A stretch of DNA of 64,000 bases, taken from an uncultured Pseudomonadales bacterium (lineage in GTDB: Bacteria; Patescibacteriota; Microgenomatia; UBA1400; UBA12108). This document shows positions 1 to 64,000 of the stretch, piece after piece. The position numbers and the translations under genes were made by a program. The stretch spans positions 425 through 64,424 of the forward strand of contig CAYGFS010000002.1 in assembly GCA_964349305.1 (NCBI GenBank), written 5' to 3'. The notes under the pieces are model-generated. The model saw only the letters and a program-made list of their open reading frames with translations. It was not told the origin of the DNA and did no database searches. Each line of letters starts with the position of its first letter. Positions within the stretch are counted from its first letter, which is position 1.

Positions 1-22
1 GGGTAAGACCGAAAAAGGGGAA

Positions 23-1357
23 TTGTTGATTAACGAGATTGCGGAGGCAGTCGAGATCCCCCCGATTGATCCAGTGATAACAATGGAGGGGAAAGTCATT
101 GAAGTAATCGATGGCAGTGATGGAACCATGTTGAACAGCACGGTAATAGAAGACAAAATTAAGAATAATTATGGGTATTTGAGTAGTCTCCCAGTTGAAG
201 TCCCCACTATGACGGTGAAACGACAGCTGGGGAGTGATTATCTCTCAACACTGAAAGGTCGCGGGGAAAAACTAGCTACAGCCAAACTCTCGATGGAAGC
301 GGATGACTACAAGATTGCCCTGACGGGAGAAAAACTGGTAGCGTTGCTCTCGACAAATGGAACGGATTTGTTAAATAAGGCGGCAGTCAGTGAATACACA
401 GAGGGAATTAGTGAAAGCTTGAATGTTGAGCCACAGGACGCACGGTTCGAATTTGAAGAAGGAGTCGTCAAAGAGTTTGCCCCAGGTAAAGATGGGCTGA
501 AAGTGGACGTTGAGGCAACGACGGAGCAAATAATGCAGACGATCGAGACTCTGCTAAACACTGATAGTGTAGAGGAAAAATTGACTATTGCCGTCAACCG
601 CACTCCCCCACAAGTGACTACAGATAAAGTAAATGAACTAGGAATAAAAGAGCGAATTGGACGAGGTGAGTCTTATTACGCTCACTCCATCCCAAACCGA
701 ATTTACAATGTCGCCCTGGCTTCGTCTCGTCTCAACAGCGCCCTGGTGCCACCGGGAGAAGAGGTCAGTTTTAACAACTTGGTGGGAGAAGTGTCTGGTG
801 CCACTGGTTATCGACCCGCGTATATCATCTCAGCAGGGAGAACGGTGCTGGGGGATGGCGGAGGACTCTGCCAAGTGTCAACCACTATGTTTCGCGCTGC
901 CATGTCTGCCGGTCTACCTATACTCGAGCGCTGGGGACACTCTTACCGAGTGTCTTATTACGAGCTAAACAGTAAGCCGGGAGTGGATGCCACAGTGATA
1001 GCCCCGTCAAAAGATTTTCGGTTCAAAAATGACACGCCGGGACACATCTTGATCCAAACCATCAACGATCCTAAAAACCTGCATTTAATTATTGAGATTT
1101 ATGGCACCAGTGATGGGAGAGTGGCTACCCTGTCGGAGCCAAAGGTCTGGGGGATTACTCCTCCCCTGCCCACCATTTATCAGGATGACCCGACCCTGCC
1201 AGCGGGAACCCTGAGACAGGTGGACTGGTCGGCGGCTGGAGCTAAAGCGAGCTTTGATTACAAGGTGGTGCGCAACGGTGAGACGCTCCAGGACAAAACA
1301 TTTTCGACGACGTATCGGTCATGGGCGAGCGTGTTTTTGCGCGGGACGGGTCAGTAG
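23..1357 (+). CDS. VanW domain protein (probably 5'-truncated by the window edge; the reading frame is open back to nt 2)
   Basis: C-terminal region contains the VanW-family motif block ...YRPAYIISAGRTVLGDGGGLCQVSTTMFRAAMSAGLPILERWGHSYRVSYYE... No in-frame stop lies upstream of the TTG at 23. Confidence 0.65.
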   Translation: MLINEIAEAVEIPPIDPVITMEGKVIEVIDGSDGTMLNSTVIEDKIKNNYGYLSSLPVEVPTMTVKRQLGSDYLSTLKGRGEKLATAKLSMEADDYKIALTGEKLVALLSTNGTDLLNKAAVSEYTEGISESLNVEPQDARFEFEEGVVKEFAPGKDGLKVDVEATTEQIMQTIETLLNTDSVEEKLTIAVNRTPPQVTTDKVNELGIKERIGRGESYYAHSIPNRIYNVALASSRLNSALVPPGEEVSFNNLVGEVSGATGYRPAYIISAGRTVLGDGGGLCQVSTTMFRAAMSAGLPILERWGHSYRVSYYELNSKPGVDATVIAPSKDFRFKNDTPGHILIQTINDPKNLHLIIEIYGTSDGRVATLSEPKVWGITPPLPTIYQDDPTLPAGTLRQVDWSAAGAKASFDYKVVRNGETLQDKTFSTTYRSWASVFLRGTGQ

Positions 1358-1365
1358 GAAAGGAA

Positions 1366-1821
1366 TTAGCGAAGAGGATATCGTGCGTAAATATCAATTG
1401 CGGGCATTGTTAACTCATCTATATTTTGTCCCTGGTAGGCAAATGGTAGTGCCCAGTCGTAACATCCCGCTAACCACAAAACTGAGCCGAGGAGTGTGTG
1501 GATTTGCTCTTTTACACATTCCGGGTCCTCGACGAATTCGCTTTCGATTTGCACTCTAACAGAATTCAACTCTTTCCATTCTTGTTCTGTGGTACCAAGT
1601 GATCCAGTCGAAAGTTGCATGAATTTATTGAGACATCCATCAGGATCTTGACTCGATCGATCAACCAGGGCATCAATAATTTCAGGAGAAGTAGTGTTAA
1701 GTATTTTTACACATAATTTGTATTCAAGTGGATCCAGATTTGATGGAGCTGGGGCGGCTACGACCCGCTTAGATTGAATGGCGGTAAACAAATCTACTAG
1801 TTCTTCTGCACTGAACGGCAT
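1366..1821 (-). CDS. hypothetical protein (151 aa)
   Basis: Intact ORF in an intergenic-sized gap, convergent with the VanW gene. No recognisable motif. Confidence 0.35.
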   Translation of the reverse strand: MPFSAEELVDLFTAIQSKRVVAAPAPSNLDPLEYKLCVKILNTTSPEIIDALVDRSSQDPDGCLNKFMQLSTGSLGTTEQEWKELNSVRVQIESEFVEDPECVKEQIHTLLGSVLWLAGCYDWALPFAYQGQNIDELTMPAIDIYARYPLR

Positions 1822-1915
1822 GGAGACATTTTACTATCGTAGTCAAGGCTAGTTTGGTAGAATACTCGTCATATCCCCTTTCGCTTGTTGTTTTGGGGGA
1901 GCTACGGAGGGACAA

Positions 1916-4168
1916 GTGGCGATGGATTCCAAGTTTGAACATCAAAAAGTAGAAAAACAGATTTACGAAGCTTGGGAGAAAAGTGGGGTGTTTGCGCCTG
2001 ACCCCAAAGCTAAAGGCAAACCATTTACTATTGTCCTCCCCCCGCCCAATGCCTCTGGCAAAATGCACATGGGCAACGTGCTGATGATTGCGATCGAAGA
2101 CCTCATGATCCGCTACCACCGCATGAAAGGCGATCCCACACTTTGGATCCCGGGGACTGATCACGCAGGATTTGAGACCCAAATCACGTATGAGCGCGAG
2201 CTGAAAAAACAAGGAAAGTCTCGGTTTGAGTTTGATAGACAAACTCTGTACCAGAATATTTGGGAGTTTGTACAAAACAATAAGAACGTGATTGAAGGGC
2301 AGATTAAACAGATGGGAGCTTCGGTGGATTGGAGCCGCTATACTTTTACCCTAGATCCTCAAGTAGTTTCAACGGTGTATGGGACGTTTGCGCGGATGCA
2401 CAAAGAAGGTCTGGTATACCGCGATAATTATTTGGTGAACTATTGCCCCAAGTGTGGGACAACATTTGCTGACCTAGAAGTACTACATGAAGAGAGAATC
2501 GGAAAATTGTATTATGTGAAATATGCGGGCGTCTCGGGGGGAGACGGAATAGTTGTAGCCACAACGCGTCCTGAGACGATCATGCTCGACACTCATATCG
2601 CGGTCAACCCGAAGGATAAAAAGCGGGCTAAATATGTTGGGAAAAAAGTGATTAACCCATTGACTTTGGCACCAATGGAGATCATTGCGGATGATTTTGT
2701 TGACGCCAAATTTGGGACGGGTTTTGTCAAACTGACTCCTGCCCACGACAAGAATGATTACGAGGCTGGTAAGAAACACAATCTCCCCTTCATCGTAGGC
2801 ATCGGTATGGATGGCAAGATGACGGACGCCGCGGGGAAATACCAGGGTAAAAGCATCTTTACTGCCCGCAAAGAAGTGGTAGAAGAATTGCATGCACTAG
2901 GAGCCATCGAAAAAATAAATGAAGAATATGCTCAGTCGGTAGCCATATGTTATAAGGGCGGACACGATATCGAGCCCATGATCCTCCCCAATTGGTTTGT
3001 GAGGGTGGAGACACTAAAAAAACCAGCACTTGAGGCGGTGACGTCGGGTAAAGTGAAAATCTACCCCAAATGGAGAGAGGTGACCTATACCAAATGGATG
3101 GAAGAGATGCATGACTGGCCAATTAGCCGACAGGTATCGTGGGGAATCGCGATCCCTGTGTGGTATAAGGTTGGAGAGTCAGCCAATCAGAGTATCAGAA
3201 TTACGTTCCTAACTAAAGATAAAGCGGTGGTGGCTGGAACAATCGGTGAACTATTAAAGCAGTATAGTTTCGAAGAAATTAAGGGTGGATTACAAACACT
3301 TTTAGCGCCAAAAGAGGCACAGGGTCTAGTGAGTGCTGAGTGCCCTGGAGGTGGATATTTGCAGGAAACAGACACTTTTGATACTTGGTTCTCCAGCGGA
3401 CAATGGCCACTGGTGACCCTTAATTACCCTGACAGTGACGACTTTAAAAAATTCTACCCCACGTCGGTGCTCGAGACAGGGTGGGAAATAATCCGGCCGT
3501 GGGTGAGCCGAATGATCATGTTTGGGATTTACCTCACAGGCAAGCCACCATTTGAATATGTCTATCTCCATGGATTGGTTCGTGCCGCTGACGGGCGCAA
3601 AATGAGTAAATCGCTCGGCAATGTGATCAATCCAGATGAATACATGGAGCAGTATGGGGTCGATGCACTGCGGATGGGACTGATTGCAGGGACTGCGACG
3701 GGTAAAGACTTTTCGTTCCCCAAAGATAAAATCGTGGGATACCGCAACTTTGGCAACAAACTGTGGAACATGGCACGGTTTTTCTTGCTTATGCAAGAAA
3801 AAAGCGGAATCACAAATCTCAAATTCTCAAATTCTCAAATTGAGGGACTAACCGAGAGTGATAAAGATATTTTGGAAAAATTGAATGAAACGATTACGAG
3901 TGTGGACGACTTGCTGTCCAAGTTCCGTTTTGCTGAGGCAGCCGATTCGATTTATCACTTTATGTGGGACGAAGTGGCCGCGAAATATCTGGAAGAAATA
4001 AAGAGTCGTGAGGATCTAGGAGTAGCGCTCTGTGTGCTCCGACACATCATTTTGACTGGTCTAAAACTACTCCATCCCTTTATGCCGTTTGTAACGGAGG
4101 CGATTTGGAAAGAAATCAATCCTGATGACGGGATGTTGATTGTAGCCGAGTGGCCTAAAGCAAATTAA
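1916..4168 (+). CDS. valS: valine--tRNA ligase, class I (short form, 750 aa)
   Basis: N-terminal PPPNASGKMHMGN (ValRS-type PPPN...HMGH signature). KMSKSLGN motif. CP1 editing-domain-like insert. Start is GTG 1916 or ATG 1922. Carries an in-frame (CAAATTCT)n repeat at 3811-3846 translated as ITNLKFSNSQIEGL. Confidence 0.85.
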   Translation: MAMDSKFEHQKVEKQIYEAWEKSGVFAPDPKAKGKPFTIVLPPPNASGKMHMGNVLMIAIEDLMIRYHRMKGDPTLWIPGTDHAGFETQITYERELKKQGKSRFEFDRQTLYQNIWEFVQNNKNVIEGQIKQMGASVDWSRYTFTLDPQVVSTVYGTFARMHKEGLVYRDNYLVNYCPKCGTTFADLEVLHEERIGKLYYVKYAGVSGGDGIVVATTRPETIMLDTHIAVNPKDKKRAKYVGKKVINPLTLAPMEIIADDFVDAKFGTGFVKLTPAHDKNDYEAGKKHNLPFIVGIGMDGKMTDAAGKYQGKSIFTARKEVVEELHALGAIEKINEEYAQSVAICYKGGHDIEPMILPNWFVRVETLKKPALEAVTSGKVKIYPKWREVTYTKWMEEMHDWPISRQVSWGIAIPVWYKVGESANQSIRITFLTKDKAVVAGTIGELLKQYSFEEIKGGLQTLLAPKEAQGLVSAECPGGGYLQETDTFDTWFSSGQWPLVTLNYPDSDDFKKFYPTSVLETGWEIIRPWVSRMIMFGIYLTGKPPFEYVYLHGLVRAADGRKMSKSLGNVINPDEYMEQYGVDALRMGLIAGTATGKDFSFPKDKIVGYRNFGNKLWNMARFFLLMQEKSGITNLKFSNSQIEGLTESDKDILEKLNETITSVDDLLSKFRFAEAADSIYHFMWDEVAAKYLEEIKSREDLGVALCVLRHIILTGLKLLHPFMPFVTEAIWKEINPDDGMLIVAEWPKAN

Positions 4169-4175
4169 GGAAACT

Positions 4176-5231
4176 GTGGGTACGAGCACGCGCAACTCAC
4201 GAGTAGATAGTTTACGAGGGATTGCAGCTTTGATGGTGGCCGGGACGCACGCAATGCTAGTGCAAGAAGTAGGTGGAATTAGAAATATTTGGCAACACAC
4301 CATTTTAGAATCTCTTGCCGGCGAAGCGAAGATTATTCAAATATTATATTCACTATTTAACGGTAATTTTGCAGTGATGATATTTATGGTCATGAGCGGA
4401 TGGGCACTCAGCTATAGCTGGCTACGCAAAGAGCCACAATTAGAACAATATTTTCGTAAACGGATCCTGAGAATAGTCCCTGTATATTGGATCTCGACAA
4501 CTTTATTACTTATTCTGATGTATATCGGCAGTGTCCCCACATCAATGGAAAATAGCAGTTTGTGGTGGGAGATGTGGTTAAGAGAAAAATTGAGTGGAGA
4601 AATGATCGTTCGACATTTATTATTTTTGAGTCCAGGACTTGGTGGATCTAGCTGGACGCTTCAGCCAATAGTGGTTGGCTCGTTAGTTTTTCCATTTTTA
4701 TATAAATGGTTTTCAGATGGTACACGAGTGAAAAAGCTGATACTACTGCTAGTCAATTTATTATTAATAGCCTGGATAACACATAAAGATCTGTATATAT
4801 TACTAGCCGCGATGGTCGCGGGAATATCGCTTGGAATGAGTGACTCAATCAAGTGGCTCCAAGGGGTGAGAAAAATATTTATACCCACTGTATTTAGCGT
4901 GGGTGTGATTACGAGAGCAATCTGGCAATCTAGATTGGTGTGGATTATTGAGGGGATCGCGGCATATCTCTTGCTCTCGAATGTGATAAGTTTGAAAACT
5001 GAATTTATGCCAAAGTATAATTGGATAGTGGGGGTCGGGAGAATTTCCTACAGTTTTTATTTGTGGCATTTTGTGGTTCTATATTTAATGACTCCAGTCG
5101 TCTTGAGAGCACTGGGTGGCAACTATATTGGTATTGTAATCAATGGCTTAATTTCTATATTAGTCACGTTGCCAGTTGCATGGATAAGTTATCAAATAAT
5201 TGAAAGGGATTATACTAAAACAAGTTTTTGA
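4176..5231 (+). CDS. acyltransferase family 3 (OafA-like) membrane protein
   Basis: N-terminal RVDSLRGIAALMVAGTHAML motif typical of acyltransferase-3. About 10 predicted TM helices. GTG start. Confidence 0.6.
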   Translation: MGTSTRNSRVDSLRGIAALMVAGTHAMLVQEVGGIRNIWQHTILESLAGEAKIIQILYSLFNGNFAVMIFMVMSGWALSYSWLRKEPQLEQYFRKRILRIVPVYWISTTLLLILMYIGSVPTSMENSSLWWEMWLREKLSGEMIVRHLLFLSPGLGGSSWTLQPIVVGSLVFPFLYKWFSDGTRVKKLILLLVNLLLIAWITHKDLYILLAAMVAGISLGMSDSIKWLQGVRKIFIPTVFSVGVITRAIWQSRLVWIIEGIAAYLLLSNVISLKTEFMPKYNWIVGVGRISYSFYLWHFVVLYLMTPVVLRALGGNYIGIVINGLISILVTLPVAWISYQIIERDYTKTSF

Positions 5232-5721
5232 AGACATGGTGCCAGGCAGCGCCGAAGGTTTGTGGGTTAGATTTGAGGATTTGCTGAATCTCGCCTACGG
5301 TGAACCACTTAAATTCAACTGATTCGTGGTTGAGGATGGGATCCCTGTCGGTGTTAATTTGGTAAACCAAGAATAAGTGATTCTCTTTGCGGCCAATGAC
5401 TTCGCGGTTGTAAATACTTTGACCGACGAACTCAAAATTGTCTGGAGTAAAACCACATTCTTCCTGATACTCGCGGACGAGCGCTGCTGCTGCTGATTCC
5501 CCTGCCCCCACGTGACCACCAATGGGTGAGACAAACTGCCCCGCATCCTGACGGTCACTGGCTTGCCTGACAAAGCAGTACTCCCCCTTTGAGTTGACTA
5601 GTTCGCCAATGACAATGCGGTGCAACAACCCATCGCGATGTGCGACAGATTTGCCGAGTACGCTTATTACTTCATTTTGAGAGTTGATGATGTCAATTTG
5701 CTCGTCGATGGTTTGATTCAT
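5215..5721 (-). CDS. Nudix hydrolase
   Basis: Nudix box GGHVGAGESAAAALVREYQEECGF (GX5EX7REUXEEXGU). Confidence 0.75.
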   Translation of the reverse strand: MNQTIDEQIDIINSQNEVISVLGKSVAHRDGLLHRIVIGELVNSKGEYCFVRQASDRQDAGQFVSPIGGHVGAGESAAAALVREYQEECGFTPDNFEFVGQSIYNREVIGRKENHLFLVYQINTDRDPILNHESVEFKWFTVGEIQQILKSNPQTFGAAWHHVFKNLF

Positions 5722-5730
5722 AAGATTATT

Positions 5731-7500
5731 TTAAATCTTTTGCTCTGTCCACATAGTGGCAAACTGACCCTTTTTCTTGAGTAACTCAGCAAAACTACCG
5801 ATTTCGACAATTTCACCGTGTTCGAGGACAACGATTTTGTCCATAGATTTGATGGTGGAGAGGCGATGGGCAATGACAATGGTGGTAAATTTACCTATGT
5901 TTTCTTCGAGCGCTTTTTGGATTTCTTTTTCCGAATGCGCATCCAAATGCGAAGTGGCTTCGTCAAGTAAGAGAATGTCGGGCTGGCGGTAGAGCGCGCG
6001 AGCAATGCCAAGGCGTTGGCGCTGACCGCCGGAGAGTTTAAAGCCCTTCTCGCCGATCAGGGTGTCTAGCCCTTTGGGGAGCTCGCCAACTACTTCGCCC
6101 AGGTGGGCTCGGTGGATAGAGTCAGCAAGGGAATCCTGATCATCTCCGCTGCGAGACGCGCGCGCAATTTTGATATTGTCTTGTAGACTCATGTCGAAAA
6201 GTTCAGTATCCTGGAGTACGACGGAAACATGGTCGATATATGACTGACGACGGATGTCTTTGAGCGCGACGTTGTCGAGTGAGATGGTGCCTTCGTACGT
6301 TTCGTACAAGTCGAGAAGAAGTTTAAACAGAGTAGATTTACCGGCGCCAGAGAGTCCGACGATGCCGATTTTTTCACCGCGGCGGATTGTGAGGGAAATG
6401 TCTTGGAGGATGTGTCCTTTTTTGTAGGCAAACCCTACGTGACTAATAACCAGTTTTTGCCAGTCCTCCGGGTAGAGTTGTTGAGAAGTAGTTTTGTCCT
6501 CTCCTTCGATAGTGGGCTCAATGTGGAGGATGGTCATGGCGCGGGATACCCAGATTTTGGCGAGGGCAAGCTGCTGGGTGGCTTCGGTTAGCTCTTCGAC
6601 GGAAGTATTGACGCGGCGGTAGAGTCCGATAAAGAGAACAAAAACACTGACGTCGTAGCGACCATCCATGACCCCAAAAACAATCCAGGTGACAATGGAG
6701 AGTAAACAAGTTACTTCAAAGACATAAAGCACAATACCACGACGCTGAAAATGGGCAATGCGAGATCTGATCTCGTCGACCAATTTGGTGACTTTGGCCC
6801 TTATAACCCTCAGTATGCCCGCGTCGATACCTAGCGCCTTGATGGTTTGGATGTTGTTGACCGATTCAAAGGAAAAACTGCTGAGATTTTCAAATGATTT
6901 GTTGACAATGCGCTCCTGGGCGACGGCTTTCTTGAGTAGAACGGTGCCGATGACAAAGTAACCGACTATATAAAAAATGAGGGCGGTGGCGAGAGTCCAG
7001 TCCTCGAGACTAAAGATAACGACTATGCCGACAGTATTCACGAGTACTTCTATCAAAGTGTCAAAAATCCGACGAATAGTGATATTGATGCCGTCTAAAC
7101 CTTTGTCGATTTTTTTCAGTTTGGCTCCACTGTTTTCGGTTTCTTGCCAGGACAGATCGAGGCGGAAAATGTGAGAGATGGACTCCTTGTAGAGGTCAAG
7201 ACTGGCTTTTTCGGCTACCTGGAAGCCAAAATATTTTGCCAGATTGTGAGACCAGGTGAAGTAAGCGGCGGAGGCACCCCAAATGAGGAGGGTGCGAATA
7301 AGGCCGCTGCGATCATACATACCGCCTGTTGCCGAGAGCAGTAACACGACAACGCTAATTGCCCAGGGAGGCACGAGACGGGCGATATCACTCGTGAGCC
7401 GGAAAAAAACGCCAATAAAAAACTGCCGTTTGTACGGAGAAATATATTTGACGAGATCGCGGACAAATAGCCACGAAGAATATTCGTTTATTTCACTCAT
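5731..7500 (-). CDS. ABC exporter, fused permease/ATP-binding protein (MsbA-like)
   Basis: N-terminal 6-TM domain. Walker A GLSGAGKST. ABC signature LSGGQRQRLGIARAL. Walker B ILLLDEATSHLD. Confidence 0.85.
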   Translation of the reverse strand: MSEINEYSSWLFVRDLVKYISPYKRQFFIGVFFRLTSDIARLVPPWAISVVVLLLSATGGMYDRSGLIRTLLIWGASAAYFTWSHNLAKYFGFQVAEKASLDLYKESISHIFRLDLSWQETENSGAKLKKIDKGLDGINITIRRIFDTLIEVLVNTVGIVVIFSLEDWTLATALIFYIVGYFVIGTVLLKKAVAQERIVNKSFENLSSFSFESVNNIQTIKALGIDAGILRVIRAKVTKLVDEIRSRIAHFQRRGIVLYVFEVTCLLSIVTWIVFGVMDGRYDVSVFVLFIGLYRRVNTSVEELTEATQQLALAKIWVSRAMTILHIEPTIEGEDKTTSQQLYPEDWQKLVISHVGFAYKKGHILQDISLTIRRGEKIGIVGLSGAGKSTLFKLLLDLYETYEGTISLDNVALKDIRRQSYIDHVSVVLQDTELFDMSLQDNIKIARASRSGDDQDSLADSIHRAHLGEVVGELPKGLDTLIGEKGFKLSGGQRQRLGIARALYRQPDILLLDEATSHLDAHSEKEIQKALEENIGKFTTIVIAHRLSTIKSMDKIVVLEHGEIVEIGSFAELLKKKGQFATMWTEQKI

Positions 7501-7516
7501 TTGGCAATTATACTGC

Positions 7517-8422
7517 TTACGTTCGCGTTTCTTGAGCCAGATATTCGTTTGGTCCCCAAGAAGTAATTAACTCTTTGGTAATGGGAGTGGCTAGTTTCCA
7601 CAGTGCTTGGTGGATTCCACCCAAGGAGTCGGCGAGATTTTGTGAGCGGATTTTGAGACCCCACACCTCGTCGCCCTTCATGGAGACTATCCAGGTACGA
7701 TTACCTTTGACTCTAGCGGTAATACAAAGTCCTGTGAGTTCGAATGGGAGATAGCGATACTGAACTCTGTCCAAATAATGAGGATTGCGCTCGACTTGGT
7801 AAGACAAGACGTGCTTGGTCCAGGGTGTGATGGGGGTCAAGTTGTATTCGGTTGATTTGGTTTTGGACCAAAGCTTAATCCCCTTGTCGACGCCCTCGTT
7901 CATGGCCTGGCTCCCGGTAGAGTCCATGGGGATCTGGTAATCAAAAACGTAGATGTCTTGATCCACCGAGTCATAATCGAACATGACGTGGTTAGCACCA
8001 TCCATACCAGGGAAAAACTGAAAATCGGCATTGGTTGAATCCTTTAAATATGCTTTTTTCAGATATGGGAGAATTTCGACGATATCTACCTCTTGCTTAA
8101 AGAGACCCTCACGTTTTTGCCAGAGAATGTCCCGCAGGGTACTGGGGTTTTTGGCTCTGACTTTGGTCTGTTGCTTCATGAGCCCGGTAGACGACTCGAG
8201 CTCAACGAGACCTTTGAGCGCGAGGTCGGTGAGGACGGCGTAGACAGTCGTCCTGGCGATCCCGGTTGATTTGGCGATTTTAAAAGGTGACGTTTCACCT
8301 AGCTCGAGCGCTGACTGATAAACTTTAGCTTCGTTTTCGGAAAGACCAAATTCTTGTAAGACTTGAGTAGATCGTTTGGCAAAATCCATATGTTTCCTCT
8401 CCTTGTCGGTTAGTGACGACAC
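7517..8422 (-). CDS. TrmB-like winged-HTH transcriptional regulator (paralog 1 of 5)
   Basis: N-terminal LQEFGLSENEAKVYQSALELGETSPFKIAKSTGIARTTVYAVLTDLALKGLV matches the TrmB HTH pattern. Shares a C-terminal ...ALW... motif with four other paralogs in the window. Confidence 0.6.
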   Translation of the reverse strand: MSSLTDKERKHMDFAKRSTQVLQEFGLSENEAKVYQSALELGETSPFKIAKSTGIARTTVYAVLTDLALKGLVELESSTGLMKQQTKVRAKNPSTLRDILWQKREGLFKQEVDIVEILPYLKKAYLKDSTNADFQFFPGMDGANHVMFDYDSVDQDIYVFDYQIPMDSTGSQAMNEGVDKGIKLWSKTKSTEYNLTPITPWTKHVLSYQVERNPHYLDRVQYRYLPFELTGLCITARVKGNRTWIVSMKGDEVWGLKIRSQNLADSLGGIHQALWKLATPITKELITSWGPNEYLAQETRT

Positions 8423-8423
8423 T

Positions 8424-8492
8424 GTTCGTCACTTTTGACACTGATTGTAGCAGGGGAGTATAGTCCGCGCAAGTTAAGGAGGAGAGAAACTT
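8424..8492. promoter_or_regulatory. divergent promoter region with palindromic candidate operator AGTGACGA-N6-TCGTCACT overlapping a TTGACA-N18-TATAGT promoter
   Basis: Perfect 8-bp inverted repeat at about 8426-8447. Consensus -35/-10 follows. Strong RBS AAGGAGGAG lies before the ATG at 8493. Confidence 0.45.
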
Positions 8493-9026
8493 ATGTCAAT
8501 GCAAAACTTTTGGGAAAAGGGATTATCAGTTCCTTTTCCACAGACAAGGCCTGAGCGAATTAAGGGACCCCTCTTTCATGAAATGTATTGGAAGGATTTG
8601 GATGCCAAAACGGAAAAGGCTGCTTTTGATGAGAGACTAGTTCTCAACGGTGAAGAAAGGAGAATTAAGACGATTGGCTGGCAAGGATCACGAAATGGAT
8701 TCGTGGAGTTACATAAGGAGAAGATTCAAGAGGACATGAATGTGGCGAATGGAACTGTAATCATGGCTAAAGTACTACGTGATAAAACTTCAGAAGTAAA
8801 AAGCGCGCGAGGACTACATCCTCTTGATAGTTTGCCGTTTGTACCATTTGTGTTGGCTATAGCTACTACAGAAACTGGGCTTGAATATCTAGCGCTAAAA
8901 GTTTTCGCCAACTTCACTGCAGAAATGGCACAGTTAACAACTTTACCTGGGGAATCACACTCTACGCTGCTTCCTGACTGGGCGTGGTACTTGGTTGTTA
9001 AACATGAGAGAGTGAATCTAAGTTAG
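8493..9026 (+). CDS. hypothetical protein (177 aa)
   Basis: Good RBS and promoter upstream. No recognisable domain. Confidence 0.45.
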   Translation: MSMQNFWEKGLSVPFPQTRPERIKGPLFHEMYWKDLDAKTEKAAFDERLVLNGEERRIKTIGWQGSRNGFVELHKEKIQEDMNVANGTVIMAKVLRDKTSEVKSARGLHPLDSLPFVPFVLAIATTETGLEYLALKVFANFTAEMAQLTTLPGESHSTLLPDWAWYLVVKHERVNLS

Positions 9027-9036
9027 AATAACTCTC

Positions 9037-10221
9037 ATGAGTTTACCTAAGATTGCGGAGAGAAACACGCGAGTATTTACCTGGGCAGAGGCCGGAAGGA
9101 GTCTCGTGTTTATGATCCCGGTTTGGGTGGCTTTTTTACAATCACGGATTTCTGTCACGCAGATTTCAATCTATGTGGCCGTACTCTTTGCAACACAACT
9201 GGTGCTTGAGCTGCCAACGGGAGCACTGGCTGACCTGATCGGAAGGAAACAAACAATTTTTATCGCTTATCTAGTGGATGCATTACAGTATATCTTTTTT
9301 GCCTTAGCCTGGACTTTCCCACAATTTCTAATACTCGCAATTATATCGGGACTAGCTGAAGCCCTAAGGTCTGGCTCGCTTGAAGCCCTGGTGTATGACT
9401 CGCTCAAGCAAGATGGGAGAGAGAATGATTTCCGTGGTGTCATGGCCAAGCAAGGTCTTAGGTTCCAGGTCGGATTGATTATGGCGACTTTTTTGGGTGG
9501 ATTTTTGTATAACCTATCTCCAGCGCTTCCATTTGTCTTATCGGGCATACCCCTACTAGGTTCGGCGGTTATTTCTATTTACTTTATTGAACCAATAATC
9601 GACTCCGAAAAATTTGGGATGCGTAATTATTTACGACAAATAAAATGGGGAGCGATTGAGGCATTTAAAACCCAGAAGCATCGACTCATATCCCTATACT
9701 ATATTGTGGTGGGCGCGATCTCCTGGATGTGTATGATTTATTTTACCGACTTCGCAATGGTTAATCTCGGATTTGACGCCTCAACTAGAGGGGTTCTGAG
9801 CTCCGGACTCCGCGTTGCGAATGCTCTCTTGATCGCGAAATTCCTGACGAATGAAAAAATATTTAATTTCCGAAGAACAATCATTCTCTTTCCCATTATC
9901 ATGATTGTTGGACTTCTTCCTGGATACTGGCTATATGGGTATTTGGGGGTGCCTTTTGTTGGTCTAGTGATGCTGAGCTCTACGGCGCGGTGGATACTGC
10001 TGGGTAAATACACGAACGAGATATTTTCATCTAAATATCGTGCGACGGCGATCTCGACTTTATCTATGGCAATCGGAGTAATTGTGGTTTTGGGAGTGGT
10101 TGCATCTGGACCGATTATGGAGCGATGGGGGGATGCAAGGCTCGTTTTTAGTTTGCTAGGGATATTGTCGCTCCTAACTGTTGCCCCGCTGGCATATAAA
10201 GTGCTGAAAACTTATGAATAA
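9037..10221 (+). CDS. MFS transporter
   Basis: 12 predicted TM helices. MFS loop motif GALADLIGRKQTI. Confidence 0.7.
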   Translation: MSLPKIAERNTRVFTWAEAGRSLVFMIPVWVAFLQSRISVTQISIYVAVLFATQLVLELPTGALADLIGRKQTIFIAYLVDALQYIFFALAWTFPQFLILAIISGLAEALRSGSLEALVYDSLKQDGRENDFRGVMAKQGLRFQVGLIMATFLGGFLYNLSPALPFVLSGIPLLGSAVISIYFIEPIIDSEKFGMRNYLRQIKWGAIEAFKTQKHRLISLYYIVVGAISWMCMIYFTDFAMVNLGFDASTRGVLSSGLRVANALLIAKFLTNEKIFNFRRTIILFPIIMIVGLLPGYWLYGYLGVPFVGLVMLSSTARWILLGKYTNEIFSSKYRATAISTLSMAIGVIVVLGVVASGPIMERWGDARLVFSLLGILSLLTVAPLAYKVLKTYE

Positions 10222-11395
10222 AAATGTTCGACTGGCGTACGCGCTTACATTCCTCTCGGAGTGCTATTGGCCTTCGGTGGCCGCCCTATTCTTTTACTTG
10301 CGCTACTTTTCATTTACAGAGATTGCTACCCTGTGGGCTATCCAGATGGCGGCAACTAATTTGTTAGAAGTGCCAACGGGAGCTTTTGCCGATATTGTGG
10401 GGAGGAAAATATCGGTTATTTTATCTTTCCTGATTGGAGCGCTTAGTTTGTTTGTTTTCCCATTTACGACAGCGTTTCCCGTATTTGTGGGACTAGAAAT
10501 CTTAAAGGGGTTGGCAAATGCGTTGTACTCGGGGAGCATGGAAGCACTAGTATATGACGGCTTGAAAGAGGGTGGTGGCGAGAAGGAATATCCTCATATT
10601 GTGGCCAATATGGAGACAATTACCTGGGCGTCGTGGGCAATTTCGTCGGTTGGGGGAGGATATCTCTACTATTGGCATTTCCAATCACCCTGGCTGATTC
10701 AGGCTGTGATGTTTGTGGTCGCGACGGTGATGGCGATCTGGCTAGTTGAGCCAAAGATAGACAGTGTTAAGGTGAAAATTGGAGAGATTTTTGTGCAGAA
10801 CAGCCGCGGATTTCGAGAGTTGTTCCAGAACTCTCGCGTCACAAGGATCACGCTGCAACTGGCCGTAATTGGAGCCGGATATGTGATTGCGAGTAATATA
10901 CTGGGGCCGTCGCAGGCCAGAGAGTATGGGTTTGATGCGCGAGGGACGGGCTGGGTGTTTGCGGTAGGGTGTATTTTTTCGGTGATTGCCTCAAGATTTT
11001 TCCCCAAGCTGAAAGGCTATTGGGGCGAGAAGAAGTTGATCATTATTACTACCCTGATGCTACTCATTAGTTTCTTGGCAGCAAAATATGTAGGGCTAGT
11101 GGCAGGAAGCGCGCTCATTATCTTGCGGATAGCCAGCTCGTCGACTTTTCGCAACACCAGAAGCGTGATTGTGAATGAGTGGATCAGCAGTAAAAACAGG
11201 GCTACTGCCCTCTCGACATTAAATTTACTGACTCAGACTCCATACATTTTTCTTTCACCCGTTTTTGGGATGATGATTGACCGGACTAGCCCCAATCAGT
11301 TTGCGTGGTGGTTGGGAGTGGGAACCGTGGCGATGCTGGTGATAATAGAAATCCTGTATGGACGAACTGCACAACGGCAATTACAACATCTTTAA
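10214..11395 (+). CDS. MFS transporter (tandem paralog)
   Basis: 12 predicted TM helices. Motif GAFADIVGRKISV. 8-bp overlap with the upstream MFS gene. Confidence 0.7.
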   Translation: MNKNVRLAYALTFLSECYWPSVAALFFYLRYFSFTEIATLWAIQMAATNLLEVPTGAFADIVGRKISVILSFLIGALSLFVFPFTTAFPVFVGLEILKGLANALYSGSMEALVYDGLKEGGGEKEYPHIVANMETITWASWAISSVGGGYLYYWHFQSPWLIQAVMFVVATVMAIWLVEPKIDSVKVKIGEIFVQNSRGFRELFQNSRVTRITLQLAVIGAGYVIASNILGPSQAREYGFDARGTGWVFAVGCIFSVIASRFFPKLKGYWGEKKLIIITTLMLLISFLAAKYVGLVAGSALIILRIASSSTFRNTRSVIVNEWISSKNRATALSTLNLLTQTPYIFLSPVFGMMIDRTSPNQFAWWLGVGTVAMLVIIEILYGRTAQRQLQHL

Positions 11396-12412
11396 CCCAA
11401 AGGGCTCGAGCGCAAGCTTGAGGCGGAGCATTCTTTCTGGAGTGACTAGGTTAAATTTGATGTTGTGGACTATTTTCCAGATGATGGTGCGGAGGCGGTA
11501 GAGATCGATTTTCTCCTGATAATTGTCTGGTAAAGGCTTAATTGAGGCAAAGCCTTCGATCAACTTTGCTTGACGGGGGTAAATTGTCTTCCAGGTGGGA
11601 GAAGAGGCAATATCTAAGAACGAGTCTCCGGCCACGCACGCCTCCCAATCGTAGGCGGCGACAACCTCAAAGGTTTTGGGGTCGTAGCGTAAATTGTGAT
11701 CAGCAAGGTCGTAGTGGACCAGATTGCCTTCTTTGATCGCAAACAGGTCGTGAGCATCTCTAAAAAGTGACAGTATTTTACTGGCAACGTCTTGGCTGAT
11801 ATATCCAGAAGCTTTGACTGTTTCGATTTGATTTTCAAGTTCAAGGAAAACATAGTCATTAAAATTGCTTGATTCCCCTCGTAACTCGCCCGACCTAATT
11901 GCGGTATCGTCAAAATGGCCGAACCCGGTAAATTTAATGTCAGAAAATTTGGCGATTAGCTGGCCGAGCGAGAATGAATATTTGTCATAATCGTCTTTGG
12001 TACCAGAAAACTCGATCTCTGCATCTAAGCCACCCAATACTTCTTGGATTTGAAAATCAAAAGGGAATAATTTACGTGAAATATCTACGTGGATGATGTC
12101 ATTGGTTGGTAGATCATTTTGCTTAACTAAATCTGAGACGAGTTTTTCTTTTAAAAGCTGGGTTTCTATTTCGGCTGGCCCGAGATTCCCCCTATAAACC
12201 AAATCTTTGTTGTTGGCTAGGTGGACGATATAGGTGATATGGGGTAAACCAACGTTTTTAGGGATTTCCCAGCTGACCACTTCAAGATCTAGGGTTTGCT
12301 TAAAGATGTCTTTAAGTAGATTGGGGTCGAAGATTTGGTATTCTTGTTTTAAGATAGCAACTTCTTCGACTGTTCTATTGGCTCCACCACCGGTGTAATG
12401 ATATTTTTGCAC
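11381..12412 (-). CDS. phosphotransferase-family protein (APH/choline-kinase-like fold)
   Basis: Brenner-like catalytic motif HYDLADHNL and the downstream YDWE motif, as in aminoglycoside phosphotransferase/CotS-like kinases. Confidence 0.45.
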   Translation of the reverse strand: MQKYHYTGGGANRTVEEVAILKQEYQIFDPNLLKDIFKQTLDLEVVSWEIPKNVGLPHITYIVHLANNKDLVYRGNLGPAEIETQLLKEKLVSDLVKQNDLPTNDIIHVDISRKLFPFDFQIQEVLGGLDAEIEFSGTKDDYDKYSFSLGQLIAKFSDIKFTGFGHFDDTAIRSGELRGESSNFNDYVFLELENQIETVKASGYISQDVASKILSLFRDAHDLFAIKEGNLVHYDLADHNLRYDPKTFEVVAAYDWEACVAGDSFLDIASSPTWKTIYPRQAKLIEGFASIKPLPDNYQEKIDLYRLRTIIWKIVHNIKFNLVTPERMLRLKLALEPFGLKML

Positions 12413-12445
12413 TCTAGGATTATAACATTTGAAACATGTAGATAA

Positions 12446-13009
12446 TTAGGTGGTAGAGCGGGCGGCATCGACGAGAGAGCGTACATAGTCAGAGGCACCA
12501 AGGCCTGACTCCAAACCTTTGGATTTTAAGAATTGCTCCTGGGCGCTGGTCAAGAAAAGATTAAAGCGGCGAGAGAGCAAGTCTTTTTGAGCGAGAGCGA
12601 GGAAGGCCTCGATCTGTTCTTCGACCGTCGCGCGATTGTATTTGGCCCCGTGGAAATAGCGATTGTCGATCTTTGCACTAAAATCCTCATGAACAGAGAG
12701 ACATAGCACGTGTTTCTTGGCTTGGATGGCAAGGGTGGCTTCGTGGCCGAGCTGGAAATCCTCCTGGCTCATCTCGATCGCCACGGCGTCGGCTGCGAGG
12801 ATGCCGCGCCGCACGGCTTCGTAGTGGAGTTTTTGAGGATGATTTTTTAATCGTTCCCGGATAGAGGGGGGCACGAGATCTAGGTAATTCCCCTTCTCGG
12901 TTGCCACGATCTCTAGTCCCGATTGAGAATCGAGGACCTTACCTACCAGGTCGTAGTTCTTTTGATAAAGTGATTTGCCGTGGTAACTGGCAGTCCAAAA
13001 TAGTTTCAT
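12446..13009 (-). CDS. hypothetical protein (187 aa)
   Basis: Intact ORF. No motif recognised. Confidence 0.4.
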   Translation of the reverse strand: MKLFWTASYHGKSLYQKNYDLVGKVLDSQSGLEIVATEKGNYLDLVPPSIRERLKNHPQKLHYEAVRRGILAADAVAIEMSQEDFQLGHEATLAIQAKKHVLCLSVHEDFSAKIDNRYFHGAKYNRATVEEQIEAFLALAQKDLLSRRFNLFLTSAQEQFLKSKGLESGLGASDYVRSLVDAARSTT

Positions 13010-13293
13010 TGCACTCCTTATGTATATATGTATACCACGCTATTGCGTATTTATCGATCTAATTGTATATTCTGTCAATATTATGAGTATTGAAGATATG
13101 AGCGCTGACGCCCGTACTATTTTGGATAGAATTTGCTGTCGCGGCTATAGGATGTCACACTTGTTGGCTCCAAGTGTCAACTCTGATCAAGAATCTAAAA
13201 AGAGATTGGGGTGGCTTTTGTGGGTATTTAATTACCCATCTATAGAAAGTATGTTTATACTAGATCAATTAGCAAATATAAAGCGGAGAATAC

Positions 13294-13749
13294 ATGATTA
13301 GATCAACTGGGGTGTGTATAAAGACCAAGGATTTTGCTAGGTCTAGAGCTTTTTACGAAGGATTTGGGTTTAAGCCAAAATTTGAAGTGGGACCGGATAA
13401 AGAGATAAAGGATATAAGTAGCGTGGTGATATATGGATCGGAGACTGGTGGCAACTTTGAGCTGACGGATGGACATGTAGCGATCAAGCCTAGCGTTTTC
13501 CAGGAAACTGTCGCGTCTTCGAAGATATCGCTCATGTTTGAAGTGGACTCACTTGAAGAAATAATGCGTCTGGCAAAGACCATGGGAATCGAACCGGCAG
13601 TGCCAGTAAGACACTATTACTACGGTAACCTCGAAGTGGTTTTCTACGATCCAGACCGGACGAGAGTGGTATTTATCGAGCCGTATACCAAAGAGTTAGC
13701 AGAGAAACTGAGGGCGAGTGAGGAATTTGGAGTGCTGCCAAGTGCTTGA
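13294..13749 (+). CDS. VOC/glyoxalase/bleomycin-resistance family protein
   Basis: N-terminal ...VCIKTKDFARSRAFYEGFGFK... beta-alpha-beta-beta-beta module typical of VOC proteins. Confidence 0.5.
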   Translation: MIRSTGVCIKTKDFARSRAFYEGFGFKPKFEVGPDKEIKDISSVVIYGSETGGNFELTDGHVAIKPSVFQETVASSKISLMFEVDSLEEIMRLAKTMGIEPAVPVRHYYYGNLEVVFYDPDRTRVVFIEPYTKELAEKLRASEEFGVLPSA

Positions 13750-13784
13750 CAGTAGTACTGCTAGTAAGGTATCCTAAAGGTACT

Positions 13785-14054
13785 ATGTTGAGCAATATAA
13801 TGGGGATCAAACAATTTCAGACACAACTACCAATGGTGGCGCGGAACATCAAGGCCATGGGAGGTCATTACCTGGTGACTAATCGGAACGAGCCGGCAAT
13901 GGTCGCGATTTCTTTTGAAGATTATCAGTCCGTGGAAGATATCTTGTTGGAGATGAATTCCCCTGCCCTACAAAAGGACGTTGAAGCAGGACGCCGTGAA
14001 TATGTGGCCGGTAAAACGACAAAGTTGAGTGATTTTTTAATTGAAAATGTATGA
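13785..14054 (+). CDS. type II antitoxin, Phd/YefM family
   Basis: Small protein immediately upstream of, and overlapping by 4 bp, the RelE/ParE toxin. Phd/YefM-like core. The listed ORF starts at 13746; the internal ATG at 13785 is more likely. Confidence 0.6.
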   Translation: MLSNIMGIKQFQTQLPMVARNIKAMGGHYLVTNRNEPAMVAISFEDYQSVEDILLEMNSPALQKDVEAGRREYVAGKTTKLSDFLIENV

Positions 14055-14314
14055 AGGCCTATGAAATCCAGTTGAGTACGAAGGCAAAGAAACAACTAAG
14101 AAAATTGAGTCCCCAAATTCGCAATATAATTGTCCCAGAGATACAAAAATTGGCAACGGCGAGATTCCCCAATCAATTCAAACACCTAACTAAGCATAAA
14201 ACTGCCGATTATCGCCTGAGAATCGGCGACTACAGAGTACTTTATGATGTTTATGACGACGATCAAGTGGTGTTGATTTTGATTGTGGGACACAGGCGAG
14301 ACGTGTATAGATAA
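14051..14314 (+). CDS. type II toxin, RelE/ParE family
   Basis: ...KTADYRLRIGDYRVLYDVYDDDQVVLILIVGHRRDVYR is the canonical RelE/ParE C-terminus. Confidence 0.75.
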   Translation: MKAYEIQLSTKAKKQLRKLSPQIRNIIVPEIQKLATARFPNQFKHLTKHKTADYRLRIGDYRVLYDVYDDDQVVLILIVGHRRDVYR

Positions 14315-14333
14315 GTCTTGCTTGGTGAGAGGG

Positions 14334-15242
14334 TTAGGAGAATACGTGAATGAGCTCTCCCTTGAGCCAGGCTTCGATGTTGTCGATCATCATGTCGTTG
14401 CCAATCTTGCTGGTCACGTCGGTAAAGGCCGAGATGTGGGGCGTGGCTAATACTCTGGGGTGGGAGATGAGTTTTTGATATAAGGGATTAGTTGTATCGC
14501 CGGGCTTGATATCCATGACGTCGTGGGCAACACAGGACAACTGACCAGAATCAAGAGCTTCTAGCATGGCATCAATGTCAACAATGTTACCCACTGTGAC
14601 CGAGATAAAAATGGCACCCCGCTTGAGAGAAGCGAAAAAATCTCGGTTGAGAAGGTTGCGTGAAGTCGGGTTGGAGCTGAGAGAGTCAACAACAACATCG
14701 GCGATTTTAACTGAGCTGGCTAGATTGTCACCTCGTTTGAAATAGGTGACATTCATTTCGAGAGAACGACAGATATCCCCCACTCTCTTGCCGATGCTAC
14801 CGGCGCCAAGGATGGTAATGTTTTTGCCAGCTAAGCCAATGGAGGGGGTGGGAAGTGGGATGGGGAGCGGATCTTGAGTATTGACGTATACTCCTAGCTG
14901 GCGCATTGTAGTCAGGATCATGTAGACAATCCACTCTGAGACGGCATGACGATTGCATCCAGGGCTGTTACAAATAATTAAGTGGTTGTTTTTGACGATA
15001 ACTGGATCTGCAAAGCTACTCACCCCGACAAATGGGACGGTGATGAAGGTGTCGTGAAGGAGGTAGTAATTCTCGCGTAAACCAATGATCCAGGAACAAA
15101 CAACGTCATATCCCTGGCAGCGCTCTAACCACTCTTCTGGACTGGGAATAGTGTCATGATAAGTGATCTCTCCCAGGCTATCTAGGCGATTCTTTTGTGG
15201 TTCTGAGAGTCCCATGGGACAGGTAACAACTATTTTTGTCAT
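14334..15242 (-). CDS. D-isomer-specific 2-hydroxyacid dehydrogenase family protein
   Basis: Rossmann motif ITILGAGSIGKRVG. Catalytic-domain motif ...ATPHISAFT. Confidence 0.7.
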   Translation of the reverse strand: MTKIVVTCPMGLSEPQKNRLDSLGEITYHDTIPSPEEWLERCQGYDVVCSWIIGLRENYYLLHDTFITVPFVGVSSFADPVIVKNNHLIICNSPGCNRHAVSEWIVYMILTTMRQLGVYVNTQDPLPIPLPTPSIGLAGKNITILGAGSIGKRVGDICRSLEMNVTYFKRGDNLASSVKIADVVVDSLSSNPTSRNLLNRDFFASLKRGAIFISVTVGNIVDIDAMLEALDSGQLSCVAHDVMDIKPGDTTNPLYQKLISHPRVLATPHISAFTDVTSKIGNDMMIDNIEAWLKGELIHVFS

Positions 15243-15302
15243 ATGTTATGTAGTTTACTATTATGTTGACTAATGGCAATCTGGTGTCATAATTGTTGAC
15301 AT

Positions 15303-16082
15303 ATGATGACACCTGAGGAATATTTGGCCAATCTTGGCCTGAAAAATAAGCAAATAAAAATATATTTAGATTTGTCATCGCATCCAGAGTCGACAGTGGT
15401 TCAGATACATAAGAGGGTGGGTGAACCTAGGAGCTCTATCTACCTAGAACTTGAGAGAATGATTGAGAAAGGATTGATTATTTCTAAGCGAGTCGGCAAG
15501 TCGAGCTATTACAAAATTACAGATCCTGAGACTCTTAAGCTGGAAATCGAGGATGAAAAAACCAGGATAGATTATCTCTCACAATACCTAGCGGAGTTCC
15601 GCACAGCCATTGAGAAGGTTGATAAACGAGGGGTAATTGGGCGGACGATAAATATTTACAAGGGACAGGCTGGAATTAAACAGATGCTGTGGAACATAAT
15701 ACTATCGGGATCAAAATTGGTGATCGGATATAGCCCAGGACAGCTAGAGCATGTGACGGATCGAAAATTTGCAGAGCGTTGGAGAGCGGAGTTTGTGGCG
15801 AGGGGGATGCACAACCAAATAATCTTTAATCAACCCAAGCCGAAAAGATGGTCGGATATCCCTGAATTTTTGGAAAAGCATGTTCAGGCTAAGACTCTAG
15901 ATGAGCGGAAAATCAAATTTGACCGCTTGGTAGTTATATATGGAGATGTGTTTGCGGTTTGCAGCCTCAAGACTGACGTCGACCAGTATGGAATAGAAAT
16001 ACGAGATGACTTACTTGTCAATTCTTACAAGCAAATTTTTCAGTTTCTTTGGGATCACGTGGCGGAGGAGATGAGGGACTAG
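15303..16082 (+). CDS. TrmB-like wHTH regulator (paralog 2)
   Basis: N-terminal LANLGLKNKQIKIYLDLSSHPESTVVQIHKRVGEPRSSIYLELERMIEKGLI. C-terminal ...QIFQFLWDHVAEE. Inverted repeat GTGTCAT-N13-ATGACAC overlaps its start. Confidence 0.6.
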   Translation: MMTPEEYLANLGLKNKQIKIYLDLSSHPESTVVQIHKRVGEPRSSIYLELERMIEKGLIISKRVGKSSYYKITDPETLKLEIEDEKTRIDYLSQYLAEFRTAIEKVDKRGVIGRTINIYKGQAGIKQMLWNIILSGSKLVIGYSPGQLEHVTDRKFAERWRAEFVARGMHNQIIFNQPKPKRWSDIPEFLEKHVQAKTLDERKIKFDRLVVIYGDVFAVCSLKTDVDQYGIEIRDDLLVNSYKQIFQFLWDHVAEEMRD

Positions 16083-16894
16083 GCTAACTCGGCGGTACCG
16101 TGAGAATCGAGGATTGTGAACTTTTTTGCTCCAGACCAGAGGTATTCGAATAATTGGCGCTGCATGTCGGCCAGTTCCTGGGAGTGGATCTCGACACAAA
16201 AAATCTCATCGCCAGTGTAGCGATACATGCAGTAGACGTCGTTGTAGATCAAAATTTCAAACTGGAAAGGCTTTTCTGCGGGTGGAATGTGGCGGATCTC
16301 CCAGTATTTCTCCACGATCTCGGGGGTGTCCGTCCAGGCATCGAGATGGGTGGTGCTAGTGAGGGTGCGGCTAACAATTTTGTTAGCGACGAACTTGCGT
16401 CGGAAGTCTTCGGCTTCCTTTTTAGACAAGAACGCATTCATGGTCGAGAGCTCGTAAGTGAGGAGCTCGCCCCTGGCTCTCAGTGAGTTGTGAGTGACTT
16501 GCTTGAGCCCCTCGACGCCGTGGTAATAGAGCACCTGGGACTTGGGGGAAGGATCCTTAAGTGATAACCCGGCGAGTTGAGACTTGAGACTGGGTAGGGA
16601 CGATTTTAATTTATCTAGTTCATGCTCGCGGTCGGACAAGAGGAGGTCGAGCTGATCGGGAGCGAGCGCAGTAAATCTAGTTCCCCTCTCCCCTAGTCTA
16701 GTAATCACTAATCCGCGAGAAATGAGATTGTCCAGTAGGCGGTACACTTTGGTGCGTGCAAGTTTGAGATTGCGAGCAATAGAGAGGGCAGTGTCTCCTC
16801 TACCTGACAATATTTCCAGATATATTTTGGCTTCTAGCTCGCTCACGCCAAACTGAGTAAGGAGAGAGATTGTAGTGTCTATTTTTTCGGACAT
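16079..16894 (-). CDS. TrmB-like wHTH regulator (paralog 3)
   Basis: HTH LTQFGVSELEAKIYLEILSGRGDTALSIARNLKLARTKVYRLLDNLISRGLV. The listed ORF runs to 17032, but the ATG at 16894 (MSEKID...) avoids overlap with the well-supported gene at 16945. Confidence 0.6.
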   Translation of the reverse strand: MSEKIDTTISLLTQFGVSELEAKIYLEILSGRGDTALSIARNLKLARTKVYRLLDNLISRGLVITRLGERGTRFTALAPDQLDLLLSDREHELDKLKSSLPSLKSQLAGLSLKDPSPKSQVLYYHGVEGLKQVTHNSLRARGELLTYELSTMNAFLSKKEAEDFRRKFVANKIVSRTLTSTTHLDAWTDTPEIVEKYWEIRHIPPAEKPFQFEILIYNDVYCMYRYTGDEIFCVEIHSQELADMQRQLFEYLWSGAKKFTILDSHGTAELA

Positions 16895-16944
16895 CAGATT
16901 GAATATTAACAGAATTGTGACAGAATGCAAGAAAAAGGAGGAAT

Positions 16945-17514
16945 ATGGAGCGGATTGGAATAAATGGATATCAACTACTATCTGAGGGATATAGCGGAGA
17001 TAATCTAGGGTTGAATAATGATAGCGTTTCATGGGGGAGTGCTCGAATCCCCGTGGTTGATGGTGGCCTTGATACTCCTCCAGATGGTGTTGAGGAGGTG
17101 AGGCTACTTAATACTGTTCATCCAGATGATGGCTGGATGGATGGCGCAACTATAAAACTTAATCACTCAATTCTCCAACGCTTTTTAGAACATGGGAATC
17201 GGACTTATGTAGAAGAACCTCTAAATGAAGGCGGAGTGGCGATGGGAGTGTCACCAGACGGTGTTAGTTATATGTATATCCCAGATCAAACTTCTAGCCT
17301 GAAGACTAGAAAGATTGGGGGGAGCTGGGTGTATGGTGAGGGATGGGTTCACGGATGGATTAATAGGGGGCGAGGAACGCTAAAATACCTAGAGTGGTGT
17401 ATCCCAAAGTATGAACAGGATGGAACAAGTGAAGTCGTTAACGAGGGTGAGGATGTGGGAGCAGTAATGTTTTGGGGGTTGTGGAGAATGTTGAAAAATG
17501 ATTCTGGTAGATAG
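16945..17514 (+). CDS. hypothetical Gly/Trp-rich protein (189 aa)
   Basis: Consensus RBS AAAGGAGGAAT before the ATG. No known domain. Confidence 0.45.
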   Translation: MERIGINGYQLLSEGYSGDNLGLNNDSVSWGSARIPVVDGGLDTPPDGVEEVRLLNTVHPDDGWMDGATIKLNHSILQRFLEHGNRTYVEEPLNEGGVAMGVSPDGVSYMYIPDQTSSLKTRKIGGSWVYGEGWVHGWINRGRGTLKYLEWCIPKYEQDGTSEVVNEGEDVGAVMFWGLWRMLKNDSGR

Positions 17515-17521
17515 GGGGCCG

Positions 17522-17546
17522 AGCCTGCGAGGACAGTCCTCGCAGG
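17522..17546. repeat. perfect palindrome AGCCTGCGAGGACAGTCCTCGCAGG (10-bp stem, 5-nt loop), copy 1
   Basis: Identical 25-mer recurs at 18117-18141. The GAGGACWGTCCTC core recurs at 28619-28636 and 29097-29163. Confidence 0.85.
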
Positions 17547-17610
17547 TTACTCGCAGGTTAAATGTGTTGGTTGGATCTGGGATGGTTGTGGTTGCGAGTC
17601 TTGCCACTTG

Positions 17611-18090
17611 TTAGGAGAGTTTCTTAAGCATCTGCTCGGGTTTGCCCGCGATGTGGATGAGTCCGGTTGGTAGAGCCCCGATTCGTTTATACCAACTCAA
17701 GGGGAAATCGTGGAGGTTTCCGTCAGCAATGCCTTCGAACTCGACTATGCCATATTTCTTTATGGCTGTTTCTACCAGTAATTTGGTCAGGTGGCTGGCA
17801 ATCCCCTTCCTTTGGTGGGTTGGGTGGACAAATAATTCGACTTCATGGATGTGGGGTCCATCGCACCAAGGCTTAATGCTCCCGGCAATTGCACCAACGA
17901 TTTTGTTATCCAGTAGTGCTACGAAGAAAAGGTCGGGTTGGATTTCCCAAAGGTGCGTCAAAAAATCTGTAGCTGCTTTATCTGACCAGTATTCACCGAT
18001 GTCGGCAAGATTAAAGCACTCAGCGTACACATGTCCAACTTCAGCAAGTTGTGATTGTTTAATGATTGAGAATTGTAGTTGATTGGCCAC
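17611..18090 (-). CDS. GNAT family N-acetyltransferase
   Basis: Acetyl-CoA-binding motif ...HQRKGIASHLTKLLVE... (Q/RxxGxG/A). Confidence 0.75.
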   Translation of the reverse strand: MANQLQFSIIKQSQLAEVGHVYAECFNLADIGEYWSDKAATDFLTHLWEIQPDLFFVALLDNKIVGAIAGSIKPWCDGPHIHEVELFVHPTHQRKGIASHLTKLLVETAIKKYGIVEFEGIADGNLHDFPLSWYKRIGALPTGLIHIAGKPEQMLKKLS

Positions 18091-18116
18091 GGAGTGATTA
18101 TAAACCCGTGGGTTTA

Positions 18117-18141
18117 AGCCTGCGAGGACAGTCCTCGCAGG
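18117..18141. repeat. perfect palindrome AGCCTGCGAGGACAGTCCTCGCAGG, copy 2
   Basis: Identical to 17522-17546. Together they bracket the GNAT gene. Confidence 0.85.
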
Positions 18142-18155
18142 CTTCTGTGAATATA

Positions 18156-18572
18156 TTACCTGGCGGCACTGGCCCAGATGGCTTCGAACCAGACCTTGGC
18201 GGACTGGACAATAGAGGGATCTTCTATCAATACGGCGTAGGGATTTGCTGGGTTGAAACTAATGATGGCCATAAAGTCGTCTCCTATGACCAGGTCGGAC
18301 TCGGCGGAGTCGGTTAAATAACGCGCTTGGTTTTTGATTCCGTCTTTCTTTTTCCCATAAGCGCGGTTGCCCGTTGTGTCGGCCACGACCTCGCGCGTTT
18401 TGATCTGGCTAGCGAAGAGTTTGGGCTCGAACTCGTTGTCATACCACTCCCCAATCACGGCTGTGTAGCCAGTAGAGAGACAGACAAAGTCGGCGACTTT
18501 GCCCTGCAGCAATCGTTTATAGACAGGCTGGATGCTGGTAGATCCAGGTAGAACGCTAATGGCGTTGTTCAT
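18156..18572 (-). CDS. stand-alone homolog of the TrmB-like C-terminal domain (no HTH)
   Basis: C-terminus ...RYLTDSAESDLVIGDDFMAIISFNPANPYAVLIEDPSIVQSAKVWFEAIWASAAR aligns with ...RYLPKEILAIPHQMDIYDEVVTFYSW...EIHNPKVAQMQKQLFELAWEKAKR of the adjacent paralog 4. It lacks the N-terminal wHTH. Confidence 0.5.
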   Translation of the reverse strand: MNNAISVLPGSTSIQPVYKRLLQGKVADFVCLSTGYTAVIGEWYDNEFEPKLFASQIKTREVVADTTGNRAYGKKKDGIKNQARYLTDSAESDLVIGDDFMAIISFNPANPYAVLIEDPSIVQSAKVWFEAIWASAAR

Positions 18573-18638
18573 ATAATCTCCTTTGTCCTAATTGTGGACA
18601 ACTAATAATATCTCAGAGTTTACAGCTGATATTAATAT

Positions 18639-19436
18639 GTGTATAATTGGTGTCCAACTGGTGAACATGTGAATAAAAATGACTTAATAATCTACTTGAA
18701 TAAGCTCGGCCTAACCAAGGAGGTAGTAGAGATTTACTTGGATTTACTGGAACACGGGGAGGGTACTCCCCTATCGATATCCAGAAGAACTGGGATAAAT
18801 CGGACCAAGGTATACCGGGAAATCGAGGAGATGGCGAGGGAAAAACTTCTGACCCTGCAAATAGGCGACAACACTACGATAGTCTCCCCTGCCCCGATGG
18901 AGCGGATAGGGGCAATGCTTAAGCAAAAACAGCTCGCAGTGGCGGAGCTGTCCAAAAACTGGAGCGATGTCACCGAGTCTCTGGCTCAAATTCAAGTTGT
19001 GCAGAAGGCCGAAACCAGAGTGAAGTACTACAAAGGCAAAGAGGGAATTGAACAGATGGTGTGGAACGTGCTGAAGGCAAAAGACGAAATAGTGGGCTAT
19101 ACCTTCCGCGATCTGTCGCACTTTGTGGGAGCCAAGTTTATGGGCGAATTTGTAGAGGAATTTAAAAGGCGTAACCTGTTCATGAGGGATATCTATGGTG
19201 ATGAATATCTGGAAAATAAGCCGACCGATAACAACTGGGCGGGTAAAATAAGCTCGCGTTACTTACCAAAAGAAATTCTTGCCATCCCCCACCAGATGGA
19301 TATTTATGACGAGGTAGTGACATTTTATAGCTGGAATGAGGGCGAGGTATGGGGGACAGAGATACACAATCCCAAAGTGGCTCAGATGCAGAAACAGTTG
19401 TTTGAACTGGCGTGGGAGAAGGCAAAAAGGGTTTAG
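18639..19436 (+). CDS. TrmB-like wHTH regulator (paralog 4)
   Basis: HTH LNKLGLTKEVVEIYLDLLEHGEGTPLSISRRTGINRTKVYREIEEMAREKLL. Inverted repeat TTGTCC-N7-GGACAA lies upstream. Confidence 0.6.
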   Translation: MYNWCPTGEHVNKNDLIIYLNKLGLTKEVVEIYLDLLEHGEGTPLSISRRTGINRTKVYREIEEMAREKLLTLQIGDNTTIVSPAPMERIGAMLKQKQLAVAELSKNWSDVTESLAQIQVVQKAETRVKYYKGKEGIEQMVWNVLKAKDEIVGYTFRDLSHFVGAKFMGEFVEEFKRRNLFMRDIYGDEYLENKPTDNNWAGKISSRYLPKEILAIPHQMDIYDEVVTFYSWNEGEVWGTEIHNPKVAQMQKQLFELAWEKAKRV

Positions 19437-19858
19437 CGCTCGTTTTCGTGCTCGCGCAAGGTATTAGTCATAGATTGAGGGGAGTCTAGGAGCCAACTCA
19501 TCGCTTTTTGCACCCTGTCCAAATCTTGTTCCTTAGAATCTATATTTTCCAGGCCTACTAGTTGTAATAAGTAAACATTGGCTGGATAACCAAATGCCAC
19601 TGATGTTTCGAATAATTTGAAGGAAAGTTGCCATGGTGCAACTCCAGTGAAAATATGTGCTCTCACCTTGTCGGGAAAATGTGCTTCTTTAAGCAATTCC
19701 CAGCGCTGCTGTGCATCGAGCGGTCCAACAATTTCGATTACCTGTTTTTCAACGGCAATCCTAATTGCTACTGGTTTGAGGAAATCACTAATAACGATGG
19801 CCTCTTTCGATTCGTCTACTACTTCCTTGCTTTTGGCTTCCTTAAATGTTCTTGTCAT
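19433..19858 (-). CDS. hypothetical protein
   Basis: Intact ORF between two TrmB-like genes. Likely start is MTRTFKEAK at 19858 (the listed ORF extends to 19915). Confidence 0.35.
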   Translation of the reverse strand: MTRTFKEAKSKEVVDESKEAIVISDFLKPVAIRIAVEKQVIEIVGPLDAQQRWELLKEAHFPDKVRAHIFTGVAPWQLSFKLFETSVAFGYPANVYLLQLVGLENIDSKEQDLDRVQKAMSWLLDSPQSMTNTLREHENER

Positions 19859-19917
19859 GCGCGAAATAATACGATATTTACAGAGAGATGTATAATTGTT
19901 GTGTATAATGTGCACAG

Positions 19918-20718
19918 ATGAATAAATTGATTAGTGATTATATTGTAGGACTAGGGTTTAGCCAGGAGGCGGGTAAGCTATACGGCGGCCTGGTAGAAAA
20001 AGGACCGCTGACCATCCTAGAAGCGTCACGGGAGAGTGAGATCGAGCGGACGGCGCTTTACCGGCTAGTTGAGGATTTGACGGCCAAAGGACTGATTGAA
20101 GAGGTCCTGGAGCATAAATCTAGGCGGGTACGGGCGGTGGAACCCGCGAAAGTAAAGCTGCTTGTGGAACAAGAGAAAAAGAGAGTGGGTGAGCTAGAGA
20201 ATAGCTTTACCAGTTTTGAAGCGGCGGTGGGACAAATACCTGATCTAAAGAGTACTCAGGTGCGATACTACCGTGGGACAGCGGGGATTAAACAAATCAT
20301 GTGGAATGAAACCAAAGCTAAGAAGGAGCTCCTCGGCTATACCTATCGCAATATGGAGGAGGTGGCGGGGGTTCCCTTTTTCAAGAGTTGGGTGGCAGAG
20401 ATTGAGAAGAGAGGAATCGTTTCGCGGGACTTGCGGAGCGACACATTTCTCTCCAGTATGGAGGCGCCGGGATTTGAGCGAATACATATTGACAAATCGA
20501 TGTGGCGATACTTGCCAGAAAAGGTGATGTGCCTGAGTCATAATCTGGATATTTATAATGATGTCGTGGCGATCTACTACTGGGAAGAGAATGACGTGTT
20601 TGGCGTAGAGATCCAAAATCAAAAGATGGCGGATACCCAGAGGAGTATTTGGGAGACGATGTGGAAACTAGCAGAAAACTACAAGTTGCCGAGGAAGTAT
20701 CGACTACCTAGGAGATAG
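19918..20718 (+). CDS. TrmB-like wHTH regulator (paralog 5)
   Basis: HTH IVGLGFSQEAGKLYGGLVEKGPLTILEASRESEIERTALYRLVEDLTAKGLIE. C-terminal ...SIWETMWKLAENY. Confidence 0.6.
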   Translation: MNKLISDYIVGLGFSQEAGKLYGGLVEKGPLTILEASRESEIERTALYRLVEDLTAKGLIEEVLEHKSRRVRAVEPAKVKLLVEQEKKRVGELENSFTSFEAAVGQIPDLKSTQVRYYRGTAGIKQIMWNETKAKKELLGYTYRNMEEVAGVPFFKSWVAEIEKRGIVSRDLRSDTFLSSMEAPGFERIHIDKSMWRYLPEKVMCLSHNLDIYNDVVAIYYWEENDVFGVEIQNQKMADTQRSIWETMWKLAENYKLPRKYRLPRR

Positions 20719-21616
20719 GCTCGCTAGCTTGAATTTTGTTCATGGTGTAGACACTGGCTATAACAACTCCAGCGCCAAAGAGGGAAATTATGCCTATCAT
20801 TTCGCCGTAAAAAAAATATCCGACGAATAGTGAAAAGATGTTTTCAGAGAGAAATAATTGGGTCGCAAAAACTTCATCTAGATGTTTAAATGCATAGATG
20901 GTCAAGAGTGGCGCTAGAACATTCATAACCACGCCGATAAAAAGTCCCAAAGAAACTTGCCATGAGAAAAGATTGGAAAGATTCGGAATGGACTCCCCTG
21001 CATAAAGAGCGAGTGCGAAGATAACAACGCTGGCAATGCCCTGAGCAATAACGGTGATTTCGCGAGAATTAAGCTTTTTCTCCATAAGCTTTATGCCGAG
21101 GTACCAGACTGCCTCAAAAAAAGCGGACAAAATAACCCACCAATCACCAACACCGAGCTCTGATAGGGCCGGGATGAACTGTCCGCTACTTAAGACTCCT
21201 ACTCCCCAAATAGACACTAAAAGTAATCCCAAGATGATGTACCGCCATCTCCGCTTGAGGAAAATTACACCTAGGAGATATACAAAAATGGGAACCGTCG
21301 AGAATAAAACCGAAACATTGAGTAGGGTGGTAATCAATGCTCCCTTGGTGATCGCAAAAATCATGAGGCCATAACCAACAATTCCCATGAGTAAAAGTAC
21401 TAACCAATCTTTAATGTTGAGAGCTTTAATATTCCTCCAGCGAATATCTCTGGGAAAGATAATTATGGTTGCTACCATCGCCAGAAAAATACGAATATAA
21501 ACCTGGGTGAAGATTCCAAACGAAGTATCTAACCACCTGGCAGCGACACTCAAAAGACCGTAACCAAGCGATACTCCAATCAGGGCAATAATTGACAGAG
21601 TTCGGCCGGTGAACAT
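20708..21616 (-). CDS. DMT/EamA-family transporter (10 TM)
   Basis: Two EamA-like five-helix halves. Start probably MFTGRTLS at 21616 (the listed ORF extends to 21652). Confidence 0.5.
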   Translation of the reverse strand: MFTGRTLSIIALIGVSLGYGLLSVAARWLDTSFGIFTQVYIRIFLAMVATIIIFPRDIRWRNIKALNIKDWLVLLLMGIVGYGLMIFAITKGALITTLLNVSVLFSTVPIFVYLLGVIFLKRRWRYIILGLLLVSIWGVGVLSSGQFIPALSELGVGDWWVILSAFFEAVWYLGIKLMEKKLNSREITVIAQGIASVVIFALALYAGESIPNLSNLFSWQVSLGLFIGVVMNVLAPLLTIYAFKHLDEVFATQLFLSENIFSLFVGYFFYGEMIGIISLFGAGVVIASVYTMNKIQASEPIS

Positions 21617-21617
21617 A

Positions 21618-21998
21618 TCAACTTCTCTCCCCAAACATGAGATGATAACCATTACAATCCTGGATAGTAAACTCCTGGGAATCGTAGTTGGTGGAATGGA
21701 GGGATTGAACCACTTTTACCATATCTTTAACTCTCCCCCACTCCGAGCGAATGTCGTCAACTTCTAGATATAAAACGAGACTACCTCCCATTTTTACTTT
21801 AGAAAGCTCTGGTATTTCTTTGGCAAAGTCATGTCTGGAGAAGAGCATTATCTCCACATTGCCTCGCTTGATGCGAGCGAAGGTGGGAGCACTAGACTCT
21901 GGAGAAATAAAAACCACCTCAAAACCCAACGTGGTTTTGTACCACGCGAGAGTTTTTGGAAGATCTTCGACGAGTAGTTCTGGAGTAAGAGACAACAT
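21618..21998 (-). CDS. VOC/glyoxalase-family protein
   Basis: Sequence ...DLPKTLAWYKTTLGFEVVF...NGYHLMFGE matches the VOC fold pattern. Confidence 0.55.
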   Translation of the reverse strand: MLSLTPELLVEDLPKTLAWYKTTLGFEVVFISPESSAPTFARIKRGNVEIMLFSRHDFAKEIPELSKVKMGGSLVLYLEVDDIRSEWGRVKDMVKVVQSLHSTNYDSQEFTIQDCNGYHLMFGERS

Positions 21999-22038
21999 GG
22001 TGTTAACTATACGCTGGTTCTGGTTGTATACTCAAGAA

Positions 22039-22524
22039 ATGAAAAAGAGTACGGGTTTTTTAGAGAGTTTAGAGAAATATAGCTGGAAAGCGATAGGGCG
22101 CAGTCCCCTGCCCCAGTACTGGCCGTGGATAGGAGTAGCTCTGGTAATAATGATTATCCTGGCATCAGTAGTAAATAAGCCAGGCAGCGTGGTAGGAGCG
22201 GAAAGTGTGAGAGAAATCATTGAGTTGGCTGCGGGGAGAGGAGATTATCAAACAGCAAGAGATTTATTAAACCATTACACCAATAAACCAATGAACAATT
22301 TGGTACTGGGGGCGGAGAGTGAGCTGGAAGACAAGGTTTATCCCGAGCGGGTCGTGGAGAGAAGAATTGCAGAACTTGAAACCAAGTTAGAGGAATATCC
22401 GGAAAACAAAGAGGTTTATTTGATGCTGTCGAGTCTATACGGCCAATTGGGATACTCTGATACTGCTAGCGAATATCGTGAAAAGGCTAGGATTTTGGAT
22501 CCGAATGGAGTGGAATTTAAGTAA
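22039..22524 (+). CDS. membrane-anchored TPR-like repeat protein
   Basis: N-terminal TM (WPWIGVALVIMIILASVV). C-terminal TPR-like helices (...EVYLMLSSLYGQLGYSDTASEYREKARILDP). Internal ATG 22039 chosen, because the 5' part of the listed ORF is antisense to the VOC gene. Confidence 0.45.
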   Translation: MKKSTGFLESLEKYSWKAIGRSPLPQYWPWIGVALVIMIILASVVNKPGSVVGAESVREIIELAAGRGDYQTARDLLNHYTNKPMNNLVLGAESELEDKVYPERVVERRIAELETKLEEYPENKEVYLMLSSLYGQLGYSDTASEYREKARILDPNGVEFK

Positions 22525-22528
22525 TGGC

Positions 22529-22586
22529 AGAGGTTCCGATCTATCTTTCGCTTTGCTGCAGACCGCTTAAAGATCGGAACCTAGGG
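22529..22586. repeat. ~50-bp hairpin element GGTTCCGATCT-N27-AGATCGGAACC, copy 1 (between convergent genes)
   Basis: 11-bp perfect stem. Near-identical copy (3 mismatches) at 28917-28975. Confidence 0.8.
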
Positions 22587-23261
22587 TCATTTGGATTCGG
22601 GCTTGGCTGCTTCGGCAGGAGCTGGCTCGCCCTCTGCGGGTTTGGCTCCCCCTTCGGCAGCGGCTTCGCCTTCAGCTGGTGCGACCTCGACCACCTCTTC
22701 TTTGGCGGGCTCTTGGATGGTGGCGATGACCTCATCGTCGCCGAGCTCGACTGTGACCTTGGAGCGGTCAAACTTGAGATCCTTGGCGTGGATACTCATG
22801 CCTACTTCGGTGAGAGTAGAAATATCGACTTCGATGACATCGGGGAGATCGGTGGGGAGAGCCTCAACATCGAGTTCATTCTTCATCATAACTAGAACCA
22901 TGCCGGACTTCACAGCTTCTGACTCCCCTACTGCCTTGAGCGGGACGGTGGCGGTGGTCTTTTGCTTCAAATCGACTTCGTGGAAATCGACGTGGAGCAT
23001 TTGGTCGGTCACGGGATCCTGAGCGTAGCCAGAAACAAGCACGGGATGGGCCTTGTCATCACCCTTGATCTTCAAATGAATCAAGCCAGTCTCGCCGGCT
23101 TTGCGCATGGTATCGAGGAGGACGGAGCTTTCGAGCTCGATAGCCAGGGATTTGATTTTTTTACCAAAAATATTGGCGGGAACGAGGCCTTTTTTGCGCA
23201 GCTGCTTGGTTTTGCGGCCAAAAACGGTACGAGTACTGGCGGTTAGTTCAAATGTAGTCAT
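22587..23261 (-). CDS. rplY: 50S ribosomal protein L25/general stress protein Ctc, with Ala/Glu/Pro-rich C-terminal tail
   Basis: N-terminus MTTFELTASTRTVFGRKTKQLRKKGLVPANIFGKKIKS... is typical of L25/Ctc. C-terminal low-complexity extension. Confidence 0.85.
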   Translation of the reverse strand: MTTFELTASTRTVFGRKTKQLRKKGLVPANIFGKKIKSLAIELESSVLLDTMRKAGETGLIHLKIKGDDKAHPVLVSGYAQDPVTDQMLHVDFHEVDLKQKTTATVPLKAVGESEAVKSGMVLVMMKNELDVEALPTDLPDVIEVDISTLTEVGMSIHAKDLKFDRSKVTVELGDDEVIATIQEPAKEEVVEVAPAEGEAAAEGGAKPAEGEPAPAEAAKPESK

Positions 23262-23327
23262 AAAACTCCTTCGTCTAAGATGTTAGATGCTAGAAGATAG
23301 ATTCTAGCTGGGGAGATTATATCATGG

Positions 23328-26081
23328 CTACTTGGCAAACTTTACCGTTACCCTCCGATCGGTATCGTTGACCATGTTAAATTTGAGCTGCTGGGGAGCG
23401 AGATCGGCGCTCGGGGAGATGATGGTGGGACGCAAATAAAGCGGATAATTGAGGTAGACGGTCAAGCTATCTTTGGAGGAAGTGCCGGGTTGTTTCTGCC
23501 AATACCAGGTGTAGAGAGTTTCGCTTTCCTGAGGGAGTTGGGGGGTGGCGTAATTAACTTCGAGTACTATATTGCTGCTGACGGGAACGGTGAGGAGATA
23601 GCTGACGACCACCCGGTTGTGCTGCGAACTGATTTCGTAATCTTTGGCTGCCAAGACAACGCCTCCAACTTTGACCTCCGAAATAGTGGCGCCAAGGGGT
23701 AAATAGAGACGGCTAAAATTTTTGTAGGCGCCTGACGGCCAGGCGGTAGAAGTAGAAGTATTCTGATAATTGACCCGGAGGGCGTGGCTAACGGAGAGGT
23801 TTTTTTCAAAAGTGATGATCTCTTCGATGTCGCGCTTGATGTAATAGTTGGCTTTGTTCACCCCAAAATTGCTATCAACGATCATGGCGTAGTCTTTGTG
23901 GCAGTTGCCCTGAGCGGGACAAGGAAAGTCGCTTAACTGGCCATTCCAACCAAGGGTTTCAAAAACGTGATTGGCGCTCTCGTTGAGAAGCGAAATGAGA
24001 GTGTCTTTTTGCTCGACAGAGGTAGTGAGTGCCCGGATCATTTTGAGACTATCCGCAGAGTTCCGGGTGGGAAGGGCGGCAAAAAGAGTGTTGGCCACGG
24101 AGCTCAAAAATTCTTTTTTCTGAGTACTGCCGGGGAAAAAGTTGACCTCGGCGTGAAACTGGGCGCGAGAGTAGAGGTTCTCGGCGGTGATGGTTTCGTT
24201 GTAGTCAGCCACCTCGAGTGGGCCCGTGGCACCCAGGAGCGAAACGAGAGTGTTGACGTTGACGGCAATTGTGCCATCCAGGTCTTGGTTGAGCGATTTT
24301 TTGATAAACCACTCGGCTCTCCTGGCGCTCGTGGGAAAATCAGGATCAAAATTGGAATCACGAAGATACCAATTGGCCTCGCCCAAGATGTCTTTGATCG
24401 GGGTGGGTGGCTCAACGTGTCCTTTGAGCTGACCATCCGCGTCGTAGACGTCAAAAATGGGCATATCGTAGAGTTTGCCGTTTTCGAAACTGAGAATGGC
24501 GAGTGAACCAATAAACCCCCCGGTGGCGCGCAACTCCATATTGTTTTGGAAAAGGACGGCGTATTTGCGCCGGCCGCCAAGCCCAATAACCTCAGGGGTG
24601 GTGGCCAGAATGGCTTTGGCCGTGATGACGGAGCGTTTGAGTCCCGATAATTCTGACTTGGCGGCAACGTAACCCGCATGATATTTGGCTGGGATGACAC
24701 TAGGAATTGTGTCGGGCAAGGAGCCGTCGAGGAGGGAGAGTTTTTGATAAAGCTCCTCGGATTCCAGGCGACTACGACTAATGGTTTGGGCAATGTCGGC
24801 ACTGCCGGTACCAAAAATGTAGTGAGCCAAGTCGCTCGTGGTCTGACTGAGCTGGTCGGCGACAGTAAAGGCAGTCAAGGCCTGTTTATAAGCATCTAAA
24901 AGCTGGCTAATTTCGATAACGGTGATCTTGGAACCGATACCGGGTAGTGAAGTAAGAGCTAGCCAATTGGCTTGGAGATAAGTGACGGAAAATTGATTAA
25001 TCGGGCTACGGAGTGGTAGTTCATTGTTTTGCAGGGCGGAATAGATCCGGCGCAAAGAGAGGGCGGCAACTGTCCCGGTAAAAGCGAGGGTTCCCAGGTA
25101 AAGTGCGAGGGCAATGATGAGCCCGCGGCCAACAATGGTTTTGGGCCGGAGAGTCAGTGGTTTGGGCCGGCGAGGACGAGGGAGTGGGAAGCTCAGCTTC
25201 GGACGGCGAGATTCGAGTGGAACGAAAACGGGACCAGCTTTTTTGACCAGAGGAGTCAATTTTTTGAGTGGAGGAAGCTCGGGAGTTACGACGGGGTCTG
25301 GCCTTACCGCCTTGGCTACAGCGGGCTGGGTGGGCGGCGCCGCCTTGATGTGGGTCTGGAGGTATTTGTGTAAATTATCTTCGACTTGTCCGACTAGCTG
25401 ATAATCGATTTGACTAAGCGCTGATTGATAAATATCTCCGTCAAAAATAGGCGCCTCACTCCCCTGTTCGGGAGCGAACTCTAGGCTGACTTTAAACGGC
25501 AGACTGGTACGGAAAGTATAGGCAAGATTGAGGAGCGAAATACCCTCCGGGTTGCCAAGGTGAATCTTGAGACTGTTGCCGCTAGAGGGAAGAAGTGTGT
25601 GACCTACTAAAAGGTGGCTGAGATCCCCCTCTCCTAGCAAACTAATTTCTTCCAGCCCATCTCCTGGGATAGTAATTTTCTGTTCGAGCTGAACTTTGTC
25701 GACCCAAGTCTTTAACAGTTTGGAGTCGTACTCCCCTGCCCCGATGTAATCGGAATACAGTAAATATTTGTAAACGGGGAGACTACTGGCTGGCAAAGAC
25801 ATGTTTTCGTGAATAGCTAAAACGAGGCGTGATTCACCAGACTGAACGAGGGTTTTGATCAGTGAATTAAAGATCGGATTTAGTGAGTCGGGAAAAACGA
25901 GGAGATAGTCTAGATCGTGGGACTGATGAAACTGATTAATCGCTTCGAGGCCCTCGGGAACAATGGCCTGAATGCCGGTGAGGAGAAATTCTTGGACAAG
26001 ATTCTCAACAAGTGACGGCGTGCCGCCAAAAATGACCGCCCCCTGCCCTCTGGTTTCAATCGTGAACGCACTTGACCTCAT
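23328..26081 (-). CDS. large membrane-anchored protein (917 aa): cytoplasmic N-domain, Pro-rich linker, one TM, ~570-aa extracytoplasmic C-domain
   Basis: Pro-rich segment PPTQPAVAKAVRPDPVVTPELPPLKKLTPL..., then TM GLIIALALYLGTLAFTGTVAALSL. No catalytic motif recognised. Confidence 0.6.
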   Translation of the reverse strand: MRSSAFTIETRGQGAVIFGGTPSLVENLVQEFLLTGIQAIVPEGLEAINQFHQSHDLDYLLVFPDSLNPIFNSLIKTLVQSGESRLVLAIHENMSLPASSLPVYKYLLYSDYIGAGEYDSKLLKTWVDKVQLEQKITIPGDGLEEISLLGEGDLSHLLVGHTLLPSSGNSLKIHLGNPEGISLLNLAYTFRTSLPFKVSLEFAPEQGSEAPIFDGDIYQSALSQIDYQLVGQVEDNLHKYLQTHIKAAPPTQPAVAKAVRPDPVVTPELPPLKKLTPLVKKAGPVFVPLESRRPKLSFPLPRPRRPKPLTLRPKTIVGRGLIIALALYLGTLAFTGTVAALSLRRIYSALQNNELPLRSPINQFSVTYLQANWLALTSLPGIGSKITVIEISQLLDAYKQALTAFTVADQLSQTTSDLAHYIFGTGSADIAQTISRSRLESEELYQKLSLLDGSLPDTIPSVIPAKYHAGYVAAKSELSGLKRSVITAKAILATTPEVIGLGGRRKYAVLFQNNMELRATGGFIGSLAILSFENGKLYDMPIFDVYDADGQLKGHVEPPTPIKDILGEANWYLRDSNFDPDFPTSARRAEWFIKKSLNQDLDGTIAVNVNTLVSLLGATGPLEVADYNETITAENLYSRAQFHAEVNFFPGSTQKKEFLSSVANTLFAALPTRNSADSLKMIRALTTSVEQKDTLISLLNESANHVFETLGWNGQLSDFPCPAQGNCHKDYAMIVDSNFGVNKANYYIKRDIEEIITFEKNLSVSHALRVNYQNTSTSTAWPSGAYKNFSRLYLPLGATISEVKVGGVVLAAKDYEISSQHNRVVVSYLLTVPVSSNIVLEVNYATPQLPQESETLYTWYWQKQPGTSSKDSLTVYLNYPLYLRPTIISPSADLAPQQLKFNMVNDTDRRVTVKFAK

Positions 26082-26332
26082 TACTTTAATCGTAACACGA
26101 TCTAGTCGCTGATACTCAACTACATAATTCAGACTTATAACGAGAGTTATAAACTAATCCGTATTGTTGTTACGTTTTTTTCTATGTTTTTGTCTTGGCT
26201 TTTGTTTGCTACTTTATCCCTTGTTTATGTTGGTACGTTTTTTGCACGTTTTTGTTAAGCCTGCAAGAACAACTAGTTGGTACGAAATTTCTAAGCAATT
26301 TTTGAGAGCCTATAAGTGAGAAAATGAAAACT

Positions 26333-26770
26333 TTAGTTTTGCGCGTCTAGGGCTTCGTTAACTAGAGCGTCCGCTGGCGAGTTGCCCTCGCGATATGTGT
26401 GCTCGATGGACCACTGGGGAAGTTTAGCCAGGAGTCCCCTCACCGCTTGATATTTAGGAAGTAGTCCGGGATTTTTGACTTTAAAGAGACCCTTGATTTG
26501 GTTGACAATAAGGAGAGAGTCCATTTTGATAAGCAATTCTGCTGTTGGGTGGTGCTCAACAACCCAACTGACACCGGCGAGGAGCCCTTCGTATTCCGCC
26601 ACATTGTTGGTAGTGATGCCTAAATAATTACCGCATTTTTCCAGAATCATTCCCGCACCAGGCGTAATATCTTGGATAACGTATCCGTAGGCAGCGGGGC
26701 CCGGATTACCGCGCGAGCCGCCGTCGGTGTTTAAGAGCAACTTTTTAATCACAAATCTTAAATTCTCCAA
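26333..26770 (-). CDS. rnhA: ribonuclease HI
   Basis: DGGSRGNPGPAAYG (RNase H DxG...G motif). Downstream D/E catalytic residues (EYEGLL..., ...GNSPADALVNEA). The first ~10 codons are encoded by a repeat copy, so the true start may be internal. Confidence 0.75.
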   Translation of the reverse strand: MENLRFVIKKLLLNTDGGSRGNPGPAAYGYVIQDITPGAGMILEKCGNYLGITTNNVAEYEGLLAGVSWVVEHHPTAELLIKMDSLLIVNQIKGLFKVKNPGLLPKYQAVRGLLAKLPQWSIEHTYREGNSPADALVNEALDAQN

Positions 26771-26805
26771 TTCTCAAATAATTCTTTGATTCTCAAATTT
26801 ATTAT
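26752..26805. repeat. (CAAATTCT)n octamer-repeat element, degenerate copy
   Basis: AAATTCTCCAATTCTCAAATAATTCTTTGATTCTCAAATT at the rnhA start/flippase stop junction. Confidence 0.6.
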
Positions 26806-28030
26806 TTGAAAAGTATAGCAGAGCAAGAAAGATAAATAATTCGGTCAACCCAGTGTTGACGGCCGCAGCGGGGGCACCAAAACCTGGAACAAATACGAGG
26901 TTAAGTCCAACATTGAAGAGGGCGGCCAGGACATATATGCCCAAGACAACTTTGTCGCGCCCCCCTGCGATTAACCCCCACATGAGGGGGGCGGTGACAT
27001 AAAAGAAGGGGAGGGCAAAGGAGAGAATTTTTAATACTTCAATGGATATGGTGAGCCCGGGTTTCACCAGGCTGACAAGAGGCGCAATAAACCATAAAAT
27101 GACCGCGACAACCACGCCGATGCCGGCCATCGACCAGGCGGTGCGGGAAATGAGAGATGATTGGGGGTTGGTTTTGGAAGACTGAAGAAAAATCGGATAA
27201 ATAGAGTTCATGGCAAAAACGGGGAGAACCAGAATTACGTCAAAAATGCGATAAGCAAAGCCGTATTGCCCCACCTCGCTGGAAGCGCGAAAAACTCCGA
27301 GCACAACGGTGTCAAACTTGCTGGCCAAAACCGAGGCGATAAGAATAAGCCCAAGTGTTAGAGAGCGACGAAGGAGGGGGAGGACAAATTTCAAATCATA
27401 AATTCTCAAATTCTCAAATTGGGATCGAGGCAGTAATAGTAGAGAAGATATTGCCATGGCCAAATAGCCGGCGGTGTTGGCGAACACAAGATTGGGGATG
27501 GTGGGGGAGTGAGAAAGGAAATAGAGAGTGAGGATGGTAGCGAGGAGTGAGCCTATGACGACAGAAATAGTGGATTTCCAGTAGGACAGGTTGTACTGGA
27601 ACCAAGCGTTGGTGGAGGTATAGATGCCCTGGAACATGATGGCCAGGCTGCCGAGCCAAAAAATGGATTTGACTTGCGGTGAATATCCACCTGGGAGGCG
27701 AATAATTATGAGGTTGAGCACAATAATTGCCAGGAGGGAGAGGACAAAGCGGGCAAGGAGGATGTGCGACAGATTGTGCTGCATTTGAGCGGGCGACTTG
27801 GCGGAGCGCAACCCCTCTGCGTTGAGTCCAAAGTCAATGGCGGTGAAGCCAACAGCAACCAATATGAGGATTTTGGTCAGGTCACCATAAAGATCGAGTC
27901 CCGCTAGGCGAATGGTGAAGTAGGTGGTGAGCAGGGTGAGGCCGGCGCCAAAAAATTTGGCGACTAGCTGGGCAAATGTGTTACTGGCGATGGTTTTGAA
28001 CATGAGAGTATTGTATCGGCTAATCAGCAA
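26774..28030 (-). CDS. polysaccharide-biosynthesis/oligosaccharide flippase (Wzx/MOP-like)
   Basis: 12-TM protein with Wzx-like N-terminus (...TIASNTFAQLVAKFFGAGLTLLTTYFTIRLAGLDLYGD...). Mid-gene in-frame repeat insertion is translated as RSQFENLRIYDLK. Confidence 0.55.
   Translation of the reverse strand: MLISRYNTLMFKTIASNTFAQLVAKFFGAGLTLLTTYFTIRLAGLDLYGDLTKILILVAVGFTAIDFGLNAEGLRSAKSPAQMQHNLSHILLARFVLSLLAIIVLNLIIIRLPGGYSPQVKSIFWLGSLAIMFQGIYTSTNAWFQYNLSYWKSTISVVIGSLLATILTLYFLSHSPTIPNLVFANTAGYLAMAISSLLLLPRSQFENLRIYDLKFVLPLLRRSLTLGLILIASVLASKFDTVVLGVFRASSEVGQYGFAYRIFDVILVLPVFAMNSIYPIFLQSSKTNPQSSLISRTAWSMAGIGVVVAVILWFIAPLVSLVKPGLTISIEVLKILSFALPFFYVTAPLMWGLIAGGRDKVVLGIYVLAALFNVGLNLVFVPGFGAPAAAVNTGLTELFIFLALLYFSNNKFENQRII
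27385..27421. repeat. (CAAATTCT)n octamer-repeat element inside the flippase CDS
   Basis: TCAAATCATAAATTCTCAAATTCTCAAATTG. Confidence 0.8.
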
Positions 28031-28051
28031 ATCGGTTAGTCGGTAAGTCGG

Positions 28052-29398
28052 CTATTCAGATTTTCGGATTGTAAAAAAATATAACACAATGATAAATAAG
28101 CCTTGAGGAGAGGTAAGGAGATAGTGGTCGAAGAGAAGAAGGGGGAGTAGGGGAACAATTAATCTCAAATCATAAATTCTCAAATTCTCAAATTGAGAGC
28201 GCAGGGTATACAAAATCGCGAGGAGTCCGAAAATACCAAACCAGGAGAGAAACAGTGTGAACGAATTGTGGTCGGGCTGGAGGAGGCGCATTTCAGGTGA
28301 GATAGTGGGGTAGGTAGAGATACTAGCTTGGGCGCCGGTGCCAAAAACGGGGAAATGAGAAATTGCCTTCAAGGACACCCCTTGAAGGTCGAGGCGCTCT
28401 GAGATAGAGAGATCAGAGCGAGGGGGAGAGAGGAGGGGGGGGTAAATAAACCAATAAACCAATAAACCAATAAAAAAATATAAAGCTCTGGATTTGAAAT
28501 TTTTGAAAAAATAAAAGGGAATAATGATGCCAAAAAGAGATAGGGCAGCGGCGCGGGACTGGGTAAGAAAAATTAGGGAAGCAGTGAGTGTGGTGGAGAG
28601 CCAAAGGAGCCGAGTCGTCGAGGACTGTCCTCGCAGGCGGAGGAGAATCAACAAAACAACAACTGACCATCCAGCGAGGACGTTGGGGTGACCAAAGGTA
28701 CCATAAGCTCTCAGTACCACTTCGTGTATAAACGAGCCAAGGGCGACGGCTGGAGAGCCCACAGATACACTGCGCTCGCCAAGGTAGTACATGAGGCCTC
28801 CAACTGAGTGGCCGAGAAATACTTGGATGAGAGAGAGCACGAGCTGGAAGAGGAGTGAGAGGGTCAAAATTAATCTCAAATCATAAATTCTCAAATTCTC
28901 AAATTGAGTAGCCACTAAGGTTCCGATCTGTCTTTCGCTACGCTGCAGACCGCTTAAAGATCGGAACCCGGGGAACAGGGCGACAACAAAGAATAGATAC
29001 AGTAAAAAATGAAGTGACCAGGAGAGGGTGGAGAGGGGGTTGTCAGAATAGAGGAGATTGGTCAGGAGGATGGGGGTCAGGGTACCCATGAGGACTGTCC
29101 TTTCGGTTGCCACCGAGCCCTTCTCGGCTTGCAGCCGGGAATTCCTTCTAAGGACAGTCCTCTGGAGCAGGTCAGACCCTAAAAACAGAATAACTAAAAT
29201 GTCTAAGAAATAAATAGTGGGGGAGAGATAATCGATGCGGATGCCATAGACTAGGCTGGTGAGCGGCCAAAAATGAAAACCCAACTGGGTGGCGGAGAAG
29301 AAAATAATCAGGCCGACGAGAAAATTAGGCGGATTTAATTGAGATAAATAAGCGCCTATCTTGCCCAAAGCCCTCGGAATAGCTAGTGAATTCTGCAT
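28052..29398 (-). CDS. O-antigen ligase/polymerase (Wzy_C)-like membrane protein carrying multiple in-frame repeat insertions
   Basis: Wzy_C-like motifs FLTQSRAAALSL and QPDHNSFTLFLSWFGIFGLL. Start taken at ATG 29398, which still overlaps jag by ~74 nt. The ORF reads through at least five repeat elements without a stop. Confidence 0.45.
   Translation of the reverse strand: MQNSLAIPRALGKIGAYLSQLNPPNFLVGLIIFFSATQLGFHFWPLTSLVYGIRIDYLSPTIYFLDILVILFLGSDLLQRTVLRRNSRLQAEKGSVATERTVLMGTLTPILLTNLLYSDNPLSTLSWSLHFLLYLFFVVALFPGFRSLSGLQRSERQIGTLVATQFENLRIYDLRLILTLSLLFQLVLSLIQVFLGHSVGGLMYYLGERSVSVGSPAVALGSFIHEVVLRAYGTFGHPNVLAGWSVVVLLILLRLRGQSSTTRLLWLSTTLTASLIFLTQSRAAALSLFGIIIPFYFFKNFKSRALYFFIGLLVYWFIYPPLLSPPRSDLSISERLDLQGVSLKAISHFPVFGTGAQASISTYPTISPEMRLLQPDHNSFTLFLSWFGIFGLLAILYTLRSQFENLRIYDLRLIVPLLPLLLFDHYLLTSPQGLFIIVLYFFTIRKSE
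28157..28197. repeat. (CAAATTCT)n octamer-repeat element
   Basis: AATTAATCTCAAATCATAAATTCTCAAATTCTCAAATTGAG. Confidence 0.85.
28866..28907. repeat. (CAAATTCT)n octamer-repeat element
   Basis: Near-identical to 28157-28197. Confidence 0.85.
28917..28975. repeat. ~50-bp hairpin element GGTTCCGATCT-N27-AGATCGGAACC, copy 2 (inside the O-antigen-ligase-like ORF)
   Basis: Matches 22529-22586 with 3 mismatches. Confidence 0.8.
29097..29163. repeat. ~67-bp compound palindrome GAGGACTGTCCT ... AGGACAGTCCTC with inner CCGAG/CTCGG hairpin
   Basis: 12-bp terminal arms are reverse complements. Shares its core with the GNAT-flanking palindromes. In-frame in the ligase-like ORF (translated ...QRTVLRR...ERTVLMG). 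Confidence 0.7.
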
Positions 29399-29777
29399 CG
29401 TCCTTGAGCATGAGGTGGACTTGGCGCCTTTCGGTGGCAGAAAGAGGAGGGAGGACACAAGCGCCACCAATTTCTCTGGCCTGGTTTTTGGCGTTTTCAA
29501 CCATAGATTCAAGCGTGGTCAAGCGGCGGGCGCGGTAACCGGCGACGTCGAGGAGAACGTGGCGATGGACTTCACCCTGGTTGAGCATGAGAGAAATGAT
29601 CAACTGGAGTGAGTCGAGGGTGGAGGCAAAGCGGCCGATCAAGCGGCCGGCTTCCAGCTCGTCGATACCCACGGTAATAGTAATGAGCTCTTCGGTTTCT
29701 GCGACTTTGATTTGGTCGGGGTTGATGTCAAAAAGCTTGAGCAGGGTCTCGATTTTGACTAGATCAATTGGCTGCAT
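29325..29777 (-). CDS. jag: Jag/KhpB RNA-binding protein (KH + R3H)
   Basis: KH-like ...GRLIGRFASTLDSLQLI.... R3H-like ...ATERRQVHLMLKDDAEFTSYSEG. Conserved position downstream of yidC. Confidence 0.75.
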   Translation of the reverse strand: MQPIDLVKIETLLKLFDINPDQIKVAETEELITITVGIDELEAGRLIGRFASTLDSLQLIISLMLNQGEVHRHVLLDVAGYRARRLTTLESMVENAKNQAREIGGACVLPPLSATERRQVHLMLKDDAEFTSYSEGFGQDRRLFISIKSA

Positions 29778-29780
29778 AGG

Positions 29781-30518
29781 TTATTTCCCCTTCTTCAATA
29801 TTTTAAATTTATATGCATAAGTGAGCAGGGCGCCGGGGCCGGAAACAATCAATTGCTGCACCAGGGAAAAAGCGGTGGTGATGACCCAGTAGAGAGCAAG
29901 ACCAGAGGGGAACTGGATGGAGAATATGACGGTCATAATGGGCATCATAAAGACCATTTGCTGCTGCATGGTGGTGGCCATCTCGGCGACGTCTTGCTTT
30001 TCCTCTTTGGTGCCAGGCCGTTTCTCGGGTTGATTTTCAACGGCGGGGAGGATGGTGAGCGACATGATGAGCTGAAGTACACCGGCGAGGACGGGAAGAA
30101 TATAGGTGGTATCTTTGGCTTTGAGGTCCCAGAGGAAGAAGAGGGAATTAACCTCTCCCATCCCGTTGCCCCCCAGAGTACTCATAAACACCTGATAGAG
30201 CGCAATCAAAACAACAAATTGGGCAATAAAAGGCAAGCAGCCGGCGGCGGGGTTAACATTGTGAGTTTTGTAAAACTCCATTTGTTTTTGCTGGAAAAGC
30301 TTGGCGTCGTGGCTGTGTTTTTTCTTCAGTGCATCTAGCTCGGGTTTGAGAAGAGCCATTTTTTTGGCGGATTTGAGCTGAGGAAGTGTGAAGGGGATCA
30401 ATACGCCGCGAACAACTAGAGTTAAGAGAATAATGGCGAATCCTAAGTTTTGACCAGTGAGCTGATATAGCCACAAGAGCGAGTTGAGGATGGGTTGATA
30501 AATGTAGGTATGATACAT
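29781..30518 (-). CDS. yidC: membrane protein insertase YidC (short form, 245 aa)
   Basis: Conserved YidC core ...LVVRGVLIPFTLPQLKSAKKMALLKPELDALKKK... and the rnpA-yidD-yidC-jag synteny. Confidence 0.85.
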   Translation of the reverse strand: MYHTYIYQPILNSLLWLYQLTGQNLGFAIILLTLVVRGVLIPFTLPQLKSAKKMALLKPELDALKKKHSHDAKLFQQKQMEFYKTHNVNPAAGCLPFIAQFVVLIALYQVFMSTLGGNGMGEVNSLFFLWDLKAKDTTYILPVLAGVLQLIMSLTILPAVENQPEKRPGTKEEKQDVAEMATTMQQQMVFMMPIMTVIFSIQFPSGLALYWVITTAFSLVQQLIVSGPGALLTYAYKFKILKKGK

Positions 30519-30564
30519 AATAAAGTTTTCCGGTTTTGCAGTATTCCAGTTTTCCAGTAGAAAA

Positions 30565-30783
30565 CTAAGGCACGGGGTCGTAACCGCCCGCGGACCATGG
30601 ATGACATTTTAACAGTCTTTGGCCAGATAACCAAGCTCCCTTGAGTAATCCGTGTTTTTCGAAAGCTTGCCTCGCATAAAGTGAACAAGTGGGGGAATAG
30701 CGGCAATGACCATGTGACAGGCCGAGATTGGCGGCCATGGCCTTGAGATAGGGTGAGAGACGACGATAAAGAGGGTACAACAT
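30565..30783 (-). CDS. yidD: membrane protein insertion efficiency factor YidD
   Basis: ...[44 protein letters not shown] is the canonical YidD sequence. Confidence 0.8.
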
Positions 30784-30826
30784 AAATTCTCAAATCCTAA
30801 ATTCTCAAATCCTCAAATTTTAGGGT
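30781..30826. repeat. (CAAATTCT)n octamer-repeat element, variant
   Basis: CATAAATTCTCAAATCCTAAATTCTCAAATCCTCAAATTTTAG. Encodes the last ~10 aa of rnpA (QTLKFEDLRI) and abuts the yidD start. Confidence 0.75.
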
Positions 30827-31132
30827 TTGAAGTTCGGAGAGAATGAGATCGTCGGAGGACTTACCCTTGAGGAGGGCAATGGGCTTGAGCATAATAATAC
30901 AGTCGAGGTTTTTGCCTTTGAGTACTTTCCAGGCAGCGTCATAGACGAGGCGCTTGAAATGATTGCGTAGTACCGCGCGCTTGCTGACTTTGATGGGGAC
31001 AATAACGGAGAGGCGGGCGGGGGCGTGGGGGTCGGTCATAACCCGGAGATGGGGTGTGGCGATCTGTTTGGCGCGGGCGCGAAACACGAGAAACTGGGTG
31101 CGAGTGGGGAATTTATTGGACTGGGAAATCAT
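30797..31132 (-). CDS. rnpA: ribonuclease P protein component
   Basis: Basic 111-aa protein with the RnpA RNR-like motif (...KRAVLRNHFKRLV...) between rpmH and yidD. Confidence 0.75.
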   Translation of the reverse strand: MISQSNKFPTRTQFLVFRARAKQIATPHLRVMTDPHAPARLSVIVPIKVSKRAVLRNHFKRLVYDAAWKVLKGKNLDCIIMLKPIALLKGKSSDDLILSELQTLKFEDLRI

Positions 31133-31184
31133 ATGAGTATATTAAACCAATATACCAATTTATCATTAAACTATTTCAGGGAAA

Positions 31185-31319
31185 CTAAACAGTGAGTTTG
31201 GCGCGACCGGAGGCGCGGCGGCGGGAGATGACCAGGCGGCCCTTGTGAGAAGCCATGCGGATGCGGAAACCGTGAGTGTTTCGGCGTTTGGCTTTTTTGG
31301 GTTGATAGGTTCGTTTCAT
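31185..31319 (-). CDS. rpmH: 50S ribosomal protein L34
   Basis: Manual translation of the minus strand gives [44 protein letters not shown] (44 aa), the canonical L34. Below the 60-aa ORF-track cutoff. Confidence 0.85.
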
Positions 31320-31414
31320 GATTTTTGTATTATAGCTGGTGAGTATGGATTTGTCACGGTGGGATGTAGTTGTGACCCATTGTGGGTTGTGGATAAAATG
31401 GGGATAATGTTGTC

Positions 31415-32770
31415 ATGGATATTATTTCTACCTGGTCGGCCGTACTGGCAGAACTAGAGCTTTCGGTGTCGAGCGTGTATTACCCCACTTGGATTAAGCC
31501 ACTCTCGATCGAGTCTTTAGAAAAAATTGCTGATGATAAACAGTTGGTAACCATCCTGTGTCCGTCTAGTTATCACCAAACCATGGTCAGTCAGCGCTAC
31601 CAAGGGCAAATCCAGCGGAGTTTAGAGCGGATTTCTGGCCTGAAAACTGAAGTAAATTACGTCATTGGGAAGGACCCAACAAACACAATAAAACAAGCAC
31701 CAACACCATTGTTTGACCCCCCTTCGCTACCAGGTGGCTTCGGAGGGGCAGAGGGGCACCACAATCTCAATCCAAGACTGACTTTCGAGACCTACGTGGT
31801 GGGGGGGTCGAACAACTTTGCTTATGCAGCGGCACAAGGTGCGGCCAAAACTCCCGGCACGCGGCACAACCCTCTATTTATCTACGGCGGGGTAGGGCTG
31901 GGGAAAACTCATTTGATGCAGGCGATAGGACACGCAATTTATAAAGACCATCCTGATTGGAATATTATGTACATCTCGGCCGAGACTTTTGGTAGCGATT
32001 TGATTGCAAGCCTACAAAACAAGAAAACCCCAGCATTTAAGAAAAAATATCGCGCCCCCAATGTGCTCCTGATCGATGATATCCAGTTTATAGCCGGCAA
32101 AGAGTATATTCAGGAGGAGTTTTTCCATACTTTTAATGAACTCTATATGTCACAGCGTCAAATAGTCTTGACCTCGGACAAGTCTCCTCAAGAAATTGTG
32201 AAGCTCGAGGAGCGCCTATCCTCGAGGTTTATGGGGGGGTTAATGGTGGACATCCAGTCGCCGGACTTTGAAACCAGAGTGGCGATTCTAACTCAAAAGT
32301 GCGAAGCCTTAAGTCTAGATATTCCCGCCGAAGCCATTTCGCTGATTGCAGAGCGCACTACGACTAATATCCGCGAACTTGAAGGGGCACTACAGGGGAT
32401 ACTTACCAAGGCCCTCCCATCGGGAGGCGAGATCACCAGTGACATGGTGAGGGAGTTTTTTGGGGCGGAGAGGGAGCGGAGGACGCAGCGGATCAGACCC
32501 AATAGTGTGATTACCAAGACTGCTCAATATTTTTCGTTTAAACCGACCGAACTGACGGGGTCAAGTAGAAAAGCTCCACTGACTGCCGCCCGCCATACAG
32601 CCATGTACCTCTTGTACAACGATCTGCGACTACCATATGAACAGGTGGGGCGACTGTTTGGCGGACGTGATCATACAACCGTCATCCACGGCGTCGAGAA
32701 AATTACGGATAAACTCAAAACCGATCCAGGTATGGCAAAAATAATTGCAGACATAAAGCACGGGCTCTAA
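31415..32770 (+). CDS. dnaA: chromosomal replication initiator DnaA
   Basis: AAA+ Walker A GGVGLGKTHLMQAIGH. Walker B LLIDDIQF. Sensor motifs. C-terminal DNA-binding domain (...AARHTAMYLLYNDLRLPYEQVGRLFGGRDHTTVIHG). Confidence 0.95.
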   Translation: MDIISTWSAVLAELELSVSSVYYPTWIKPLSIESLEKIADDKQLVTILCPSSYHQTMVSQRYQGQIQRSLERISGLKTEVNYVIGKDPTNTIKQAPTPLFDPPSLPGGFGGAEGHHNLNPRLTFETYVVGGSNNFAYAAAQGAAKTPGTRHNPLFIYGGVGLGKTHLMQAIGHAIYKDHPDWNIMYISAETFGSDLIASLQNKKTPAFKKKYRAPNVLLIDDIQFIAGKEYIQEEFFHTFNELYMSQRQIVLTSDKSPQEIVKLEERLSSRFMGGLMVDIQSPDFETRVAILTQKCEALSLDIPAEAISLIAERTTTNIRELEGALQGILTKALPSGGEITSDMVREFFGAERERRTQRIRPNSVITKTAQYFSFKPTELTGSSRKAPLTAARHTAMYLLYNDLRLPYEQVGRLFGGRDHTTVIHGVEKITDKLKTDPGMAKIIADIKHGL

Positions 32771-33004
32771 ATATGTGGATAAAGATGGGGATAAGGCGGT
32801 GGAGAAGCGCGGGAGAAGTATTTGGGCGAGTGGGGAAAAGTGGAAAGAAGAGAGTTGTCCCCAATAAGGATGAGTTGTCCACAAAGTTATCCACAGCGTT
32901 TTCCCCGCGCGTAGCAGAGATTTATCCGACAATCCACCGGCTCTACTACTATTACAATCTTTAATTAAGATATATTATTAACAGCAGTAAGGGGGCAACC
33001 TAAA
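32771..33004. promoter_or_regulatory. candidate oriC: DnaA-box cluster plus AT-rich unwinding tract in the dnaA-dnaN spacer
   Basis: TGTGGATAA at 32774-32782. TTGTCCACA at 32876-32884. TTATCCACA at 32887-32895. Weaker TTATCCGAC at 32922. Then the AT-rich tract CTACTACTATTACAATCTTTAATTAAGATATATTATTAAC. A further box TGTGGATAA at 31388-31396 lies upstream of dnaA. Confidence 0.6.
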
Positions 33005-34102
33005 ATGAAAATAGAAGTTTTACAAGAACAGCTTTTAAATGGTTTGGGAATTGTAGGGAGAGCGGTGGCGAGTAGAGCACAGTTGCCCGTACTGTCACAC
33101 ATCTTAATTGAAGCAAGAACCGATGGACTAACTTTGTCGGCCACCGATCTAGAGATCGGGATGAAAGTTAAAGTAGCTGCCAAAGTAGACATTGAGGGTA
33201 AGGTGGCGGTACCAGCCAAGATGTTTGAGGAGTTTTTGAGTTCCTTGAACCCAGGTAAAGTGAAGCTTGAACTGAAGGGCGAGGCACTGATCCTATCGGC
33301 ACCGGGATACAGCGGCAAATTCCAGACGATTAGTGCGGAAGAATTTCCAGCGATTGCTTCGATTACTCCCGAAGCGGAGATTTGTACAATAGACTCTAGT
33401 ATTTTAACTAAAGCGGTAGAGAGAGTGGTGTTTGCGAGCGCAAAAGATAGTTTGCGCCCGGTACTGACTGGAGTGTTGTGGGAAGTGGGGAAGAAAAAAG
33501 TGCGGCTAGTGGCCACCGACGGGTTTAGACTTGCGGTAGAGGAGATACAAGTTGATACTAAAGTTGAACAAATTAATTTGCTCGTGCCGTCTAGGGTGGT
33601 GATGGAAGTGGTGCGGCTGGCGGGTTCGGGATCGATCTCCATAGGACACCTTAAAGACACTAATCAAATCTCGTTTGTGGTGGGTGAAACTCAGATAGTC
33701 TCACAGCTGCTTTCAGGGAACTTCCCTGATTACGGGAAGATTTTACCCAAGGAATTTAGTACGGAAATATCGGTAAATAAAGACGAACTACTACAGGCCG
33801 TCAAAGCGGCGCACATCTTTGCCAGAGACAACTCTAATATGGTGAAGTGGCAAATAGGGGAGGGCAAAACAGTATTGGTTTCTAGCTCGCCGGAGCGGGG
33901 AGAATGCGTCGTAGAAGTACCCACCACACTAACGGGCGATCCGCTAGAGATTATTTTTAACGCGAAATATGTAATGGATTATCTCTCAATCACTGAGGGG
34001 GAGACGATCACGCTCGGGATGGGGACAAAATTGTCGCCGGGGATGTTCCGCGACACGAAGCGCGCAAGTGGGCAGTATGTGGTGATGCCGATTAACGCGT
34101 AA
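33005..34102 (+). CDS. dnaN: DNA polymerase III beta sliding clamp
   Basis: MKIEVLQEQLLNGLGIVGRAV... three-domain clamp pattern, 365 aa, directly downstream of dnaA. Confidence 0.9.
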   Translation: MKIEVLQEQLLNGLGIVGRAVASRAQLPVLSHILIEARTDGLTLSATDLEIGMKVKVAAKVDIEGKVAVPAKMFEEFLSSLNPGKVKLELKGEALILSAPGYSGKFQTISAEEFPAIASITPEAEICTIDSSILTKAVERVVFASAKDSLRPVLTGVLWEVGKKKVRLVATDGFRLAVEEIQVDTKVEQINLLVPSRVVMEVVRLAGSGSISIGHLKDTNQISFVVGETQIVSQLLSGNFPDYGKILPKEFSTEISVNKDELLQAVKAAHIFARDNSNMVKWQIGEGKTVLVSSSPERGECVVEVPTTLTGDPLEIIFNAKYVMDYLSITEGETITLGMGTKLSPGMFRDTKRASGQYVVMPINA

Positions 34103-34114
34103 GGTGGAAAAGCT

Positions 34115-34237
34115 TGTCGGGCGAAAATTTGTGAGCTCCGGTATTATTTTGGATAGAATACAAAACACTTACCTACTGACGTGTCGCGTATTTTGTTTAA
34201 AGGAAAAATAATAGTGTCGCCAAAATTTTACCCGACA
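34115..34237 (+). mobile_element. ~123-bp MITE-like element with ~16-bp terminal inverted repeats (copy 1)
   Basis: TTGTCGGGCGAAAATTT ... AAAATTTTACCCGACAA termini. About 95% identical to 61403-61526 in the same orientation. The internal sequence resembles a promoter (TTGTGA-N17-TAGAAT). Confidence 0.6.
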
Positions 34238-34249
34238 AATTTCTCATTT

Positions 34250-37200
34250 CTATTTTATGGGATCAGTAGTGGCTGGTTGTTGGAAAATCGGTCTCCCAGA
34301 CTGCTGTGCGTCTGGAGGCATTTCTCGGGTACTGTCATGCTCGATGTGCTGTGATTCGGTGGGTGCGGCGACAGTGGTCGCAATCGGTTCGACGGTGGGG
34401 GCGGCGGCGGGTTGAGGTGGGGTGAGAGCGGAGGCGCGGGACTGGCTGGCGACCAGCTTGTCGGCGAAGGCCCTTTGGTGGTCCAGAGTCTCCTGAGGGT
34501 TCGTGGTAATGAGACTGTGTTCTTCAGGTGAGGCGACTACTTTCATAGCCACGTGGTTTTGGCCGGCGAAGAAGAGGGCCTCGCCAACTTCGGCAGTCAG
34601 CAAGAGGTGGCGTTCTCCCTGGGAGAGGAAGAACGTGGTCGCGAGCTTTTCGATGGCGCTACTGCTTTGTTTCATGAGAACCTGGAGCGAAGAGTTGCTG
34701 ACGATAGCTTTACCGTGATCGCTCTTTAAGAAATCTTCCACGTCTTGAGTGATAGTGGTCAGGCCCAGGAAATATTTACGAGCCCGCTTGGCGATGCCAT
34801 AGAGGAAGGTGGCGGAGTCCTCGGATTTCATGAGATACCACGCCTCATCGACGACCAGGAGACGGCGCTTGAGATCCCTTTTGACCTTGGTCCAAATGTA
34901 GTCGAGAATGATAAAAATGGCAGTGGGGCGGAGCTCGTCGGTCAAGTTTTTGATACCAAAGACGGTGAGCTGATTGCCAAAATTGACATTGGACTTTTGG
35001 GAGAAAATTCCCTGGAAAGAACCCTTAACATATTTTTCGAGCCGGTCGGCCAGACCACGAGCAACTGCCTCTTCCATACCATTTAAGACCTTGTAGAGAT
35101 CTTCCATGAGCGGGGGCTCGAGCTTGTGGGTGGTGGCGTCGCGATTAATGCCTTTCATCTGGTAGGTCATAACCAGGGCGCGATCGAGGAGGGCTTCTTC
35201 TTGGGGATTCATGTCTCCCATCATAATTTTGAGGAGGGAATGGAGAGAAATAATTTTCATGGCCAGCTCGTTTTCGTCGGGCTCGGCCATTTGAGGAAGC
35301 TCAAAAGGATTGATGCGGTTGGGAGAACTAAAAGAGAAGTCAATATAAGTACCGCCGATGGCGTCGGAGAGTTTGCGATACTCGTCTTCGGGATCGATGA
35401 CGATGACTTCGGTGTCGAAAAGGAGGGAGCGCAAGATTTCCAGCTTGACCATATAAGAGTTGTGGACAAAAATCCCCCCTTGGCCAGCCAGGAAAACCTT
35501 GTTTTTAACCTGCAAATCATACACATATGGGTTGTTGTAGGGAACGAGAACTATAGAGGTGATGGGGTCCCAGATGATTTGACTATTGGCTAGTTGATTA
35601 AGATTGGACAAGACAGTGTCGGTCTCTAGAGGAATCTTTAGATTTAGTTTTTTTACTTGCTGGAGACAGGTCTTGATGTGTTTAGAGAGCTCTTTTGACG
35701 ATGGATTGTATTTCCCATTTTTAATATTTATAAAGTTTTGACCTGGTGAAATTTTGTAAGGTAGAAATATGGTTTCGTGGAGTTTTTTGAACAGTGGAGC
35801 AAGCCCAGGAATAAATTCAACATTGGTGTTTGCGGAGATATTTAGTGTGTCTTGGATAATTGTATTTAATTTACCTTGTTTACCCCCATGTACAAAAGAG
35901 ATGTTTTTAGCAAAATTTAGCAGGTTGTTTTGGCCCGAAATTGAGACTCTCCAATAGGGCTGCTTGATCATGGTCGAGTTGGAGGTCCTTTTTTGTGTGG
36001 GATGGATGCGTGCGTGAATATCAAAACGATTGAAAAGTAGACAGAGAGAGTTAATAAGTGATTTGGACTTTGAGACGGCGGTAACCTGTCTGGCCTCTAC
36101 TCCTCCATCTCCATCGAGATATCCGCCAATCATATTGGCAAGACATTGATCGTCGAGGTTAATGGCCCAGGAGGGGAATCGCTTAGTTGAAGCAGTGTGT
36201 CCAACCCCCATTGACTCAATGACGTGTTTAAAAATAGACGAACTAACTCTAATGTCGGTTGGAGTAATAAAATATGGGAAATTTATATCTTTTAATATAT
36301 TTTCTACCTTATCCCGAATTTCTTGATCTCTGTTTGTAATAATAACAACCGCTGCGGCAGTAGACCCTTCAGCGATATAGAGCCCAAGAAGCCAGGCTAG
36401 ATCTGGAGTAATAGTCAGGGTTGTTGGTAGAAGATGATTGGTGCTGTTTTGAATTTGTATTTGAGCTGTTTGGGGGAGTGGTGAACTAACTCTCGATTTT
36501 AATGAATCATAAAGAGCGATGGGGAAAGCTCTACCACCAAAATATTTTTCAGCGTAAGGGCCAGTATATCCAGAGTTTTTTATCCAATCTTTAGCTCCGA
36601 CAATATGAACCCTCATGTCCTTTGCGAGAGCGTCTAATAAATTTAGAGTCGTCGGCTTTCCTTTAACCGGAATAGATCTTGCAATTGGCATATATTCCCC
36701 AACTTTGGCGTTTTTGGCAATGATAGCTTTGATTGCTCCATTCTCGAGTGTTAAGATCTGGTGATCTGGAGTGACAGTTATGGATCTACCAGACTTTGTG
36801 GTGATATGAAGAAGTTCTTTATAGGGATTGAGTTTACGCGCAACTACTTCAACCTTGCTCCACTGGGGTACTAGGTCCGCGTTGTAACTCAGAACTTCTA
36901 ACTCAGGATTTGTAATAGCTTCGCTTTCACCCACCCTGGTTATTGATTTTGAATCTTTGAAGATTTGGTCGACGTATTGACCAATCTTTATCTCAGAAAC
37001 AGTCTCTTTTTGTCGGATCAGGGTGGGCTCGTCGTATCCTAAGCATTTACCGGAACCCGACTTGGCGAAGACCACCATATTGGCATTTTCGAGCGTGAAA
37101 CGATCAAAAACGACGAGCGAGTCATTGTGTTCGTTGATGCCATACATGAGACCCTCATTGGCGGTGAGCTCAGAGCTGGTGAAGGGGAAGGTGGTGGCAA

Positions 37201-37858
37201 GACTGGTCGTGTCCATGTTGCGGTTCATTTTGAGCTTGTCGAGGCCGGTGGGGAGAGTAGTTTTGAAGCCATCCTCGATTTGGAGGCTGGCGGTTTTGGC
37301 CACGATTAGCAGCGCGCCGAGAGCGGACTTGATGTGATTGGTGACGCGATCAAGAATGTCTTTTTTGTCATCCCGGATGGTGATGTAGAGCCCAAACTGG
37401 AAAAAGCGCTCGGCCCCCTTGGCAAGCTGTTCTTGGAGCGAGCGAGCGTCTTCGAGCTTGACCTGCGTGTCGATGTTGATAATGCGGCCGCGCTGAATAT
37501 CTCCCTGGAGCTCGGCCTCCATTTCGGCGATTTTGCGGCGGAGATCTTCGATGACCCCCTTACCGTCGACAGGATAAATAAACATAGAAATAGAGAGGGA
37601 GTGGGGGAAGTTGATCAGAGGACTAAGCCAGTTGGCGTTGACGAAACGAGGGTATCCTGCCACAAAGAGGGTGCGGTAGTAAGTGTCGTTGATTTTGATG
37701 TCGGAGAAATCCACCTCGATGGCTTCGGGGGCAATAATATCTTTGACATTGGTGGTGCCCTGTGACAAAACGGAGACAGAAGGAGAGACTTGGGGTCCAG
37801 AGTCTTTGGGGTCGGTTTTTTTGCCACCAAAAAGAGATGGCAGGTTTAGTTTGGGCAT
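34250..37858 (-). CDS. virB4: T4SS ATPase VirB4/TrbE-like, interrupted in the P-loop by a 529-aa intein
   Basis: Extein N-part ends ...MVVFAKSGSGK (Walker A). Extein resumes SYMVKLEILRSLLFDTEVIVIDPEDEYRKL... with the VirB4 C-terminal ATPase region (...RRLLVVDEAWYLM..., ...GLTTITQDVEDF...). Mature protein ~673 aa. Confidence 0.8.
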   Translation of the reverse strand: MPKLNLPSLFGGKKTDPKDSGPQVSPSVSVLSQGTTNVKDIIAPEAIEVDFSDIKINDTYYRTLFVAGYPRFVNANWLSPLINFPHSLSISMFIYPVDGKGVIEDLRRKIAEMEAELQGDIQRGRIINIDTQVKLEDARSLQEQLAKGAERFFQFGLYITIRDDKKDILDRVTNHIKSALGALLIVAKTASLQIEDGFKTTLPTGLDKLKMNRNMDTTSLATTFPFTSSELTANEGLMYGINEHNDSLVVFDRFTLENANMVVFAKSGSGKCLGYDEPTLIRQKETVSEIKIGQYVDQIFKDSKSITRVGESEAITNPELEVLSYNADLVPQWSKVEVVARKLNPYKELLHITTKSGRSITVTPDHQILTLENGAIKAIIAKNAKVGEYMPIARSIPVKGKPTTLNLLDALAKDMRVHIVGAKDWIKNSGYTGPYAEKYFGGRAFPIALYDSLKSRVSSPLPQTAQIQIQNSTNHLLPTTLTITPDLAWLLGLYIAEGSTAAAVVIITNRDQEIRDKVENILKDINFPYFITPTDIRVSSSIFKHVIESMGVGHTASTKRFPSWAINLDDQCLANMIGGYLDGDGGVEARQVTAVSKSKSLINSLCLLFNRFDIHARIHPTQKRTSNSTMIKQPYWRVSISGQNNLLNFAKNISFVHGGKQGKLNTIIQDTLNISANTNVEFIPGLAPLFKKLHETIFLPYKISPGQNFINIKNGKYNPSSKELSKHIKTCLQQVKKLNLKIPLETDTVLSNLNQLANSQIIWDPITSIVLVPYNNPYVYDLQVKNKVFLAGQGGIFVHNSYMVKLEILRSLLFDTEVIVIDPEDEYRKLSDAIGGTYIDFSFSSPNRINPFELPQMAEPDENELAMKIISLHSLLKIMMGDMNPQEEALLDRALVMTYQMKGINRDATTHKLEPPLMEDLYKVLNGMEEAVARGLADRLEKYVKGSFQGIFSQKSNVNFGNQLTVFGIKNLTDELRPTAIFIILDYIWTKVKRDLKRRLLVVDEAWYLMKSEDSATFLYGIAKRARKYFLGLTTITQDVEDFLKSDHGKAIVSNSSLQVLMKQSSSAIEKLATTFFLSQGERHLLLTAEVGEALFFAGQNHVAMKVVASPEEHSLITTNPQETLDHQRAFADKLVASQSRASALTPPQPAAAPTVEPIATTVAAPTESQHIEHDSTREMPPDAQQSGRPIFQQPATTDPIK
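35459..37045 (-). mobile_element. intein (Hint domain + LAGLIDADG homing endonuclease) within virB4
   Basis: Begins with Cys after GSGK (CLGYDEPTLI, block A). Block B ...TPDHQIL. LAGLIDADG motifs LLGLYIAEGS and IGGYLDGDGG. Ends VYDLQVKNKVFLAGQGGIFVHN, followed by the +1 Ser. Confidence 0.85.
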
Positions 37859-37866
37859 AGTACCAA

Positions 37867-37905
37867 TAGTATAGCAGGGAAATGTGGGTTGTAATCTTGG
37901 TTAAC
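37867..37905 (-). promoter_or_regulatory. conserved promoter-like element GGTTACAAC-N13-TATACT placed 7-10 nt upstream of the virB4 ATG (leaderless-type)
   Basis: Minus-strand reading ...GGTTACAACCCACATTTCCCTGCTATACTATTGGTACTATG. The same motif lies upstream of the 38582 start, and a TATAAT variant upstream of the 52659 start. Confidence 0.45.
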
Positions 37906-37943
37906 CAGAATTACTTCTTCAAGGAATAAATTTATATGCCGCC

Positions 37944-38582
37944 TTATTTAGAGATGTTGGGGGCGACGATGGCCTGTTCGTAATCGGAGGCGGTGGTAAA
38001 CTTTTGACCCTTGACCGTGGAGTTGTAGAAACTGTGGAAGAGCTTCATGAGGCTCTGGGAGTTGATTTGCTGGGCCGTCAGACCAATTCTGGCCAGCTGT
38101 TTGATAATGTGGTCGCGCTTGGGCTCGAGATCGGCCTTGGCTTTTAAGATTAGATCCTCGGTGATCTCGACTTTACCAGAGAGGGTGACGAGCTGGTAAG
38201 AAACAACGAGATAGAATTTTTTATCGAGCACGTTTTGCTCGGTAATCGTGGTTTCAATAAAACTCCGATAGGCCTTCATGCGCTCTTTGAGGATTTCGTC
38301 TTTGAGTTTTTTCTCCTGGGCGACTAAAAGTTCGAGATAGGCGCTAATATCTTTTTTCTCTGATTTGATGACGATTTGAATAGGGAAAGAGAGAGAGTTG
38401 AGGAGGCCAGCGTAGGAATAAATGGTGGCGTCTTGCTCTTCTTCTGACAGAAGACCAAAGTTGATGGCGGAGGCTTGGATGACGATGCTACAAACACCAC
38501 TTTTGAGGATCACTAAATCGTCGCGAATGGTTTCGATGTCGAGATGATCTTGGGTGGTGGCGACAATAATTGAGTCGGACAT
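37944..38582 (-). CDS. hypothetical soluble protein, T4SS-associated (212 aa)
   Basis: Immediately upstream of virB4 in the same orientation. Has its own copy of the conserved promoter element. No TM helix and no known motif. Confidence 0.45.
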   Translation of the reverse strand: MSDSIIVATTQDHLDIETIRDDLVILKSGVCSIVIQASAINFGLLSEEEQDATIYSYAGLLNSLSFPIQIVIKSEKKDISAYLELLVAQEKKLKDEILKERMKAYRSFIETTITEQNVLDKKFYLVVSYQLVTLSGKVEITEDLILKAKADLEPKRDHIIKQLARIGLTAQQINSQSLMKLFHSFYNSTVKGQKFTTASDYEQAIVAPNISK

Positions 38583-38585
38583 AAT

Positions 38586-38777
38586 TATTAGTATAACAGG
38601 GAAATATATGTTGTAACCCTGGTTTCCATTTTTTGTTTTTGTGAAGCTCGCTTCAGGAAAAATATCCTCGGGATTTGATTACTCGTCATTTTTCTTGATA
38701 ATGCCCTGCCTGCGCAGGCAGGCTCGACTCTACAATGCACAAAAAACATAAACCAGGATTACTTTACTGATCATTTA
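38586..38777. repeat. repeated intergenic module (promoter-like element + ...TTTTTTGTTTTTGTGAAGCTCGCTTCAGGAAAA... + ...CTACAATGCACAAAAAACATAAACCAGGATT)
   Basis: Shares about 110 bp in two blocks with 52664-52861. This copy has an extra 18-bp perfect palindrome CCTGCCTGCGCAGGCAGG. Confidence 0.75.
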
Positions 38778-39788
38778 TTACTGGGAGCGCAGCTCGATGG
38801 GGGACAGAATTGTGTTGTTGATGGTGATTTGTTGGGGGGCAAAATTTAAATTATCCTTATCTACTTCGATGAGATAGGTGCCGGGAGAGAGGGGGGTAGA
38901 GGTATAAAACTGACCCAGAGAATTAGTTTTCATGGCTCTGGCGGGGATACCACCATCTTCAACAATCTGAACAATGGCGTTTTCGACCAATTTACTGTCG
39001 CGATCGACGACTACTCCCGTCACGAGATTGGGGAACCTGGGAGAGGCGGGAAGGGTGATTTTTTTGGGACTAGAAATGATCGGCGAGACCTTGGTGGTGC
39101 TAGCGGCGGTTGGGGCGCTAAAAATAAGACTAGGAGCGGGAGTGGGTTCGGATTTACTGGGAGGTGGTGTCGTGGCGGAGGATCCAACTATAGTATTTTG
39201 AGTTTTGGGAATATTTAAAATAACATCCGATACGGCCTCTACTGGTTTGAGTTTGCGGACGGCGATGCTTGGCTTTTCAACCTCCTCGATTTTTTGGACG
39301 ACTATTTTTTGTTCTTGTGGGGGGGTGGGGGGAGTGGTGGTAAAGAGTGAGTCGAGAGATTTAATCAAATTGGTCTCGGACTCGGTGAGGTCGGAGACGG
39401 CTTTGTTGGTACTGGCGGCAACGGGAGCCTTGATAGTTTTAGTAACAGTATTAACCACATCGGGAGCATGAGCCTCAAACAGAAAAAGGTGGGGGATTTT
39501 GTTGGTTTTTTGCCAGATGAATCTAGTGGGAGCATAAATAGCCTTGATAAAATTGATGATCCACTGGTCGAGAGGGCGGTCTTCGATGGGAAAGAAAGCC
39601 AGTCCGGCCCCAAAAAGAATGGAGAGAATAATGAGAGGCCATTTGATGATAAAAATGAGATTGCTGGCGAAGAAAAGATAGGCCAGCCCCAGTCCAATAC
39701 AAAGCTCGAGAAACTGCTTGAGGGTCATGTCTCCAACTAGGCGGAATTGATACTGAGTGACGTTTTGGGGGATGGGATGCTGCTGCAT
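38778..39788 (-). CDS. VirB3/PrgI-like two-TM membrane protein fused to an S/T/P-rich linker and a C-terminal beta-sandwich (carboxypeptidase-regulatory-like) domain
   Basis: N-terminal 100 aa carry two TM helices (LELCIGLGLAYLFFASNLIFII; WPLIILSILFGAGLAFF). Low-complexity PTPP/S/T linker. C-terminal ...GVVVDRDSKLVENAIVQIVEDGG...GTYLIEVDKDNLNF... Sits upstream of virB4. Confidence 0.4.
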   Translation of the reverse strand: MQQHPIPQNVTQYQFRLVGDMTLKQFLELCIGLGLAYLFFASNLIFIIKWPLIILSILFGAGLAFFPIEDRPLDQWIINFIKAIYAPTRFIWQKTNKIPHLFLFEAHAPDVVNTVTKTIKAPVAASTNKAVSDLTESETNLIKSLDSLFTTTPPTPPQEQKIVVQKIEEVEKPSIAVRKLKPVEAVSDVILNIPKTQNTIVGSSATTPPPSKSEPTPAPSLIFSAPTAASTTKVSPIISSPKKITLPASPRFPNLVTGVVVDRDSKLVENAIVQIVEDGGIPARAMKTNSLGQFYTSTPLSPGTYLIEVDKDNLNFAPQQITINNTILSPIELRSQ

Positions 39789-39859
39789 ATATATTCAGTT
39801 TACCAGACAATCAGAAAACCCAGAAAGCCAGATGACCCGATAATCGGGTTGTCAGAAAT

Positions 39860-40147
39860 TTAACTGTTGGCGTATTGGTGGAGGATGGAACCGGCCAGGG
39901 TTTGATATTTTAATCCTAGTTTAGCGGCCTTATCACGCAATGCCTGTTTAGTGCTATATGAAACACGAATATTAATATTCTCGTCTTTTTTCATCAATCT
40001 GAGAGTATTTTCGGCGGCCTTTTTAAGAACTGCTAGTTCTTTTTTGGAAACTGGCTTTAGAGATGGATCGTCTGGTAGGGACCTTTCAATTTCTTGCTCA
40101 TACTCGTCAAGAACGAGATTTTTGAATGGATCGAACTTTTTTTTCAT
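39860..40147 (-). CDS. brnA: BrnA-family antitoxin
   Basis: C-terminal ...NINIRVSYSTKQALRDKAAKLGLKYQTLAGSILHQYA matches the BrnA (CopG-like) pattern. 4-bp overlap with the upstream brnT. Downstream hairpin CCCGATAATCGGG. Confidence 0.65.
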   Translation of the reverse strand: MKKKFDPFKNLVLDEYEQEIERSLPDDPSLKPVSKKELAVLKKAAENTLRLMKKDENINIRVSYSTKQALRDKAAKLGLKYQTLAGSILHQYANS

Positions 40148-40425
40148 ATGCCTCCTTTTTTATTGTATTGCTTTTGATATTTTCTACTGGGATAAATAGT
40201 TTTTAGAAATATACTTTGCTGTTCCTTGACGTATGGGACTGCATAGGCGTAGTTATTTATAAAGACTATGTAAATATGTTGCCTGCTATATTTTTGTAAA
40301 TTGGGATTTGGAATAGAAATCGTATCTCTGTTGGACTTTAAAGCTTCGACAATTTGTTCAAATCCAATTCCTCGAGTTTGTTTAAGTAATTGATTTTTCT
40401 CCTCATTCCAAGAATACTTGAGCAT
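40144..40425 (-). CDS. brnT: BrnT-family toxin (DUF497 ribonuclease)
   Basis: N-terminus MLKYSWNEEKNQLLKQTRGIGFEQIVEAL matches the BrnT F.WD..K...N..KHG..F.E pattern. Confidence 0.65.
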   Translation of the reverse strand: MLKYSWNEEKNQLLKQTRGIGFEQIVEALKSNRDTISIPNPNLQKYSRQHIYIVFINNYAYAVPYVKEQQSIFLKTIYPSRKYQKQYNKKGGI

Positions 40426-40462
40426 TAATTACAATATATGACATTGTGCGCACTTTGTCAAA

Positions 40463-41098
40463 TTATGGTTTGAGAGACGTCGAAGGAGCGATGACATATT
40501 TGTGGGCAGTGGCATCGCCGCCGTTTTGGGTGACCCAAGATTTAACTTCTTCTATCACCTCCGACGAGGAAGCCGTCTGGTTTTTGAGCGCGATTTCGAG
40601 AGTCATGGGGGCAGAATAGACGACTCGGAAACCTGGTCGATTGAGGGGAAGCTTTTGACCTAGCGGATAATCTCGAGCTAACTCAGTTTTCATGTTTTCA
40701 ATCAATATGGGGTCGGTTTGACTGGACTGAGTAACAAAAACTAGAGTATAAATGGTTTTGTTGTTCCAGGTAGTTGTGGTTGTATATTGAGTCGATGGTT
40801 GGAGTGGGCGCTTGGGAGCGAGGGTAATGACGTTTTCTTTGGTTTGGGATATATCAAAGGGAGTTTCTGGAGAGAGGGAAAACTGGAGCTCCGATACGAC
40901 AATAGGGTCTTTAAACGTATATGTGAGCGGATTGAAGATGGGATAGTTTTGAGTGTTGGATTCTGGATTAGTGGTCGAAACAACCGGCGTTTTAGCCCGA
41001 ATACTCATAATTGTTACTATTACTAGAACCACAACAGTTAAGCCTCCGAGAATTTTGAGTGCCAGGATTTGTTTGGGAGTAAAAATTGTGGTGATCAT
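40463..41098 (-). CDS. bitopic membrane protein (N-terminal TM + ~180-aa external domain); VirB8/PrgL-like candidate
   Basis: Single TM (ILALKILGGLTVVVLVIVTIMSI). ATGA start/stop overlap with the upstream CHAP-hydrolase gene. Assignment rests on topology and context only. Confidence 0.35.
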   Translation of the reverse strand: MITTIFTPKQILALKILGGLTVVVLVIVTIMSIRAKTPVVSTTNPESNTQNYPIFNPLTYTFKDPIVVSELQFSLSPETPFDISQTKENVITLAPKRPLQPSTQYTTTTTWNNKTIYTLVFVTQSSQTDPILIENMKTELARDYPLGQKLPLNRPGFRVVYSAPMTLEIALKNQTASSSEVIEEVKSWVTQNGGDATAHKYVIAPSTSLKP

Positions 41099-43974
41099 AA
41101 TTTCTTCAAAAATCCTGCCATATTGGTTTTGGGTAAACAGTTGTTTTGTGCGACACACCCATTACAAACCTGATTGGCGTCGGTCAAGCAGATGAGGGCT
41201 CCGGCGTCACTAGTCATTATACCAATGTGGCCGGGGGCACCACCGCTGCAGGTTCCCGACGAATTGAAAACAATGGGGTCTCCAGGAGTGGCACCAACAG
41301 TCCCCTGGACGAAACGCCAGCCTGGGGCCACGTTGCCAATATAACTGCAGGCATTGGCTCCTTGAAGAGACCCACCGGCGCAGGCAATAGCGGCTTGGAC
41401 AAACCCAACACATTGTAGATAAGTGAAGCTACTGGCCGAGCGCTGGATCAGACTAATTGATTCTGGGGAGATGGCTTTGGCGGCGAGACAAGAGAGGCCC
41501 TGAGCAATATTGCTGCTCGTGACGCTCTGTCCATAACATTCGGCAAGATATTTGGCGAGACAATTGGCGCAAGAGGCTACGCTGCTACCTGCCGACTTAA
41601 TTTCTGTACCCACCTCGGCACCCGCTGAATCATCGTCGCAGAGGAGTTCGGTTGCGACCTGTTGGAGCGCGGATCCGGCGTCGAGGCGAATTGTGTTCAC
41701 AAGATCACTAATATTGTGGTTATTAACAAAAATCATAATCCCAATAATTGTTAGCGAAAGGAGAATTGGTTGGAGGACCGAGAGCATGAGTAGCGAAATG
41801 GTTGATAAAACAGTTGCAAATGCGGCTGGAATAGCGAGGAACACCGCGCCAATAGTTAACCCTATTTTGGTAACGGCACCACGGAAATCAGCACTACCTA
41901 AATAGTTTTTAATGAAATTCCAACCTAATTTAATTAAGTCAAAAACCATTAATACTCCAAGGACTACAGAGAAAGCTGAAGTTATCCCACCCGCAAGACC
42001 AATCAAGGCAGCTCCAGCTTTTTCACCTAGTCTTGCTAGGGCCTTTCCTCCTATTTGGAGGAGTAAGCGAGTGGCAGTACGGCTAGCTGAGACAGAGGCA
42101 TATTTAAAGGCTGACCCAGCTCCGAGTTTGGTGGCGATGGCCGCAGATCTTTCAAGTGCCCATTTTGTGCTTGATCCCCAGGCCGACCTGAATGTTTCAA
42201 AGAGAGCACCATTAACCGTAAAGTCACCTTGCTTATATTGGTTGAGATTCCAGTGGACAAATTTACCTAGAGGGTTTTTCCAGGACGAAGTACGGGCAAT
42301 AGCCTTGAGGGTTGTGACCTTTTTCCACTCGTCGATGCGATCATAGATCCAGGGAACAATGCGAAAGAGGGGGATTTGAGTTTTTCCTATCCTGATTGTA
42401 AAATTTTCGGCTAATTTGTCATACCACTCAACGGTTGCACGAACCCCCTTGTTCCAAGGCAAGTTTTCGTCAAACTCGACCCATTTGTCAAAGAATTTGG
42501 TTTTGAGTTCATATAGGTGAGACCTATTATTTTCAACCCAACGACCAAAGCGAGTGCGGTTGATGAGGCTTTTTTCGTCGAAATCAAGAAATGAATAGGC
42601 ACCGAGATGGTTTTCGTTTTCTCTCAAGCGGCGCGACCAATGAATTTCGAGGTCTTCGGTTTTTTGTTTGTATTCGGAGGTATCTAGTTTGTTTTTATAT
42701 TCGCCTGCTAGCCTATCTTTCTCAGATTGGTACTCTGTCGATAATTTTTCTTTTTCTATTTTTAAATCAGCTTCGGACTTTTCTGTTTTGAAGGGATTGA
42801 TGCCGCGGCGCAATAGATTCCGCTCGCCTAGGGTGAGATGGTGTGACCCAACAAGAACTGACAATTCGTTTTGTCGATATTCGATGGCAAAATCGAGACC
42901 AGATTTTTGCAGTTCGTTTTTAATTGCTTGTAATTGGGTGGTATCAGCATTGATGCGCGAACCAGCCAGATCTACAATTTCGTCGCTTGTGAGCTGGCGA
43001 TTTGTGCTGGCATTGATGGTCTGAATTAGAGCCTTGGCAAGTTTCTTTTTTTCAGTATCGCTAGAAATTGGGAGAATTTGTTGAATTTGCCTATAAATTT
43101 CGTATTCCGTAGCTACCACATCGTTGGTGGCGGCCAAGGCTCTATTTTTGAAATCGTCGATTTCAGCTAGCCTTATGCCGTCTTGAAGGAGTTGCTGTTC
43201 AACGCTTTGGGTAAATTTATTGAGATTAGCTGAAATCTCTTTGTCACCTAGAAGATTAAGATAGGCGGCCTGTTCTGGATATGAGTTACTAATAATTTGA
43301 GTAAGTTTGTGAGAGACTGCTTGGGTGGCCATGTCTTCATCATTCGAATAAGCGTGGGCGGCACCACGAAGCTCTGTAATATTTTGGATAATGATTTGGG
43401 CGAGGACTTGTTGAGATAGATCACGATTTCCAACCGGGACACCAGGAGGAAGAATTTTTTGAAATAAAGCTGGAGAGACACCAAGATTGGAGGCTCGCAG
43501 GAGCTGAGAATATAGTTTGTTGTAGTCATCAATGGCCTTGCCTGCGTCAAATTTTGTCCTTGGAGCTCCAGATTGTTTTTTTTGAGCTTCTCTATAAAGC
43601 GTTAGATTTTGTTGTCTGGCGGTTGTGAATAGTTTGTTGGGATCCCCAATCCGATCTCGATAGATTTCGCTAGCAATAGTGGCGAATTGTTCATACGATA
43701 CTTTGCGCATGAGCTTGATGAGCTGGCCCTTGTCTTTGGTGTAGAGGTGATTGTTGTCTTCTAGCCAGTCCAAAACAAGCTTGGCAGCATCGTCTAGCTT
43801 GATAAATTCTTGAGGCTTGCCGAAGGGAGTGGGCAGTGGGATACCACGCGATCCTTTGCCGAGGCGGGATTGGACTGCCAGGCCAGGGAGCAAATATTCT
43901 TCGATTAAATATTTGTTGACCCCATTATCTTTGATGTAGCTAAAACTTTGGAACTGAGTGGTGTCTATGGACAT
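41095..43974 (-). CDS. T4SS-associated cell-wall hydrolase with C-terminal CHAP domain (PrgK/TcpG-like), ~600-aa N-terminal cytoplasmic domain and a central TM bundle
   Basis: CHAP signature ...QCVGFVQAAIACAG...GNVAPGW......GDPIVFNS.....GHIGIM (catalytic Cys/His spacing). 3-4 TM helices at aa ~640-750. Confidence 0.6.
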   Translation of the reverse strand: MSIDTTQFQSFSYIKDNGVNKYLIEEYLLPGLAVQSRLGKGSRGIPLPTPFGKPQEFIKLDDAAKLVLDWLEDNNHLYTKDKGQLIKLMRKVSYEQFATIASEIYRDRIGDPNKLFTTARQQNLTLYREAQKKQSGAPRTKFDAGKAIDDYNKLYSQLLRASNLGVSPALFQKILPPGVPVGNRDLSQQVLAQIIIQNITELRGAAHAYSNDEDMATQAVSHKLTQIISNSYPEQAAYLNLLGDKEISANLNKFTQSVEQQLLQDGIRLAEIDDFKNRALAATNDVVATEYEIYRQIQQILPISSDTEKKKLAKALIQTINASTNRQLTSDEIVDLAGSRINADTTQLQAIKNELQKSGLDFAIEYRQNELSVLVGSHHLTLGERNLLRRGINPFKTEKSEADLKIEKEKLSTEYQSEKDRLAGEYKNKLDTSEYKQKTEDLEIHWSRRLRENENHLGAYSFLDFDEKSLINRTRFGRWVENNRSHLYELKTKFFDKWVEFDENLPWNKGVRATVEWYDKLAENFTIRIGKTQIPLFRIVPWIYDRIDEWKKVTTLKAIARTSSWKNPLGKFVHWNLNQYKQGDFTVNGALFETFRSAWGSSTKWALERSAAIATKLGAGSAFKYASVSASRTATRLLLQIGGKALARLGEKAGAALIGLAGGITSAFSVVLGVLMVFDLIKLGWNFIKNYLGSADFRGAVTKIGLTIGAVFLAIPAAFATVLSTISLLMLSVLQPILLSLTIIGIMIFVNNHNISDLVNTIRLDAGSALQQVATELLCDDDSAGAEVGTEIKSAGSSVASCANCLAKYLAECYGQSVTSSNIAQGLSCLAAKAISPESISLIQRSASSFTYLQCVGFVQAAIACAGGSLQGANACSYIGNVAPGWRFVQGTVGATPGDPIVFNSSGTCSGGAPGHIGIMTSDAGALICLTDANQVCNGCVAQNNCLPKTNMAGFLKKL

Positions 43975-44022
43975 AGAGTTATTCTACCAGCTGAGATAGG
44001 TCTGGTGTGGTAAAATTGGGGT

Positions 44023-47000
44023 ATGGCGAAGAAAGAGAAAGAACCAAAGGAAGATGGAGAGAATGCCCCGCGTTCTGAGCCAGACAAGCAGTCTCAAGAC
44101 TCTCCCTTGGCATTTTTAGAGCAAATTGCGACATTGTTTAAACTAAGATTGCTAAAGGAAAAACTCGGAGTTGATAAGGTAGACCAAAATAAGCTCGGCG
44201 AATTGCAGATGAAGCTCGGCGGAGATGATGACGAAAAATCAGAGGCTGAAAGTGAGATCAGTAAAATTTATAGGCAAGTAATTGAAGTTGATCAGGCAAC
44301 CTTCCACAAAGAGGCCACGCTTGAAGATTCGTTACAAAAAGCGCTAATTACAGACGACGAGCTTCTAGGTAGGGCGCGACAAATAGATGCGAGAGTGCAG
44401 AGCTTGAGAGGAAAGGGGCCAGCCTCCGTAACAGAAACAGAGGTTGATGCTACGATAGCTGATTTAAATGAAGTTGCGGAAAAACTTGGTTTGGATATTA
44501 AAGTTGATAAAGGAAGGGTAGATAGCTTGGTGCACCAAGAAGTCGGTAAGCTCCATCGACTAAGAGATGAGATACAACTAGTTAGACAAAGGAATGAGAT
44601 CAAAGAAGTAGCCGTAGGCCTACAGGCAAAAATCAAGCGCGACAAAAAAGACGAAATATTAAAAGAGGAAGACTTTAAGGATGTTCCTGATGACTCTAAG
44701 CGGGTAATGAAAGTAAAAAGAGGAAACGAAGACCATCAAAAAGATGCAGATCAATATATAGATAACTTGAAGATAGATTTTACGGGTGATCAGCTAGAAA
44801 GAACTGATGAAGAACATTTGGCGGAGGGTTTTTTAAAATCAAAAGCACAAAACAGGCGGAGACTTAGATATGGAGATGGTTTTGAGGGTATCGCCAGGGC
44901 AGATGAGCTTACTTTTAAGGCTGGACTTATTTACTCAGACAGATTGGTGGATCAAATCGTTAAACGAGCAGTAAGAGGGGTCCCAGCTGGTCCAAGAAGA
45001 GATCTTATTGAACTACAAACTAGGTTGTTGGCAACAACAGGGGTGGTAGAGGCGTGGACGAGTAGAAGGAAAGATTTAACACCCGACGATGTGATTAGAA
45101 TGATTGAACAAAAACTACAACAAGGCCTTGGAAAACAGCCAGAAGTTCTCGAATTTTCTGACGAAACTCTACAAAATTCTTCGTATGATGCGACTCAAAT
45201 ACCCGGCCAACGTCGTCGTGGTAAGGAAAGTGCCGACCTTGATGCCCTACTTGATGGTTGGGGTGTTGATATGGCAAGTGTTACTAGAGCGTATAATGAA
45301 AGGAAAAGAGATTTTGACCAAAGGCCAAATAGGGTGATTGGCAGAGAGCACGCCATCCAATTTGATAAAGAATTCTTGGTTGATTTGGAAGCAATGTATC
45401 CAAACCTAGGTGCGAAAGAGCATGAATTTCTTAAGATTCAGGCAGAGGGGTTATTTGGGAATGAGCATTATAAAATTTTACAAGAGAAAGTTAGAGGCAA
45501 CGATTATGAGGGATACCTAAAATACTTAATGTCGTACTTGTATAAAGTAGGCCTAAGAGAAGGTCAACAAGACTTTCAATTACAAGCCATGATGCGTGAG
45601 GCTAGGACCATCTTAGCCAACGAAGGTCGTAGTGATTTATTGGATATATATAAAGCTTTTGAAAAGACGGCAATCTTTCATGAGGCCTATTTTCAACTGG
45701 ATCGTGAGGGCTATGCAAAGATATTGAATTCTTGGGGAGTAGAGCCACTGCAAGTGTTCAAAAACAAAGAGGCAAACACGCTTAATGTAGAGGTTGCAAA
45801 AAAAGATGGGACTAAACTAAACGATTTAGGTGTTATCAAATATGATGACCTGCTTCAGTCGGGAACATGGTCACATAGACTTATATATGGCGATAAAAGG
45901 GGTAGTGAACTCCATTATGACGAGGAAAAAGTTTATGACGACATGTTGGTCACTTTGCTTTACGGGAGCGAGGAACAGGCGTGCAGAATCAGAGGAACTA
46001 AAGTCATAAATATGGTAACTGGAGCTGAAGTTGCAGATTTGGCTGACAGGCTCGTAGTTGATGGTGACGAGATGAATTTGGAAAGTTTAATAATAGATAG
46101 TAGATACATGGCCGGTATTGCCCACGATATGTGGAGACTGGATGGAAGATGTGCCAATGTGTTGGATGATGTTTCGGTAGGTGGTGCTGTTGGTTTAAAT
46201 AAAGAACTCTTGACGACCTGGAAAATTCGTCGTTATGCAGAAGAATATGGTTTTGTGCCAACCTGGATGCTTGAAGCATTAAGTTTAGATAACTTTATCT
46301 ACGAAATAGAAAACTATAAAGACTTGGTCGGGGCGGGGATGAAAAAATTGTTTAAAGGTAAGGGGGGAGATGGAGCAGAAGTAGCCCAGCTCATTAATGA
46401 TCATATTAAGCGCAGGAGAGTGTTGAGGGGTGAAGAATTTCGGACAAACTACTTGCAGATTGAGGATGTTCGACTGTTATCTAAAAAAACAATGACGCTG
46501 AAGGATGCGGAAATAGAATATGTTCGCAGACAACAACTATTGGGCAACACTGTTGATATAAACGATTCGGCATATAAGGAGCAAATTGGCTTGTTACATA
46601 AAAAGTGGTCAACTAATTTGTTTACGGCTGGCCAGCGAGCTCAGATTGATGCTGTTGATTGGAAGAAGGTTAACGCGGAATATGCGGAGGAATTGGGGGT
46701 GGAGAGCATAGGAGATACTTTTGAAGATTTTATACAAAATTTTTCATTCGGGCGACTGTCCGCCACAGAGAAATTCCGAGGAACCGATCTGAAGGATTAT
46801 GGAGGCTATTTCCTTAAAAGTGGGGCGGTGGTGGACATATTTAAAAGTGGTTTTGCTGGGGGGGCAACAGAAGCAGTGGCTAAAATTTTTGGAACAATGG
46901 AGGGCTACTTGCCTTATGACAGCAGTGGGTTGCGTAGATTTATTATTAAAGAGATGGAAGTGATGTATAGTTGGGATGATAAAAAGTGGTCAGTGGAAGT

Positions 47001-47427
47001 CCCCAAAGAAGAAGTAAGGAAAGGTCCTAACGGGAACTTGATAGACGGAAATATGGATGGGAAGCGACTGCCAAACGGCGAACTGATGATGGATGAAAAT
47101 GGATACTGGGTGAGTGAAAAATCTAGAAAAATGCTTTACGGAGATAGTCTAATAGGGAAGAGTAGAATGCGGAAATCTAGAAATGAAAGAGATATAGAAT
47201 ACGCAGTGTATTCGATGGTGGGGTCTGGAACTATCGATCGAGACACGGTAGAAGAGTTCTTGAATAAGAAATATGGTGGAGTGTTTAAAAATAATAAGTA
47301 CATGGCGAGGGCTTGGAGGTGGATAAAACGAACAGCGTTTTTGGACGATCCCCTCATTTTATTTGAGGCTGCTTGGGAGGATGGGAAGAAATCTTTGGGG
47401 GGATTCTTTAAATACGTGTTTGGCTAG
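44023..47427 (+). CDS. large hydrophilic hypothetical protein (1134 aa), no TM, no NTP-binding motif
   Basis: Long intact ORF with good coding periodicity. Acidic/Lys-rich N-terminus. Sole plus-strand gene in the core T4SS block. Confidence 0.6.
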   Translation: MAKKEKEPKEDGENAPRSEPDKQSQDSPLAFLEQIATLFKLRLLKEKLGVDKVDQNKLGELQMKLGGDDDEKSEAESEISKIYRQVIEVDQATFHKEATLEDSLQKALITDDELLGRARQIDARVQSLRGKGPASVTETEVDATIADLNEVAEKLGLDIKVDKGRVDSLVHQEVGKLHRLRDEIQLVRQRNEIKEVAVGLQAKIKRDKKDEILKEEDFKDVPDDSKRVMKVKRGNEDHQKDADQYIDNLKIDFTGDQLERTDEEHLAEGFLKSKAQNRRRLRYGDGFEGIARADELTFKAGLIYSDRLVDQIVKRAVRGVPAGPRRDLIELQTRLLATTGVVEAWTSRRKDLTPDDVIRMIEQKLQQGLGKQPEVLEFSDETLQNSSYDATQIPGQRRRGKESADLDALLDGWGVDMASVTRAYNERKRDFDQRPNRVIGREHAIQFDKEFLVDLEAMYPNLGAKEHEFLKIQAEGLFGNEHYKILQEKVRGNDYEGYLKYLMSYLYKVGLREGQQDFQLQAMMREARTILANEGRSDLLDIYKAFEKTAIFHEAYFQLDREGYAKILNSWGVEPLQVFKNKEANTLNVEVAKKDGTKLNDLGVIKYDDLLQSGTWSHRLIYGDKRGSELHYDEEKVYDDMLVTLLYGSEEQACRIRGTKVINMVTGAEVADLADRLVVDGDEMNLESLIIDSRYMAGIAHDMWRLDGRCANVLDDVSVGGAVGLNKELLTTWKIRRYAEEYGFVPTWMLEALSLDNFIYEIENYKDLVGAGMKKLFKGKGGDGAEVAQLINDHIKRRRVLRGEEFRTNYLQIEDVRLLSKKTMTLKDAEIEYVRRQQLLGNTVDINDSAYKEQIGLLHKKWSTNLFTAGQRAQIDAVDWKKVNAEYAEELGVESIGDTFEDFIQNFSFGRLSATEKFRGTDLKDYGGYFLKSGAVVDIFKSGFAGGATEAVAKIFGTMEGYLPYDSSGLRRFIIKEMEVMYSWDDKKWSVEVPKEEVRKGPNGNLIDGNMDGKRLPNGELMMDENGYWVSEKSRKMLYGDSLIGKSRMRKSRNERDIEYAVYSMVGSGTIDRDTVEEFLNKKYGGVFKNNKYMARAWRWIKRTAFLDDPLILFEAAWEDGKKSLGGFFKYVFG

Positions 47428-48986
47428 CTTTTGGCCGACATTTCTTTACTACCCGGTGGATGGCTCGTAGTCTGAATAACGCCGGGTTGTTTATATTGAT
47501 CTGTGCCAAATATCTTTGCCTGTCTACGGTATCCGGCCTCTTTTTCGTAGGCACCTACAGCTGATCGGATTGGCCATCCACCGACTTGCCATGCGCCTCC
47601 CAACCCAGCGGCGATCTCTGATGTATATGGAGATTCTTTGACCTGGAGCCAGTCCATGGCCATCTTGGCTGCGGCTGGAGTCATGGTAAAAATAAAAAAT
47701 CCGATGAGAGCCATGATATCGTTGCCCTGGAGATTTGTACCAGTTAGAGTAAAGGGTGGGAGCCACATTTTGCCATCTGCTCCCACAGCAGAATAAAACT
47801 CACTGTTGCTGTTTACCCCAAAGGGATTGGGGTCTCCGAGCGTTGTACCCTTGAAAAGTAGGGAATTGGTGGGATCGCCGACAAGAATGGCTGAAAAGAT
47901 AAACATGGTACCAACAACGGGGAATGGGAGGAGATAGCTGGCGGTTTTTTTGAGCCACTCAGAGAACGCTTTACTGCCTGGCATTGCATTCATAAGCAGC
48001 TGAACAGGAGCTGTAACTGTTTGAACAATCAACATTACGTATGCCTTTACAAGTGTAAGCATAAGTTTGATCATCGTAACTCCGAGCCAAACGCCTGCGA
48101 TCAATGCAGAAGGAGAAACTACCGCGGCTGCCTTACCTAGGAATCCGACGACACCAGTGCCTAAGCCAGAGAGGAGTGAATCAGAAGCGGCTGCGACGGC
48201 CCAGATTACGCTATTGCGGCCATCAAAGATAATGCTCCAAGCCGACTTAGACATGAGCCTACTAATAGCTTTGACAGGACTATCGATAATCCCGACCGTA
48301 TTTAAGAGATATACGATAAAATAAATAATAAAGTACATGATGTCGATCATAAAACCAACGATGGCGTAACTAAAAGTGATGAGGAGGAGGGTGATGAGGA
48401 GGTTGGGGAGGGCGGTTTGGATGGTGATGATAGTTTGGGCGTTTACCTTGGTGCGCAGCATGATCATGATACCAACCACGACAAACATGATGATGTACAG
48501 AGAGTAAGCGAGATTACGAAAAGCCTTCCAGAATGGTAGAAAGGGTGCCATAGCTCCATAACCGGTTCCTTGGGCGAGGGCAGGCTGGGCAAGGCGTGGG
48601 AGTCCGATATTTTCCCTGAGATCCGCAATATATTCTTGACTAGAGATTTGATTTTGAAAAAGCATAGCAACATATTTGCTGGTTTGAGGAAGCAGGGCTG
48701 ACTTTACGCACGGAGTACCATCGGCATTTTGGATACCAAAAAGGGCAATGTTGGGAGCTGCAATATTGCTGATGGCAAATCTTCCAGCTGGAATGTCACC
48801 GCCCTCTTCTTCAAAGGCACTCAAATCGCAGTTGTCGGGTAACGGGACCTCATATTTGCCGAGATTCATAGGAGACTCTCCCTTTAAGTCGCTCAGTGAA
48901 AACGCCCTAGTTGGAGAAACATCGGCAAATAAAAGGCGAGCACCTATTACTAAGATGGCCAGAAGATATAAGGAGAACTTTTTCAT
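47424..48986 (-). CDS. polytopic membrane protein, VirB6/TrbL/PrgH-like candidate
   Basis: Signal peptide (MKKFSLYLLAILVIGARLLFA). About 7 TM helices. Periplasmic loops. Location within the T4SS cluster. Confidence 0.45.
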   Translation of the reverse strand: MKKFSLYLLAILVIGARLLFADVSPTRAFSLSDLKGESPMNLGKYEVPLPDNCDLSAFEEEGGDIPAGRFAISNIAAPNIALFGIQNADGTPCVKSALLPQTSKYVAMLFQNQISSQEYIADLRENIGLPRLAQPALAQGTGYGAMAPFLPFWKAFRNLAYSLYIIMFVVVGIMIMLRTKVNAQTIITIQTALPNLLITLLLITFSYAIVGFMIDIMYFIIYFIVYLLNTVGIIDSPVKAISRLMSKSAWSIIFDGRNSVIWAVAAASDSLLSGLGTGVVGFLGKAAAVVSPSALIAGVWLGVTMIKLMLTLVKAYVMLIVQTVTAPVQLLMNAMPGSKAFSEWLKKTASYLLPFPVVGTMFIFSAILVGDPTNSLLFKGTTLGDPNPFGVNSNSEFYSAVGADGKMWLPPFTLTGTNLQGNDIMALIGFFIFTMTPAAAKMAMDWLQVKESPYTSEIAAGLGGAWQVGGWPIRSAVGAYEKEAGYRRQAKIFGTDQYKQPGVIQTTSHPPGSKEMSAKS

Positions 48987-49008
48987 GATATGGGAATTTT
49001 AGCACAAA

Positions 49009-49539
49009 TTAAGGGCGCAATTTAAGAGAATCGATCCAGTACTGTGAGGTGGCGCGGACGTAATCTTTGTCGCCGTAAACGAAGATGAGTTTTTTGGGGT
49101 CGATATTTTGACCCTCGAGCATCTCCATGGCTTTGAGATAGCTTTCTTTAAAAGCGGTGACGTTGGGATTCTTTTTTTCGTCGAGCTCGTTTTTATTGAC
49201 GTAAGAGAGTCCAGAGATACCTAAGTAGACTATTTCGGCAGGATCGCTGTCTAGCCGGGTGATATTGATGGTTGTAACTATACCCACAGAGGTTTTGAAC
49301 GATTCGAGGTAGAGAGGGAGTTTGTTTTCGATCGACGAAACATAAATCATGGCTTGCTCGCGCTTTTCTTTGGAGAGGTTGACGGGGACGAGCCCACTGA
49401 GCTGGCTGGAGTCAGAAATACTAGTGGTGGGCGGACTGACATTTTTCTTCGGGGAGAGGACGATGACCAAGATAAGGATAAAGAGACTAGTTCCGATGGC
49501 GATAAGGACAGATTTGTTTTTGAGTAAGGATAAATTCAT
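49009..49539 (-). CDS. bitopic membrane protein (N-terminal TM + 140-aa external domain); VirB8-like candidate
   Basis: TM SVLIAIGTSLFILILVIVLS. T4SS context. Confidence 0.35.
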   Translation of the reverse strand: MNLSLLKNKSVLIAIGTSLFILILVIVLSPKKNVSPPTTSISDSSQLSGLVPVNLSKEKREQAMIYVSSIENKLPLYLESFKTSVGIVTTINITRLDSDPAEIVYLGISGLSYVNKNELDEKKNPNVTAFKESYLKAMEMLEGQNIDPKKLIFVYGDKDYVRATSQYWIDSLKLRP

Positions 49540-49550
49540 ATTTAATGTGT

Positions 49551-52376
49551 TTAAAACCCAGGTAGCTTGATAATATCACCGGCGATAAGGCGAAGGAGTG
49601 AGACTGAGAAAATGAGGAAGAGGAGGCCGGTGAGGGCAGAGAAGAAGAGATCACGGCCAGCCTGGAGCTTTTTGGCATCGTCTCCGGCGGTCATGATTTG
49701 GATGGTGCTGATGAGCATGGTGACGAGGGCGATGGCGCCGGCTATGCCCGCAACAAAACTGAGAAGGGCAGAGATAAAGGCGTCTCTCGTGAAGGGAAGA
49801 CAGCCAAGGGCGGTAGCGAGGGACTCTGATCCGCAAGTCTCGGGAGTAAAAGCACCCGCGGCGGCGGTGAGCTGATCGTCTGAGGCCACGGTTTGGCCGG
49901 GATTGGCTGGGGGAGGAGAGTAGGTGGGACTGCGAGCAGCGAGGTATTCGTGAACCACGAGGGCGGCGGTAAAGGCGCCAGGTCTGTCATTGCCGTATGG
50001 TTTGGGCGGGATACACGGAGTGAAATCATCACAATATAAGAGGAACATGTTGGTGCGTTTGCTATCGAGGAGGTTGGTGGCGTAGGGATCGTCGGCGCCG
50101 ATAAATTCGCGCGGACAGCCACCATAGGGAATGGGGGCGGGGAAGCCAACCTGGCAGTTGCTGTTGCCGCCGCCGTTGAAGTTGGAGATGGCGGCTACTA
50201 GTTTTTCGGTGTTGTCGATCGGGTGGCGGAGAATGGTTTTGCCGGTAATGATGGAGGTATCAACCAACGACTGTCCCCCCTCGAGTGGCTGGCCATTGGC
50301 GTTACTGCGCTTTTCTGGTCCTCCTAGGCTAGTAAAGTATGCGGTGGCTTCGGAGAAATGGATACCAGCCAAAATTTCGCAGGGCACCCCCGTTTCACCT
50401 TCGGCGGTTCCATAGGATTCTTCGAGGGCAGGATTGAGCTCACCATTTACAAACATGGCGGAGCTTAAGACGATTTGTTTAGCTGACTCAAGAGGAGCTT
50501 TCCAGGGAGAGTCGGCAATGATCTGGGCAAATTTGGTGCCGTCGCATTTACCCACCGCTATAGTTTGGTCGGTATTGTCAAAACAGCCGATACGGGTACC
50601 TAGAGCATAGGCCTGAATACTGGTGTCGAGCTGGGCAGAGAACATAGAGTCGTCACAGGCATAGTAACCAAGGCGACGTCTGGCATCGGCTGGTCCCATG
50701 TTTTTGCCGGCGTAGAGAAGCTCGGCTTCATCATCGACGGTATTGCTGAGATCAGCGTTAAAATCTTTGACGCTCTCTAACTCAGAAAGACTATCTCTTG
50801 TGTCGTAGGAAAATGATTGGAGGTCGGAGATGGACTGTCCCATGGCTTCGGGGACGGTGATCAGATGATATTTAACGATCTCAACTTCGTCGATGCGACC
50901 GCCATCACCCCACCCATTCCAAAAGAGTTCGAGGAACCAAGAGCTGTTAGCTTTGGGGTAGGCACCACCTGGGTCTTTGGTGAGTTTGGGTTGGAGGACA
51001 TAGTCGGGACAAGTTTTACCAGGACCCAGAAAAGTGTCTGGCTCGAGATAGTCGATCCACTGAGTAAAGTATTTCCAGTTTGACCAGGGCACATATTTGA
51101 GACAACCGTCTTTCATTTCGTTGTAGAGCCGATCGTGAATTTTGCTGGGGACGGCGTTTTCGCTGGCAGAACCGGCAAAACGGATGAGTGGGTTGGTGGC
51201 GGCAAGGTCTTTGAAAATTTTCACTGCCTGATCGAGTGGATAGGTGACAAATAGCTCGTACATGGAGGCGTTATATGCCTGAGAAATGGATGGATCATAG
51301 TACAAACCCCTGCGGACTCCGACCAACATTTCTTCAGGAACCCAACATTTGTCAGGGTTTTTGGGACAACAGACATTCCAAACACAGATAGTTGGGCGGA
51401 CAAAGCCCTGGCGGAAGGAGGGGGGGTAAAGTGGAACAGTGGCAAAATCTTTGGCCCACTCAGCCGGATCTTTTTTAGAGAGTTCGGCGGCGACAGTACG
51501 GACAACATATTCTTTTTCCTGGGCAACATCGCTGACGGCGTCGAGATTCCCCCCGGTTAAGAAAAAGTCATCGTCGGCTTCAACGATGGCCAACCCAGCT
51601 CCCGACATACCATCGGGGAGTTCGTCGTGAATGTCGATGAGTGACTTGGTCATATTGATGTCTTTGTATCCCCAGTCTACCCAGCCGAGCGGCCATTCCC
51701 CGGTAATGTTGAGGGTAGACTTGGTCTGTTTGGCGCGCTTGAGAACCATTAATTGGAGAATCGCTTTGTCTCCCTGATCGAGCATGAGCTGGTGAGAGCC
51801 GTAAGTAATCGGGTTTTCGGCTAGACCCACAAAACCGTAGGCGTTGGCTTCGTTTTGGAGCTTGGGATAGACGAGTTCTTCGCCCGAAAAATCGGTACCT
51901 TTGACGGTACGGCTAATACCTGGGCGCTGCTTGTAGCTGCATTTACCCTTCGTAGTCCCCTTAAGCTCTGAATTAGCATGTGCGGAACAACTGCCGTTGG
52001 GTCCTGACTCAGCATCTTTAACATATTCTCCAGAATTGCGGTTACAGATGGCTACAATTCCACCGTCACATCCATCTACCTCTTCACCCGTTTGGTTGTC
52101 GACGGCACAAACATAATCCCGCTGATCCCCTCCATCACAGATCATGTAGGGATCATAGTCGCGACTACGATCGCGATTTTCAAAAATTTTGAGAGCGGCA
52201 GGTCGAATATATTTGAACAAAGGGAAGAAAACCTCAAAATGATATTCTTCGTCTGGATTACCTTCGACCGAGAAGGGAGCAAATGGCTCGATTGATTCGG
52301 CCTGGGCGAGCGTAGGAGAGAGAAGAGCGAAGAGAGAAGAGAAAAAGATTATAAATAGGAGCAGTAGCCTTTTCAT
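49551..52376 (-). CDS. secreted Cys-rich ~940-aa protein whose C-terminal ~90 aa form a VirB2-like T4SS-pilin domain (adhesin-pilin fusion)
   Basis: Signal peptide MKRLLLLFIIFFSSLFALLSPTLAQA (start 1 nt after the upstream pilin stop). C-terminus ...FVAGIAGAIALVTMLISTIQIMTAGDDAKKLQAGRDLFFSALTGLLFLIFSVSLLRLIAGDIIKLPGF is ~60% identical to the stand-alone pilin at 59296-59703. Confidence 0.6.
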   Translation of the reverse strand: MKRLLLLFIIFFSSLFALLSPTLAQAESIEPFAPFSVEGNPDEEYHFEVFFPLFKYIRPAALKIFENRDRSRDYDPYMICDGGDQRDYVCAVDNQTGEEVDGCDGGIVAICNRNSGEYVKDAESGPNGSCSAHANSELKGTTKGKCSYKQRPGISRTVKGTDFSGEELVYPKLQNEANAYGFVGLAENPITYGSHQLMLDQGDKAILQLMVLKRAKQTKSTLNITGEWPLGWVDWGYKDINMTKSLIDIHDELPDGMSGAGLAIVEADDDFFLTGGNLDAVSDVAQEKEYVVRTVAAELSKKDPAEWAKDFATVPLYPPSFRQGFVRPTICVWNVCCPKNPDKCWVPEEMLVGVRRGLYYDPSISQAYNASMYELFVTYPLDQAVKIFKDLAATNPLIRFAGSASENAVPSKIHDRLYNEMKDGCLKYVPWSNWKYFTQWIDYLEPDTFLGPGKTCPDYVLQPKLTKDPGGAYPKANSSWFLELFWNGWGDGGRIDEVEIVKYHLITVPEAMGQSISDLQSFSYDTRDSLSELESVKDFNADLSNTVDDEAELLYAGKNMGPADARRRLGYYACDDSMFSAQLDTSIQAYALGTRIGCFDNTDQTIAVGKCDGTKFAQIIADSPWKAPLESAKQIVLSSAMFVNGELNPALEESYGTAEGETGVPCEILAGIHFSEATAYFTSLGGPEKRSNANGQPLEGGQSLVDTSIITGKTILRHPIDNTEKLVAAISNFNGGGNSNCQVGFPAPIPYGGCPREFIGADDPYATNLLDSKRTNMFLLYCDDFTPCIPPKPYGNDRPGAFTAALVVHEYLAARSPTYSPPPANPGQTVASDDQLTAAAGAFTPETCGSESLATALGCLPFTRDAFISALLSFVAGIAGAIALVTMLISTIQIMTAGDDAKKLQAGRDLFFSALTGLLFLIFSVSLLRLIAGDIIKLPGF

Positions 52377-52377
52377 G

Positions 52378-52659
52378 CTAGAAGCCAAACTTAAATTGAG
52401 TGACGTCAACACCAGTGATATTTTTGACGACAACTAAAACTAGCCAGGAGATGATGGCCAGGGCGATCCCGCCGACAGCAAGAGTAATGGTTTGTTTGCC
52501 AGCTGCCATGCCTTTGGCATCACCCGCCGAGGTGAGGATTTTGAATCCGCCGGTGAGAATCATAATAAAAGCAACGAGGCCAATGAGGGGGATCATGGCT
52601 TCGAGGATGTTACCAAAATATTCGGGGATGGAAGACAGCTCGGCGGCAGTTTCGTTCAT
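52378..52659 (-). CDS. VirB2/TrbC-like T4SS pilin paralog
   Basis: Two hydrophobic helices separated by ...LTSAGDAKGMAAGKQTIT.... TATAAT box 7 nt upstream of the ATG. Confidence 0.6.
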   Translation of the reverse strand: MNETAAELSSIPEYFGNILEAMIPLIGLVAFIMILTGGFKILTSAGDAKGMAAGKQTITLAVGGIALAIISWLVLVVVKNITGVDVTQFKFGF

Positions 52660-52663
52660 GGGT

Positions 52664-52861
52664 ACGATTATAGCAAAGGTTGGGGGAATGTCCGACTAAT
52701 CCTGATTTCTATTTTTTGTTTTTGTGAAGCTCGCTTCAGGAAAACGCGTAGTCTGGGGATTTACGCATTTTCTTGATAGGCTCGACCCTACAATGCACAA
52801 AAAACATAAACCAAGATTTTACCTGGAATTTTTATCATATCCATCTAGAGGGATATATGGT
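52664..52861. repeat. repeated intergenic module, second copy of 38586-38777
   Basis: ...ATTTTTTGTTTTTGTGAAGCTCGCTTCAGGAAAA... and ...CTACAATGCACAAAAAACATAAACCAAGATT blocks are shared. Confidence 0.75.
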
Positions 52862-53269
52862 TTAGTAGGCTTTGGGCGGGGTGATGTTGCCGTCTAAGAT
52901 GTTGATGCCGAAGAAGTAGGAGATGATCAACATGATGGCCCAGGCGGACGCGACGACAGCTAGACCCACGAGGGCAGCAGTAATGCGGTCGCGAGCTTCT
53001 TGGGTTTTACCCTTGTCACCACCACTGGTGATCCACTGGATACCACCCCAAATGAGGAACATAAAGACGAGCAGAGCAGAGACCACAATGGCTCCCTGGA
53101 CGACGCCTTGGATGAGGGTTCCGATATTGGTGATGGCGACGTTTTCTGGCTTGCCGATGGAGAGATCGGGGGCACCGGGGGCGGCGGCTTGGACTTTTGA
53201 GATGAATTGATCGAACATAATGGTTTCTCCTTTATTTATTAGTGTAGTGAGTATTTTATCATTTAGCAA
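52862..53269 (-). CDS. VirB2/TrbC-like T4SS pilin paralog
   Basis: ...IWGGIQWITSGGDKGKTQEARDRITAALVGLAVV... Confidence 0.65.
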   Translation of the reverse strand: MLNDKILTTLINKGETIMFDQFISKVQAAAPGAPDLSIGKPENVAITNIGTLIQGVVQGAIVVSALLVFMFLIWGGIQWITSGGDKGKTQEARDRITAALVGLAVVASAWAIMLIISYFFGINILDGNITPPKAY

Positions 53270-53567
53270 GGCCTATGCCAAAGAAGTAATCGAGGAGCAA
53301 ATAAACCGCCCAAGCAGAGGCGACGATAGCGAGTCCGATAATCCCGTTGGTGATTTTGGCTCTGGCTTCTTCGAGCTTGCCCTTGTCGCCACCACTCATA
53401 ATCCACTGGACGCCGCCGTAGATGAGATACATAAAAGTGGCAAGGCCAGCGACGAGGATGATGGCCGAGAATACCTTGCTGACAAAACTGCCAAGATCAG
53501 TGTTGATGGCTACCCGAGATTGGGTTTCGTCGCCGATATTGACACTAAAAGATCCGCTGTTTGCCAT
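53259..53567 (-). CDS. VirB2/TrbC-like T4SS pilin paralog
   Basis: ...IYGGVQWIMSGGDKGKLEEARAKITNGIIGLAIV... Confidence 0.65.
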   Translation of the reverse strand: MANSGSFSVNIGDETQSRVAINTDLGSFVSKVFSAIILVAGLATFMYLIYGGVQWIMSGGDKGKLEEARAKITNGIIGLAIVASAWAVYLLLDYFFGIGLAK

Positions 53568-53571
53568 AAGT

Positions 53572-53907
53572 TTATCCTGCTGTAGGCCAACTAATATTTA
53601 AGAGATTCATGCCGATCGCGGTTTCGATAAATTTGATGATGACATAGGAAGCGGCGAGGATGGCGAGTCCAACCAGTCCCTGGGTAATTTTGCCCCGAGC
53701 CTCTTCGATTTTGCCTTTGTCGCCGCCAGCAGTGATCCAAGTAAGACCACCCTGGAGGAAGTAGAGGAGGAAGGCTAGACCGCCGACCAAAATGATCGTT
53801 TGCCAAAGAGTAGCGACGGTAATGGCGAACTGCTTGGGTGAGTCGTCGGGCGAGGAGCCACCAGGGACGGCGACGTTAGTAATTTGAGCAATGAGTCGGT
53901 TGTTCAT
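53572..53907 (-). CDS. VirB2/TrbC-like T4SS pilin paralog
   Basis: ...LQGGLTWITAGGDKGKIEEARGKITQGLVGLAIL... Confidence 0.65.
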   Translation of the reverse strand: MNNRLIAQITNVAVPGGSSPDDSPKQFAITVATLWQTIILVGGLAFLLYFLQGGLTWITAGGDKGKIEEARGKITQGLVGLAILAASYVIIKFIETAIGMNLLNISWPTAG

Positions 53908-53909
53908 AT

Positions 53910-54272
53910 TTAATTGACCTTGATATTGTTAATGAGACTGCCGGGGTTGAGGATGTCGATTCCGAGGGCCTTGCCGACAATCCAGACGATGGCATATGAG
54001 ACGGCAATGACGATGATGCCAGTGGCACCGCCCGTCATCATGCCCTTGGCTTTGTCGATCTTGCCTTTGTCACCACCAGCCGTGATCCAATTGAGGCCGC
54101 CCAACAGGAAGTAAAGAGTGAAGGCGATCCCGGCCACGACAGTCAAAACCACTAAAACGTTACTAATGAGCTTTTCAACGGCACTGGTTGATCCCTCGAT
54201 GCCACCACCTGGCTGATAGCCTCCCGGGGTGGTAATTTGCTGGAAACCGATGTCGGCGATGAGTTTGGACAT
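53910..54272 (-). CDS. VirB2/TrbC-like T4SS pilin paralog
   Basis: ...LLGGLNWITAGGDKGKIDKAKGMMTGGATGIIVI... Confidence 0.65.
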   Translation of the reverse strand: MSKLIADIGFQQITTPGGYQPGGGIEGSTSAVEKLISNVLVVLTVVAGIAFTLYFLLGGLNWITAGGDKGKIDKAKGMMTGGATGIIVIAVSYAIVWIVGKALGIDILNPGSLINNIKVN

Positions 54273-54274
54273 AA

Positions 54275-54616
54275 TTAAATACTCCCTGGGCCGGTAATTT
54301 TAGGTGACAGAATTGCGGTGGCGCTGCCGAAGAGGAGGTACGAGACGATCCCAGTAACGGCCGCAGCAGCCACCATGACTACGAGCCCAATGAGGGACAT
54401 GTTGATTTGGGCGGTAGCCGCCTCAATCTTTTTGGTGTCACCGGCGGAAGTAACATAGCTAAACCCGGCAATCATGAGGTTGAAAAAAGCAAAAATACCG
54501 GCACCTGCAAAGATGATGGTGATGACATTGGTGATAAAAGTGGGAAGACCTGAACCAACGTCGCCGTATCCAGTGAGAGGTGACTTGATGGTTTCGCCTA
54601 ACAAATCGTTTGCCAT
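54275..54616 (-). CDS. VirB2/TrbC-like T4SS pilin paralog (divergent)
   Basis: ...MIAGFSYVTSAGDTKKIEAATAQINMSLIGLVVM... Confidence 0.6.
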   Translation of the reverse strand: MANDLLGETIKSPLTGYGDVGSGLPTFITNVITIIFAGAGIFAFFNLMIAGFSYVTSAGDTKKIEAATAQINMSLIGLVVMVAAAAVTGIVSYLLFGSATAILSPKITGPGSI

Positions 54617-54620
54617 ATGT

Positions 54621-54929
54621 TTAGTTTAAGATAGATACTCCGGTAATGACCTGGATAATTTGGATTATCCAGTAGGAACCAAAGAGTACCAACATGCCCA
54701 TTATAGCAGAGGTGATAACTTTGGTGCCATCGGCGATTTTGTCTTTGTTGCCGGCGTTGGCTATGATGGTGAATCCACCGAAGAGAATCATGAAGAAAAT
54801 AACAACTCCGCCGGCGATATAGACGTTGGGGAGAATGTTGTTGACTAGACTCCCTGCTCCAGAATATTCTGAGTTGGCGGAGGAACCTTGGAAGAGCAAT
54901 TTATCGCCAAGATTGAAGGATGTTGCCAT
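54621..54929 (-). CDS. VirB2/TrbC-like T4SS pilin paralog (divergent; first gene of the array)
   Basis: ...LFGGFTIIANAGNKDKIADGTKVITSAIMGMLVL... Confidence 0.6.
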   Translation of the reverse strand: MATSFNLGDKLLFQGSSANSEYSGAGSLVNNILPNVYIAGGVVIFFMILFGGFTIIANAGNKDKIADGTKVITSAIMGMLVLFGSYWIIQIIQVITGVSILN

Positions 54930-55057
54930 GGGAAAATTATAGCACCTTGATTACTCATCAATCCAAACAATTTTGCAGTACTCACAGCTTTCTGGATAGA
55001 CCAGATGAGACGCTCCGTGCTTAAAATTATTTGGACTTGATGAGTTTTTGGTAGAAT
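54930..55057. promoter_or_regulatory. divergent promoter region between the pilin array and the ECF sigma gene, with extended -10 (TGGTAGAAT)
   Basis: TTGGAC-N15/16-TGgTAGAAT on the plus strand, ending 1-7 nt before the sigma-factor start codons (GTG 55058 / ATG 55064). Confidence 0.4.
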
Positions 55058-55597
55058 GTGCTGATGGACTTAATTGTAAAAGAGGTTTTGGAAGGGAAGA
55101 AGGGCGCGGCGACGGCTTTTTACCGGGCGTATGCGGCGAAACTGAGGAGATATTTGTTAGTTAAATTGCCTGAGTCGGAAGTGGAAGAGATCTTGCAAGA
55201 CACTTTTCTATCTGCATTTGATAGTTTGGCGCTGTATCGAGGCGAATCTAGTGTTTACACTTGGTTACTATCGATTGCTCGGCACGAAGTGGCTGACTTT
55301 TACCGCAAACGATATGTGCGAGAGGTTGTGGAGAAAACATCGCCGCTGTTTGAGAATATGGTGTCAGAAGTGATGTCGCCTGAATTTGTCTATGAAAAAA
55401 AGAAACTGGAGAGACGATTTATGGGAGCTTACAGAGCACTATCGACACAATATCAGGATGTGCTGTCGTATAGATATGAGCTGTCGATGAGCGTGCGCGA
55501 GATTGCCAATCGAATGGAACTAGGTCTAAAGGCGACAGAATCGCTATTGTTTAGGGCAAGAATCGCATTTAGAGCAGAATATGAAAGCAGAGCGTAA
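55058..55597 (+). CDS. ECF-type RNA polymerase sigma factor (sigma-70 regions 2 and 4)
   Basis: Region 2 ...ILQDTFLSAFDSLALYRGESSVYTWLLSIARHEVADFYRK. Region 4 ...LSYRYELSMSVREIANRMELGLKATESLLFRARIAFR. Confidence 0.75.
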   Translation: MLMDLIVKEVLEGKKGAATAFYRAYAAKLRRYLLVKLPESEVEEILQDTFLSAFDSLALYRGESSVYTWLLSIARHEVADFYRKRYVREVVEKTSPLFENMVSEVMSPEFVYEKKKLERRFMGAYRALSTQYQDVLSYRYELSMSVREIANRMELGLKATESLLFRARIAFRAEYESRA

Positions 55598-55814
55598 CTT
55601 TATACAAGAGCTAGAGGATAAGGCGAGAGAACAGCAAAGGTTGGTGCAGACAGAATTGATCCCGGGTTGGGCGAGGGGACTAGGAGGGTGGCTGGCGGTA
55701 AATCCGTGGAGAGTACTCGTGCCGGCAGCGGCGGTTTTATATGTTTTGTTGCGAGTGGGTATGGGAGTGGGATACAGAGACTTTATTCTTGGATTGTTTG
55801 GAGGATTTAATTAA
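55581..55814 (+). CDS. small single-TM protein, candidate anti-sigma factor
   Basis: Immediately downstream of, and overlapping, the ECF sigma gene. One TM (VLVPAAAVLYVLLRVGMGV). Confidence 0.35.
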   Translation: MKAERNFIQELEDKAREQQRLVQTELIPGWARGLGGWLAVNPWRVLVPAAAVLYVLLRVGMGVGYRDFILGLFGGFN

Positions 55815-56153
55815 ATGAACCAATATACCAATAAACCATTAAACAATTGGGGCGCGATGGGGGCGTGGATGGCGTATGTCTGGAGTGTGACCCTGGCGGG
55901 GCTGGCGATCCACCCGTACCAGTCGGTGCGACGGATGGTGCTGAACAAGCCAGTATTATTGCCGGTGGCGCTGTCACCAGTCCTGGGACTCCTTGGATTA
56001 TTTGTGACGGGAAGAGTGGGGAGTTATGTATTTACCCTGGGTTCAATCGGGCGGGAAATGGTGGCGATGGTGCTGGGAAGCACGCTGATTGGATTATTGT
56101 TGTGGCAAGGACTCTTATTGTTCTTGGTGGTGAGGTTTTGGCGGGCGAGGTAA
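55815..56153 (+). CDS. small membrane protein (3 TM)
   Basis: Hydrophobic ORF in the same operon as the sigma/anti-sigma pair. Confidence 0.35.
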   Translation: MNQYTNKPLNNWGAMGAWMAYVWSVTLAGLAIHPYQSVRRMVLNKPVLLPVALSPVLGLLGLFVTGRVGSYVFTLGSIGREMVAMVLGSTLIGLLLWQGLLLFLVVRFWRAR

Positions 56154-56682
56154 TTTTAGAGAATGATTTGGTGGTGGTGGGCGACTAAGTTTGGATATGC
56201 ATATGCAAAATCAAGAGTATTCGGCACCCGCAGTTTGGAGGGAACATAAAAGATTGTGGTTGTTAAATCAAGCAAGTCTGAGGATTGCGATGGCGGATGC
56301 GAAGGAGAAAATGTTACAAAATGAAAGTGAGTATGAGGAAAATTTAGGGGTTGGCTTAATAACTCAAGTCTTGGCGTCAGAAGTTGTGGCTAACGAATGA
56401 TTTTTGCCGGTTGCTAGGACTAGTTGATTTCAGTGCTACGAAAAACATAATTTTGGAGGTAAGCATGTCAGTTGAAGCACAAGTGGAGCGAATATTAGGT
56501 TTACAGTTGTTACCTCAAGCACTGTATGAAATGAAGCTGGAAGTAGAGGCGAGAATTGATGCACACATTGATTTGTTATCAGCCTCGAACACTGCTAGAG
56601 GCAATGATTATTGTGAAGTGCTTGAGGCGTTGGAACAAATAATTAGAGCGATCGAATGATTTTTGGAAAATATGCGACTTAA

Positions 56683-57252
56683 TTGTTTATGAATAGACAG
56701 GTTGTGCTGGTTGATGTGCTGGATAAGGAGCTAGGGTTGGCGGATATTTATGAAGCACACATGGGGAAGGGTTTAAAACACAGGGCTCTTTCGGTGATTT
56801 TGTATCGTAGAGTGAATGGGAAAACAGAACTATTGCACCAGAAGAGGGCGGATGCCAAGCCGGTGTTCAAGGGGCTCTGGAGCAATACATGTTGTACCAA
56901 CTTGAGACCAGGAGATGAGTATTTGTCCAGAGCAGTATCGCGACTTGAAGAGGAGATGGGAATTAAAATATCTCAAGTCGACTTACGCATACTTTATCGA
57001 TTTAGCTACGAGGCTCAGGATGTAAACCGTCCAGGATGGTGTGAGAACGAGGTTGACACGGTAATTGTGGCAGAGTGGGACAGCGAAGTAAAACCAAACC
57101 CAGCGGAGGCCTCGGACTACAAATGGATTGAGTGGGAAGAGTTGAAAAAAGATATAGAAGTAAGTCCGGACACCTATTCACCTTGGCACAAAATGATTAT
57201 TAATGATCCACGGTTTGTGGAGGAGGTAAAAAATGTGCCAATCATGCGATAA
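56683..57252 (+). CDS. idi: isopentenyl-diphosphate delta-isomerase, type 1 (Nudix fold)
   Basis: ...HRALSVILYRRVNGKTELLHQKRADAKPVFKGLWSNTCCTNLRPGDEY...AVSRLEEEMGI. The catalytic Cys-containing NTCC motif and the EEMG glutamate are as in IDI-1. Confidence 0.8.
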   Translation: MFMNRQVVLVDVLDKELGLADIYEAHMGKGLKHRALSVILYRRVNGKTELLHQKRADAKPVFKGLWSNTCCTNLRPGDEYLSRAVSRLEEEMGIKISQVDLRILYRFSYEAQDVNRPGWCENEVDTVIVAEWDSEVKPNPAEASDYKWIEWEELKKDIEVSPDTYSPWHKMIINDPRFVEEVKNVPIMR

Positions 57253-57468
57253 ACTTAAATCACAGGGGGTAGTAATTCCAGCTAATCCACCTGAGCACAA
57301 TAACGCTTACCTGGAAGGTGATATCCCCGTGTTTGTGAGTGGTAAGGAACTTGTAGCCTGGTTTGAACAAAAATTTGTTCACGCTGCGTTTGGTGATGCC
57401 GCGTGGGATGGTCAACCAAGGTTTGATGGTCAGGTTTTACACATCGACGCTTACAATTAAGTCTGTAT

Positions 57469-58263
57469 ATGAAGAAACTAATTCTACTTAAAATAGGAGG
57501 AGGAGTAATAACAGACAAGAGCGTACATTACGGCTTGAGGGAAGATGTGTTGGTCAGACTAGCGAAGGAGATAAGCGAAGCCCAGAGCGAACTGAAGGGC
57601 ACAAAACTCATTATAGGTAATGGGGCTGGTAGTTTTGCCCACTTTTCGGCACACAAATATCGGACAACGGAAGGGTTTGTAAACGATGATAGTCGGATAG
57701 GGATGGGGTGGGTAAGGCACGACGCGGTGAAACTGAATCAAATAGTATTTGAACAACTTTTGACTGCAAATGTGCCGGTTTTTTCCTTTTCACCGTCATC
57801 TTTGATGAGCGTACACAACGGCAAAACTAAGACGGTTTTTATGGATTCTGTAATTGATGCCATGGAAAAAGGGATTGTGCCACTAGTGTATGGGGATGTG
57901 GTGGTGGACTCTATGAAAGGGTGCGACGTGTATTCGACGGAAAAAGTATTTGACGAACTAGCAAAGTATTTTACTGAGGACTACGAGGTAAGGGTAATCC
58001 ACATCAGTTCGGAGGAAGGGGTATATAAAAAGGGGCAAGCGAGTGTGTTTAGCGAGATTAGTGGGGCCAATATTGAGGAAGTAAAAAAACATTTGGGAGG
58101 ATCACACGGGGTGGACGTATCGGGAGGGATGCTACATAAGGTAGAGGAGTGTTTGGAACTAACAAAACTAGGGATAACTAGTCAAATAGTGAGCGGGATG
58201 ATTCCCGAGCGAGTGCGCGAGGCAATACTAGGCAAGAAAGTGAAAGGAACGACCATCAAATGA
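57469..58263 (+). CDS. isopentenyl phosphate kinase (amino-acid-kinase fold)
   Basis: MKKLILLKIGGGVITDKSVHYGL... and ...LIIGNGAGSFAHFSAHKY match the archaeal-type IPK N-terminal and His-containing motifs. Confidence 0.7.
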   Translation: MKKLILLKIGGGVITDKSVHYGLREDVLVRLAKEISEAQSELKGTKLIIGNGAGSFAHFSAHKYRTTEGFVNDDSRIGMGWVRHDAVKLNQIVFEQLLTANVPVFSFSPSSLMSVHNGKTKTVFMDSVIDAMEKGIVPLVYGDVVVDSMKGCDVYSTEKVFDELAKYFTEDYEVRVIHISSEEGVYKKGQASVFSEISGANIEEVKKHLGGSHGVDVSGGMLHKVEECLELTKLGITSQIVSGMIPERVREAILGKKVKGTTIK

Positions 58264-58973
58264 CGTTGGAAAAAACAAAAATACCCAAACACGTAGCCAT
58301 TATTATGGATGGAAATCGGAGGTGGGCGAAGAAACGAGGACTTGCGGCCGTGGCGGGACATGCATTTGCGGTTGATTCGGTAACAGAACAACTGATTGAG
58401 CGAGCGGGTGAACTGGGAATAAAATATTTAACACTATGGGCATTTAGTACGGAAAATTGGAAGAGAGATAAGGATGAAGTGGATGGGCTAATGAATTTGT
58501 TTCGCAAAGCCCTTATGACCAAAGTGCAGAAATTTATTGAGAAGGGAGCTAAGCTACAGATGATAGGCGACATGTCCCGATTTGCACCAGATATCCAAGA
58601 AGGGATGAAAAAAGCGATGGCGGCAAGTGCCCAAAACACCAAAATTACGGTGACGTTTGCACTGAATTATGGGGGAAGGGATGAGATTGTGAGGGCGGTA
58701 AATCGGTTAATGGTTGACCGCAAAAGTTCCGATCACTCGCCTATAATCACGCAAGGATCGGAACTAGAACAATACCTAGATACGGCAGGAATGCCGGATC
58801 CAGATCTGATCATAAGAACGGGAGGAGAGCAGAGGCTGTCGGGGTTCCTCATGTGGCAGGCGGCATATAGTGAATTGTATTTTACGGAGATATTGTTTCC
58901 GGATTTTGGGCCGGAACAACTAGATGGCGCAATTGAAGAGTTTCAAAGTAGGCAGAGACGATTTGGGAAGTAG
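58260..58973 (+). CDS. uppS: undecaprenyl-diphosphate synthase (cis-prenyltransferase)
   Basis: HVAIIMDGNRRWAKKRGL. ...TLWAFSTENWKRDKDEV. C-terminal RTGGEQRLSGFLMWQAAYSELYF. Confidence 0.9.
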   Translation: MTLEKTKIPKHVAIIMDGNRRWAKKRGLAAVAGHAFAVDSVTEQLIERAGELGIKYLTLWAFSTENWKRDKDEVDGLMNLFRKALMTKVQKFIEKGAKLQMIGDMSRFAPDIQEGMKKAMAASAQNTKITVTFALNYGGRDEIVRAVNRLMVDRKSSDHSPIITQGSELEQYLDTAGMPDPDLIIRTGGEQRLSGFLMWQAAYSELYFTEILFPDFGPEQLDGAIEEFQSRQRRFGK

Positions 58974-58976
58974 ATT

Positions 58977-59276
58977 TTAAGAAAGTATGCTCACCTTAAA
59001 TATCACTTGGAGGATCTGGGCGATCCAGTAGGAGAGGAAGATGACAAAGAATCCAACGAGCGAGCTGGTGACCATCTTCTTACCTTTTTCCTGAGATTCC
59101 TTGTCCGCTGCGCCAGTCAGCATAGTGAAGCCGCCCATCACGAGCATGCCAAAGAGGATCAGACCAGCAACAGAGAGGAGAGTGGGGAGAAAACTGTTGA
59201 TAATGCCGCCAATACTGTCGCTGCCGCTATTTAAGCCAATGGCTTGGTTATAGTCTCCGTAGGGTATGTCGGCCAT
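58977..59276 (-). CDS. VirB2/TrbC-like T4SS pilin paralog
   Basis: ...VMGGFTMLTGAADKESQEKGKKMVTSSLVGFFVI... Confidence 0.6.
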   Translation of the reverse strand: MADIPYGDYNQAIGLNSGSDSIGGIINSFLPTLLSVAGLILFGMLVMGGFTMLTGAADKESQEKGKKMVTSSLVGFFVIFLSYWIAQILQVIFKVSILS

Positions 59277-59295
59277 ATGTTATCCTCCAGTGTAC

Positions 59296-59703
59296 TTAAA
59301 ATCCTGGTAATTGAATGATATCACCAGCAATAATTTTGAGGAGGGTGACCGAAAAAATAATAAAGAGTAATCCGGTGATGGCGCCGGTAAAGAGTTCTTT
59401 GCCTTTTTTGACTTGCTCGGCATTGTCGCCACCCGTCATGATTTGAATGGTGGCGGCCAGCATGATGACTAGCGAGATGGCGCCTGCGGTGCCGGCAAGA
59501 AAAGTAAGTAGCTGAGCCGTGAATCCCTGAGTGTCAACACTCATACAGCCAAGGGCGGTTTCGATCCCTTTGCCGCCATTGCATTCTTGGGGGCCTGCCG
59601 CGTGAGCAAAATAGGGAAAGATGAGACCCGCCGCCGCTAAAGCTAGAGCGGGCAAGTATGTTAGGATGGTAGCATGCCTGTGCTCTGGAAAAAACTTTTT
59701 CAT
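59296..59703 (-). CDS. VirB2/TrbC-like T4SS pilin paralog (closest relative of the C-terminus of the 960-aa protein)
   Basis: Signal peptide ending AHAAGPQ. ...LAATIQIMTGGDNAEQVKKGKELFTGAITGLLFIIFSVTLLKIIAGDIIQLPGF. Confidence 0.65.
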   Translation of the reverse strand: MKKFFPEHRHATILTYLPALALAAAGLIFPYFAHAAGPQECNGGKGIETALGCMSVDTQGFTAQLLTFLAGTAGAISLVIMLAATIQIMTGGDNAEQVKKGKELFTGAITGLLFIIFSVTLLKIIAGDIIQLPGF

Positions 59704-61386
59704 ATTGGATTAATTGCCATCTTTGTAACGGCTTTTATTGTATCATACCAGACAGCTAGCGCCGAAAGTTTGGAGGAGATCGAAAAGCAAATAGCCGACC
59801 TGCAGCAGCAAATGCAGCAGTCGGTGGCGGCCACGACTCCGCTTGAGTCAGAAGTGGCCAAGCTAAGTAAACAACTGGGTGGAATACAGGCTCAAATAAG
59901 GGATTCAGAAGTTAGACTCCAGACACTAGAAGCTAGTATTAAGGACAGAGACCAAAAAATTAAATCACAGTATGTTGTACTGGCAGCGAAGGTGCGAGAC
60001 TTGTACAAAAAATCGCGGCACTACTCACCACTCCTCGTATTTGCGTCGTCGAGTAGTGCGAGTGAACTCACCAGAGGGTTGGCATATAAGGCGGCGGGGG
60101 CGGATGAAGACAAAAACCTGATTGTAAACATTACCACCGATATTTTGAGTTTAGAAGCGGATAAGAAGAAAATTGAAGCAGATAAAATTAGGCTCGCGGG
60201 ACTCCAAGCAAAACTAGATACGCAGAAAGCCTTTTTTGAAAAAGAGATTGCAGGGGCAAAGAAGTGGCAGGCAGAGCTGTCGGGGAAAATTGCGACGCTT
60301 ACGGCAAAACAACAAGCAATTTTGTCGGAGAAATCGGGAACGTTTCAGACTACGGTAGGGGACGTACCTCTCGCGGATGACCCGGCGTCGCGTCCGGATT
60401 ATAACCCTGGATTTTCACCTGCTTTTGCGATGTTTAGCTTTGGGGCGCCGCATTTTAAAGGAATGAGTCAGTACGGAGCCTTTGGTCGTGCCAAGTCAGG
60501 TCAGACATATGAACAAATACTGAAAGCCTACTATGGCGGAGGGATAGAGATTAAAGACCACAATCCAGACGTACAAATAAAGGTTGATGGATATGGGAGT
60601 TTTAGTTTAGAGGATTATGCGAAGAGGATTTATGAAATGCCGGGGAGTTGGGGGGATGAGGGTGGGATGGAAGCACTCAAAGCACAGGCGATTGCGGCGA
60701 GGAGTTATGCCCTGGCGCGGACTAATAACGGAGCTACCTCGATTTGTGCGACCGAAGCATGTCAGGTATTTAAGCCGAGCCCTAAGGGCGGTAAATGGGA
60801 AGAAGCGGTCAATGCCACTAGGGGTAAAGTGGTATATGCTGGTGGATCGCCGTTGTCGACCTGGTATGCTTCTACCTCGGGCGGTTACCAGGAGTCGTAT
60901 AGCGCGAATGGTCATTCTACCCCGGGATTTTGGGATACTCCGTCAGGCCAAGCGGGCTGGACTGGGCAGGCCTACGAAAAAACAGCCGGGAGTCCGTGGT
61001 TTTATAAGGCTTGGTACAAATCGAGATCAGGAGACGCCTGTGGCAGAACTCACCCATGGCTGAATAGTGAAGAAATGGCAGATATTTTAAACGCTTGGCA
61101 CGTGTTGTTTAGTGGCGGCGGCGACGCTAGCCGAGTGACGCCGGAGTCTGGGTGTTGGGGAGGCAACCCCTACACTAAAGCCGATTTGCGCGGAATAGGT
61201 GGGTTTAGCAGTGTATCAGGAGTGAGCGTGACGTATGCGAACAACGGGGTCACGGCCAACGTGACGTTCCAGACGAATAAGGGGTCAACCACGATGTCGG
61301 GGGCCGATTTCCGGAAAGCTTTTAACCTGCGGGCACCGGGGAGGATATCGCTCAAATCGGGGTTGTTTAATGTGGAGAAAAAATAG
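59674..61386 (+). CDS. SpoIID/LytB-domain cell-wall hydrolase/amidase enhancer with N-terminal TM and coiled-coil region
   Basis: SpoIID motif ...GMSQYGAFGRAKSGQTYEQILKAYYGG. N-terminal signal-anchor and Gln/Lys-rich coiled coil (PcsB-like). Start may be an internal GTG, given the 30-bp overlap with the pilin gene. Confidence 0.65.
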   Translation: MPVLWKKLFHIGLIAIFVTAFIVSYQTASAESLEEIEKQIADLQQQMQQSVAATTPLESEVAKLSKQLGGIQAQIRDSEVRLQTLEASIKDRDQKIKSQYVVLAAKVRDLYKKSRHYSPLLVFASSSSASELTRGLAYKAAGADEDKNLIVNITTDILSLEADKKKIEADKIRLAGLQAKLDTQKAFFEKEIAGAKKWQAELSGKIATLTAKQQAILSEKSGTFQTTVGDVPLADDPASRPDYNPGFSPAFAMFSFGAPHFKGMSQYGAFGRAKSGQTYEQILKAYYGGGIEIKDHNPDVQIKVDGYGSFSLEDYAKRIYEMPGSWGDEGGMEALKAQAIAARSYALARTNNGATSICATEACQVFKPSPKGGKWEEAVNATRGKVVYAGGSPLSTWYASTSGGYQESYSANGHSTPGFWDTPSGQAGWTGQAYEKTAGSPWFYKAWYKSRSGDACGRTHPWLNSEEMADILNAWHVLFSGGGDASRVTPESGCWGGNPYTKADLRGIGGFSSVSGVSVTYANNGVTANVTFQTNKGSTTMSGADFRKAFNLRAPGRISLKSGLFNVEKK

Positions 61387-61402
61387 TGATTCGGAAAACC
61401 TC

Positions 61403-61526
61403 GTCCGACGAAAATTTGTGAGCTCCGGTATTATTTTGGATAGAGTACAAAATACTTGCCTACTGAAGTGTCGCGCATTTTGTTTAAAGGAAAAATAATA
61501 GTGTCGCCAAAATTTTATCAGTCGAG
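61403..61526 (+). mobile_element. ~123-bp MITE-like element (copy 2)
   Basis: About 95% identical over ~112 bp to 34115-34237, same orientation. The terminal inverted repeat is less perfect here. Confidence 0.6.
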
Positions 61527-61576
61527 TTTTTCTCTATCTAGATATCTACTCAAGTGGATTGTGCTAACATATACTC

Positions 61577-62254
61577 ATGGCAGAGATATTTAACGCGAAG
61601 GATAAAGTAAAGGCAGCGGAGATAGAGGTAAAACATGGCCTACACGAGCGAGTGTCGGTCAAACAACTGCGAACTATCCTAGCTAAAACTGGGTCGGACG
61701 GATTGTTTACCTGTTATGCGACCTTCCCTCCCGATACTCATTTTGAGTCACAGGAACTGGGGGAAGTGGTTATTTTGTTTTTACGCCAGCACCTCATTAC
61801 CAACTTGCCTTGGGTGTTGATAGTGACACTCGCACTGTCGATACCTTCTGTGTTTAGTTTTTTCCCGCCTTTTGCGGCGCTCCCCACCAACTATCAGTTT
61901 GTCTTGATGGTGATGTGGTATCTGTTTGTGTCGGGCTATACCCTAGCCAAATTGATGGGGTGGTTTTTTAATATTTATCTCCTGACGGATGAGCGGATCG
62001 TGGATATCGACTTTATCAACGTCTTATTTAGAAAGGTCTCAACGGCAAAAATAGAAGAGATCCAAGACGTAAGTATAGAAGCGAGCGGGACTTTCCAGAC
62101 TCTATTTAACTACGGCAGTATTTTTATACAGACGGCCGCTGAGGTGCCGGAATTTGATTTTGTAAATATTCCCAAGCCAGACAAAGTGGGGACGGTGATC
62201 AGTCAAATGATAGATCAGGAAGAGCAAGAGAAAATTGAAGGCAGGGTAAAATAA
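61577..62254 (+). CDS. membrane protein with two N-terminal TM helices and a C-terminal bacterial-PH-like (bPH_2/YdbS-like) domain
   Basis: TM pair (WVLIVTLALSIPSVFSFF; FVLMVMWYLFVSGYTLAKLMGWFF), followed by ...ERIVDIDFINVLFRKVSTAKIEEIQDVSIEASGTFQTLFNYGSIFIQTA.... Confidence 0.4.
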   Translation: MAEIFNAKDKVKAAEIEVKHGLHERVSVKQLRTILAKTGSDGLFTCYATFPPDTHFESQELGEVVILFLRQHLITNLPWVLIVTLALSIPSVFSFFPPFAALPTNYQFVLMVMWYLFVSGYTLAKLMGWFFNIYLLTDERIVDIDFINVLFRKVSTAKIEEIQDVSIEASGTFQTLFNYGSIFIQTAAEVPEFDFVNIPKPDKVGTVISQMIDQEEQEKIEGRVK

Positions 62255-62255
62255 T

Positions 62256-62486
62256 ATGGAACAACTACTGATATTTTTTGACAACTTTACGATTTTGACT
62301 CTGGTTAAATTATTGGTGGTGGTGCTCCTGGGCGTGTATGGGATTTTTGCCGGGCTCATGGCACTACAAATTAAGGCCATGACCAAGGCGATCACCATGA
62401 AAGACGATTTCTTGATCCAAGTTTTGGGATTTTTACATTTGATTTTTGCGATTCTGGTGTTTTTGATGGCGGTGTTTATACTTTAA
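62256..62486 (+). CDS. small hydrophobic protein (76 aa, 2 TM)
   Basis: ORF tightly coupled to the upstream gene (start 2 nt after its stop). Confidence 0.3.
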   Translation: MEQLLIFFDNFTILTLVKLLVVVLLGVYGIFAGLMALQIKAMTKAITMKDDFLIQVLGFLHLIFAILVFLMAVFIL

Positions 62487-62489
62487 AAT

Positions 62490-64000
62490 ATGGTCAAGCT
62501 AACAACGACAAATATTGTGGGCTCAGCCGATTCGACTGGCTGGTCACAGGCTCAGTCGAGTGCAATGGATGATGGTAGGCAGCTGCTGGTAGTTTTGCAG
62601 TTGAAATGCAGCGACGAAGACTCTTTGGTGGATTTGGCGACAGTAGGACCTGCGATTTTGGAGGAGATTTTGGTGCAAGGTAGGCAAGTGGACAATCTAG
62701 ATAAATTGCAGAGGATGGTCCAAAAGATTAGAGCAGGGATTGCGGAGGGACTGCAGGCGGAGATGATTGTAGGACTATTAAATAACGACAAGTTGCTGGT
62801 ATTTGGTCAGGGAACAGTTGAGGCATATTTGGCGAGAAACGGTAAACTCGCGAGACTGGGAAACGACTTTAGTCTGGGATTGTCAATAGAAGGAGTTCTG
62901 AAGAGCGATGATGTTGTGGTGCTATCTACCACTAAATTTAGAGAAGTGGTGACACTGAATAAATTTAAAGAAATCATTATAACCGATGGGGATCCAGCAG
63001 AAATGCTGGCCCCATTAGTACACACACAAAATGAGACGAGCGGGGTAGCGGCGATCGTGGGGGCGGTGCGCGAGGCGGAGGGGGCGACGGTCGCAAAATG
63101 GCCGAATCTGCAAATAAAGCTGAGGAGTAGTGAACCACGGAAAATTAATTTGTGGATAGGGGGTGCGATACTATTACTCTTGGTTGTGATGATCGGGATT
63201 GGGATGGTAAGGAGAGTAAGGGTGGCGGCGGAGCAAGATTTTGCTGACTTAAATACTAGTGTGAGTGCAAAAACAGAAGAAGCGTTGGTAGTGGGAGAAT
63301 TAAATCCCGACCAGGCGAGAATGTTACTGACAGAGGCGCGGGGCGAAATAGAGGCTTATTTGGTGACTGATGTACGTGATGAGTATAAAGATAGGGCTAG
63401 AAAGTTGGCGGTGGAAGTCGAGCGGGCGGATGAAAAAGCGTTTAAAAAGAACGACATTAAACTGGAGACAATTGTCGAGCTGGGAGTGCTGGCCGATAAC
63501 TTACAAAGCAAAAAAATGAAAGCAGATGGAAAGGGCAATTTAGTATTCTTGGATAGCAGCGACTTTCGGTTGGTGGCTATGAACTTGACCGATAGATCGA
63601 GACAGATTGTTGAAGTTGGTCGTGATAGTGAACTAGTTGATATTGGAGTGAGCGAAACCAAGATCTATGGACTGCATAGCGGTGGCGTGAATGAATATTT
63701 TTGGAAGAACGATGACGAGAAAAAATCGATCGAGGCTGACGAATTTTGGAAAGCACCAATCCTAATTGAGCTATTCGCAGGGAATATCTATATTTTAGAT
63801 AAAGATCAAGGAGAAATCTGGAAGTACCCCACACTGGGAGAGACGTTTGGCGGGCGAAGGCGGTGGTTTGCGGTTTCGATAGCCCCTGACTTAAGCAACG
63901 TAGTGGATATGAAGGTGGTAGGAGATATTTGGCTCCTAACATCGACTGGGAAGCTCGAGCGTTATAGCCGCGGGGCACCGACGACATTCTCGATGGAGGG
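62490..64000 (+). CDS. hypothetical protein, 3'-partial (>503 aa; open to the window end)
   Basis: Manual translation from ATG 62490 (MVKLTTTNIVGSADSTGW...) has no stop through 64000. Central TM (WIGGAILLLLVVMIGIGMV). Not in the ORF track because it is incomplete. Confidence 0.5.
   Translation, partial: MVKLTTTNIVGSADSTGWSQAQSSAMDDGRQLLVVLQLKCSDEDSLVDLATVGPAILEEILVQGRQVDNLDKLQRMVQKIRAGIAEGLQAEMIVGLLNNDKLLVFGQGTVEAYLARNGKLARLGNDFSLGLSIEGVLKSDDVVVLSTTKFREVVTLNKFKEIIITDGDPAEMLAPLVHTQNETSGVAAIVGAVREAEGATVAKWPNLQIKLRSSEPRKINLWIGGAILLLLVVMIGIGMVRRVRVAAEQDFADLNTSVSAKTEEALVVGELNPDQARMLLTEARGEIEAYLVTDVRDEYKDRARKLAVEVERADEKAFKKNDIKLETIVELGVLADNLQSKKMKADGKGNLVFLDSSDFRLVAMNLTDRSRQIVEVGRDSELVDIGVSETKIYGLHSGGVNEYFWKNDDEKKSIEADEFWKAPILIELFAGNIYILDKDQGEIWKYPTLGETFGGRRRWFAVSIAPDLSNVVDMKVVGDIWLLTSTGKLERYSRGAPTTFSME

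Follow-up and report, generated by a model that had tools for sequence, protein, structure and literature searches.

A variable 18-kb island between valS and rplY in a Microgenomates/Woesebacteria-like genome encodes five paralogous transcription regulators, A to E, together with F, a protein consisting of their C-terminal domain alone. The five are anciently diverged one-component regulators of an archaeal type in an ultra-small CPR bacterium. The explanation that we find the most probable, although at some distance from certainty, is that they act as TrmBL2-type local autoregulated repressors, each with a distinct palindrome, and that F is the output of D. The observations behind it are homology, fold, conserved palindromes, covariation between a recognition-helix residue and the operator half-site, and synteny. 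Coordinates in the window (the whole stretch of DNA analyzed, 64 kb of a ~1-Mb genome) are collected in Table 1; comparisons were made across ~80 related metagenome loci, numbered with the prefix L.

Table 1. Genes and predicted regulatory sites of the island (operators and promoters are predictions)
Feature	Position	Strand	Description
A	7517-8422	-	TrmB-wHTH and C-domain; PF01978 53.8 bits
B	15303-16082	+	PF01978 46.2 bits; full-length similarity to C, D, E
C	16079-16894	-	PF01978 46.0 bits; convergent with B, 4-bp overlap
D	18639-19436	+	PF01978 38.0 bits; partner regulator of F
E	19918-20718	+	PF01978 37.5 bits; convergent with EamA-type transporter gene
F	18156-18572	-	138 aa, HTH-less, PLD-like C-terminal domain only
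ABC exporter	5731-7500	-	Same strand as A, 16 bp downstream of it
177-aa protein	8493-9026	+	Divergent from A; candidate cargo; no Pfam match
Two MFS-type transporters	9037-10221, 10214-11395	+	Candidate A cargo; syntenic genes in L003 annotated MFS_1
D-2-hydroxyacid dehydrogenase gene	14334-15242	-	Divergent from B
141-aa protein	19433-19858	-	Divergent from E; no Pfam family; varies among E orthologs
EamA-type transporter gene	20708-21652		Convergent with E
A-type candidate operator	8413-8432		GTGACGA-N6-TCGTCAC, perfect inverted repeat
B-type candidate operator	15285-15301		TGTCA-TAATTGT-TGACA; ends 1 nt before ATG of B
C promoter	16903-16930		TTGCAT-N16-TAATAT, conserved; 8 nt upstream of ATG
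C candidate operator	16876-16893		TGTCC-N8-AGACA, overlaps start codon; role uncertain
O1, predicted D-type operator	18584-18600		TGTCC-TAATTGT-GGACA, at F promoter
O2, predicted D-type operator	18651-18667		TGTCC-AACTGGT-GAACA, at D promoter
E-type predicted operator	19900-19916		TGTGT-ATAATGT-GCACA; ends 1 nt before ATG of E

Family and fold of the regulators

The six open reading frames of a preliminary description of this region all exist, and the TrmB-type HTH it had assigned to five of them is confirmed by Pfam: A-E match the TrmB winged helix (PF01978) at 37.5-53.8 bits, above the curated cut-off of 25.6. The regulators also share a C-terminal domain, as had been proposed. Pairwise BLASTP aligns them beyond the HTH, at 20-32% identity over ~245-285 residues (E 1e-10 to 1e-46), with the exception of A-B, whose alignment is confined to the HTH. 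The C-terminal LFE.AW motif picked out by eye is real: F129 and W133 (numbering of F) are 93-100% conserved in all groups, and the motif is also present in archaeal TrmBL2. Start codons needed some adjustment. ATG 8389, with a Shine-Dalgarno sequence (AAGGAG) 9 nt upstream, is the likelier start of A (290 aa), the 301-aa form having no entry in the protein collection; D probably starts at GTG 18669 (255 aa), matching calls in relatives; for C, the start first proposed, 16894, is that chosen by gene callers. Orthologs of A occur in L005 and L008 (71-81% identity) and those of C in L003, L007 and L015 (67-80%), the latter with conserved upstream sequence too.

The AlphaFold model of E (pLDDT 92.2) runs from a wHTH through a 30-residue helix into a single PLD-like alpha/beta domain, where it ends. 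Its best full-length PDB match by Foldseek is TrmBL2 (E=5e-14, 18-20% identity), and PLD-fold proteins are the next PDB matches of its C-domain. As modelled, the architecture of A-E is of the TrmBL2 type, with a long dimerisation helix joining the TrmB winged helix to a PLD-like C-domain that is catalytically dead.

The label 'sugar-sensor-type', under which the preliminary description saw A-E as sugar-sensing TrmB regulators of a nutrient or host-signal sensing module, is not sustained by these data, and we consider that reading very improbable. It has on its side the TrmB-type wHTH, the fact that the TrmB and TrmBL1 equivalogs are the top NCBIfam matches, and an automatic annotation that names one close homolog 'sugar-specific transcriptional regulator TrmB'. 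However, those equivalogs match the HTH region only, scoring 12-28 bits where the cut-offs are 500-650, and the Pfam search returned no Regulator_TrmB (PF11495) match at E<=1 in the proteins. TrmBL2 is a TrmB-family member without the sugar-binding subdomain, and sugar binding by TrmB and TrmBL1 requires an additional C-terminal subdomain (PMC4877046), whereas the present proteins are 255-290 aa long and the model ends with the PLD-like domain. Since PF11495 is unmatched, the equivalog scores fall below cut-off and the model ends where it does, nothing here points to sugars; moreover, the Thermococcales glycolytic motif was looked for and is absent, and the genes nearby are for exporters and small enzymes, with no sugar transporter or glycolytic gene. 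We give hardly any credence to another reading, in which A-E would be nucleoid or chromatin proteins coating DNA non-specifically. TrmBL2, their best structural match with the same domain order, is indeed abundant as a chromatin protein and represses globally (PMC4877046, PMC9426492), but A-E are five divergent paralogs in a variable accessory island, their number differs between relatives (2-5), their identity to TrmBL2 is low, and their conserved palindromes are specific and covary with a recognition-helix residue.

Palindromes, promoters and the recognition helix

The preliminary description had anticipated operator palindromes shared by the paralogs. Palindromes do lie upstream, one distinct type per paralog (that of C being uncertain) rather than a common one, and outside its own promoter no type recurs in the 64 kb as a perfect or near-perfect copy. 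The A-type palindrome is situated just downstream of a -10-like TACAAT of A (8444-8449, minus strand) and 2 nt upstream of the -35 of a divergent promoter, TTGACA-18-TATAGT (8435-8464), that fits 11/12 consensus positions. It is kept in the A orthologs of L005 and L008 and is the sole perfect copy in the window, the other match (2573-2592) having 2 mismatches. The B-type palindrome, known from this window alone as no close B ortholog is among the compared loci, overlaps the -10 CATAAT (15288-15293) of a promoter-like TTGACT-16-CATAAT; it is one of 3 matches to TGTC-N9-GACA in the 64 kb, against 0.62 expected. The E-type palindrome, a single copy in the window, directly follows a TATAAT box (19891-19896), and TGTG[CT]-N7-GCACA is found upstream of 32/32 distinct E-type regulators of 30-73% identity.

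Two D-type sites occupy the D-F intergenic region. O1 is located between the -10-like TATTAT of F (18605-18610) and its Shine-Dalgarno sequence (18578-18582), with arms conserved and spacer variable in L003, L005, L007-L010, L018 and L022. O2 begins 3 nt beyond the -10 of the promoter assigned to D, TTTACA-17-TATAAT (18619-18647; 11/12 consensus positions), ends 1 nt before GTG 18669, and is kept in all close relatives at 64-68 bp from O1. Of 23 D-F intergenic regions, 19 contain the motif TGT[CT]C-N7-G[GA]ACA, among them those of pairs with only 31-47% identity, for a chance expectation that we estimate at ~0.02 matches per region; the 64 kb contain no D-type operator away from the D-F promoters. 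Sigma-70-like promoter matches in the region are not enriched over shuffled sequence (24 found, 22.7 expected), so that the promoter and operator positions are plausible, not proven.

The half-site follows a single residue of the recognition helix. Where Glu precedes R-T, the sites are TGTGC (32/32 regulators); where Asn, Ser or Pro does, they are TGTCC in all 20 regulators having such a site. Glu or its replacement predicts the half-site in 52/52 regulators (Fisher p=8e-15, kinship among regulators ignored). This agreement and the private palindromes suggest that A-E are probably local, self-regulating repressors without cross-talk.

Each regulator, probably a dimer, would bind its own ~17-20-bp palindrome, which overlaps the -10 box of the regulator's promoter or directly follows it, in a short divergent intergenic region. 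From this position the regulator may repress both itself and an adjacent or divergent cargo, be it a small enzyme or a transporter, for efflux or otherwise. Given half-sites that appear to have diverged (TGTCC, TGTGC, TGTCA, GTGACGA), cross-talk between the paralogs is not expected. A small molecule bound by the C-domain would presumably trigger release from DNA. Repression and ligand control, like the biochemical role of F, are what we infer.

The neighbourhood offers a range of candidate cargoes. The genome is CPR-like, and the paralogs do sit among transporter and detoxification genes, in line with the first description: MFS, ABC and EamA exporters, an APH-like kinase, and GNAT, VOC and NUDIX proteins. 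EamA transporters are recurring partners of close E and C types, and distant E-type regulators have a recurring divergent partner family that looks PNPOx-like by eye.

The HTH-less paralog F and its partner D

The sixth reading frame had been described as a paralog reduced to the C-terminal domain, which proves correct. Among the 518 six-frame ORFs of the window, F matches an HMM built on A-E (E=1.9e-6), and no further ORF does besides A-E; its residues 5-137 align with residues 115-253 of E, that is, the entire C-terminal domain (hhalign, probability 91%, E=9e-7), and it has no HTH. Its AlphaFold model (pLDDT 91.6) is nearest to PLD-fold proteins and the TrmBL2 C-domain, TrmBL2 being the top Foldseek match (E=4e-7, TM 0.62-0.70); no Pfam family scores above its cut-off. 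F is no spurious ORF: it has at least 60 orthologs of 137-139 aa and 65-83% identity, and a dN/dS of ~0.07-0.13 indicates purifying selection. It is probably monocistronic, since it is followed by a hairpin and its downstream neighbour changes from relative to relative. R60 and D93 are 100% conserved, C31 and E61 98%. At the conserved polar positions D28, C31, S33, E91, D93 and D118, D-type regulators have I/V, Y, Y/F, P/N, Q and N, so a ligand pocket common to both is not directly supported.

F is tied to one subfamily of regulators. In loci retrieved independently of F, a divergent F-like neighbour accompanies 14/18 D-type regulators, against 1/31 E-type and 0/3 C-type, and L001 and L003-L010 have D orthologs of 254-255 aa transcribed divergently from F. 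Predicted D-type operators stand at both promoters. As F holds the place taken by transporters or enzymes beside the other paralogs, we take it to be the regulated output of D, possibly active in the cytoplasm, where it would bind, buffer or modify something linked to the signal of D; pairing between the C-domains of D and F might provide additional feedback.

Alternatively, in line with the heterodimer-forming decoy of the preliminary description, F could be an anti-repressor or decoy whose PLD-like domain pairs with the C-domain of D and alters or abolishes DNA binding, which we regard as rather unlikely; with D repressing F, the two would then make up a double-negative feedback switch. Homology of F to the whole regulator C-domain and its strict linkage to the D subfamily agree with such pairing, as do F profile scores, higher in partnered C-domains than in non-partnered ones (median 25.8 vs 18.2 bits, p=0.002). 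PLD-fold domains normally act in pairs, some relatives carry one HTH followed by 2 to ~7 C-domains in one chain, another has two C-domains and no HTH, and SinI acting on SinR is a precedent, with archaeal HTH-less 'demi' Lrp proteins as a further analogy. However, were acting on D the sole task of F, the D-F module would have nothing to control in the 64 kb, where D-type operators are confined to the D-F promoters. Furthermore, the polar, acidic and Cys signature proper to F suggests a ligand or catalytic site over a copied dimer interface, and the extra domains of the multi-domain relatives lack it. An output role for F seems to us the more probable reading.

Comparison with known systems

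TrmBL2 of Thermococcales (PDB 5BOX, 5BPD, 5BPI, 5BQT) is like A-E in its extended wHTH, long dimerisation helix and PLD-like C-domain, in lacking the sugar-binding subdomain, and in the terminal F..xW..A helix motif. It is, however, a single, highly conserved and abundant chromatin protein that binds non-specifically as a tetramer, not a ligand-controlled local repressor, whereas we find several divergent paralogs with predicted specific palindromic sites in a bacterial host. We know of no stand-alone C-domain partner described for TrmBL2. TrmB, TrmBL1 and halophilic TrmB share with A-E the PF01978 wHTH, the dimerisation helix, a PLD-like middle domain and palindromic operators at promoters (here predicted); the present operators differ in having no TGM motif, and the neighbouring genes are not sugar-related.

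The fold of the C-domain and of F is that of the PLD superfamily, which includes HKD enzymes (Nuc, Zucchini, PLD3) and pseudo-PLDs (FAM83, MITD1). The arrangement E91-x-D93 ... S105 in F resembles HxK(x)4D(x)6GSxN in spacing and predicted strands only; F is not an HKD enzyme, because conserved His and Lys are missing at the motif positions and no His is invariant anywhere.

The proposed logic resembles that by which TetR/MarR repressors control nearby efflux and detoxification genes: an autoregulated dimer, a palindrome overlapping divergent promoters, an adjoining transporter or small enzyme, and paralogs with distinct operators. The sensor domain is unrelated, though, the HTH family differs, and ligand control is here a supposition. 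Like F, SinI (for SinR) and demi-FFRP (for Lrp) are HTH-less copies of a regulator's oligomerisation or sensor domain encoded beside the regulator, while TipAS is encoded inside the gene of its regulator, TipAL; all act via heteromerisation or by soaking up ligand. F differs from them in its PLD-like fold, its separate divergent gene, the predicted operators of its regulator on its own promoter, and a conserved polar site of its own.

Architecture of the five TrmB-like regulators

The preliminary description had recognised five paralogous TrmB-type winged helix-turn-helix (wHTH) regulators, here A to E, together with a sixth reading frame, F, related to their C-terminal half; all six ORFs are present as described (see table). 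A to E each match the Pfam model of the TrmB wHTH (PF01978) at 37.5-53.8 bits, above its cut-off of 25.6, and their paralogy reaches beyond the HTH: pairwise BLASTP aligns them at 20-32% identity across ~245-285 residues (E 1e-10 to 1e-46), the A-B pair being the exception, with similarity confined to the HTH. An HMM built from the five paralogs, run on all 518 six-frame ORFs in the window, matched F (E=1.9e-6) and no other ORF. F is devoid of an HTH, and its residues 5-137 align to residues 115-253 of E, that is, to the entire C-terminal domain (profile-profile comparison, probability 91%, E=9e-7). The C-terminal LFE.AW motif is also real: it forms the last helix of the C-domain, with F129 and W133 conserved at 93-100%, and is found in archaeal TrmBL2 as well. 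For A, the likely start codon is ATG 8389, preceded by an AAGGAG Shine-Dalgarno sequence, rather than the first of the ORF; for D it is GTG 18669, which gives 255 aa as in its relatives. The ORF of C runs 46 codons upstream of its conserved start, to ATG 17032; this extension is almost certainly not translated, since it overlaps both a divergent gene and C's conserved promoter.

The sugar-sensor label attached to these proteins has no basis. Their C-terminal half has no Pfam family, and PF11495 (Regulator_TrmB), the sensor-domain model proposed for them, finds no match at E<=1. NCBIfam equivalogs for TrmB and TrmBL1 (NF040851, NF047390, NF047392) score 12-28 bits against cut-offs of 500-650, in the HTH region only. 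The AlphaFold model of E (pLDDT 92.2, from a 37-sequence alignment) consists of a wHTH with helices and wing (residues 3-73), a 30-residue helix (76-105) and a single alpha/beta domain (114-252), the protein ending at about residue 253. Its eight best matches in the PDB are chains of Pyrococcus TrmBL2 (E about 5e-14), followed, for the C-domain, by the PLD-fold proteins Zucchini and FAM83 and the SauUSI nuclease domain. TrmB and TrmBL2 have the HTH, the dimerisation helix and the C-domain in common, and an extra C-terminal subdomain, which TrmBL2 lacks, binds the sugar effector in TrmB and TrmBL1 (PMC4877046). A to E are thus members of the TrmB family with the TrmBL2 architecture (wHTH, long dimerisation helix, PLD-like C-domain), because the model ends after the C-domain, the top matches are TrmBL2 and the sugar-binding subdomain is missing; they share the domain order of TrmBL2. 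Sugar-sensing TrmB/TrmBL1 proteins, defined here by an effector region that includes this subdomain in a protein of about 340 aa, are excluded by the absence of PF11495, the low NCBIfam scores, the one-domain C-terminus and the lack of their TGM operator: TATCAC-N5-GTGATA has only 2 two-mismatch matches in the window for 1.6 expected, and none at the promoters of A to F. The earlier interpretation therefore had the family right and the sugar sensing wrong, and a misleading annotation as 'sugar-specific TrmB' is corrected for this bacterial branch.

An anti-phage defence system was also considered and rejected: the only PADLOC matches are weak ones between the HTH and the wHTH portion of Csa3/CasR (E>=3e-5), and neither F nor the family-less neighbours are matched. 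The TrmB family makes up ~12% of archaeal and only 0.5% of bacterial transcription factors (PMC9426492). In our literature search, no paper dealt with TrmB regulators of CPR bacteria, and almost none with bacterial members of the family.

Coordinates of the features discussed in the window
Feature	Position	Strand	Remarks
valS	1916-4168		valine-tRNA ligase; left anchor
A	7517-8422	minus	TrmB-like regulator
A-type site GTGACGA-N6-TCGTCAC	8413-8432		conserved in A orthologs; downstream of TACAAT/TATACT box
APH-like gene	11381-12412
Two overlapping ORFs	13746-14314	plus	102 and 87 aa; mid-island
B-type site TGTCA-N7-TGACA	15285-15301		overlies -10 of B
B	15303-16082	plus	TrmB-like regulator
C	16079-16894	minus	TrmB-like regulator
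Upstream extension of C	16894-17032	minus	46 codons
Gene divergent from C	16945-17514
Hairpin GCCTGCGAGGAC-AGT-GTCCTCGCAGGC	18118-18148		11 bp, GC-rich; between F and GNAT gene
F	18156-18572	minus	138 aa; C-domain only
O1, TGTCCTAATTGTGGACA	18584-18600		17-bp palindrome, D-F intergenic; between TATTAT box and Shine-Dalgarno of F
D promoter TTTACA-17-TATAAT	18619-18647		11/12 consensus match
D	18639-19436	plus	TrmB-like regulator
O2, TGTCCAACTGGTGAACA	18651-18667		17-bp palindrome, D-F intergenic; starts 3 nt past -10 of D
E-type site TGTG[CT]-N7-GCACA	19900-19916		in E orthologs directly after TATAAT/TATACT box, 1-3 nt before start codon
E	19918-20718	plus	TrmB-like regulator
L25 gene	22587-23261		right anchor
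dnaA	31415-32770
TraG/VirB4-like ATPase	34250-37858	minus	1202 aa; intein
Four large ORFs	41095-52433		959, 1134, 520 and 960 aa

Genomic setting and candidate operators

The regulator region is a variable accessory island. All five regulators are flanked by valS on one side and the L25 gene on the other; in one related metagenome locus (L005) the same anchors enclose a ~9-kb interval with two regulators and F, and in another (L003) four regulators and F occupy >18 kb beyond the L25 gene. Transport is represented in the island by an ABC exporter, an EamA protein and two MFS proteins. The enzymes comprise an APH-like kinase, a GNAT protein, two VOC/glyoxalase proteins, a NUDIX protein, an acyltransferase_3 and a D-2-hydroxyacid dehydrogenase; several further proteins have no Pfam family, and there is a probable toxin-antitoxin pair. 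This pair consists of two small overlapping ORFs of type II antitoxin-toxin appearance, the 87-aa one resembling RelE/ParE by eye; in relatives, a BrnT/CopG pair is found at a different place (L003 8358-8961). The best named relatives of the valS product belong to Candidatus Woesebacteria (76%), Candidatus Microgenomates (77%) and a Patescibacteria group bacterium (63%), and the family of E includes a Woesebacteria protein, which assigns the window to a Microgenomates-like CPR bacterium.

Across the window (1-64000), the plus strand has a positive GC skew in each 2-kb bin (0.09-0.32), irrespective of gene orientation and with no sign change at dnaA, so that the replication origin is either not beside dnaA or outside the window. 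The TraG/VirB4-like P-loop ATPase is split by an intein that includes a homing-endonuclease domain of the LAGLIDADG type (Pfam Intein_splicing, LAGLIDADG_3 and P-loop_TraG), and the four large ORFs have no Pfam family at E<=1e-5.

Palindromes are present upstream of the regulators, as had been anticipated; the further expectation of one operator shared by all paralogs fails, as the conserved parts are paralog-specific arms. The common string TAATTGT, in only mild excess (17 found for 9.6 expected), corresponds to spacer or -10 sequence. Between D and F lie two candidate operators of the D-type subfamily, O1 and O2, whose five-base arms are kept in relatives while the seven-base spacer varies and the distance between sites stays at 64-68 bp. 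TGT[CT]C-N7-G[GA]ACA occurs in 19/23 D-F intergenic regions, including pairs only 31-47% identical to D, for a chance expectation that we estimate at about 0.02 per region. The A-type site lies 2 nt upstream of the -35 of a divergent TTGACA-18-TATAGT promoter, which precedes an operon encoding a 177-aa protein and two MFS-type transporters (the 8493 operon). For C, the upstream promoter is conserved and the operator assignment uncertain. The sole perfect or near-perfect copy of each motif type in the window is the one at its own promoter. Promoter-like matches are no commoner in the region than in shuffled sequence, and promoter positions are to be read as context, not proof. No Rfam RNA element was found in the window.

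The strongest evidence that these palindromes are cognate sites, and that the regulators may be autoregulated, is protein-DNA covariation. Among distinct regulators from ~80 loci, Glu directly precedes the R-T at the start of the recognition helix in 32, and the upstream palindrome is of the TGTGC type in 32/32; where the position is occupied by Asn, Ser or Pro and a palindrome of the same geometry is present, it is of the TGTCC type in 20/20 (0 exceptions; Fisher p=8e-15 with shared ancestry ignored). Specific conserved palindromes that covary with the recognition helix argue against a role of the TrmBL2 type, in which an abundant chromatin protein coats DNA irrespective of sequence as a tetramer or filament. 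These patterns are evidence for A to E as insulated local repressors, each with its own predicted operator.

F, a stand-alone C-domain, and its pairing with D

F is a real, conserved gene, with at least 60 relatives of 137-139 aa at 65-83% identity and a dN/dS of about 0.07-0.13. This constancy rules out a pseudogene remnant, and the gap of only ~66-96 bp between F and D leaves no room for a decayed HTH. F has no Pfam family at or above its cut-off. Its AlphaFold model (pLDDT 91.6) is closest to the TrmBL2 C-domain (TM up to 0.70), then to Zucchini, NucT, F13 and PLD3. Searched against 1.84 billion representative proteins, the F profile gives 161 matches at E<=1e-3, of which ~48 (clusters at 50% identity) are stand-alone F-like proteins of 115-160 aa (E<=1e-13), the remainder being mostly regulators of 240-270 aa aligned at residues about 108-250. 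The fold core is common to F and all regulator groups, as is an Arg-acidic pair (R60-E/D61). F is set apart by a signature of its own (Y18, D28, C31, S33, Y36, E91, D93, S105, P111, D118), in place of which I/L, Y, Y/F, P/N, Q/N, N and W are found in the regulators; in the F family R60 and D93 do not vary, and conservation reaches 98% at C31 and E61. An HKD nuclease or phospholipase is ruled out by the lack of an invariant His across 26 close or 42 broad family members. At the positions of the HxK(x)4D motif, F has E91, D93 and D98, and the regulators S/P/N and Q/N/H; in the way they are spaced along predicted strands 5-6, E91-x-D93 ... S105 would resemble the layout HxK(x)4D(x)6GSxN.

A D-type regulator lies divergent from F in each sufficiently long locus that was retrieved with F. 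Conversely, loci retrieved with the regulators alone have a divergent F-like neighbour at 14/18 D-type, 1/31 E-type (the subfamily of E) and 0/3 C-type (that of C) members, and the pairing persists in relatives whose F is only 36-48% and whose D is only 31-47% identical. We favour the view that F is the regulated output, or cargo, of D, perhaps with feedback on D, because it occupies the position held by cargo genes in other subfamilies, because D-type operators lie on both promoters of the pair, and because it appears to be monocistronic: a hairpin lies behind it and the downstream gene differs among relatives, which also speaks against an F-GNAT operon. Neighbours in the other subfamilies are EamA transporters, recurrent beside close E and C types, and, for A, MFS and ABC transporters. 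The distinct polar site of F suggests that F itself may bind or act on something. The main rival, which we consider unlikely, is an anti-repressor that physically pairs with D. As a small HTH-less homolog of a repressor's non-DNA-binding domain, lying beside that repressor in conserved adjacency, F would fit such a role; PLD-fold domains work as pairs; and regulators partnered with F have C-domains slightly more similar to it than the others have (25.8 vs 18.2 bits, p=0.002). Physical pairing is also suggested by relatives in which one HTH is followed by 2 to ~7 C-domains, and by one protein with two C-domains and no HTH, but these extra C-domains do not carry the F signature and the Rosetta-stone argument is only suggestive. 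Moreover, were F to regulate D only, the module would have no output in the available sequence, which speaks for F as cargo. A ligand buffer of the strict TipAS/TipAL kind, made from the regulator's own gene by an internal start and binding the same ligand, is not supported, F being a separate gene on the opposite strand with conserved pocket residues unlike those of D.

A more elaborate scheme, tentative when all its parts are taken together, would make D-F a 'split' one-component system: F, a stand-alone pseudo-PLD endowed with a Cys/Asp/Glu/Arg site of its own, would join the repressor's sensor domain in a PLD-style pair, forming a composite ligand site or titrating the repressor, and so provide a feedback switch conserved across Microgenomates, with TrmB-like proteins as the principal family of regulators that respond to small molecules in these CPR bacteria, governed by a one-residue/half-site code.

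Several observations on related loci and on the surroundings of F deserve mention. Among the array proteins (P0165, P0169, P0173, P0191, P0193, P0194, P0203, P0211, P0181), those with one TrmB wHTH and tandem PLD-like C-domains have 375-1061 aa, and the HTH-less one with two C-domains has 278 aa; we know of no description of such arrays. In L010, the locus of a close relative, the D-type regulator beside F is a single 631-aa reading frame (4914-6806, plus strand) whose C-terminal ~330 residues show, by eye, an APH/choline-kinase-like HGD...N...D motif; this would be a regulator-kinase fusion and may hint at the type of small molecule involved. An APH-like gene is also present in the window. 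A divergent ~150-aa family, PNPOx-like (split-barrel flavoprotein) by eye, recurs upstream of distant E-type regulators (L022, L029, L043, L047, L048, L053, L057, L064, L068, L072). These regulators have the Glu-type helix and TGTGC operators, and together with that family they would form another conserved module of regulator and cargo; the window itself has no member of the family. Behind F, the hairpin is followed by a second, short one; both lack a clear T-run and could be a terminator or a regulatory element.

Significance and related systems

CPR/Patescibacteria cannot be grown alone and, to our knowledge, almost nothing is known of their gene regulation. Three elements are new here, all computational: a putatively readable operator code for a CPR regulator family, with five regulators, their predicted operators and a rule by which Glu or Asn/Ser/Pro would specify TGTGC or TGTCC half-sites; the indications of insulation among paralogs; and a conserved module of a regulator and its sensor-only paralog, built on a protein family without Pfam model and genetically locked to one regulator subfamily. 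This stand-alone family may represent a new design, whether of anti-repressor or of ligand buffer, or else a small pseudo-PLD effector of a new kind. The valS-rplY interval is marked as a variable island of transporters and detoxification-type enzymes in reduced genomes.

In their working logic, A to E may be likened to TetR/MarR-type local repressors. D-F would be akin to SinI/SinR in that a small HTH-less homolog of a repressor domain adjoins the repressor, and its logic would be similar to that of SinI/SinR, demi-Lrp and TipAS, from which it differs by another fold and by the encoding of F as a separate gene under predicted operator control.

Follow-up and report, generated by a model that had tools for sequence, protein, structure and literature searches.

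Rickettsia palindromic elements (RPEs) and in-frame MITEs are short, non-autonomous, multi-copy repeats in unrelated housekeeping ORFs, in which the reading frame is kept and the gene remains intact. RPEs are ~100-150 bp long and palindromic, and each family encodes its own specific peptide. The KOPS/SRS motifs of FtsK/SpoIIIE, Chi and the AIMS octamers are single, usually G-rich motifs along the replichores, mostly intragenic and read by a known translocase or nuclease, with a typical density profile and an orientation that changes over at origin and terminus; they are conserved as DNA in related species while individual sites turn over. Uptake sequences (USS/DUS) are non-repetitive stretches of ~10-30 nt, present about once per kb and in both orientations, and we know of none that is strand-polar.

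Three published systems are among the closest. Frequent in-frame fusions have their precedent in RPEs (review PMC10969869). Tandem heptamers of the TAACTGA/STRR type are arrays of two to six direct units of 7-8 nt, with many arrays per genome in phylogenetically scattered bacteria (MacGregor 2015, PMC4679880). In SPDIR, ectopic single strands anneal at microhomologies and become incorporated as the DNA replicates, presumably in the manner of Okazaki fragments (bioRxiv 10.1101/2023.11.22.568220).

Copies of the element and their host genes

The window, that is, the whole 64-kb stretch of DNA analyzed here, carries an octamer-based array for which a sequence-only reading had claimed at least six copies with a shared core and one orientation. 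All six were found, on the plus strand and within a few bases of where that reading had placed them (Table 1), and they are genuine and far above chance. A 37-mer core occurs without mismatch at 28161-28197 and at 28872-28908, with two mismatches at 27387 and with three at 3808; at ≤3 mismatches, this amounts to 4 matches in the window versus 0 in 100 shuffles. The 12-mer AAATTCTCAAAT at ≤1 mismatch is found 14 times in the window (1.0 expected), 13 times on the plus strand. Both copies located at gene junctions are 80-85% variants of the repeat. The element is a G-free array of three to five units of 7-8 nt each, 37-45 nt in total, with the consensus AATCTCAAATCATAAATTCTCAAATTCTCAAATTGRG, and contains only ~2.6 perfect 8-nt units. 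It begins with AATCTCAAAT and finishes with AAATTGRG. Its density is ~1 per 10 kb, and five of the copies lie inside 4.1 kb of the window.

Table 1. Array copies in the window, with the intervals returned by repeat detection (family D2)
Feature	Position	Strand	Repeat detection	Context
Copy 1	3808..3844	+	3801-3841	within valS (1916-4168, +), sense frame 2; encodes ITNLKFSNSQIE, residues ~631-643
Copy 2, diverged, two sub-arrays	26746..26805 (26740-26805 at widest)	+	26740-26780	flippase/rnhA junction
Copy 3	27380..27423	+	27380-27420	antisense in MOP flippase gene (26774-28030, -); encodes SQFENLRIYDLKF, central loop
Copy 4	28154..28197	+	28154-28194	antisense in Wzy_C gene; encodes SQFENLRIYDLRLI directly before last hydrophobic segment
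Copy 5	28865..28908	+	28865-28905	antisense in same Wzy_C gene as copy 4; encodes TQFENLRIYDLRLI; adjoins 73-nt hairpin repeat 28901-28973
Copy 6, variant	30779..30826	+	30779-30819	rnpA/yidD junction
Sister family (AATAAACC)n	28441..28482	+		within Wzy_C gene, antisense, GLLVYWFIY; no length change vs orthologs
AATAAACC, further copy	22262-22311	+
AATAAACC, further copy	24502-24517	+
AATAAACC, further copy	31137-31178	+
AATAAACC, further copy	55802-55851	+

The hosts in the window are valS, a MOP flippase gene, a gene for an O-antigen-ligase-like Wzy_C protein (28052-29398/29512, minus strand), rnpA/yidD and rnhA. Pfam matches and syntenic orthologs identify them as real, conserved genes rather than non-functional fragments. 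The translations proposed earlier are correct: valS yields ITNLKFSNSQIEGL, the flippase gene SQFENLRIYDLKF, and the Wzy_C ORF T/SQFENLRIYDLRLI at two places. The wider claim that the copies are read in frame by host ORFs holds for the valS copy and the three internal copies 3-5, while the remaining two are gene-junction elements. There, the assertion that no insertion brings a stop fails, as the TGA of the flippase gene (26774-26776) and the TAG of rnpA (30797-30799) both sit within the junction copies. Copy 2 extends the flippase C-terminus by ~8 aa (NNKFENQRII) and at the same time forms the 5′ leader of rnhA. The N-terminus ENLRFVIKK ascribed to rnhA turned out to be a product of choosing the longest ORF: the orthologs begin with MKLLLN(T/C)DGG, matching a GTG at 26752-26750, which probably is the rnhA start, and the adjacent repeat copy is most likely 5′-UTR. 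Besides the rnpA stop codon, copy 6 holds the last nine rnpA codons (TLKFEDLRI) and the ATG of yidD (30781-30783). The junction arrays end exactly at start codons, and the element misleads ORF calling at such sites.

The element is readable in three of the six frames, which are exactly the stop-free ones (two sense, one antisense); the other three contain TAA or TGA. One DNA sequence is translated into (S/T)N(H/P)KFSNSQI, SQI(I/S)NSQILKL or, in antisense direction, SQFENLRIYDLR. In an AlphaFold model of ValRS, the repeat-encoded segment belongs to a surface loop (631-646) between the helices 603-630 and 647-668.

The element family is found in a clade of Woesebacteria/Microgenomates within the CPR, with conserved non-repeat ends (AATCTCAAATCAT...TTGRG). 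About 22 of the ~27-30 CPR sites lie within ORFs, and relatives add a 5′-3′ exonuclease, a GT4 glycosyltransferase, RecF, FemAB and MnmA to the list of in-frame hosts. Of the internal copies, ~19/22 are in sense orientation, an excess to be expected from two open sense frames versus one antisense. Two to three copies within 0.15-2.3 kb also occur in five loci of relatives (L119, L120, L121, L112 and L053), and in L137 a copy is located immediately upstream of valS. The element also interrupts assemblies, as in a public contig from the same organism that terminates inside the valS copy.

Searches for associated features gave negative results. No terminal inverted repeats and no hairpin were found in the element, which is predicted to be unstructured as ssDNA (folding z -0.8 to -1.4, no different from shuffles). 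The whole window yielded no Rfam match at gathering thresholds, and none of its 49 ORFs scanned against Pfam encodes a transposase, RT or HUH/Y1 protein. Counts of promoters and terminators at 26.3-31.5 kb were not above shuffles, one weak 9/12 promoter-like match overlapping copy 6. The viral contigs scanned contained 0 matches to the element, and our literature search on in-frame repeats in CPR/Patescibacteria and on strand-biased tandem repeats in general found nothing relevant.

Turnover, nucleotide conservation and strand polarity

We compared the window with orthologous loci of relatives, three of which (L129, L019 and L004) cover the flippase and ligase genes. A clean insertion, as expected from the sequence-only reading, was seen at two sites, the N-terminal half of the ligase and rnpA/yidD. 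Where the window has copy 5 and the adjoining hairpin, the L129 ortholog shows a clean gap of 25 aa, and in L129 rnpA and yidD overlap (ATGTATAA) without an array, leaving the window with a net gain of 36 nt. At valS (+1 aa) and in the flippase (+2 aa), in contrast, a variable loop was overwritten in a nearly length-neutral manner. The valS orthologs without the repeat have (K/G)EI(A/G)WYEP(E) at this loop, 1 aa shorter. Flippase copy 3 is also present in L019 and has decayed in L129 (ENWRVYDLR), and L004 has 13 unrelated residues of similar length. In both L129 and L004, copy 4 occupies the identical site with identical boundaries; the array of L019 at this position is another one, shorter and with 7-nt units. 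At the flippase/rnhA junction, L129 shows an ATGA overlap without an array, L019 an CAAATTCT array and L004 a (TTGTAAA)n array. Presence is patchy: of the five window copies in the shared block, three are missing from L129, where the flippase copy has eroded to background level. No target-site duplication was found in the filled-versus-empty comparisons between the window and L129. Orthologous copies are equal in length, with no differences in unit number, and phase variation was rejected on this ground.

The same loops and junctions hold other 7-8-nt arrays in sister lineages; the valS loop carries four different ones and the flippase/rnhA junction two, and many further short-period arrays exist in these genomes. 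The AATAAACC family lies on the same strand as the main element in 8/8 cases. Fuzzy matches to the AATTTAC heptamer family picked up other arrays as well and thus yielded no polarity for it, and the TCTAGAA/TCTAGAT family says nothing on orientation because its unit is nearly palindromic.

For nucleotide conservation we relied on valS, the only site at which this test is free of ascertainment bias: its orthologs were fetched by protein homology, independent of the repeat, whereas the pairs window-L129 and window-L004 (ligase) and window-L019 (flippase) were retrieved by an exact element match. In five valS orthologs, the 36-nt element is identical at 33-36 of 36 positions (92-100%), compared with 70-77% nucleotide identity in the rest of the gene. 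Where the amino acid is identical, the same codon is used in 9/11 to 12/12 cases within the element versus a fraction of 0.45-0.52 elsewhere in the gene. All five orthologs retain the site-specific variant ACAAATCTC, and sub-variants of the element recur across genomes. Judged from these alignments, the nucleotides of the element, synonymous positions included, appear to be kept while the host gene diverges.

The shared orientation noted earlier proved to be the most informative feature; it tracks the G-rich strand rather than gene direction. Irrespective of the latter, every copy (43/43, from 29/29 loci) is found on the G-rich strand, including the five window sites in minus-strand genes; the CAAATTCT strand of the element is always the G-rich strand of the chromosome. 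Among 107 non-CPR control loci, 51 have the array on the G-rich strand. In the window, GC skew at third codon positions is +0.28 in plus-strand and -0.38 in minus-strand genes, so that the skew is a property of the strand and not of the gene, and it shows no switch in the window, even at the DnaA-box clusters flanking dnaA. By the general rule for bacterial GC skew, the G-rich strand would be the leading strand. We therefore infer that the element is carried by the leading-strand sequence and hence by the lagging-strand template, GC skew being the sole link between polarity and replication.

Two simple explanations were rejected. Differential mutational decay cannot yield the polarity because the C residues of the element sit on the strand that is losing C. 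Origin-proximal clustering fails since, in relatives, the majority of loci with the element have no gene in common with the 64-kb window that contains dnaA.

Explanations for a strand-bound array in coding DNA

The strand rule, together with conservation at the DNA level, argues for a DNA signal that is tolerated by the proteins and not for a protein motif. We propose, tentatively and with a little less than even confidence, a replication-polar element that acts in cis at the DNA level and is maintained by selection, with the peptides as by-products. Such a signal would follow a logic like that of KOPS, Chi or the AIMS octamers and might be read by a putative DNA-tracking or ssDNA-binding machine. 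Within coding sequence, tolerance would be confined to the three frames free of stops, to variable surface loops and to junctions, where it would supply stop or start codons, and the encoded peptides would be passengers. The earlier suggestion that the peptides are "tolerated or selected" would then stand in its first half, as the hosts are undisrupted; we see no sign of peptide selection, given three peptides from one DNA and conserved synonymous sites. New copies may arise by short-patch copying at the replication fork, which fits the net insertions and equal-length loop overwriting better than cut-and-paste transposition does. A more specific version, which we regard as doubtful, is that the arrays are an unrecognized class of replication-polar signals in CPR, which would be recognized on the lagging-strand template (a clade-specific site for translocase, recombination or priming, for instance) and be written into and kept in essential genes by Okazaki-fragment-like short-patch replacement.

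Some observations speak against a signal. No candidate reader protein was identified. The copies cluster locally, whereas known polar signals are single short motifs that are more evenly spread, and their presence is patchy between close relatives. The GC skew that ties polarity to replication runs past the DnaA-box clusters of the window without a switch. The similar behavior of several other 7-8-nt array families could mean a mutational process.

Such a process could be a selfish, function-less repeat copied at forks, in which short single strands derived from one copy, such as displaced Okazaki flaps, would anneal at microhomologies elsewhere on the exposed lagging-strand template and be built in like Okazaki fragments, as in SPDIR or oligo-type recombination. 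The outcome would be insertion or equal-length patch replacement, and polarity would perpetuate itself. This reading, which we consider unlikely, agrees with the equal-length overwriting at valS, flippase and AATAAACC sites beside net insertions, with strict polarity, local clustering, patchy presence and decay in L129, and with unrelated array families at the same hotspots (four at the valS loop, two at the flippase/rnhA junction). It is opposed by conservation: a neutral element should diverge like synonymous sites, but the valS copy shows 92-100% identity among five species; homogenization should erase site variants, but ACAAATCTC is kept at valS in all five; concerted evolution predicts genome-specific variants, but sub-variants are shared across genomes. 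SPDIR is moreover known only as a rare mutation in Acinetobacter. That the element is instead an RPE- or MITE-like mobile element with tolerated or selected peptide inserts, as held by the sequence-only reading, would account for in-frame copies across a wide range of unrelated housekeeping genes, for the two sites with a clean insertion and for the loop position in ValRS. We nevertheless judge it improbable, given the length of only 37-45 nt, the lack of terminal inverted repeats, target-site duplication and hairpin, a window without transposase, three different peptides from one DNA, conserved synonymous sites and length-neutral replacement at valS and flippase; strand polarity would be left unexplained.

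An RNA-level role is likewise improbable. Here, a G-free, CA/U-rich mRNA tract would serve as translation-initiation or leader element or as protein site, in the manner of the tandem heptamers and octamers that directly precede start codons in Beggiatoaceae, Cyanobacteria and Bacteroidota. Arrays of the generic type (TTCTCAAA)n, present in >100 non-CPR genomes, are indeed intergenic, with an ORF start ≤60 nt downstream in 28/107 loci in sense versus 8/107 in antisense direction, the same layout as for TAACTGA repeats (MacGregor 2015, PMC4679880). The sense excess of internal CPR copies, the L137 copy just upstream of valS and the junction arrays finishing exactly at start codons point the same way. 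Most CPR copies, however, lie deep within ORFs, the strand rule is obeyed even at five window sites with the element antisense to the gene, the junction copies show the mRNA the opposite strand (UUUGAGAA), and the sense excess is expected from the open frames. Ordinary simple-sequence repeats from local slippage, possibly phase-variable contingency loci in surface-polysaccharide genes, would suit tandem 8-nt units (8 is not a multiple of 3), the two envelope hosts (flippase and Wzy_C protein) and the many other short-period arrays in these genomes. We consider this highly improbable: 37-mers are identical between unlinked sites and between species, unit number does not differ among orthologous copies, only ~2.6 units are perfect, the hosts include valS, rnpA/yidD, recF and mnmA, and strict polarity would again lack an explanation. 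Equally remote is a motif resembling DNA uptake sequences that would accumulate in the coding regions of these competence-dependent, reduced bacteria by way of biased uptake and recombination. Conservation across species, tolerant coding positions in particular frames, replacement of earlier sequence without length change and "dialect"-like array families in sister lineages would fit, but polarity of 43/43 copies is unlike known USS/DUS, the density is only ~1 per 10 kb, and the copies are clustered.

If the proposed replication-polar signal is real, variable loops of housekeeping proteins would time and again be overwritten by a code at the DNA level. Should polarity and nucleotide conservation hold genome-wide, they would define a third mode of coexistence between small repeats and genes, neither an RPE-like palindrome nor a single KOPS/Chi-type octamer, in which an array reshapes protein loops and gene junctions through a DNA-strand constraint. 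It would also be a natural case of short-patch sequence replacement at the fork over evolutionary time and a handle on signals for chromosome replication and segregation in CPR, about which, to our knowledge, almost nothing is known.

Comparison with known systems

The likeness to RPEs drawn by the sequence-only reading extends to in-frame tolerance, with the ValRS copy in a surface loop, and ends there: the element is not palindromic and has no hairpin, but is built from tandem 7-8-mers over 37-45 nt, can be translated in three frames across both strands, is strand-polar and sometimes length-neutral. IS200/IS605 or REP/RAYT derivatives share the replication orientation bias, but the element lacks their subterminal hairpins, and no HUH/Y1 gene was found in the 64-kb window. 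Simple-sequence contingency loci toggle the frame by unit-number polymorphism, which is not seen between orthologs here, where copies are equal in length. With SPDIR, the element shares the replacement of a stretch by an ectopic one of similar length and a proposed mechanism tied to the lagging-strand template at the fork; SPDIR, however, is a class of rare mutations seen in the laboratory and variable in sequence, and no conserved repeat family is known to have arisen from it. USS/DUS resemble it in above-background conservation in coding regions, restriction to tolerated frames and positions and length-neutral replacement, but the strict polarity of the element and its roughly tenfold lower density set it apart. 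Arrays of the TAACTGA/STRR type are similar in architecture; they are overwhelmingly intergenic and oriented toward start codons a few to tens of nt away, whereas the CPR family is mostly intragenic, follows the chromosome strand and has conserved non-repeat ends. KOPS/SRS, Chi and AIMS share the 8-nt unit, the near-absolute bias tied to the compositional (replication) strand, the mostly intragenic location and DNA-level conservation with turnover of individual sites. From these single motifs, the element differs as a G-free, locally clustered array of three to five units, whose replication orientation is deduced from skew only.

Copies in the window and their setting

The six repeat copies claimed by the sequence-only reading were all found on the plus strand, near where it had placed them. 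The 37-mer core recurs unchanged at 28161-28197 and 28872-28908, and with two mismatches at 27387 and three at 3808, which makes four window matches at ≤3 mismatches compared with none in 100 shuffles. The other two copies (26746-26805 and 30779-30826) are variants at 80-85%. The 12-mer AAATTCTCAAAT occurs 14 times in the window at ≤1 mismatch (1.0 expected), and the element is a real finding. Tandem Repeats Finder assigned each window copy a period of 8 with 3.6-4.8 units. The element is G-free, and its consensus, AATCTCAAATCATAAATTCTCAAATTCTCAAATTG(A/G)G, is built of 7+7+8+8+7 nt units; folded as ssDNA, it does not differ from shuffled sequence (z -0.8 to -1.4).

Host genes were confirmed by Pfam. 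ValRS homologs at 62-82% identity bear Woesebacteria or Microgenomates names, and the source is a CPR bacterium of this type. The 49 window ORFs scanned included no transposase, reverse transcriptase or HUH protein, and an Rfam search of the window gave no match.

Positions of genes and repeats in the window
Feature	Position	Strand	Remark
ValRS	1916-4168	+	Pfam
RNase H	26333-26770	-	Pfam
Polysacc_synt flippase	26774-28030	-	Pfam
Wzy_C protein	28052-29512	-	Pfam
Jag/KhpB, YidC, YidD, RnpA	29325-31132	-	Pfam
dnaA, dnaN	next after Jag/KhpB-RnpA block	+	
Sister family (AATAAACC)n	22262-22311, 24502-24517, 28441-28482, 31137-31178, 55802-55851	+	G-poor octamers
(AGTTTTCC)n array	30524-30558		before yidC
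(TCGGTAAG)n array	28032-28051		before flippase
73-nt hairpin	28901-28973, 22514-22586		copies 82% identical; fold z -2.4/-3.2
30-nt palindrome	28613-28642, 17522-17551, 18117-18146		first in frame in Wzy_C gene
Third Wzy_C hairpin	29090-29170		16-aa gap in L129 ortholog
DnaA-box clusters	31388-31407, 32774-32895		either side of dnaA
VirB4/TraG-like P-loop ATPase	34250-37858	-	split by intein with LAGLIDADG domain
Four tandem T4SS-pilin paralogs	52862-54929		
~150-nt intergenic segments	38614-38760, 52697-52818		94-95% identical
140-nt repeat	34106-34245, 61393-61532 (also 13111-13132)		89% identity; no Rfam match
Five TrmB-family HTH regulator paralogs	7517-8422, 15303-16082, 16079-17032, 18639-19436, 19918-20718		within 13 kb

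Several other features of the window were recorded. The ATPase belongs to a T4SS-like block (~34-55 kb) that also holds a PrgI-like protein and the pilin paralogs. One of the two intergenic segments precedes the PrgI-like gene and the other the pilin cluster; they are probably a duplicated regulatory region. The 140-nt repeat combines a strong promoter-like TTGTGA-17-TAGAAT with a conserved ~100-nt segment downstream; one copy stands before a plus-strand gene and the other faces a minus-strand gene at its 3' end. The repeat could serve as a shared promoter/leader or encode a small RNA. TrmB genes recur beside valS in relatives.

Comparison with orthologs

Three syntenic relatives (L004, L019 and L129; ~66-74% nt identity) were compared with the window. 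In L129, rnpA and yidD overlap (ATGTATAA) and the array is absent, against which the window shows a net +36 nt; the element contains the last nine rnpA codons, the rnpA stop and the yidD ATG. The Wzy_C N-terminal copy, together with the adjoining 73-nt hairpin, corresponds to a clean 25-aa gap in L129. The C-terminal copy sits at one identical position, with identical boundaries, in the window, L129 and L004, and a different, shorter 7-nt array occupies this site in L019. The flippase copy is intact in L019 and decayed in L129 (ENWRVYDLR); L004 has 13 unrelated amino acids there, compared with 15 in the window. At the flippase/rnhA junction, L129 shows an ATGA overlap, the window and L019 a CAAATTCT array, and L004 a (TTGTAAA)n array. 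Because orthologous RNase H begins MKLLLN(T/C)DGG, the likeliest start of the window rnhA is GTG 26752-26750, which would make the repeat, previously read as the rnhA N-terminus, a leader. In comparisons free of ascertainment bias, turnover is evident: L129 lacks the element at three sites and has a decayed copy at one. Some copies were gained by insertion, others by replacing a stretch of nearly equal length.

At least six small repeats are interspersed in the Wzy_C gene, whose reading frame is nonetheless kept. Its 73-nt hairpin, its 30-nt palindrome and the third hairpin are all in frame, and the second copy of the 73-nt hairpin lies just past the stop of ORF 21751-22524. Octamer arrays also stand directly upstream of the minus-strand yidC and flippase start codons.

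In an AlphaFold model of the window ValRS (mean pLDDT 85), helices 603-630 and 647-668 are joined by a loop of residues 631-646. Eleven valS orthologs share EKSG-ITNLKFSNSQ-MEGLTESD, and the majority, with EKxG-(K/G)EI(A/G)WYEP(E)-MEGLTESD, are just 1 aa shorter; judged from these alignments, the valS copy is a replaced variable loop and no clean indel. The proposal of in-frame insertions survives in part: copies are translated without frame loss and are clean insertions relative to L129 at the Wzy_C N-terminal and rnpA/yidD sites, but it does not extend to the replaced valS loop or to junction copies holding a stop and a start codon.

Our first conservation comparison was ascertainment-biased because its loci came from exact element matches, and valS loci were therefore fetched by protein identity. 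Across five species, valS outside the element shows 70-77% nt identity and the same codon for identical amino acids in 45-52% of cases, while the 36-nt element is identical at 33-36/36 positions with same-codon counts of 9/11 to 12/12, indicating conservation at the nucleotide level. The site-specific ACAAATCTC variant is kept at valS in 5/5 species, which speaks against its being homogenised by other copies. Among homologs this loop otherwise varies extremely. Sister lineages fill it with different 7-8-nt arrays at roughly constant length: ATTAAAAC ATTAAACC AATTCACC ATTAAATC in L138, CCAATAAC CAATAACC in L139, (TACAATT)3 in L140 and (ATTCAAG)3 in L141. In a further relative, L144, valS has acquired a second CAAATTCT copy at another position. 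A ValRS from another public assembly (P0001), 100% identical to that of the window, is truncated at residue 637, within the repeat (window 3808-3844); since its contig stops inside the valS element, the repeat breaks assemblies.

In L138 it is the sister family, (AATAAACC)n, that fills the valS loop. This family lies on the strand of the CAAATTCT element in 8/8 cases, with 11/11 window matches on the plus strand. Its arrays are in frame in one plus- and two minus-strand genes and are present upstream of rnpA too; within the Wzy_C gene and ORF 21751-22524 they took the place of existing sequence with no gain in length. Many short-period arrays are present in these genomes.

Other genomes, reading frames and strand polarity

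The exact 21-mer core AAATTCTCAAATTCTCAAATT was found at >117 loci (among them L001-L117) in a scan of one genome per species. The >117 genomes belong to distant phyla, chiefly Bacteroidota, with Acidobacteriota, Planctomycetota, Saprospiraceae and Thiotrichaceae also represented. The majority of the loci, in Bacteroidota, Saprospiraceae, Thiotrichaceae and other groups, hold generic (TTCTCAAA)n arrays. These are intergenic, with an ORF start ≤60 nt downstream in sense in 28/107 loci versus 8/107 antisense, and resemble in layout relative to start codons the TAACTGA heptamers described by MacGregor (PMC4679880). The CPR-type element, with the same ends, accounts for eight of the 21-mer loci and for 17 metagenome loci retrieved by a flank-specific pattern. 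At these loci it lies inside real genes: those for 5'-3' exonuclease, RecF, FemAB, a GT4 glycosyltransferase (where it falls in the linker between domains), MnmA (whose PRC-barrel domain exceeds the profile by 23 aa), a further class I tRNA synthetase, and others. Loops and junctions tolerate the element, as do three reading frames: one DNA sequence yields (S/T)N(H/P)KFSNSQI, SQI(I/S)NSQILKL and, antisense, SQFENLRIYDLR. The remaining three frames carry TAA or TGA, and only stop-free frames are seen, which argues that DNA and not a peptide defines the family.

GC skew is positive across the whole window. At third codon positions it is +0.28 in plus- and -0.38 in minus-strand genes; since it flips sign with gene strand, the skew is a property of the strand and neither of transcription nor of coding. 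The CAAATTCT strand is the G-rich strand in every CPR locus (43/43 copies, 29/29 loci; 26/26 loci in an earlier count), a tally that takes in loci fetched via valS and thus chosen independently of the element, whereas 107 non-CPR control loci split 51/56 between strands. The discriminating cases are five window sites in minus-strand genes, where the element is antisense to the gene yet follows the skew. Faster decay of the opposite orientation is ruled out as the source of this polarity, because the element has C and no G on a C-depleted strand.

By the usual GC skew of bacterial chromosomes, the G-rich strand would be the leading one and would have the sequence of the lagging-strand template. 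DnaA boxes, perfect or near-perfect, cluster on both flanks of dnaA, ahead of the gene and in the gap to dnaN, much as at an oriC. Yet the skew keeps its sign through both clusters and stays positive for >30 kb to each side; either replication starts at another place or bidirectional replication from the dnaA site does not set the skew.

Possible origins of the repeat and known relatives

The repeat is DNA-defined and strand-polar. We tentatively favor, at somewhat less than even confidence, a replication-oriented cis-acting signal with the peptides as passengers. The main rival, a function-less repeat copied at the fork via short-patch annealing, has a precedent in the SPDIR mutation class (bioRxiv 10.1101/2023.11.22.568220) and would explain replacement, clustering, hotspots and polarity. 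It leaves the synonymous-site conservation and the retained site-specific variant unexplained, however, and we consider it rather unlikely. An mRNA or leader element, a contingency locus and an uptake sequence rank lower, as does an RPE/MITE-like element.

The sequence-only reading had likened the copies to Rickettsia palindromic elements (RPE). They differ from RPE and MITE in palindrome, size and TIR/TSD, and share with RPE solely their in-frame tolerance. No description of the element was found in the literature on in-frame repeats or strand-biased tandem repeats; as far as this literature shows, it is a so far undescribed relative of in-frame small repeats and polar octamers.

Follow-up and report, generated by a model that had tools for sequence, protein, structure and literature searches.

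How can a single gene for a membrane protein pass through six repeat elements and still read as one open frame? The question is raised by a 1.35-kb gene of Wzy_C type in the window, by which we mean the whole stretch of DNA analyzed (64,000 nucleotides). The initial annotation had weighed two answers, an integral membrane enzyme that tolerates repeat-encoded loops and a decaying gene whose frame survived by chance, and had thought the second unlikely. Homologues, synteny, the retention of 100 of 101 conserved columns and the position of the inserts in cytoplasmic loops bear out the first answer, and we reject the second on the conserved columns, the 285 homologues and synteny.

The host gene and its neighborhood

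The gene and the reading frame that it overlaps are located as follows.

28052..29398, minus strand: host gene, Wzy_C/WaaL fold with 12 transmembrane (TM) helices, 448 aa from ATG 29398 (ORF list, Pfam)
29325..29777, minus strand: jag (KH and R3H domains), 3' end overlapping the Wzy_C start (Pfam and ORF list)

The stop-free minus-strand frame extends over 28052..29512 (486 codons), with the mechanically called ORF reaching TTG 29512 (ORF list), an ATG at 29398 and an alternative TTG start at 29368, and all six elements noticed initially do lie in this one ORF. The overlap of about 74 nt with jag that had been pointed out is correct for ATG 29398 and becomes 44 nt with TTG 29368; orthologues are annotated with overlaps of 74, 44 or 0 nt, several of them with the TTG start. 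The gene stands in the conserved operon order rnpA-yidD-yidC-jag-wzyC-flippase, adjoining dnaA, of a Woesebacteria-like CPR genome, and its neighbor is a Wzx-type flippase (Polysacc_synt, 26774-28030; Pfam). Comparison with sister genomes, as had been proposed, showed that the locus is coding and syntenic there too. Rfam and tRNA scans of the 64-kb window gave no match.

The suggested HMM check upholds the Wzy_C assignment: PF04932 matches residues 309-434 (E=8.5e-9; score 35.8 bits, curated threshold 31.7) and is present in nearly all of the 120 listed homologues (of 285). The AF2 model (pLDDT 80.7, pTM 0.85) has 12 hydrophobic TM helices in a WaaL-like fold, in line with the claim that the helices are preserved, and a 61-aa outward loop (aa 318-378) between TM9 and TM10. 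R335, Q374, P375, D376 and H377 (QPDHN) are invariant in 89 sequences. Twelve TM helices and a long extracytoplasmic loop with conserved Arg/His are also the reference description of WaaL/Wzy_C (PMC10920833). Foldseek against the PDB returned WaaL (7tpg_B, E=1.1e-4, probability 1.00, TM-score 0.46/0.50) as the sole significant fold match, of moderate similarity (TM-score 0.46-0.50), the next hit standing at E=0.74; a profile search of PDB sequences gave no match, and the link to WaaL comes from the fold search only. The protein thus resembles WaaL/Wzy_C enzymes (PF04932, GT-C-like) in HMM score, helix number, the Arg/His of the TM9-TM10 loop, fold and flippase neighbor, but differs in its repeat-expanded cytoplasmic loops, its lack of a PDB sequence match and a TM-score of ~0.5. 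LPS synthesis is not known in CPR bacteria; a lipid A-core acceptor is therefore unlikely, and 'O-antigen ligase' should probably be taken as a label only. We describe the protein as a predicted lipid-linked-glycan ligase or polymerase, and the adjoining Wzx-like flippase is compatible with any Wzx/Wzy-type surface-glycan pathway.

The 285 homologues (best E=6e-145) reach 61-66% identity. At the 101 columns conserved in at least 90% of sequences, the protein keeps 100, ranking 15th among 89 sequences, and dozens of genomes carry an intact orthologue with comparable inserts. The ORF is apparently a functional, vertically conserved gene and not a decaying one.

Repeat elements in the gene, the window and related genomes

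The Wzy_C gene contains three families of dispersed repeats in five copies (two of A, one of B and two of C), together with a sixth repeat, array D, which falls within TM9.

29090..29162, minus strand: element C, compound, 73 nt, with 13-nt perfect terminal inverted repeats, each with a GAGGACNGTCCTC core
28901..28973, minus strand: element B, hairpin GGTTCCGATCT...AGATCGGAACC, stem-loop 28919-28968, arms 28919-28929 and 28958-28968
28872..28904, minus strand: element A, copy 1, 33-nt octamer-array core ATTTGAGAATTTGAGAATTTATGATTTGAGATT
28617..28640, minus strand: element C, short, one arm degenerate, palindrome 28620-28637, read as LRGQSS (aa 253-261, loop TM6-TM7)
28445..28474, minus strand: array D, (TTTATTGG)x3.8, 100% perfect, on the coding strand (TRF)
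28161..28193, minus strand: element A, copy 2, read as FENLRIYDLRL (aa 402-413, loop TM10-TM11)

Each element had been recognized at the outset, with boundaries that we revise. The compound palindrome is real, but its first placing (29097-29163, 67 bp) gives way to the 73 nt listed; the 50-bp hairpin, put at 28917-28975, has its arms and its range of similarity as above; the two octamer elements contract from 28866-28907 and 28157-28197 to the cores of the A copies; and the partial palindrome shifts by one position from 28619-28636. The (CCAATAAA)3 array, placed at 28441-28470, is present at slightly higher coordinates, but is not a loop insert: it encodes IGLLVYWFIY, residues 309-318 inside TM9, with zero length change relative to homologues. 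Orthologues carry different arrays of 7- or 8-nt units at this position, of equal total length. A chance low-complexity match is ruled out for array D by its perfection and by three relatives in the window (22268, 31147 and 55814).

Compound C is translated as QRTVLRRNSRLQAEKGSVATERTVL (aa 79-103) in loop TM2-TM3; its DNA folds at -25.7 kcal/mol (z = -6.3) and is stop-free in four of six frames. Element B, with inverted repeats of 11-12 nt and a weaker fold (z = -2.1), is translated as FRSLSGLQRSERQIGT (aa 144-160) in loop TM4-TM5. A copy 1 reads FENLRIYDLRL (aa 165-176) from the cytoplasmic end of the same loop into TM5. At the site of A copy 2, L003 and L021 carry the same element, and other arrays take its place elsewhere, (ACTTTACG)x4 in L029 and (CTACGAT)x4 in L001. 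Little or no net length is gained with A in loops 4 and 10, with short C in loop 6 or with D in TM9. From the reading frame, peptides spanning element junctions are predicted to be QRTVLRRNSRLQAEK, FRSLSGLQR and FENLRIYDLR, and repeat-encoded segments should yield the tryptic peptides NSRLQAEK, SLSGLQR and IYDLR.

Members of the same families recur elsewhere in the window.

27387..27419, minus strand: element A in the flippase gene, FENLRIYDLKF; orthologous copies in L006 and L021
26747..26779, minus strand: element A across the flippase stop and the start of an RNase-H-like gene; orthologous junction copy in L006
30786..30818, minus strand: element A across the rnpA stop and the yidD start
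3808..3840, plus strand: element A in a valyl/class-I tRNA synthetase gene (1853-4165), in opposite orientation relative to the host gene
22514..22586, no strand assigned: element B, intergenic, between the convergent genes 21709-22524 and L25 (22587-23282)
17522..17546, no strand assigned: short C palindrome, intergenic, downstream of a GNAT acetyltransferase gene, fold z = -4.8
18119..18143, no strand assigned: second short C palindrome, on the opposite side of the same GNAT gene
58726..58764, plus strand: B-like short hairpin GTTCCGATC...GATCGGAAC in the UppS gene, read as SSDHSPIITQGSE

Altogether, the window holds six copies of A, two of B plus the B-like one, and four C loci, two of which lie inside the Wzy_C ORF. 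The Wzy_C gene makes up 2.1% of the window yet holds 6 of ~17 repeat copies (binomial p about 9e-7). GAGGACNGTCCTC has 5 matches against 0.11 expected, and a 20-mer of element A has 8 against 0.01. Genic and intergenic B are 82% identical over 73 nt, and where the genic copy reads through, the intergenic one meets a TAG in the corresponding frame. Over 20 nt, the short C of the gene is 100% complementary to the palindromes at 17522 and 18119. In the tRNA synthetase, the A copy reads ITNLKFSNSQIE between the catalytic and anticodon-binding domains, and the orthologous copy in L044 is identical at 33 of 33 nt. The UppS hairpin adds no length relative to solved UPPS, and the SSDHSPIITQGSE peptide occurs twice in a large membrane protein of L013. 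An inverted repeat in dnaA (31709/31802) was discarded as a further insert, one of its arms being the conserved VVGGSNNFA motif.

We mapped the repeats relative to the TM helices, as had been suggested, and with array D inside TM9, all net insertions fall in cytoplasmic loops 2, 4, 6 and 10 (alignment, AF2 model). That these four loops face the cytoplasm is what the positive-inside rule and WaaL topology would indicate; in the 20 shortest homologues, K+R content is 20.2% in cytoplasmic and 5.6% in outward loops. Taking a length of more than 8 aa above the median as an expansion, we counted 15, 17, 25 and 5 among 88 homologues in loops 2, 4, 6 and 10 (62 in all), with one more in loop 8, against none in outward loops. 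Loop-length standard deviations are 7.1, 7.6, 13.3 and 4.5 in the same four loops versus 0-3.4 in outward loops, the value of 3.4 reflecting N-terminally truncated sequences and the other five outward loops staying at or below 1.8. Inserts in loop TM6-TM7 reach 67 aa in homologues, and many orthologues have no insert in a given loop. Eight or more families of repeat-derived peptides rotate among the four cytoplasmic loops: B peptides occur in loops 2, 4, 6 and 10 of orthologues, and other orthologues have compound C peptides in loops 2, 4 and 6. No inserts are seen in the outward catalytic loops that bear the conserved Arg/His. The recurrence of the same peptide families in different loops of different orthologues suggests that insertions have been repeated and independent.

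Element A is a sharply bounded 33-nt core, represented by 53 copies from about 9 MAGs. Exact matches number 51 in 49 genome loci, with 4-14 in each sister MAG. Of the 49 copies in sister MAGs, 38 are within ORFs of 150 aa or more and use four reading frames, with MnmA, PrsA, ValS, RecF, FolD, RNR, TrxB, Pth, TruB and others as hosts. The copy in TrxB is a clean insertion of 12 codons relative to PDB 5m5j, and all genic copies examined keep the host frame open on both sides. Like D, A is a direct array of about four octamers, 33-36 nt in length, and neither has a significant fold (A: z = -1.5). We rejected a role of the octamer arrays as phase-variation (contingency) tracts, since essential housekeeping genes contain the same arrays, with the number of units conserved.

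Hairpin families with up to 95% identity occur in the Wzy and flippase genes and intergenic spacers of sister loci, and the spacer matching 22514..22586 holds a different hairpin element in sister genomes. Compound C has an intergenic homologue in L072 (2316-2388), the only true 73-nt homologue among the matches listed in a metagenome scan with the pattern AGGACNGTCCT-N35-65-AGGACNGTCCT, which is too unspecific and returned mostly unrelated sequences besides. The IS of L072 was considered as a parent of compound C and set aside: its 500-aa transposase-like ORF has inverted repeats of its own, at about 619-632 and 2240-2253, which do not enclose the element. When the B and C peptides were looked for in further hosts with a concatenated query, no candidate shared three 5-mers. 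Scans of viral contigs for A, B and C returned no match, so we draw no link to phages. With a closest orthologue of only about 61-66% identity, neither target-site duplications nor empty sites could be resolved.

Origin and maintenance of the repeats

We consider it likely that the elements are RPE/MITE/REP-like selfish repeats which selection has filtered into a permissive 'safe harbour' of a functional Wzy_C enzyme. They would spread as non-autonomous DNA, mobilized by an enzyme that is not among the genes of the window: Pfam scans of the ~50 ORFs in these 64 kb found no transposase, RAYT or IS200/605 gene. Surviving copies would be those that are in frame, lack stops and sit in permissive segments, with the rest purged by purifying selection, and this would reconcile many independent insertions with an intact frame. 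The elements are stop-free in two to six of six frames and A is 11-12 codons long; together with purifying selection, these properties would make the open frame something other than luck. The cytoplasmic loops of Wzy_C may be the main 'safe harbour' of the genome. Transcribed and translated with the protein, the elements would have added or replaced ~60 residues on the cytoplasmic face, in the form of basic extensions of loops or helices with little order, and we propose that insertions were later trimmed or overwritten, leaving some copies without net length gain.

Two sets of observations go beyond this account. The length-neutral or nearly neutral copies (A copies 1 and 2, short C, D and the UppS hairpin) are not predicted by simple insertion. 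Orthologous A copies are 94% identical (280/297 nt) versus 71% for the flanking 150-nt coding DNA, which is not what selfish DNA in neutral decay would show; part of this contrast is ascertainment by the exact-pattern scan, and non-ascertained copies still show 82-97%. For arrays A and D and their orthologue variants, and possibly for the hairpins, it is conceivable, if rather unlikely, that permissive coding segments were replaced by a templated 'overwrite' (homing, gene conversion or slippage-driven replacement being candidate processes) or that the arrays have a function at the DNA or RNA level. Either would explain the difference between ~94% and ~71%, the sites used in several frames, the swapping of arrays and the length-neutral replacement.

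A related reading, to which we give somewhat less credit, would take the repeats, A especially, as DNA or RNA motifs that act in cis, for instance as a protein-binding array or a signal for uptake or recombination, or as the product of homing or gene conversion; they would be actively maintained, and their position in loops would be secondary. Besides the conservation of A relative to its flanks, positions outside the search pattern (-1 and +28 to +31) are invariant or near-invariant in the 53 copies, and the (TTTGAGAA)x3 array gains few matches when three mismatches are allowed (65, compared with 53). FolD and RNR of different genomes carry A at the same site in different reading frames, and several copies replace sequence at unchanged length. 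Of the six copies in the window, all but one are no more than 4.7 kb from the origin region on the dnaA side. Set against this, the density of A is low (about 1 per 10 kb in the window, with sister MAGs below that), several families without relation to one another show the same behavior, the variant arrays at the A site of some orthologues indicate turnover more than constraint, and the conservation signal is in part the ascertainment bias described above.

It is very unlikely that the repeat peptides are selected protein modules, for cytoplasmic interaction or membrane anchoring (the amphipathic, basic FENLRIYDLRL for example), which owe their spread to a benefit for membrane proteins. The forward frame FENLRIYDLRL does occur only in membrane proteins (Wzy and flippase) and always just before a TM helix, with soluble enzymes carrying A in reverse frames, and K/R-rich peptides fit the positive-inside rule. 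This relation of frame to host is, however, equally explained by a selection filter, and the same DNA occurs between genes and in four frames that give unrelated peptides. Many orthologues do without an insert in a given loop, and the AF2 model is least confident in the inserts (55-73 for large C and B/A1, 74-82 for A2 and short C).

A decaying pseudogene held open by chance, which the unusually high repeat load in 1.35 kb might suggest, is extremely improbable given the 486-codon stop-free frame, the near-complete set of conserved positions and its rank, the intact insert-bearing orthologues in dozens of genomes with conserved synteny, and the confinement of inserts to one class of loops. Removal of the elements by RNA processing or ribosomal bypass, giving a mature protein without them, has next to no probability: B and C do form stable hairpins, but removed elements would need neither in-frame length nor absence of stops, and the host frame is open on both sides of every genic copy examined, with genic B lacking the stop of its intergenic counterpart.

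Comparison with known repeat systems

The elements can be compared with several known systems. Short C resembles REPs, being a near-perfect palindrome of 23-25 nt in the spacers flanking a gene, and compound C, a doublet of inverted cores forming a long hairpin, resembles REPINs; B and the elements of sister genomes lie in spacers between convergent genes, like terminator-proximal REPs. REPs are, however, extragenic by definition, whereas half or more of the copies here are inside ORFs; the C family is not strictly extragenic, as two of its four loci lie in the Wzy_C ORF. No RAYT/Y1 transposase gene is present within the 64-kb window.

Bacterial MITEs with in-frame fusions include Coxiella QMITE1, intragenic ERIC and Correia elements (PMC5896051, PMC10969869). 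The elements described here are likewise small and non-autonomous, have terminal inverted repeats (13 nt in C, 11-12 nt in B), lie in ORFs and contribute peptides. No parent IS or target-site duplication was identified for them, and their density within one gene is far higher.

With the DNA uptake sequences of Neisseria and Pasteurellaceae (DUS/USS), element A shares a short motif common to several species, intragenic, in several frames and in tolerant segments, and a conservation above that of its flanks. Uptake sequences occur about once per kb as a single motif. The density of A is about 10-fold or more lower (6 per 64 kb), and many families are found instead of one motif.

The likeness to RPEs, the palindromic elements of Rickettsia (Ogata et al., 2000, Science 290:347; Ogata et al., 2002, Genome Res 12:808; reviewed in PMC10969869), extends to several short dispersed families that lie in frame in unrelated functional genes and also between genes, are translated as surface or loop segments compatible with fold and function, and inhabit a small-genome, host-dependent bacterium. 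It is drawn from their description, and since the hosts belong to different phyla (here CPR/Woesebacteria), sequence homology is not expected. The elements here are 25-95 nt long, compared with about 100-150 bp for RPEs, and the major family A is non-palindromic, made of four octamers, with B and C being palindromic. Up to six copies share one gene, and one membrane-protein family is a recurrent sink (62 expansions in 88 homologues). Unlike RPEs, some copies replace sequence, and orthologous copies are more conserved than their flanks.

Protein-coding repeats have so far been regarded as a Rickettsia peculiarity (Ogata et al.), and we found no description of them in CPR in the literature searched. 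If our reading holds, the cytoplasmic face of the WaaL/Wzy fold, and that face only, provides a natural map of insertion tolerance useful for engineering and topology models, and CPR alignments, gene calls and claims of 'novel domains' may be contaminated by translated repeats. It would also raise the question of how tiny, streamlined genomes retain highly conserved intragenic repeats, among them a 33-nt element that many essential enzymes carry, read in four different frames. Next to the RPEs, the Wzy_C gene and its relatives would represent an independent and denser case of protein-coding repeats, in the Candidate Phyla Radiation.

An origin-adjacent membrane enzyme carrying six repeat elements

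The minus-strand frame from 29512 to 28052 is free of stops and, from an ATG at 29398, encodes a 448-aa protein with a Wzy_C match above the Pfam threshold; the family proposed in the initial annotation holds. Its AF2 model (89 sequences; pLDDT 80.7, pTM 0.85) has 12 hydrophobic helices, and the WaaL O-antigen ligase 7tpg is its sole significant PDB fold match (E=1.1e-4; runner-up E=0.74). WaaL has 12 TM helices and a conserved Arg and His on a long periplasmic loop (PMC10920833); this resembles the 61-aa TM9-TM10 loop of the Wzy protein, with its invariant R335 and QPDH377.

On the same strand lie, in order, rnpA, yidD, yidC, jag (KH/R3H), the Wzy gene, a Polysacc_synt flippase, an RNase-H-like gene, DUF4012 and L25. 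The Wzy gene adjoins the replication origin, since dnaA and dnaN diverge from this run on its opposite side. A search of 5.8 billion proteins returned 285 homologues, the top one at E=6e-145 and 61% BLASTP identity, with alignments reaching 66%; among the matches listed, those named are Microgenomates or Collierbacteria MAGs. Comparison with sister genomes bears the gene out, its surrounding order being kept in four sister contigs. The overlap of about 74 nt with jag holds for the ATG at 29398 but falls to 44 nt if the TTG at 29368 is the start. With the starts annotated in orthologues the overlap is 74, 44 or 0 nt, and it is ordinary operon packing.

All six repeat elements reported for this single open frame were found, their positions needing small corrections (e.g., the compound palindrome). 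They were placed by mapping onto the protein sequence and the AF2 model.

Repeat elements in the Wzy gene (minus strand)
29090-29162: compound C palindrome, 73 nt, 13-nt perfect arms; residues 79-103, loop TM2-TM3
28919-28968: B, GGTTCCGATCT hairpin, stem-loop (similarity to a second copy, 28901-28973); residues 144-160, loop TM4-TM5
28872-28904: A1, core of a (CAAATTCT)n element; residues 165-176, loop TM4-TM5
28620-28637: short C palindrome; residues 253-261, loop TM6-TM7
28445-28474: D, 8-mer array, 100% perfect; residues 309-318, within TM9
28161-28193: A2, core of a (CAAATTCT)n element; residues 402-413, loop TM10-TM11

Five copies thus lie in loops between TM helices, as had been proposed, while D sits inside TM9. 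AF2 confidence drops furthest at the large compound C and B/A1 inserts, whose block means are 55-73; for A2 and short C the block means are 74-82. The window holds five C core matches against 0.11 expected and eight A 20-mer matches against 0.01, and of its roughly 17 repeat copies, 6 lie in the Wzy gene, which makes up 2.1% of its length (p ~ 9e-7). Their presence in the gene is therefore not due to chance.

Loop expansions and the open frame

We infer that the even-numbered loops are cytoplasmic, because they alternate with long conserved outward loops and because, among the 20 homologues that are shortest and poor in inserts, they contain 20.2% K+R against 5.6% in odd loops. Across the 89 sequences, length varies in loops 2, 4, 6 and 10 (sd 7.1, 7.6, 13.3 and 4.5), whereas outward loops have an sd of 0-1.8, N-terminal truncations aside. 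If only expansions that exceed the median by more than 8 aa are counted, these four loops have 15, 17, 25 and 5, loop 8 has 1, and the outward loops of the homologue alignment have none.

Of the 101 columns with at least 90% conservation among the other 88 sequences, the Wzy protein keeps 100, ranking 15th of 89; the gene is not decaying. Together with the absence of outward expansions, this supports the suggestion that a membrane enzyme tolerates repeat-encoded loops, and the alternative of a decaying gene kept open by luck is rejected. The elements lack stops in 2-6 of the six frames, and element A is 11-12 codons long. Chance survival is therefore the wrong null for this ORF; purifying selection on a functional gene would instead retain just those copies that are in frame, free of stops and in permissive segments. 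At the very position of a CAG in the genic B copy, the intergenic copy has a TAG. The encoded peptides are K/R-rich, which would suit cytoplasmic loops, and placement outside would upset topology.

Dispersal and turnover of the elements

The same peptide family occupies several loops, and repeat peptides change loop between the orthologues whose loop sequences were listed. The compound C peptide (RTVLRRNSRLQAEKGSxAxERTVL) occurs in loops 2, 4 and 6; the B peptide (QFRSLSGLQRSERQIGT), the A peptide (FENLRIYDLRL) and GSDLLRKSWPxAKMFSRTSKxxSETRSDP each occur in loops 2, 4, 6 and 10; at least four further families are present. In sister loci, the ~90-nt element encoding GSDLLRKSW has two or three copies per Wzy gene and also lies in the rpmH/rnpA spacer, 3' of L25 and in the VirB4/dnaN spacer, its copies being up to 95% identical between genomes. 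A short GTTCCGATC hairpin lies inside both Wzy and the flippase, the only genes with internal hairpin elements in ~69 kb of sister DNA.

Further copies in the window
22514-22586: B, intergenic, in the spacer 3' of L25
17522 and 18119 (span 17522-18143): short C palindromes on both sides of a GNAT acetyltransferase gene
58726-58764, plus strand: B-like hairpin within the essential UppS gene (58182-58973), read as SSDHSPIITQGSE

Every genome examined has a hairpin element in the spacer between L25 and its convergent neighbour, and the element family varies from genome to genome (window 22514-22586; L173 7172-7259; L174 16673-16776). The GNAT pair are near-identical 25-nt perfect palindromes 572 nt apart, and the gene looks like a cassette bounded by REP-like hairpins. 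A large membrane protein at another locus, L013, has two copies of the UppS peptide.

Scanning one genome per species for an exact pattern of element A gave 51 matches at 49 loci, nearly all in about nine Woesebacteria/Microgenomates MAGs, some labelled 'Pseudomonadales'. Several MAGs titled 'uncultured Pseudomonadales bacterium' (L003, L005, L006, L009, L012, L014 etc.; records CAYFZD01, CAZCUC01, CAYILS01 and CAZBFT01) have element A together with genes and synteny of Woesebacteria type, and their record titles look taxonomically wrong. When 53 copies are aligned, a 33-nt core with sharp edges emerges, ATTTGAGAATTTGAGAATTTATGATTTGAGATT, and the sequences on either side of it are unrelated; a fold test of the A sequence gave nothing significant. 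Of 49 copies, 38 lie within ORFs of at least 150 aa, in hosts including MnmA, PRPP synthetase, RecF, ValS, class II RNR, FolD, TrxB, Pth, Fpg, TruB, RluD, ComEC and Lgt. Four reading frames are used: FENLRIYDLRL is confined to two membrane proteins, Wzy and the flippase, and other hosts have I[ST]NHKFSNSQI, SQIxNSQILK and ILKSQILKFSN. In TrxB, one A copy is a clean 12-codon insertion relative to PDB 5m5j; in the window's ValS a copy lies between the catalytic and anticodon-binding domains.

Several observations fit simple insertion poorly. A in loops 4 and 10, short C in loop 6, D in TM9 and the UppS hairpin (gapless against solved UPPS 1f75) add little or no length relative to homologues. Orthologues carry other 7- or 8-nt-unit arrays at shared positions, with total length conserved.

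Arrays at shared positions
Loop 10: window (TTTGAGAA)x4; L029 (ACTTTACG)x4; L001 (CTACGAT)x4
TM9: window (TTTATTGG)x3.8; L003 and L029 (TCATTGG)x4.5; L001 (CTACCAT)x5

Orthologous A copies are 94% identical (280/297 nt) against 71% for 150-nt coding flanks, and copies not ascertained by the pattern scan still reach 82-97%. FolD and RNR each carry A at one shared site in a frame that differs by genome (FolD L025/L034 versus L027; RNR L018 versus L039), and in FolD the element is shifted by a single 8-nt unit, for which changes in the flanks compensate. Together, these misfits suggest a DNA-level function, gene conversion between copies, or turnover by insertion and trimming. Period-8 arrays predominate in TRF output for the whole window; octamer arrays also lie between yidD and yidC (30524-30558, (AGTTTTCC)x4.4) and in the 21-nt spacer from the Wzy stop to the flippase start (28032-28051, (TCGGTAAG)x2.5).

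Other window features and known repeat systems

An intein that includes a LAGLIDADG homing-endonuclease domain splits a VirB4/TraG-like P-loop ATPase (34253-37900, minus strand, 1216 aa); at sister loci L172 and L174 the orthologues are 614-645 aa long and lack the intein. A 140-nt intergenic repeat, 89% identical between copies, follows dnaN (34106-34245) and a SpoIID-domain gene (61393-61532); neither copy has an Rfam match at the gathering threshold, and the repeat may represent a small RNA or regulatory module. A second intergenic pair (38614-38760 and 52697-52818; segments 94-95% identical) flanks a T4SS-like cluster, the latter copy having internal inverted arms (52698-52719/52797-52818). 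Four or five small tandem paralogues (52865-54950, minus strand), three matching T4SS_pilin (PF18895), adjoin PrgI-like and very large unannotated proteins in this origin-adjacent cluster, conserved in sister genomes. Five TrmB-family HTH regulator genes within 13 kb (7520-8428, 15300-16079, 16082-17107, 18636-19433 and 19909-20715) are unusually many for a small genome.

The window encodes no transposase or RAYT gene, scans of viral contigs found no copies of the elements, and in full-text literature searches no account of elements of this sort in CPR came up. With REP/REPIN elements and MITEs the window elements share hairpin architecture and an intergenic habit; with uptake sequences they share genic presence in several frames and cross-species conservation, but not density. 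The closest precedent is the Rickettsia palindromic elements (RPEs), repeats that lie in frame inside unrelated genes and are translated (PMC10969869). We assign the window elements as putative RPE-like protein-coding repeats. They differ from RPEs in their phylum (CPR), in element types that are new and include a non-palindromic octamer array, in a structural rule of unusual clarity that confines inserts to the cytoplasmic face, and in conservation and replacement behavior beyond a simple insertion model.
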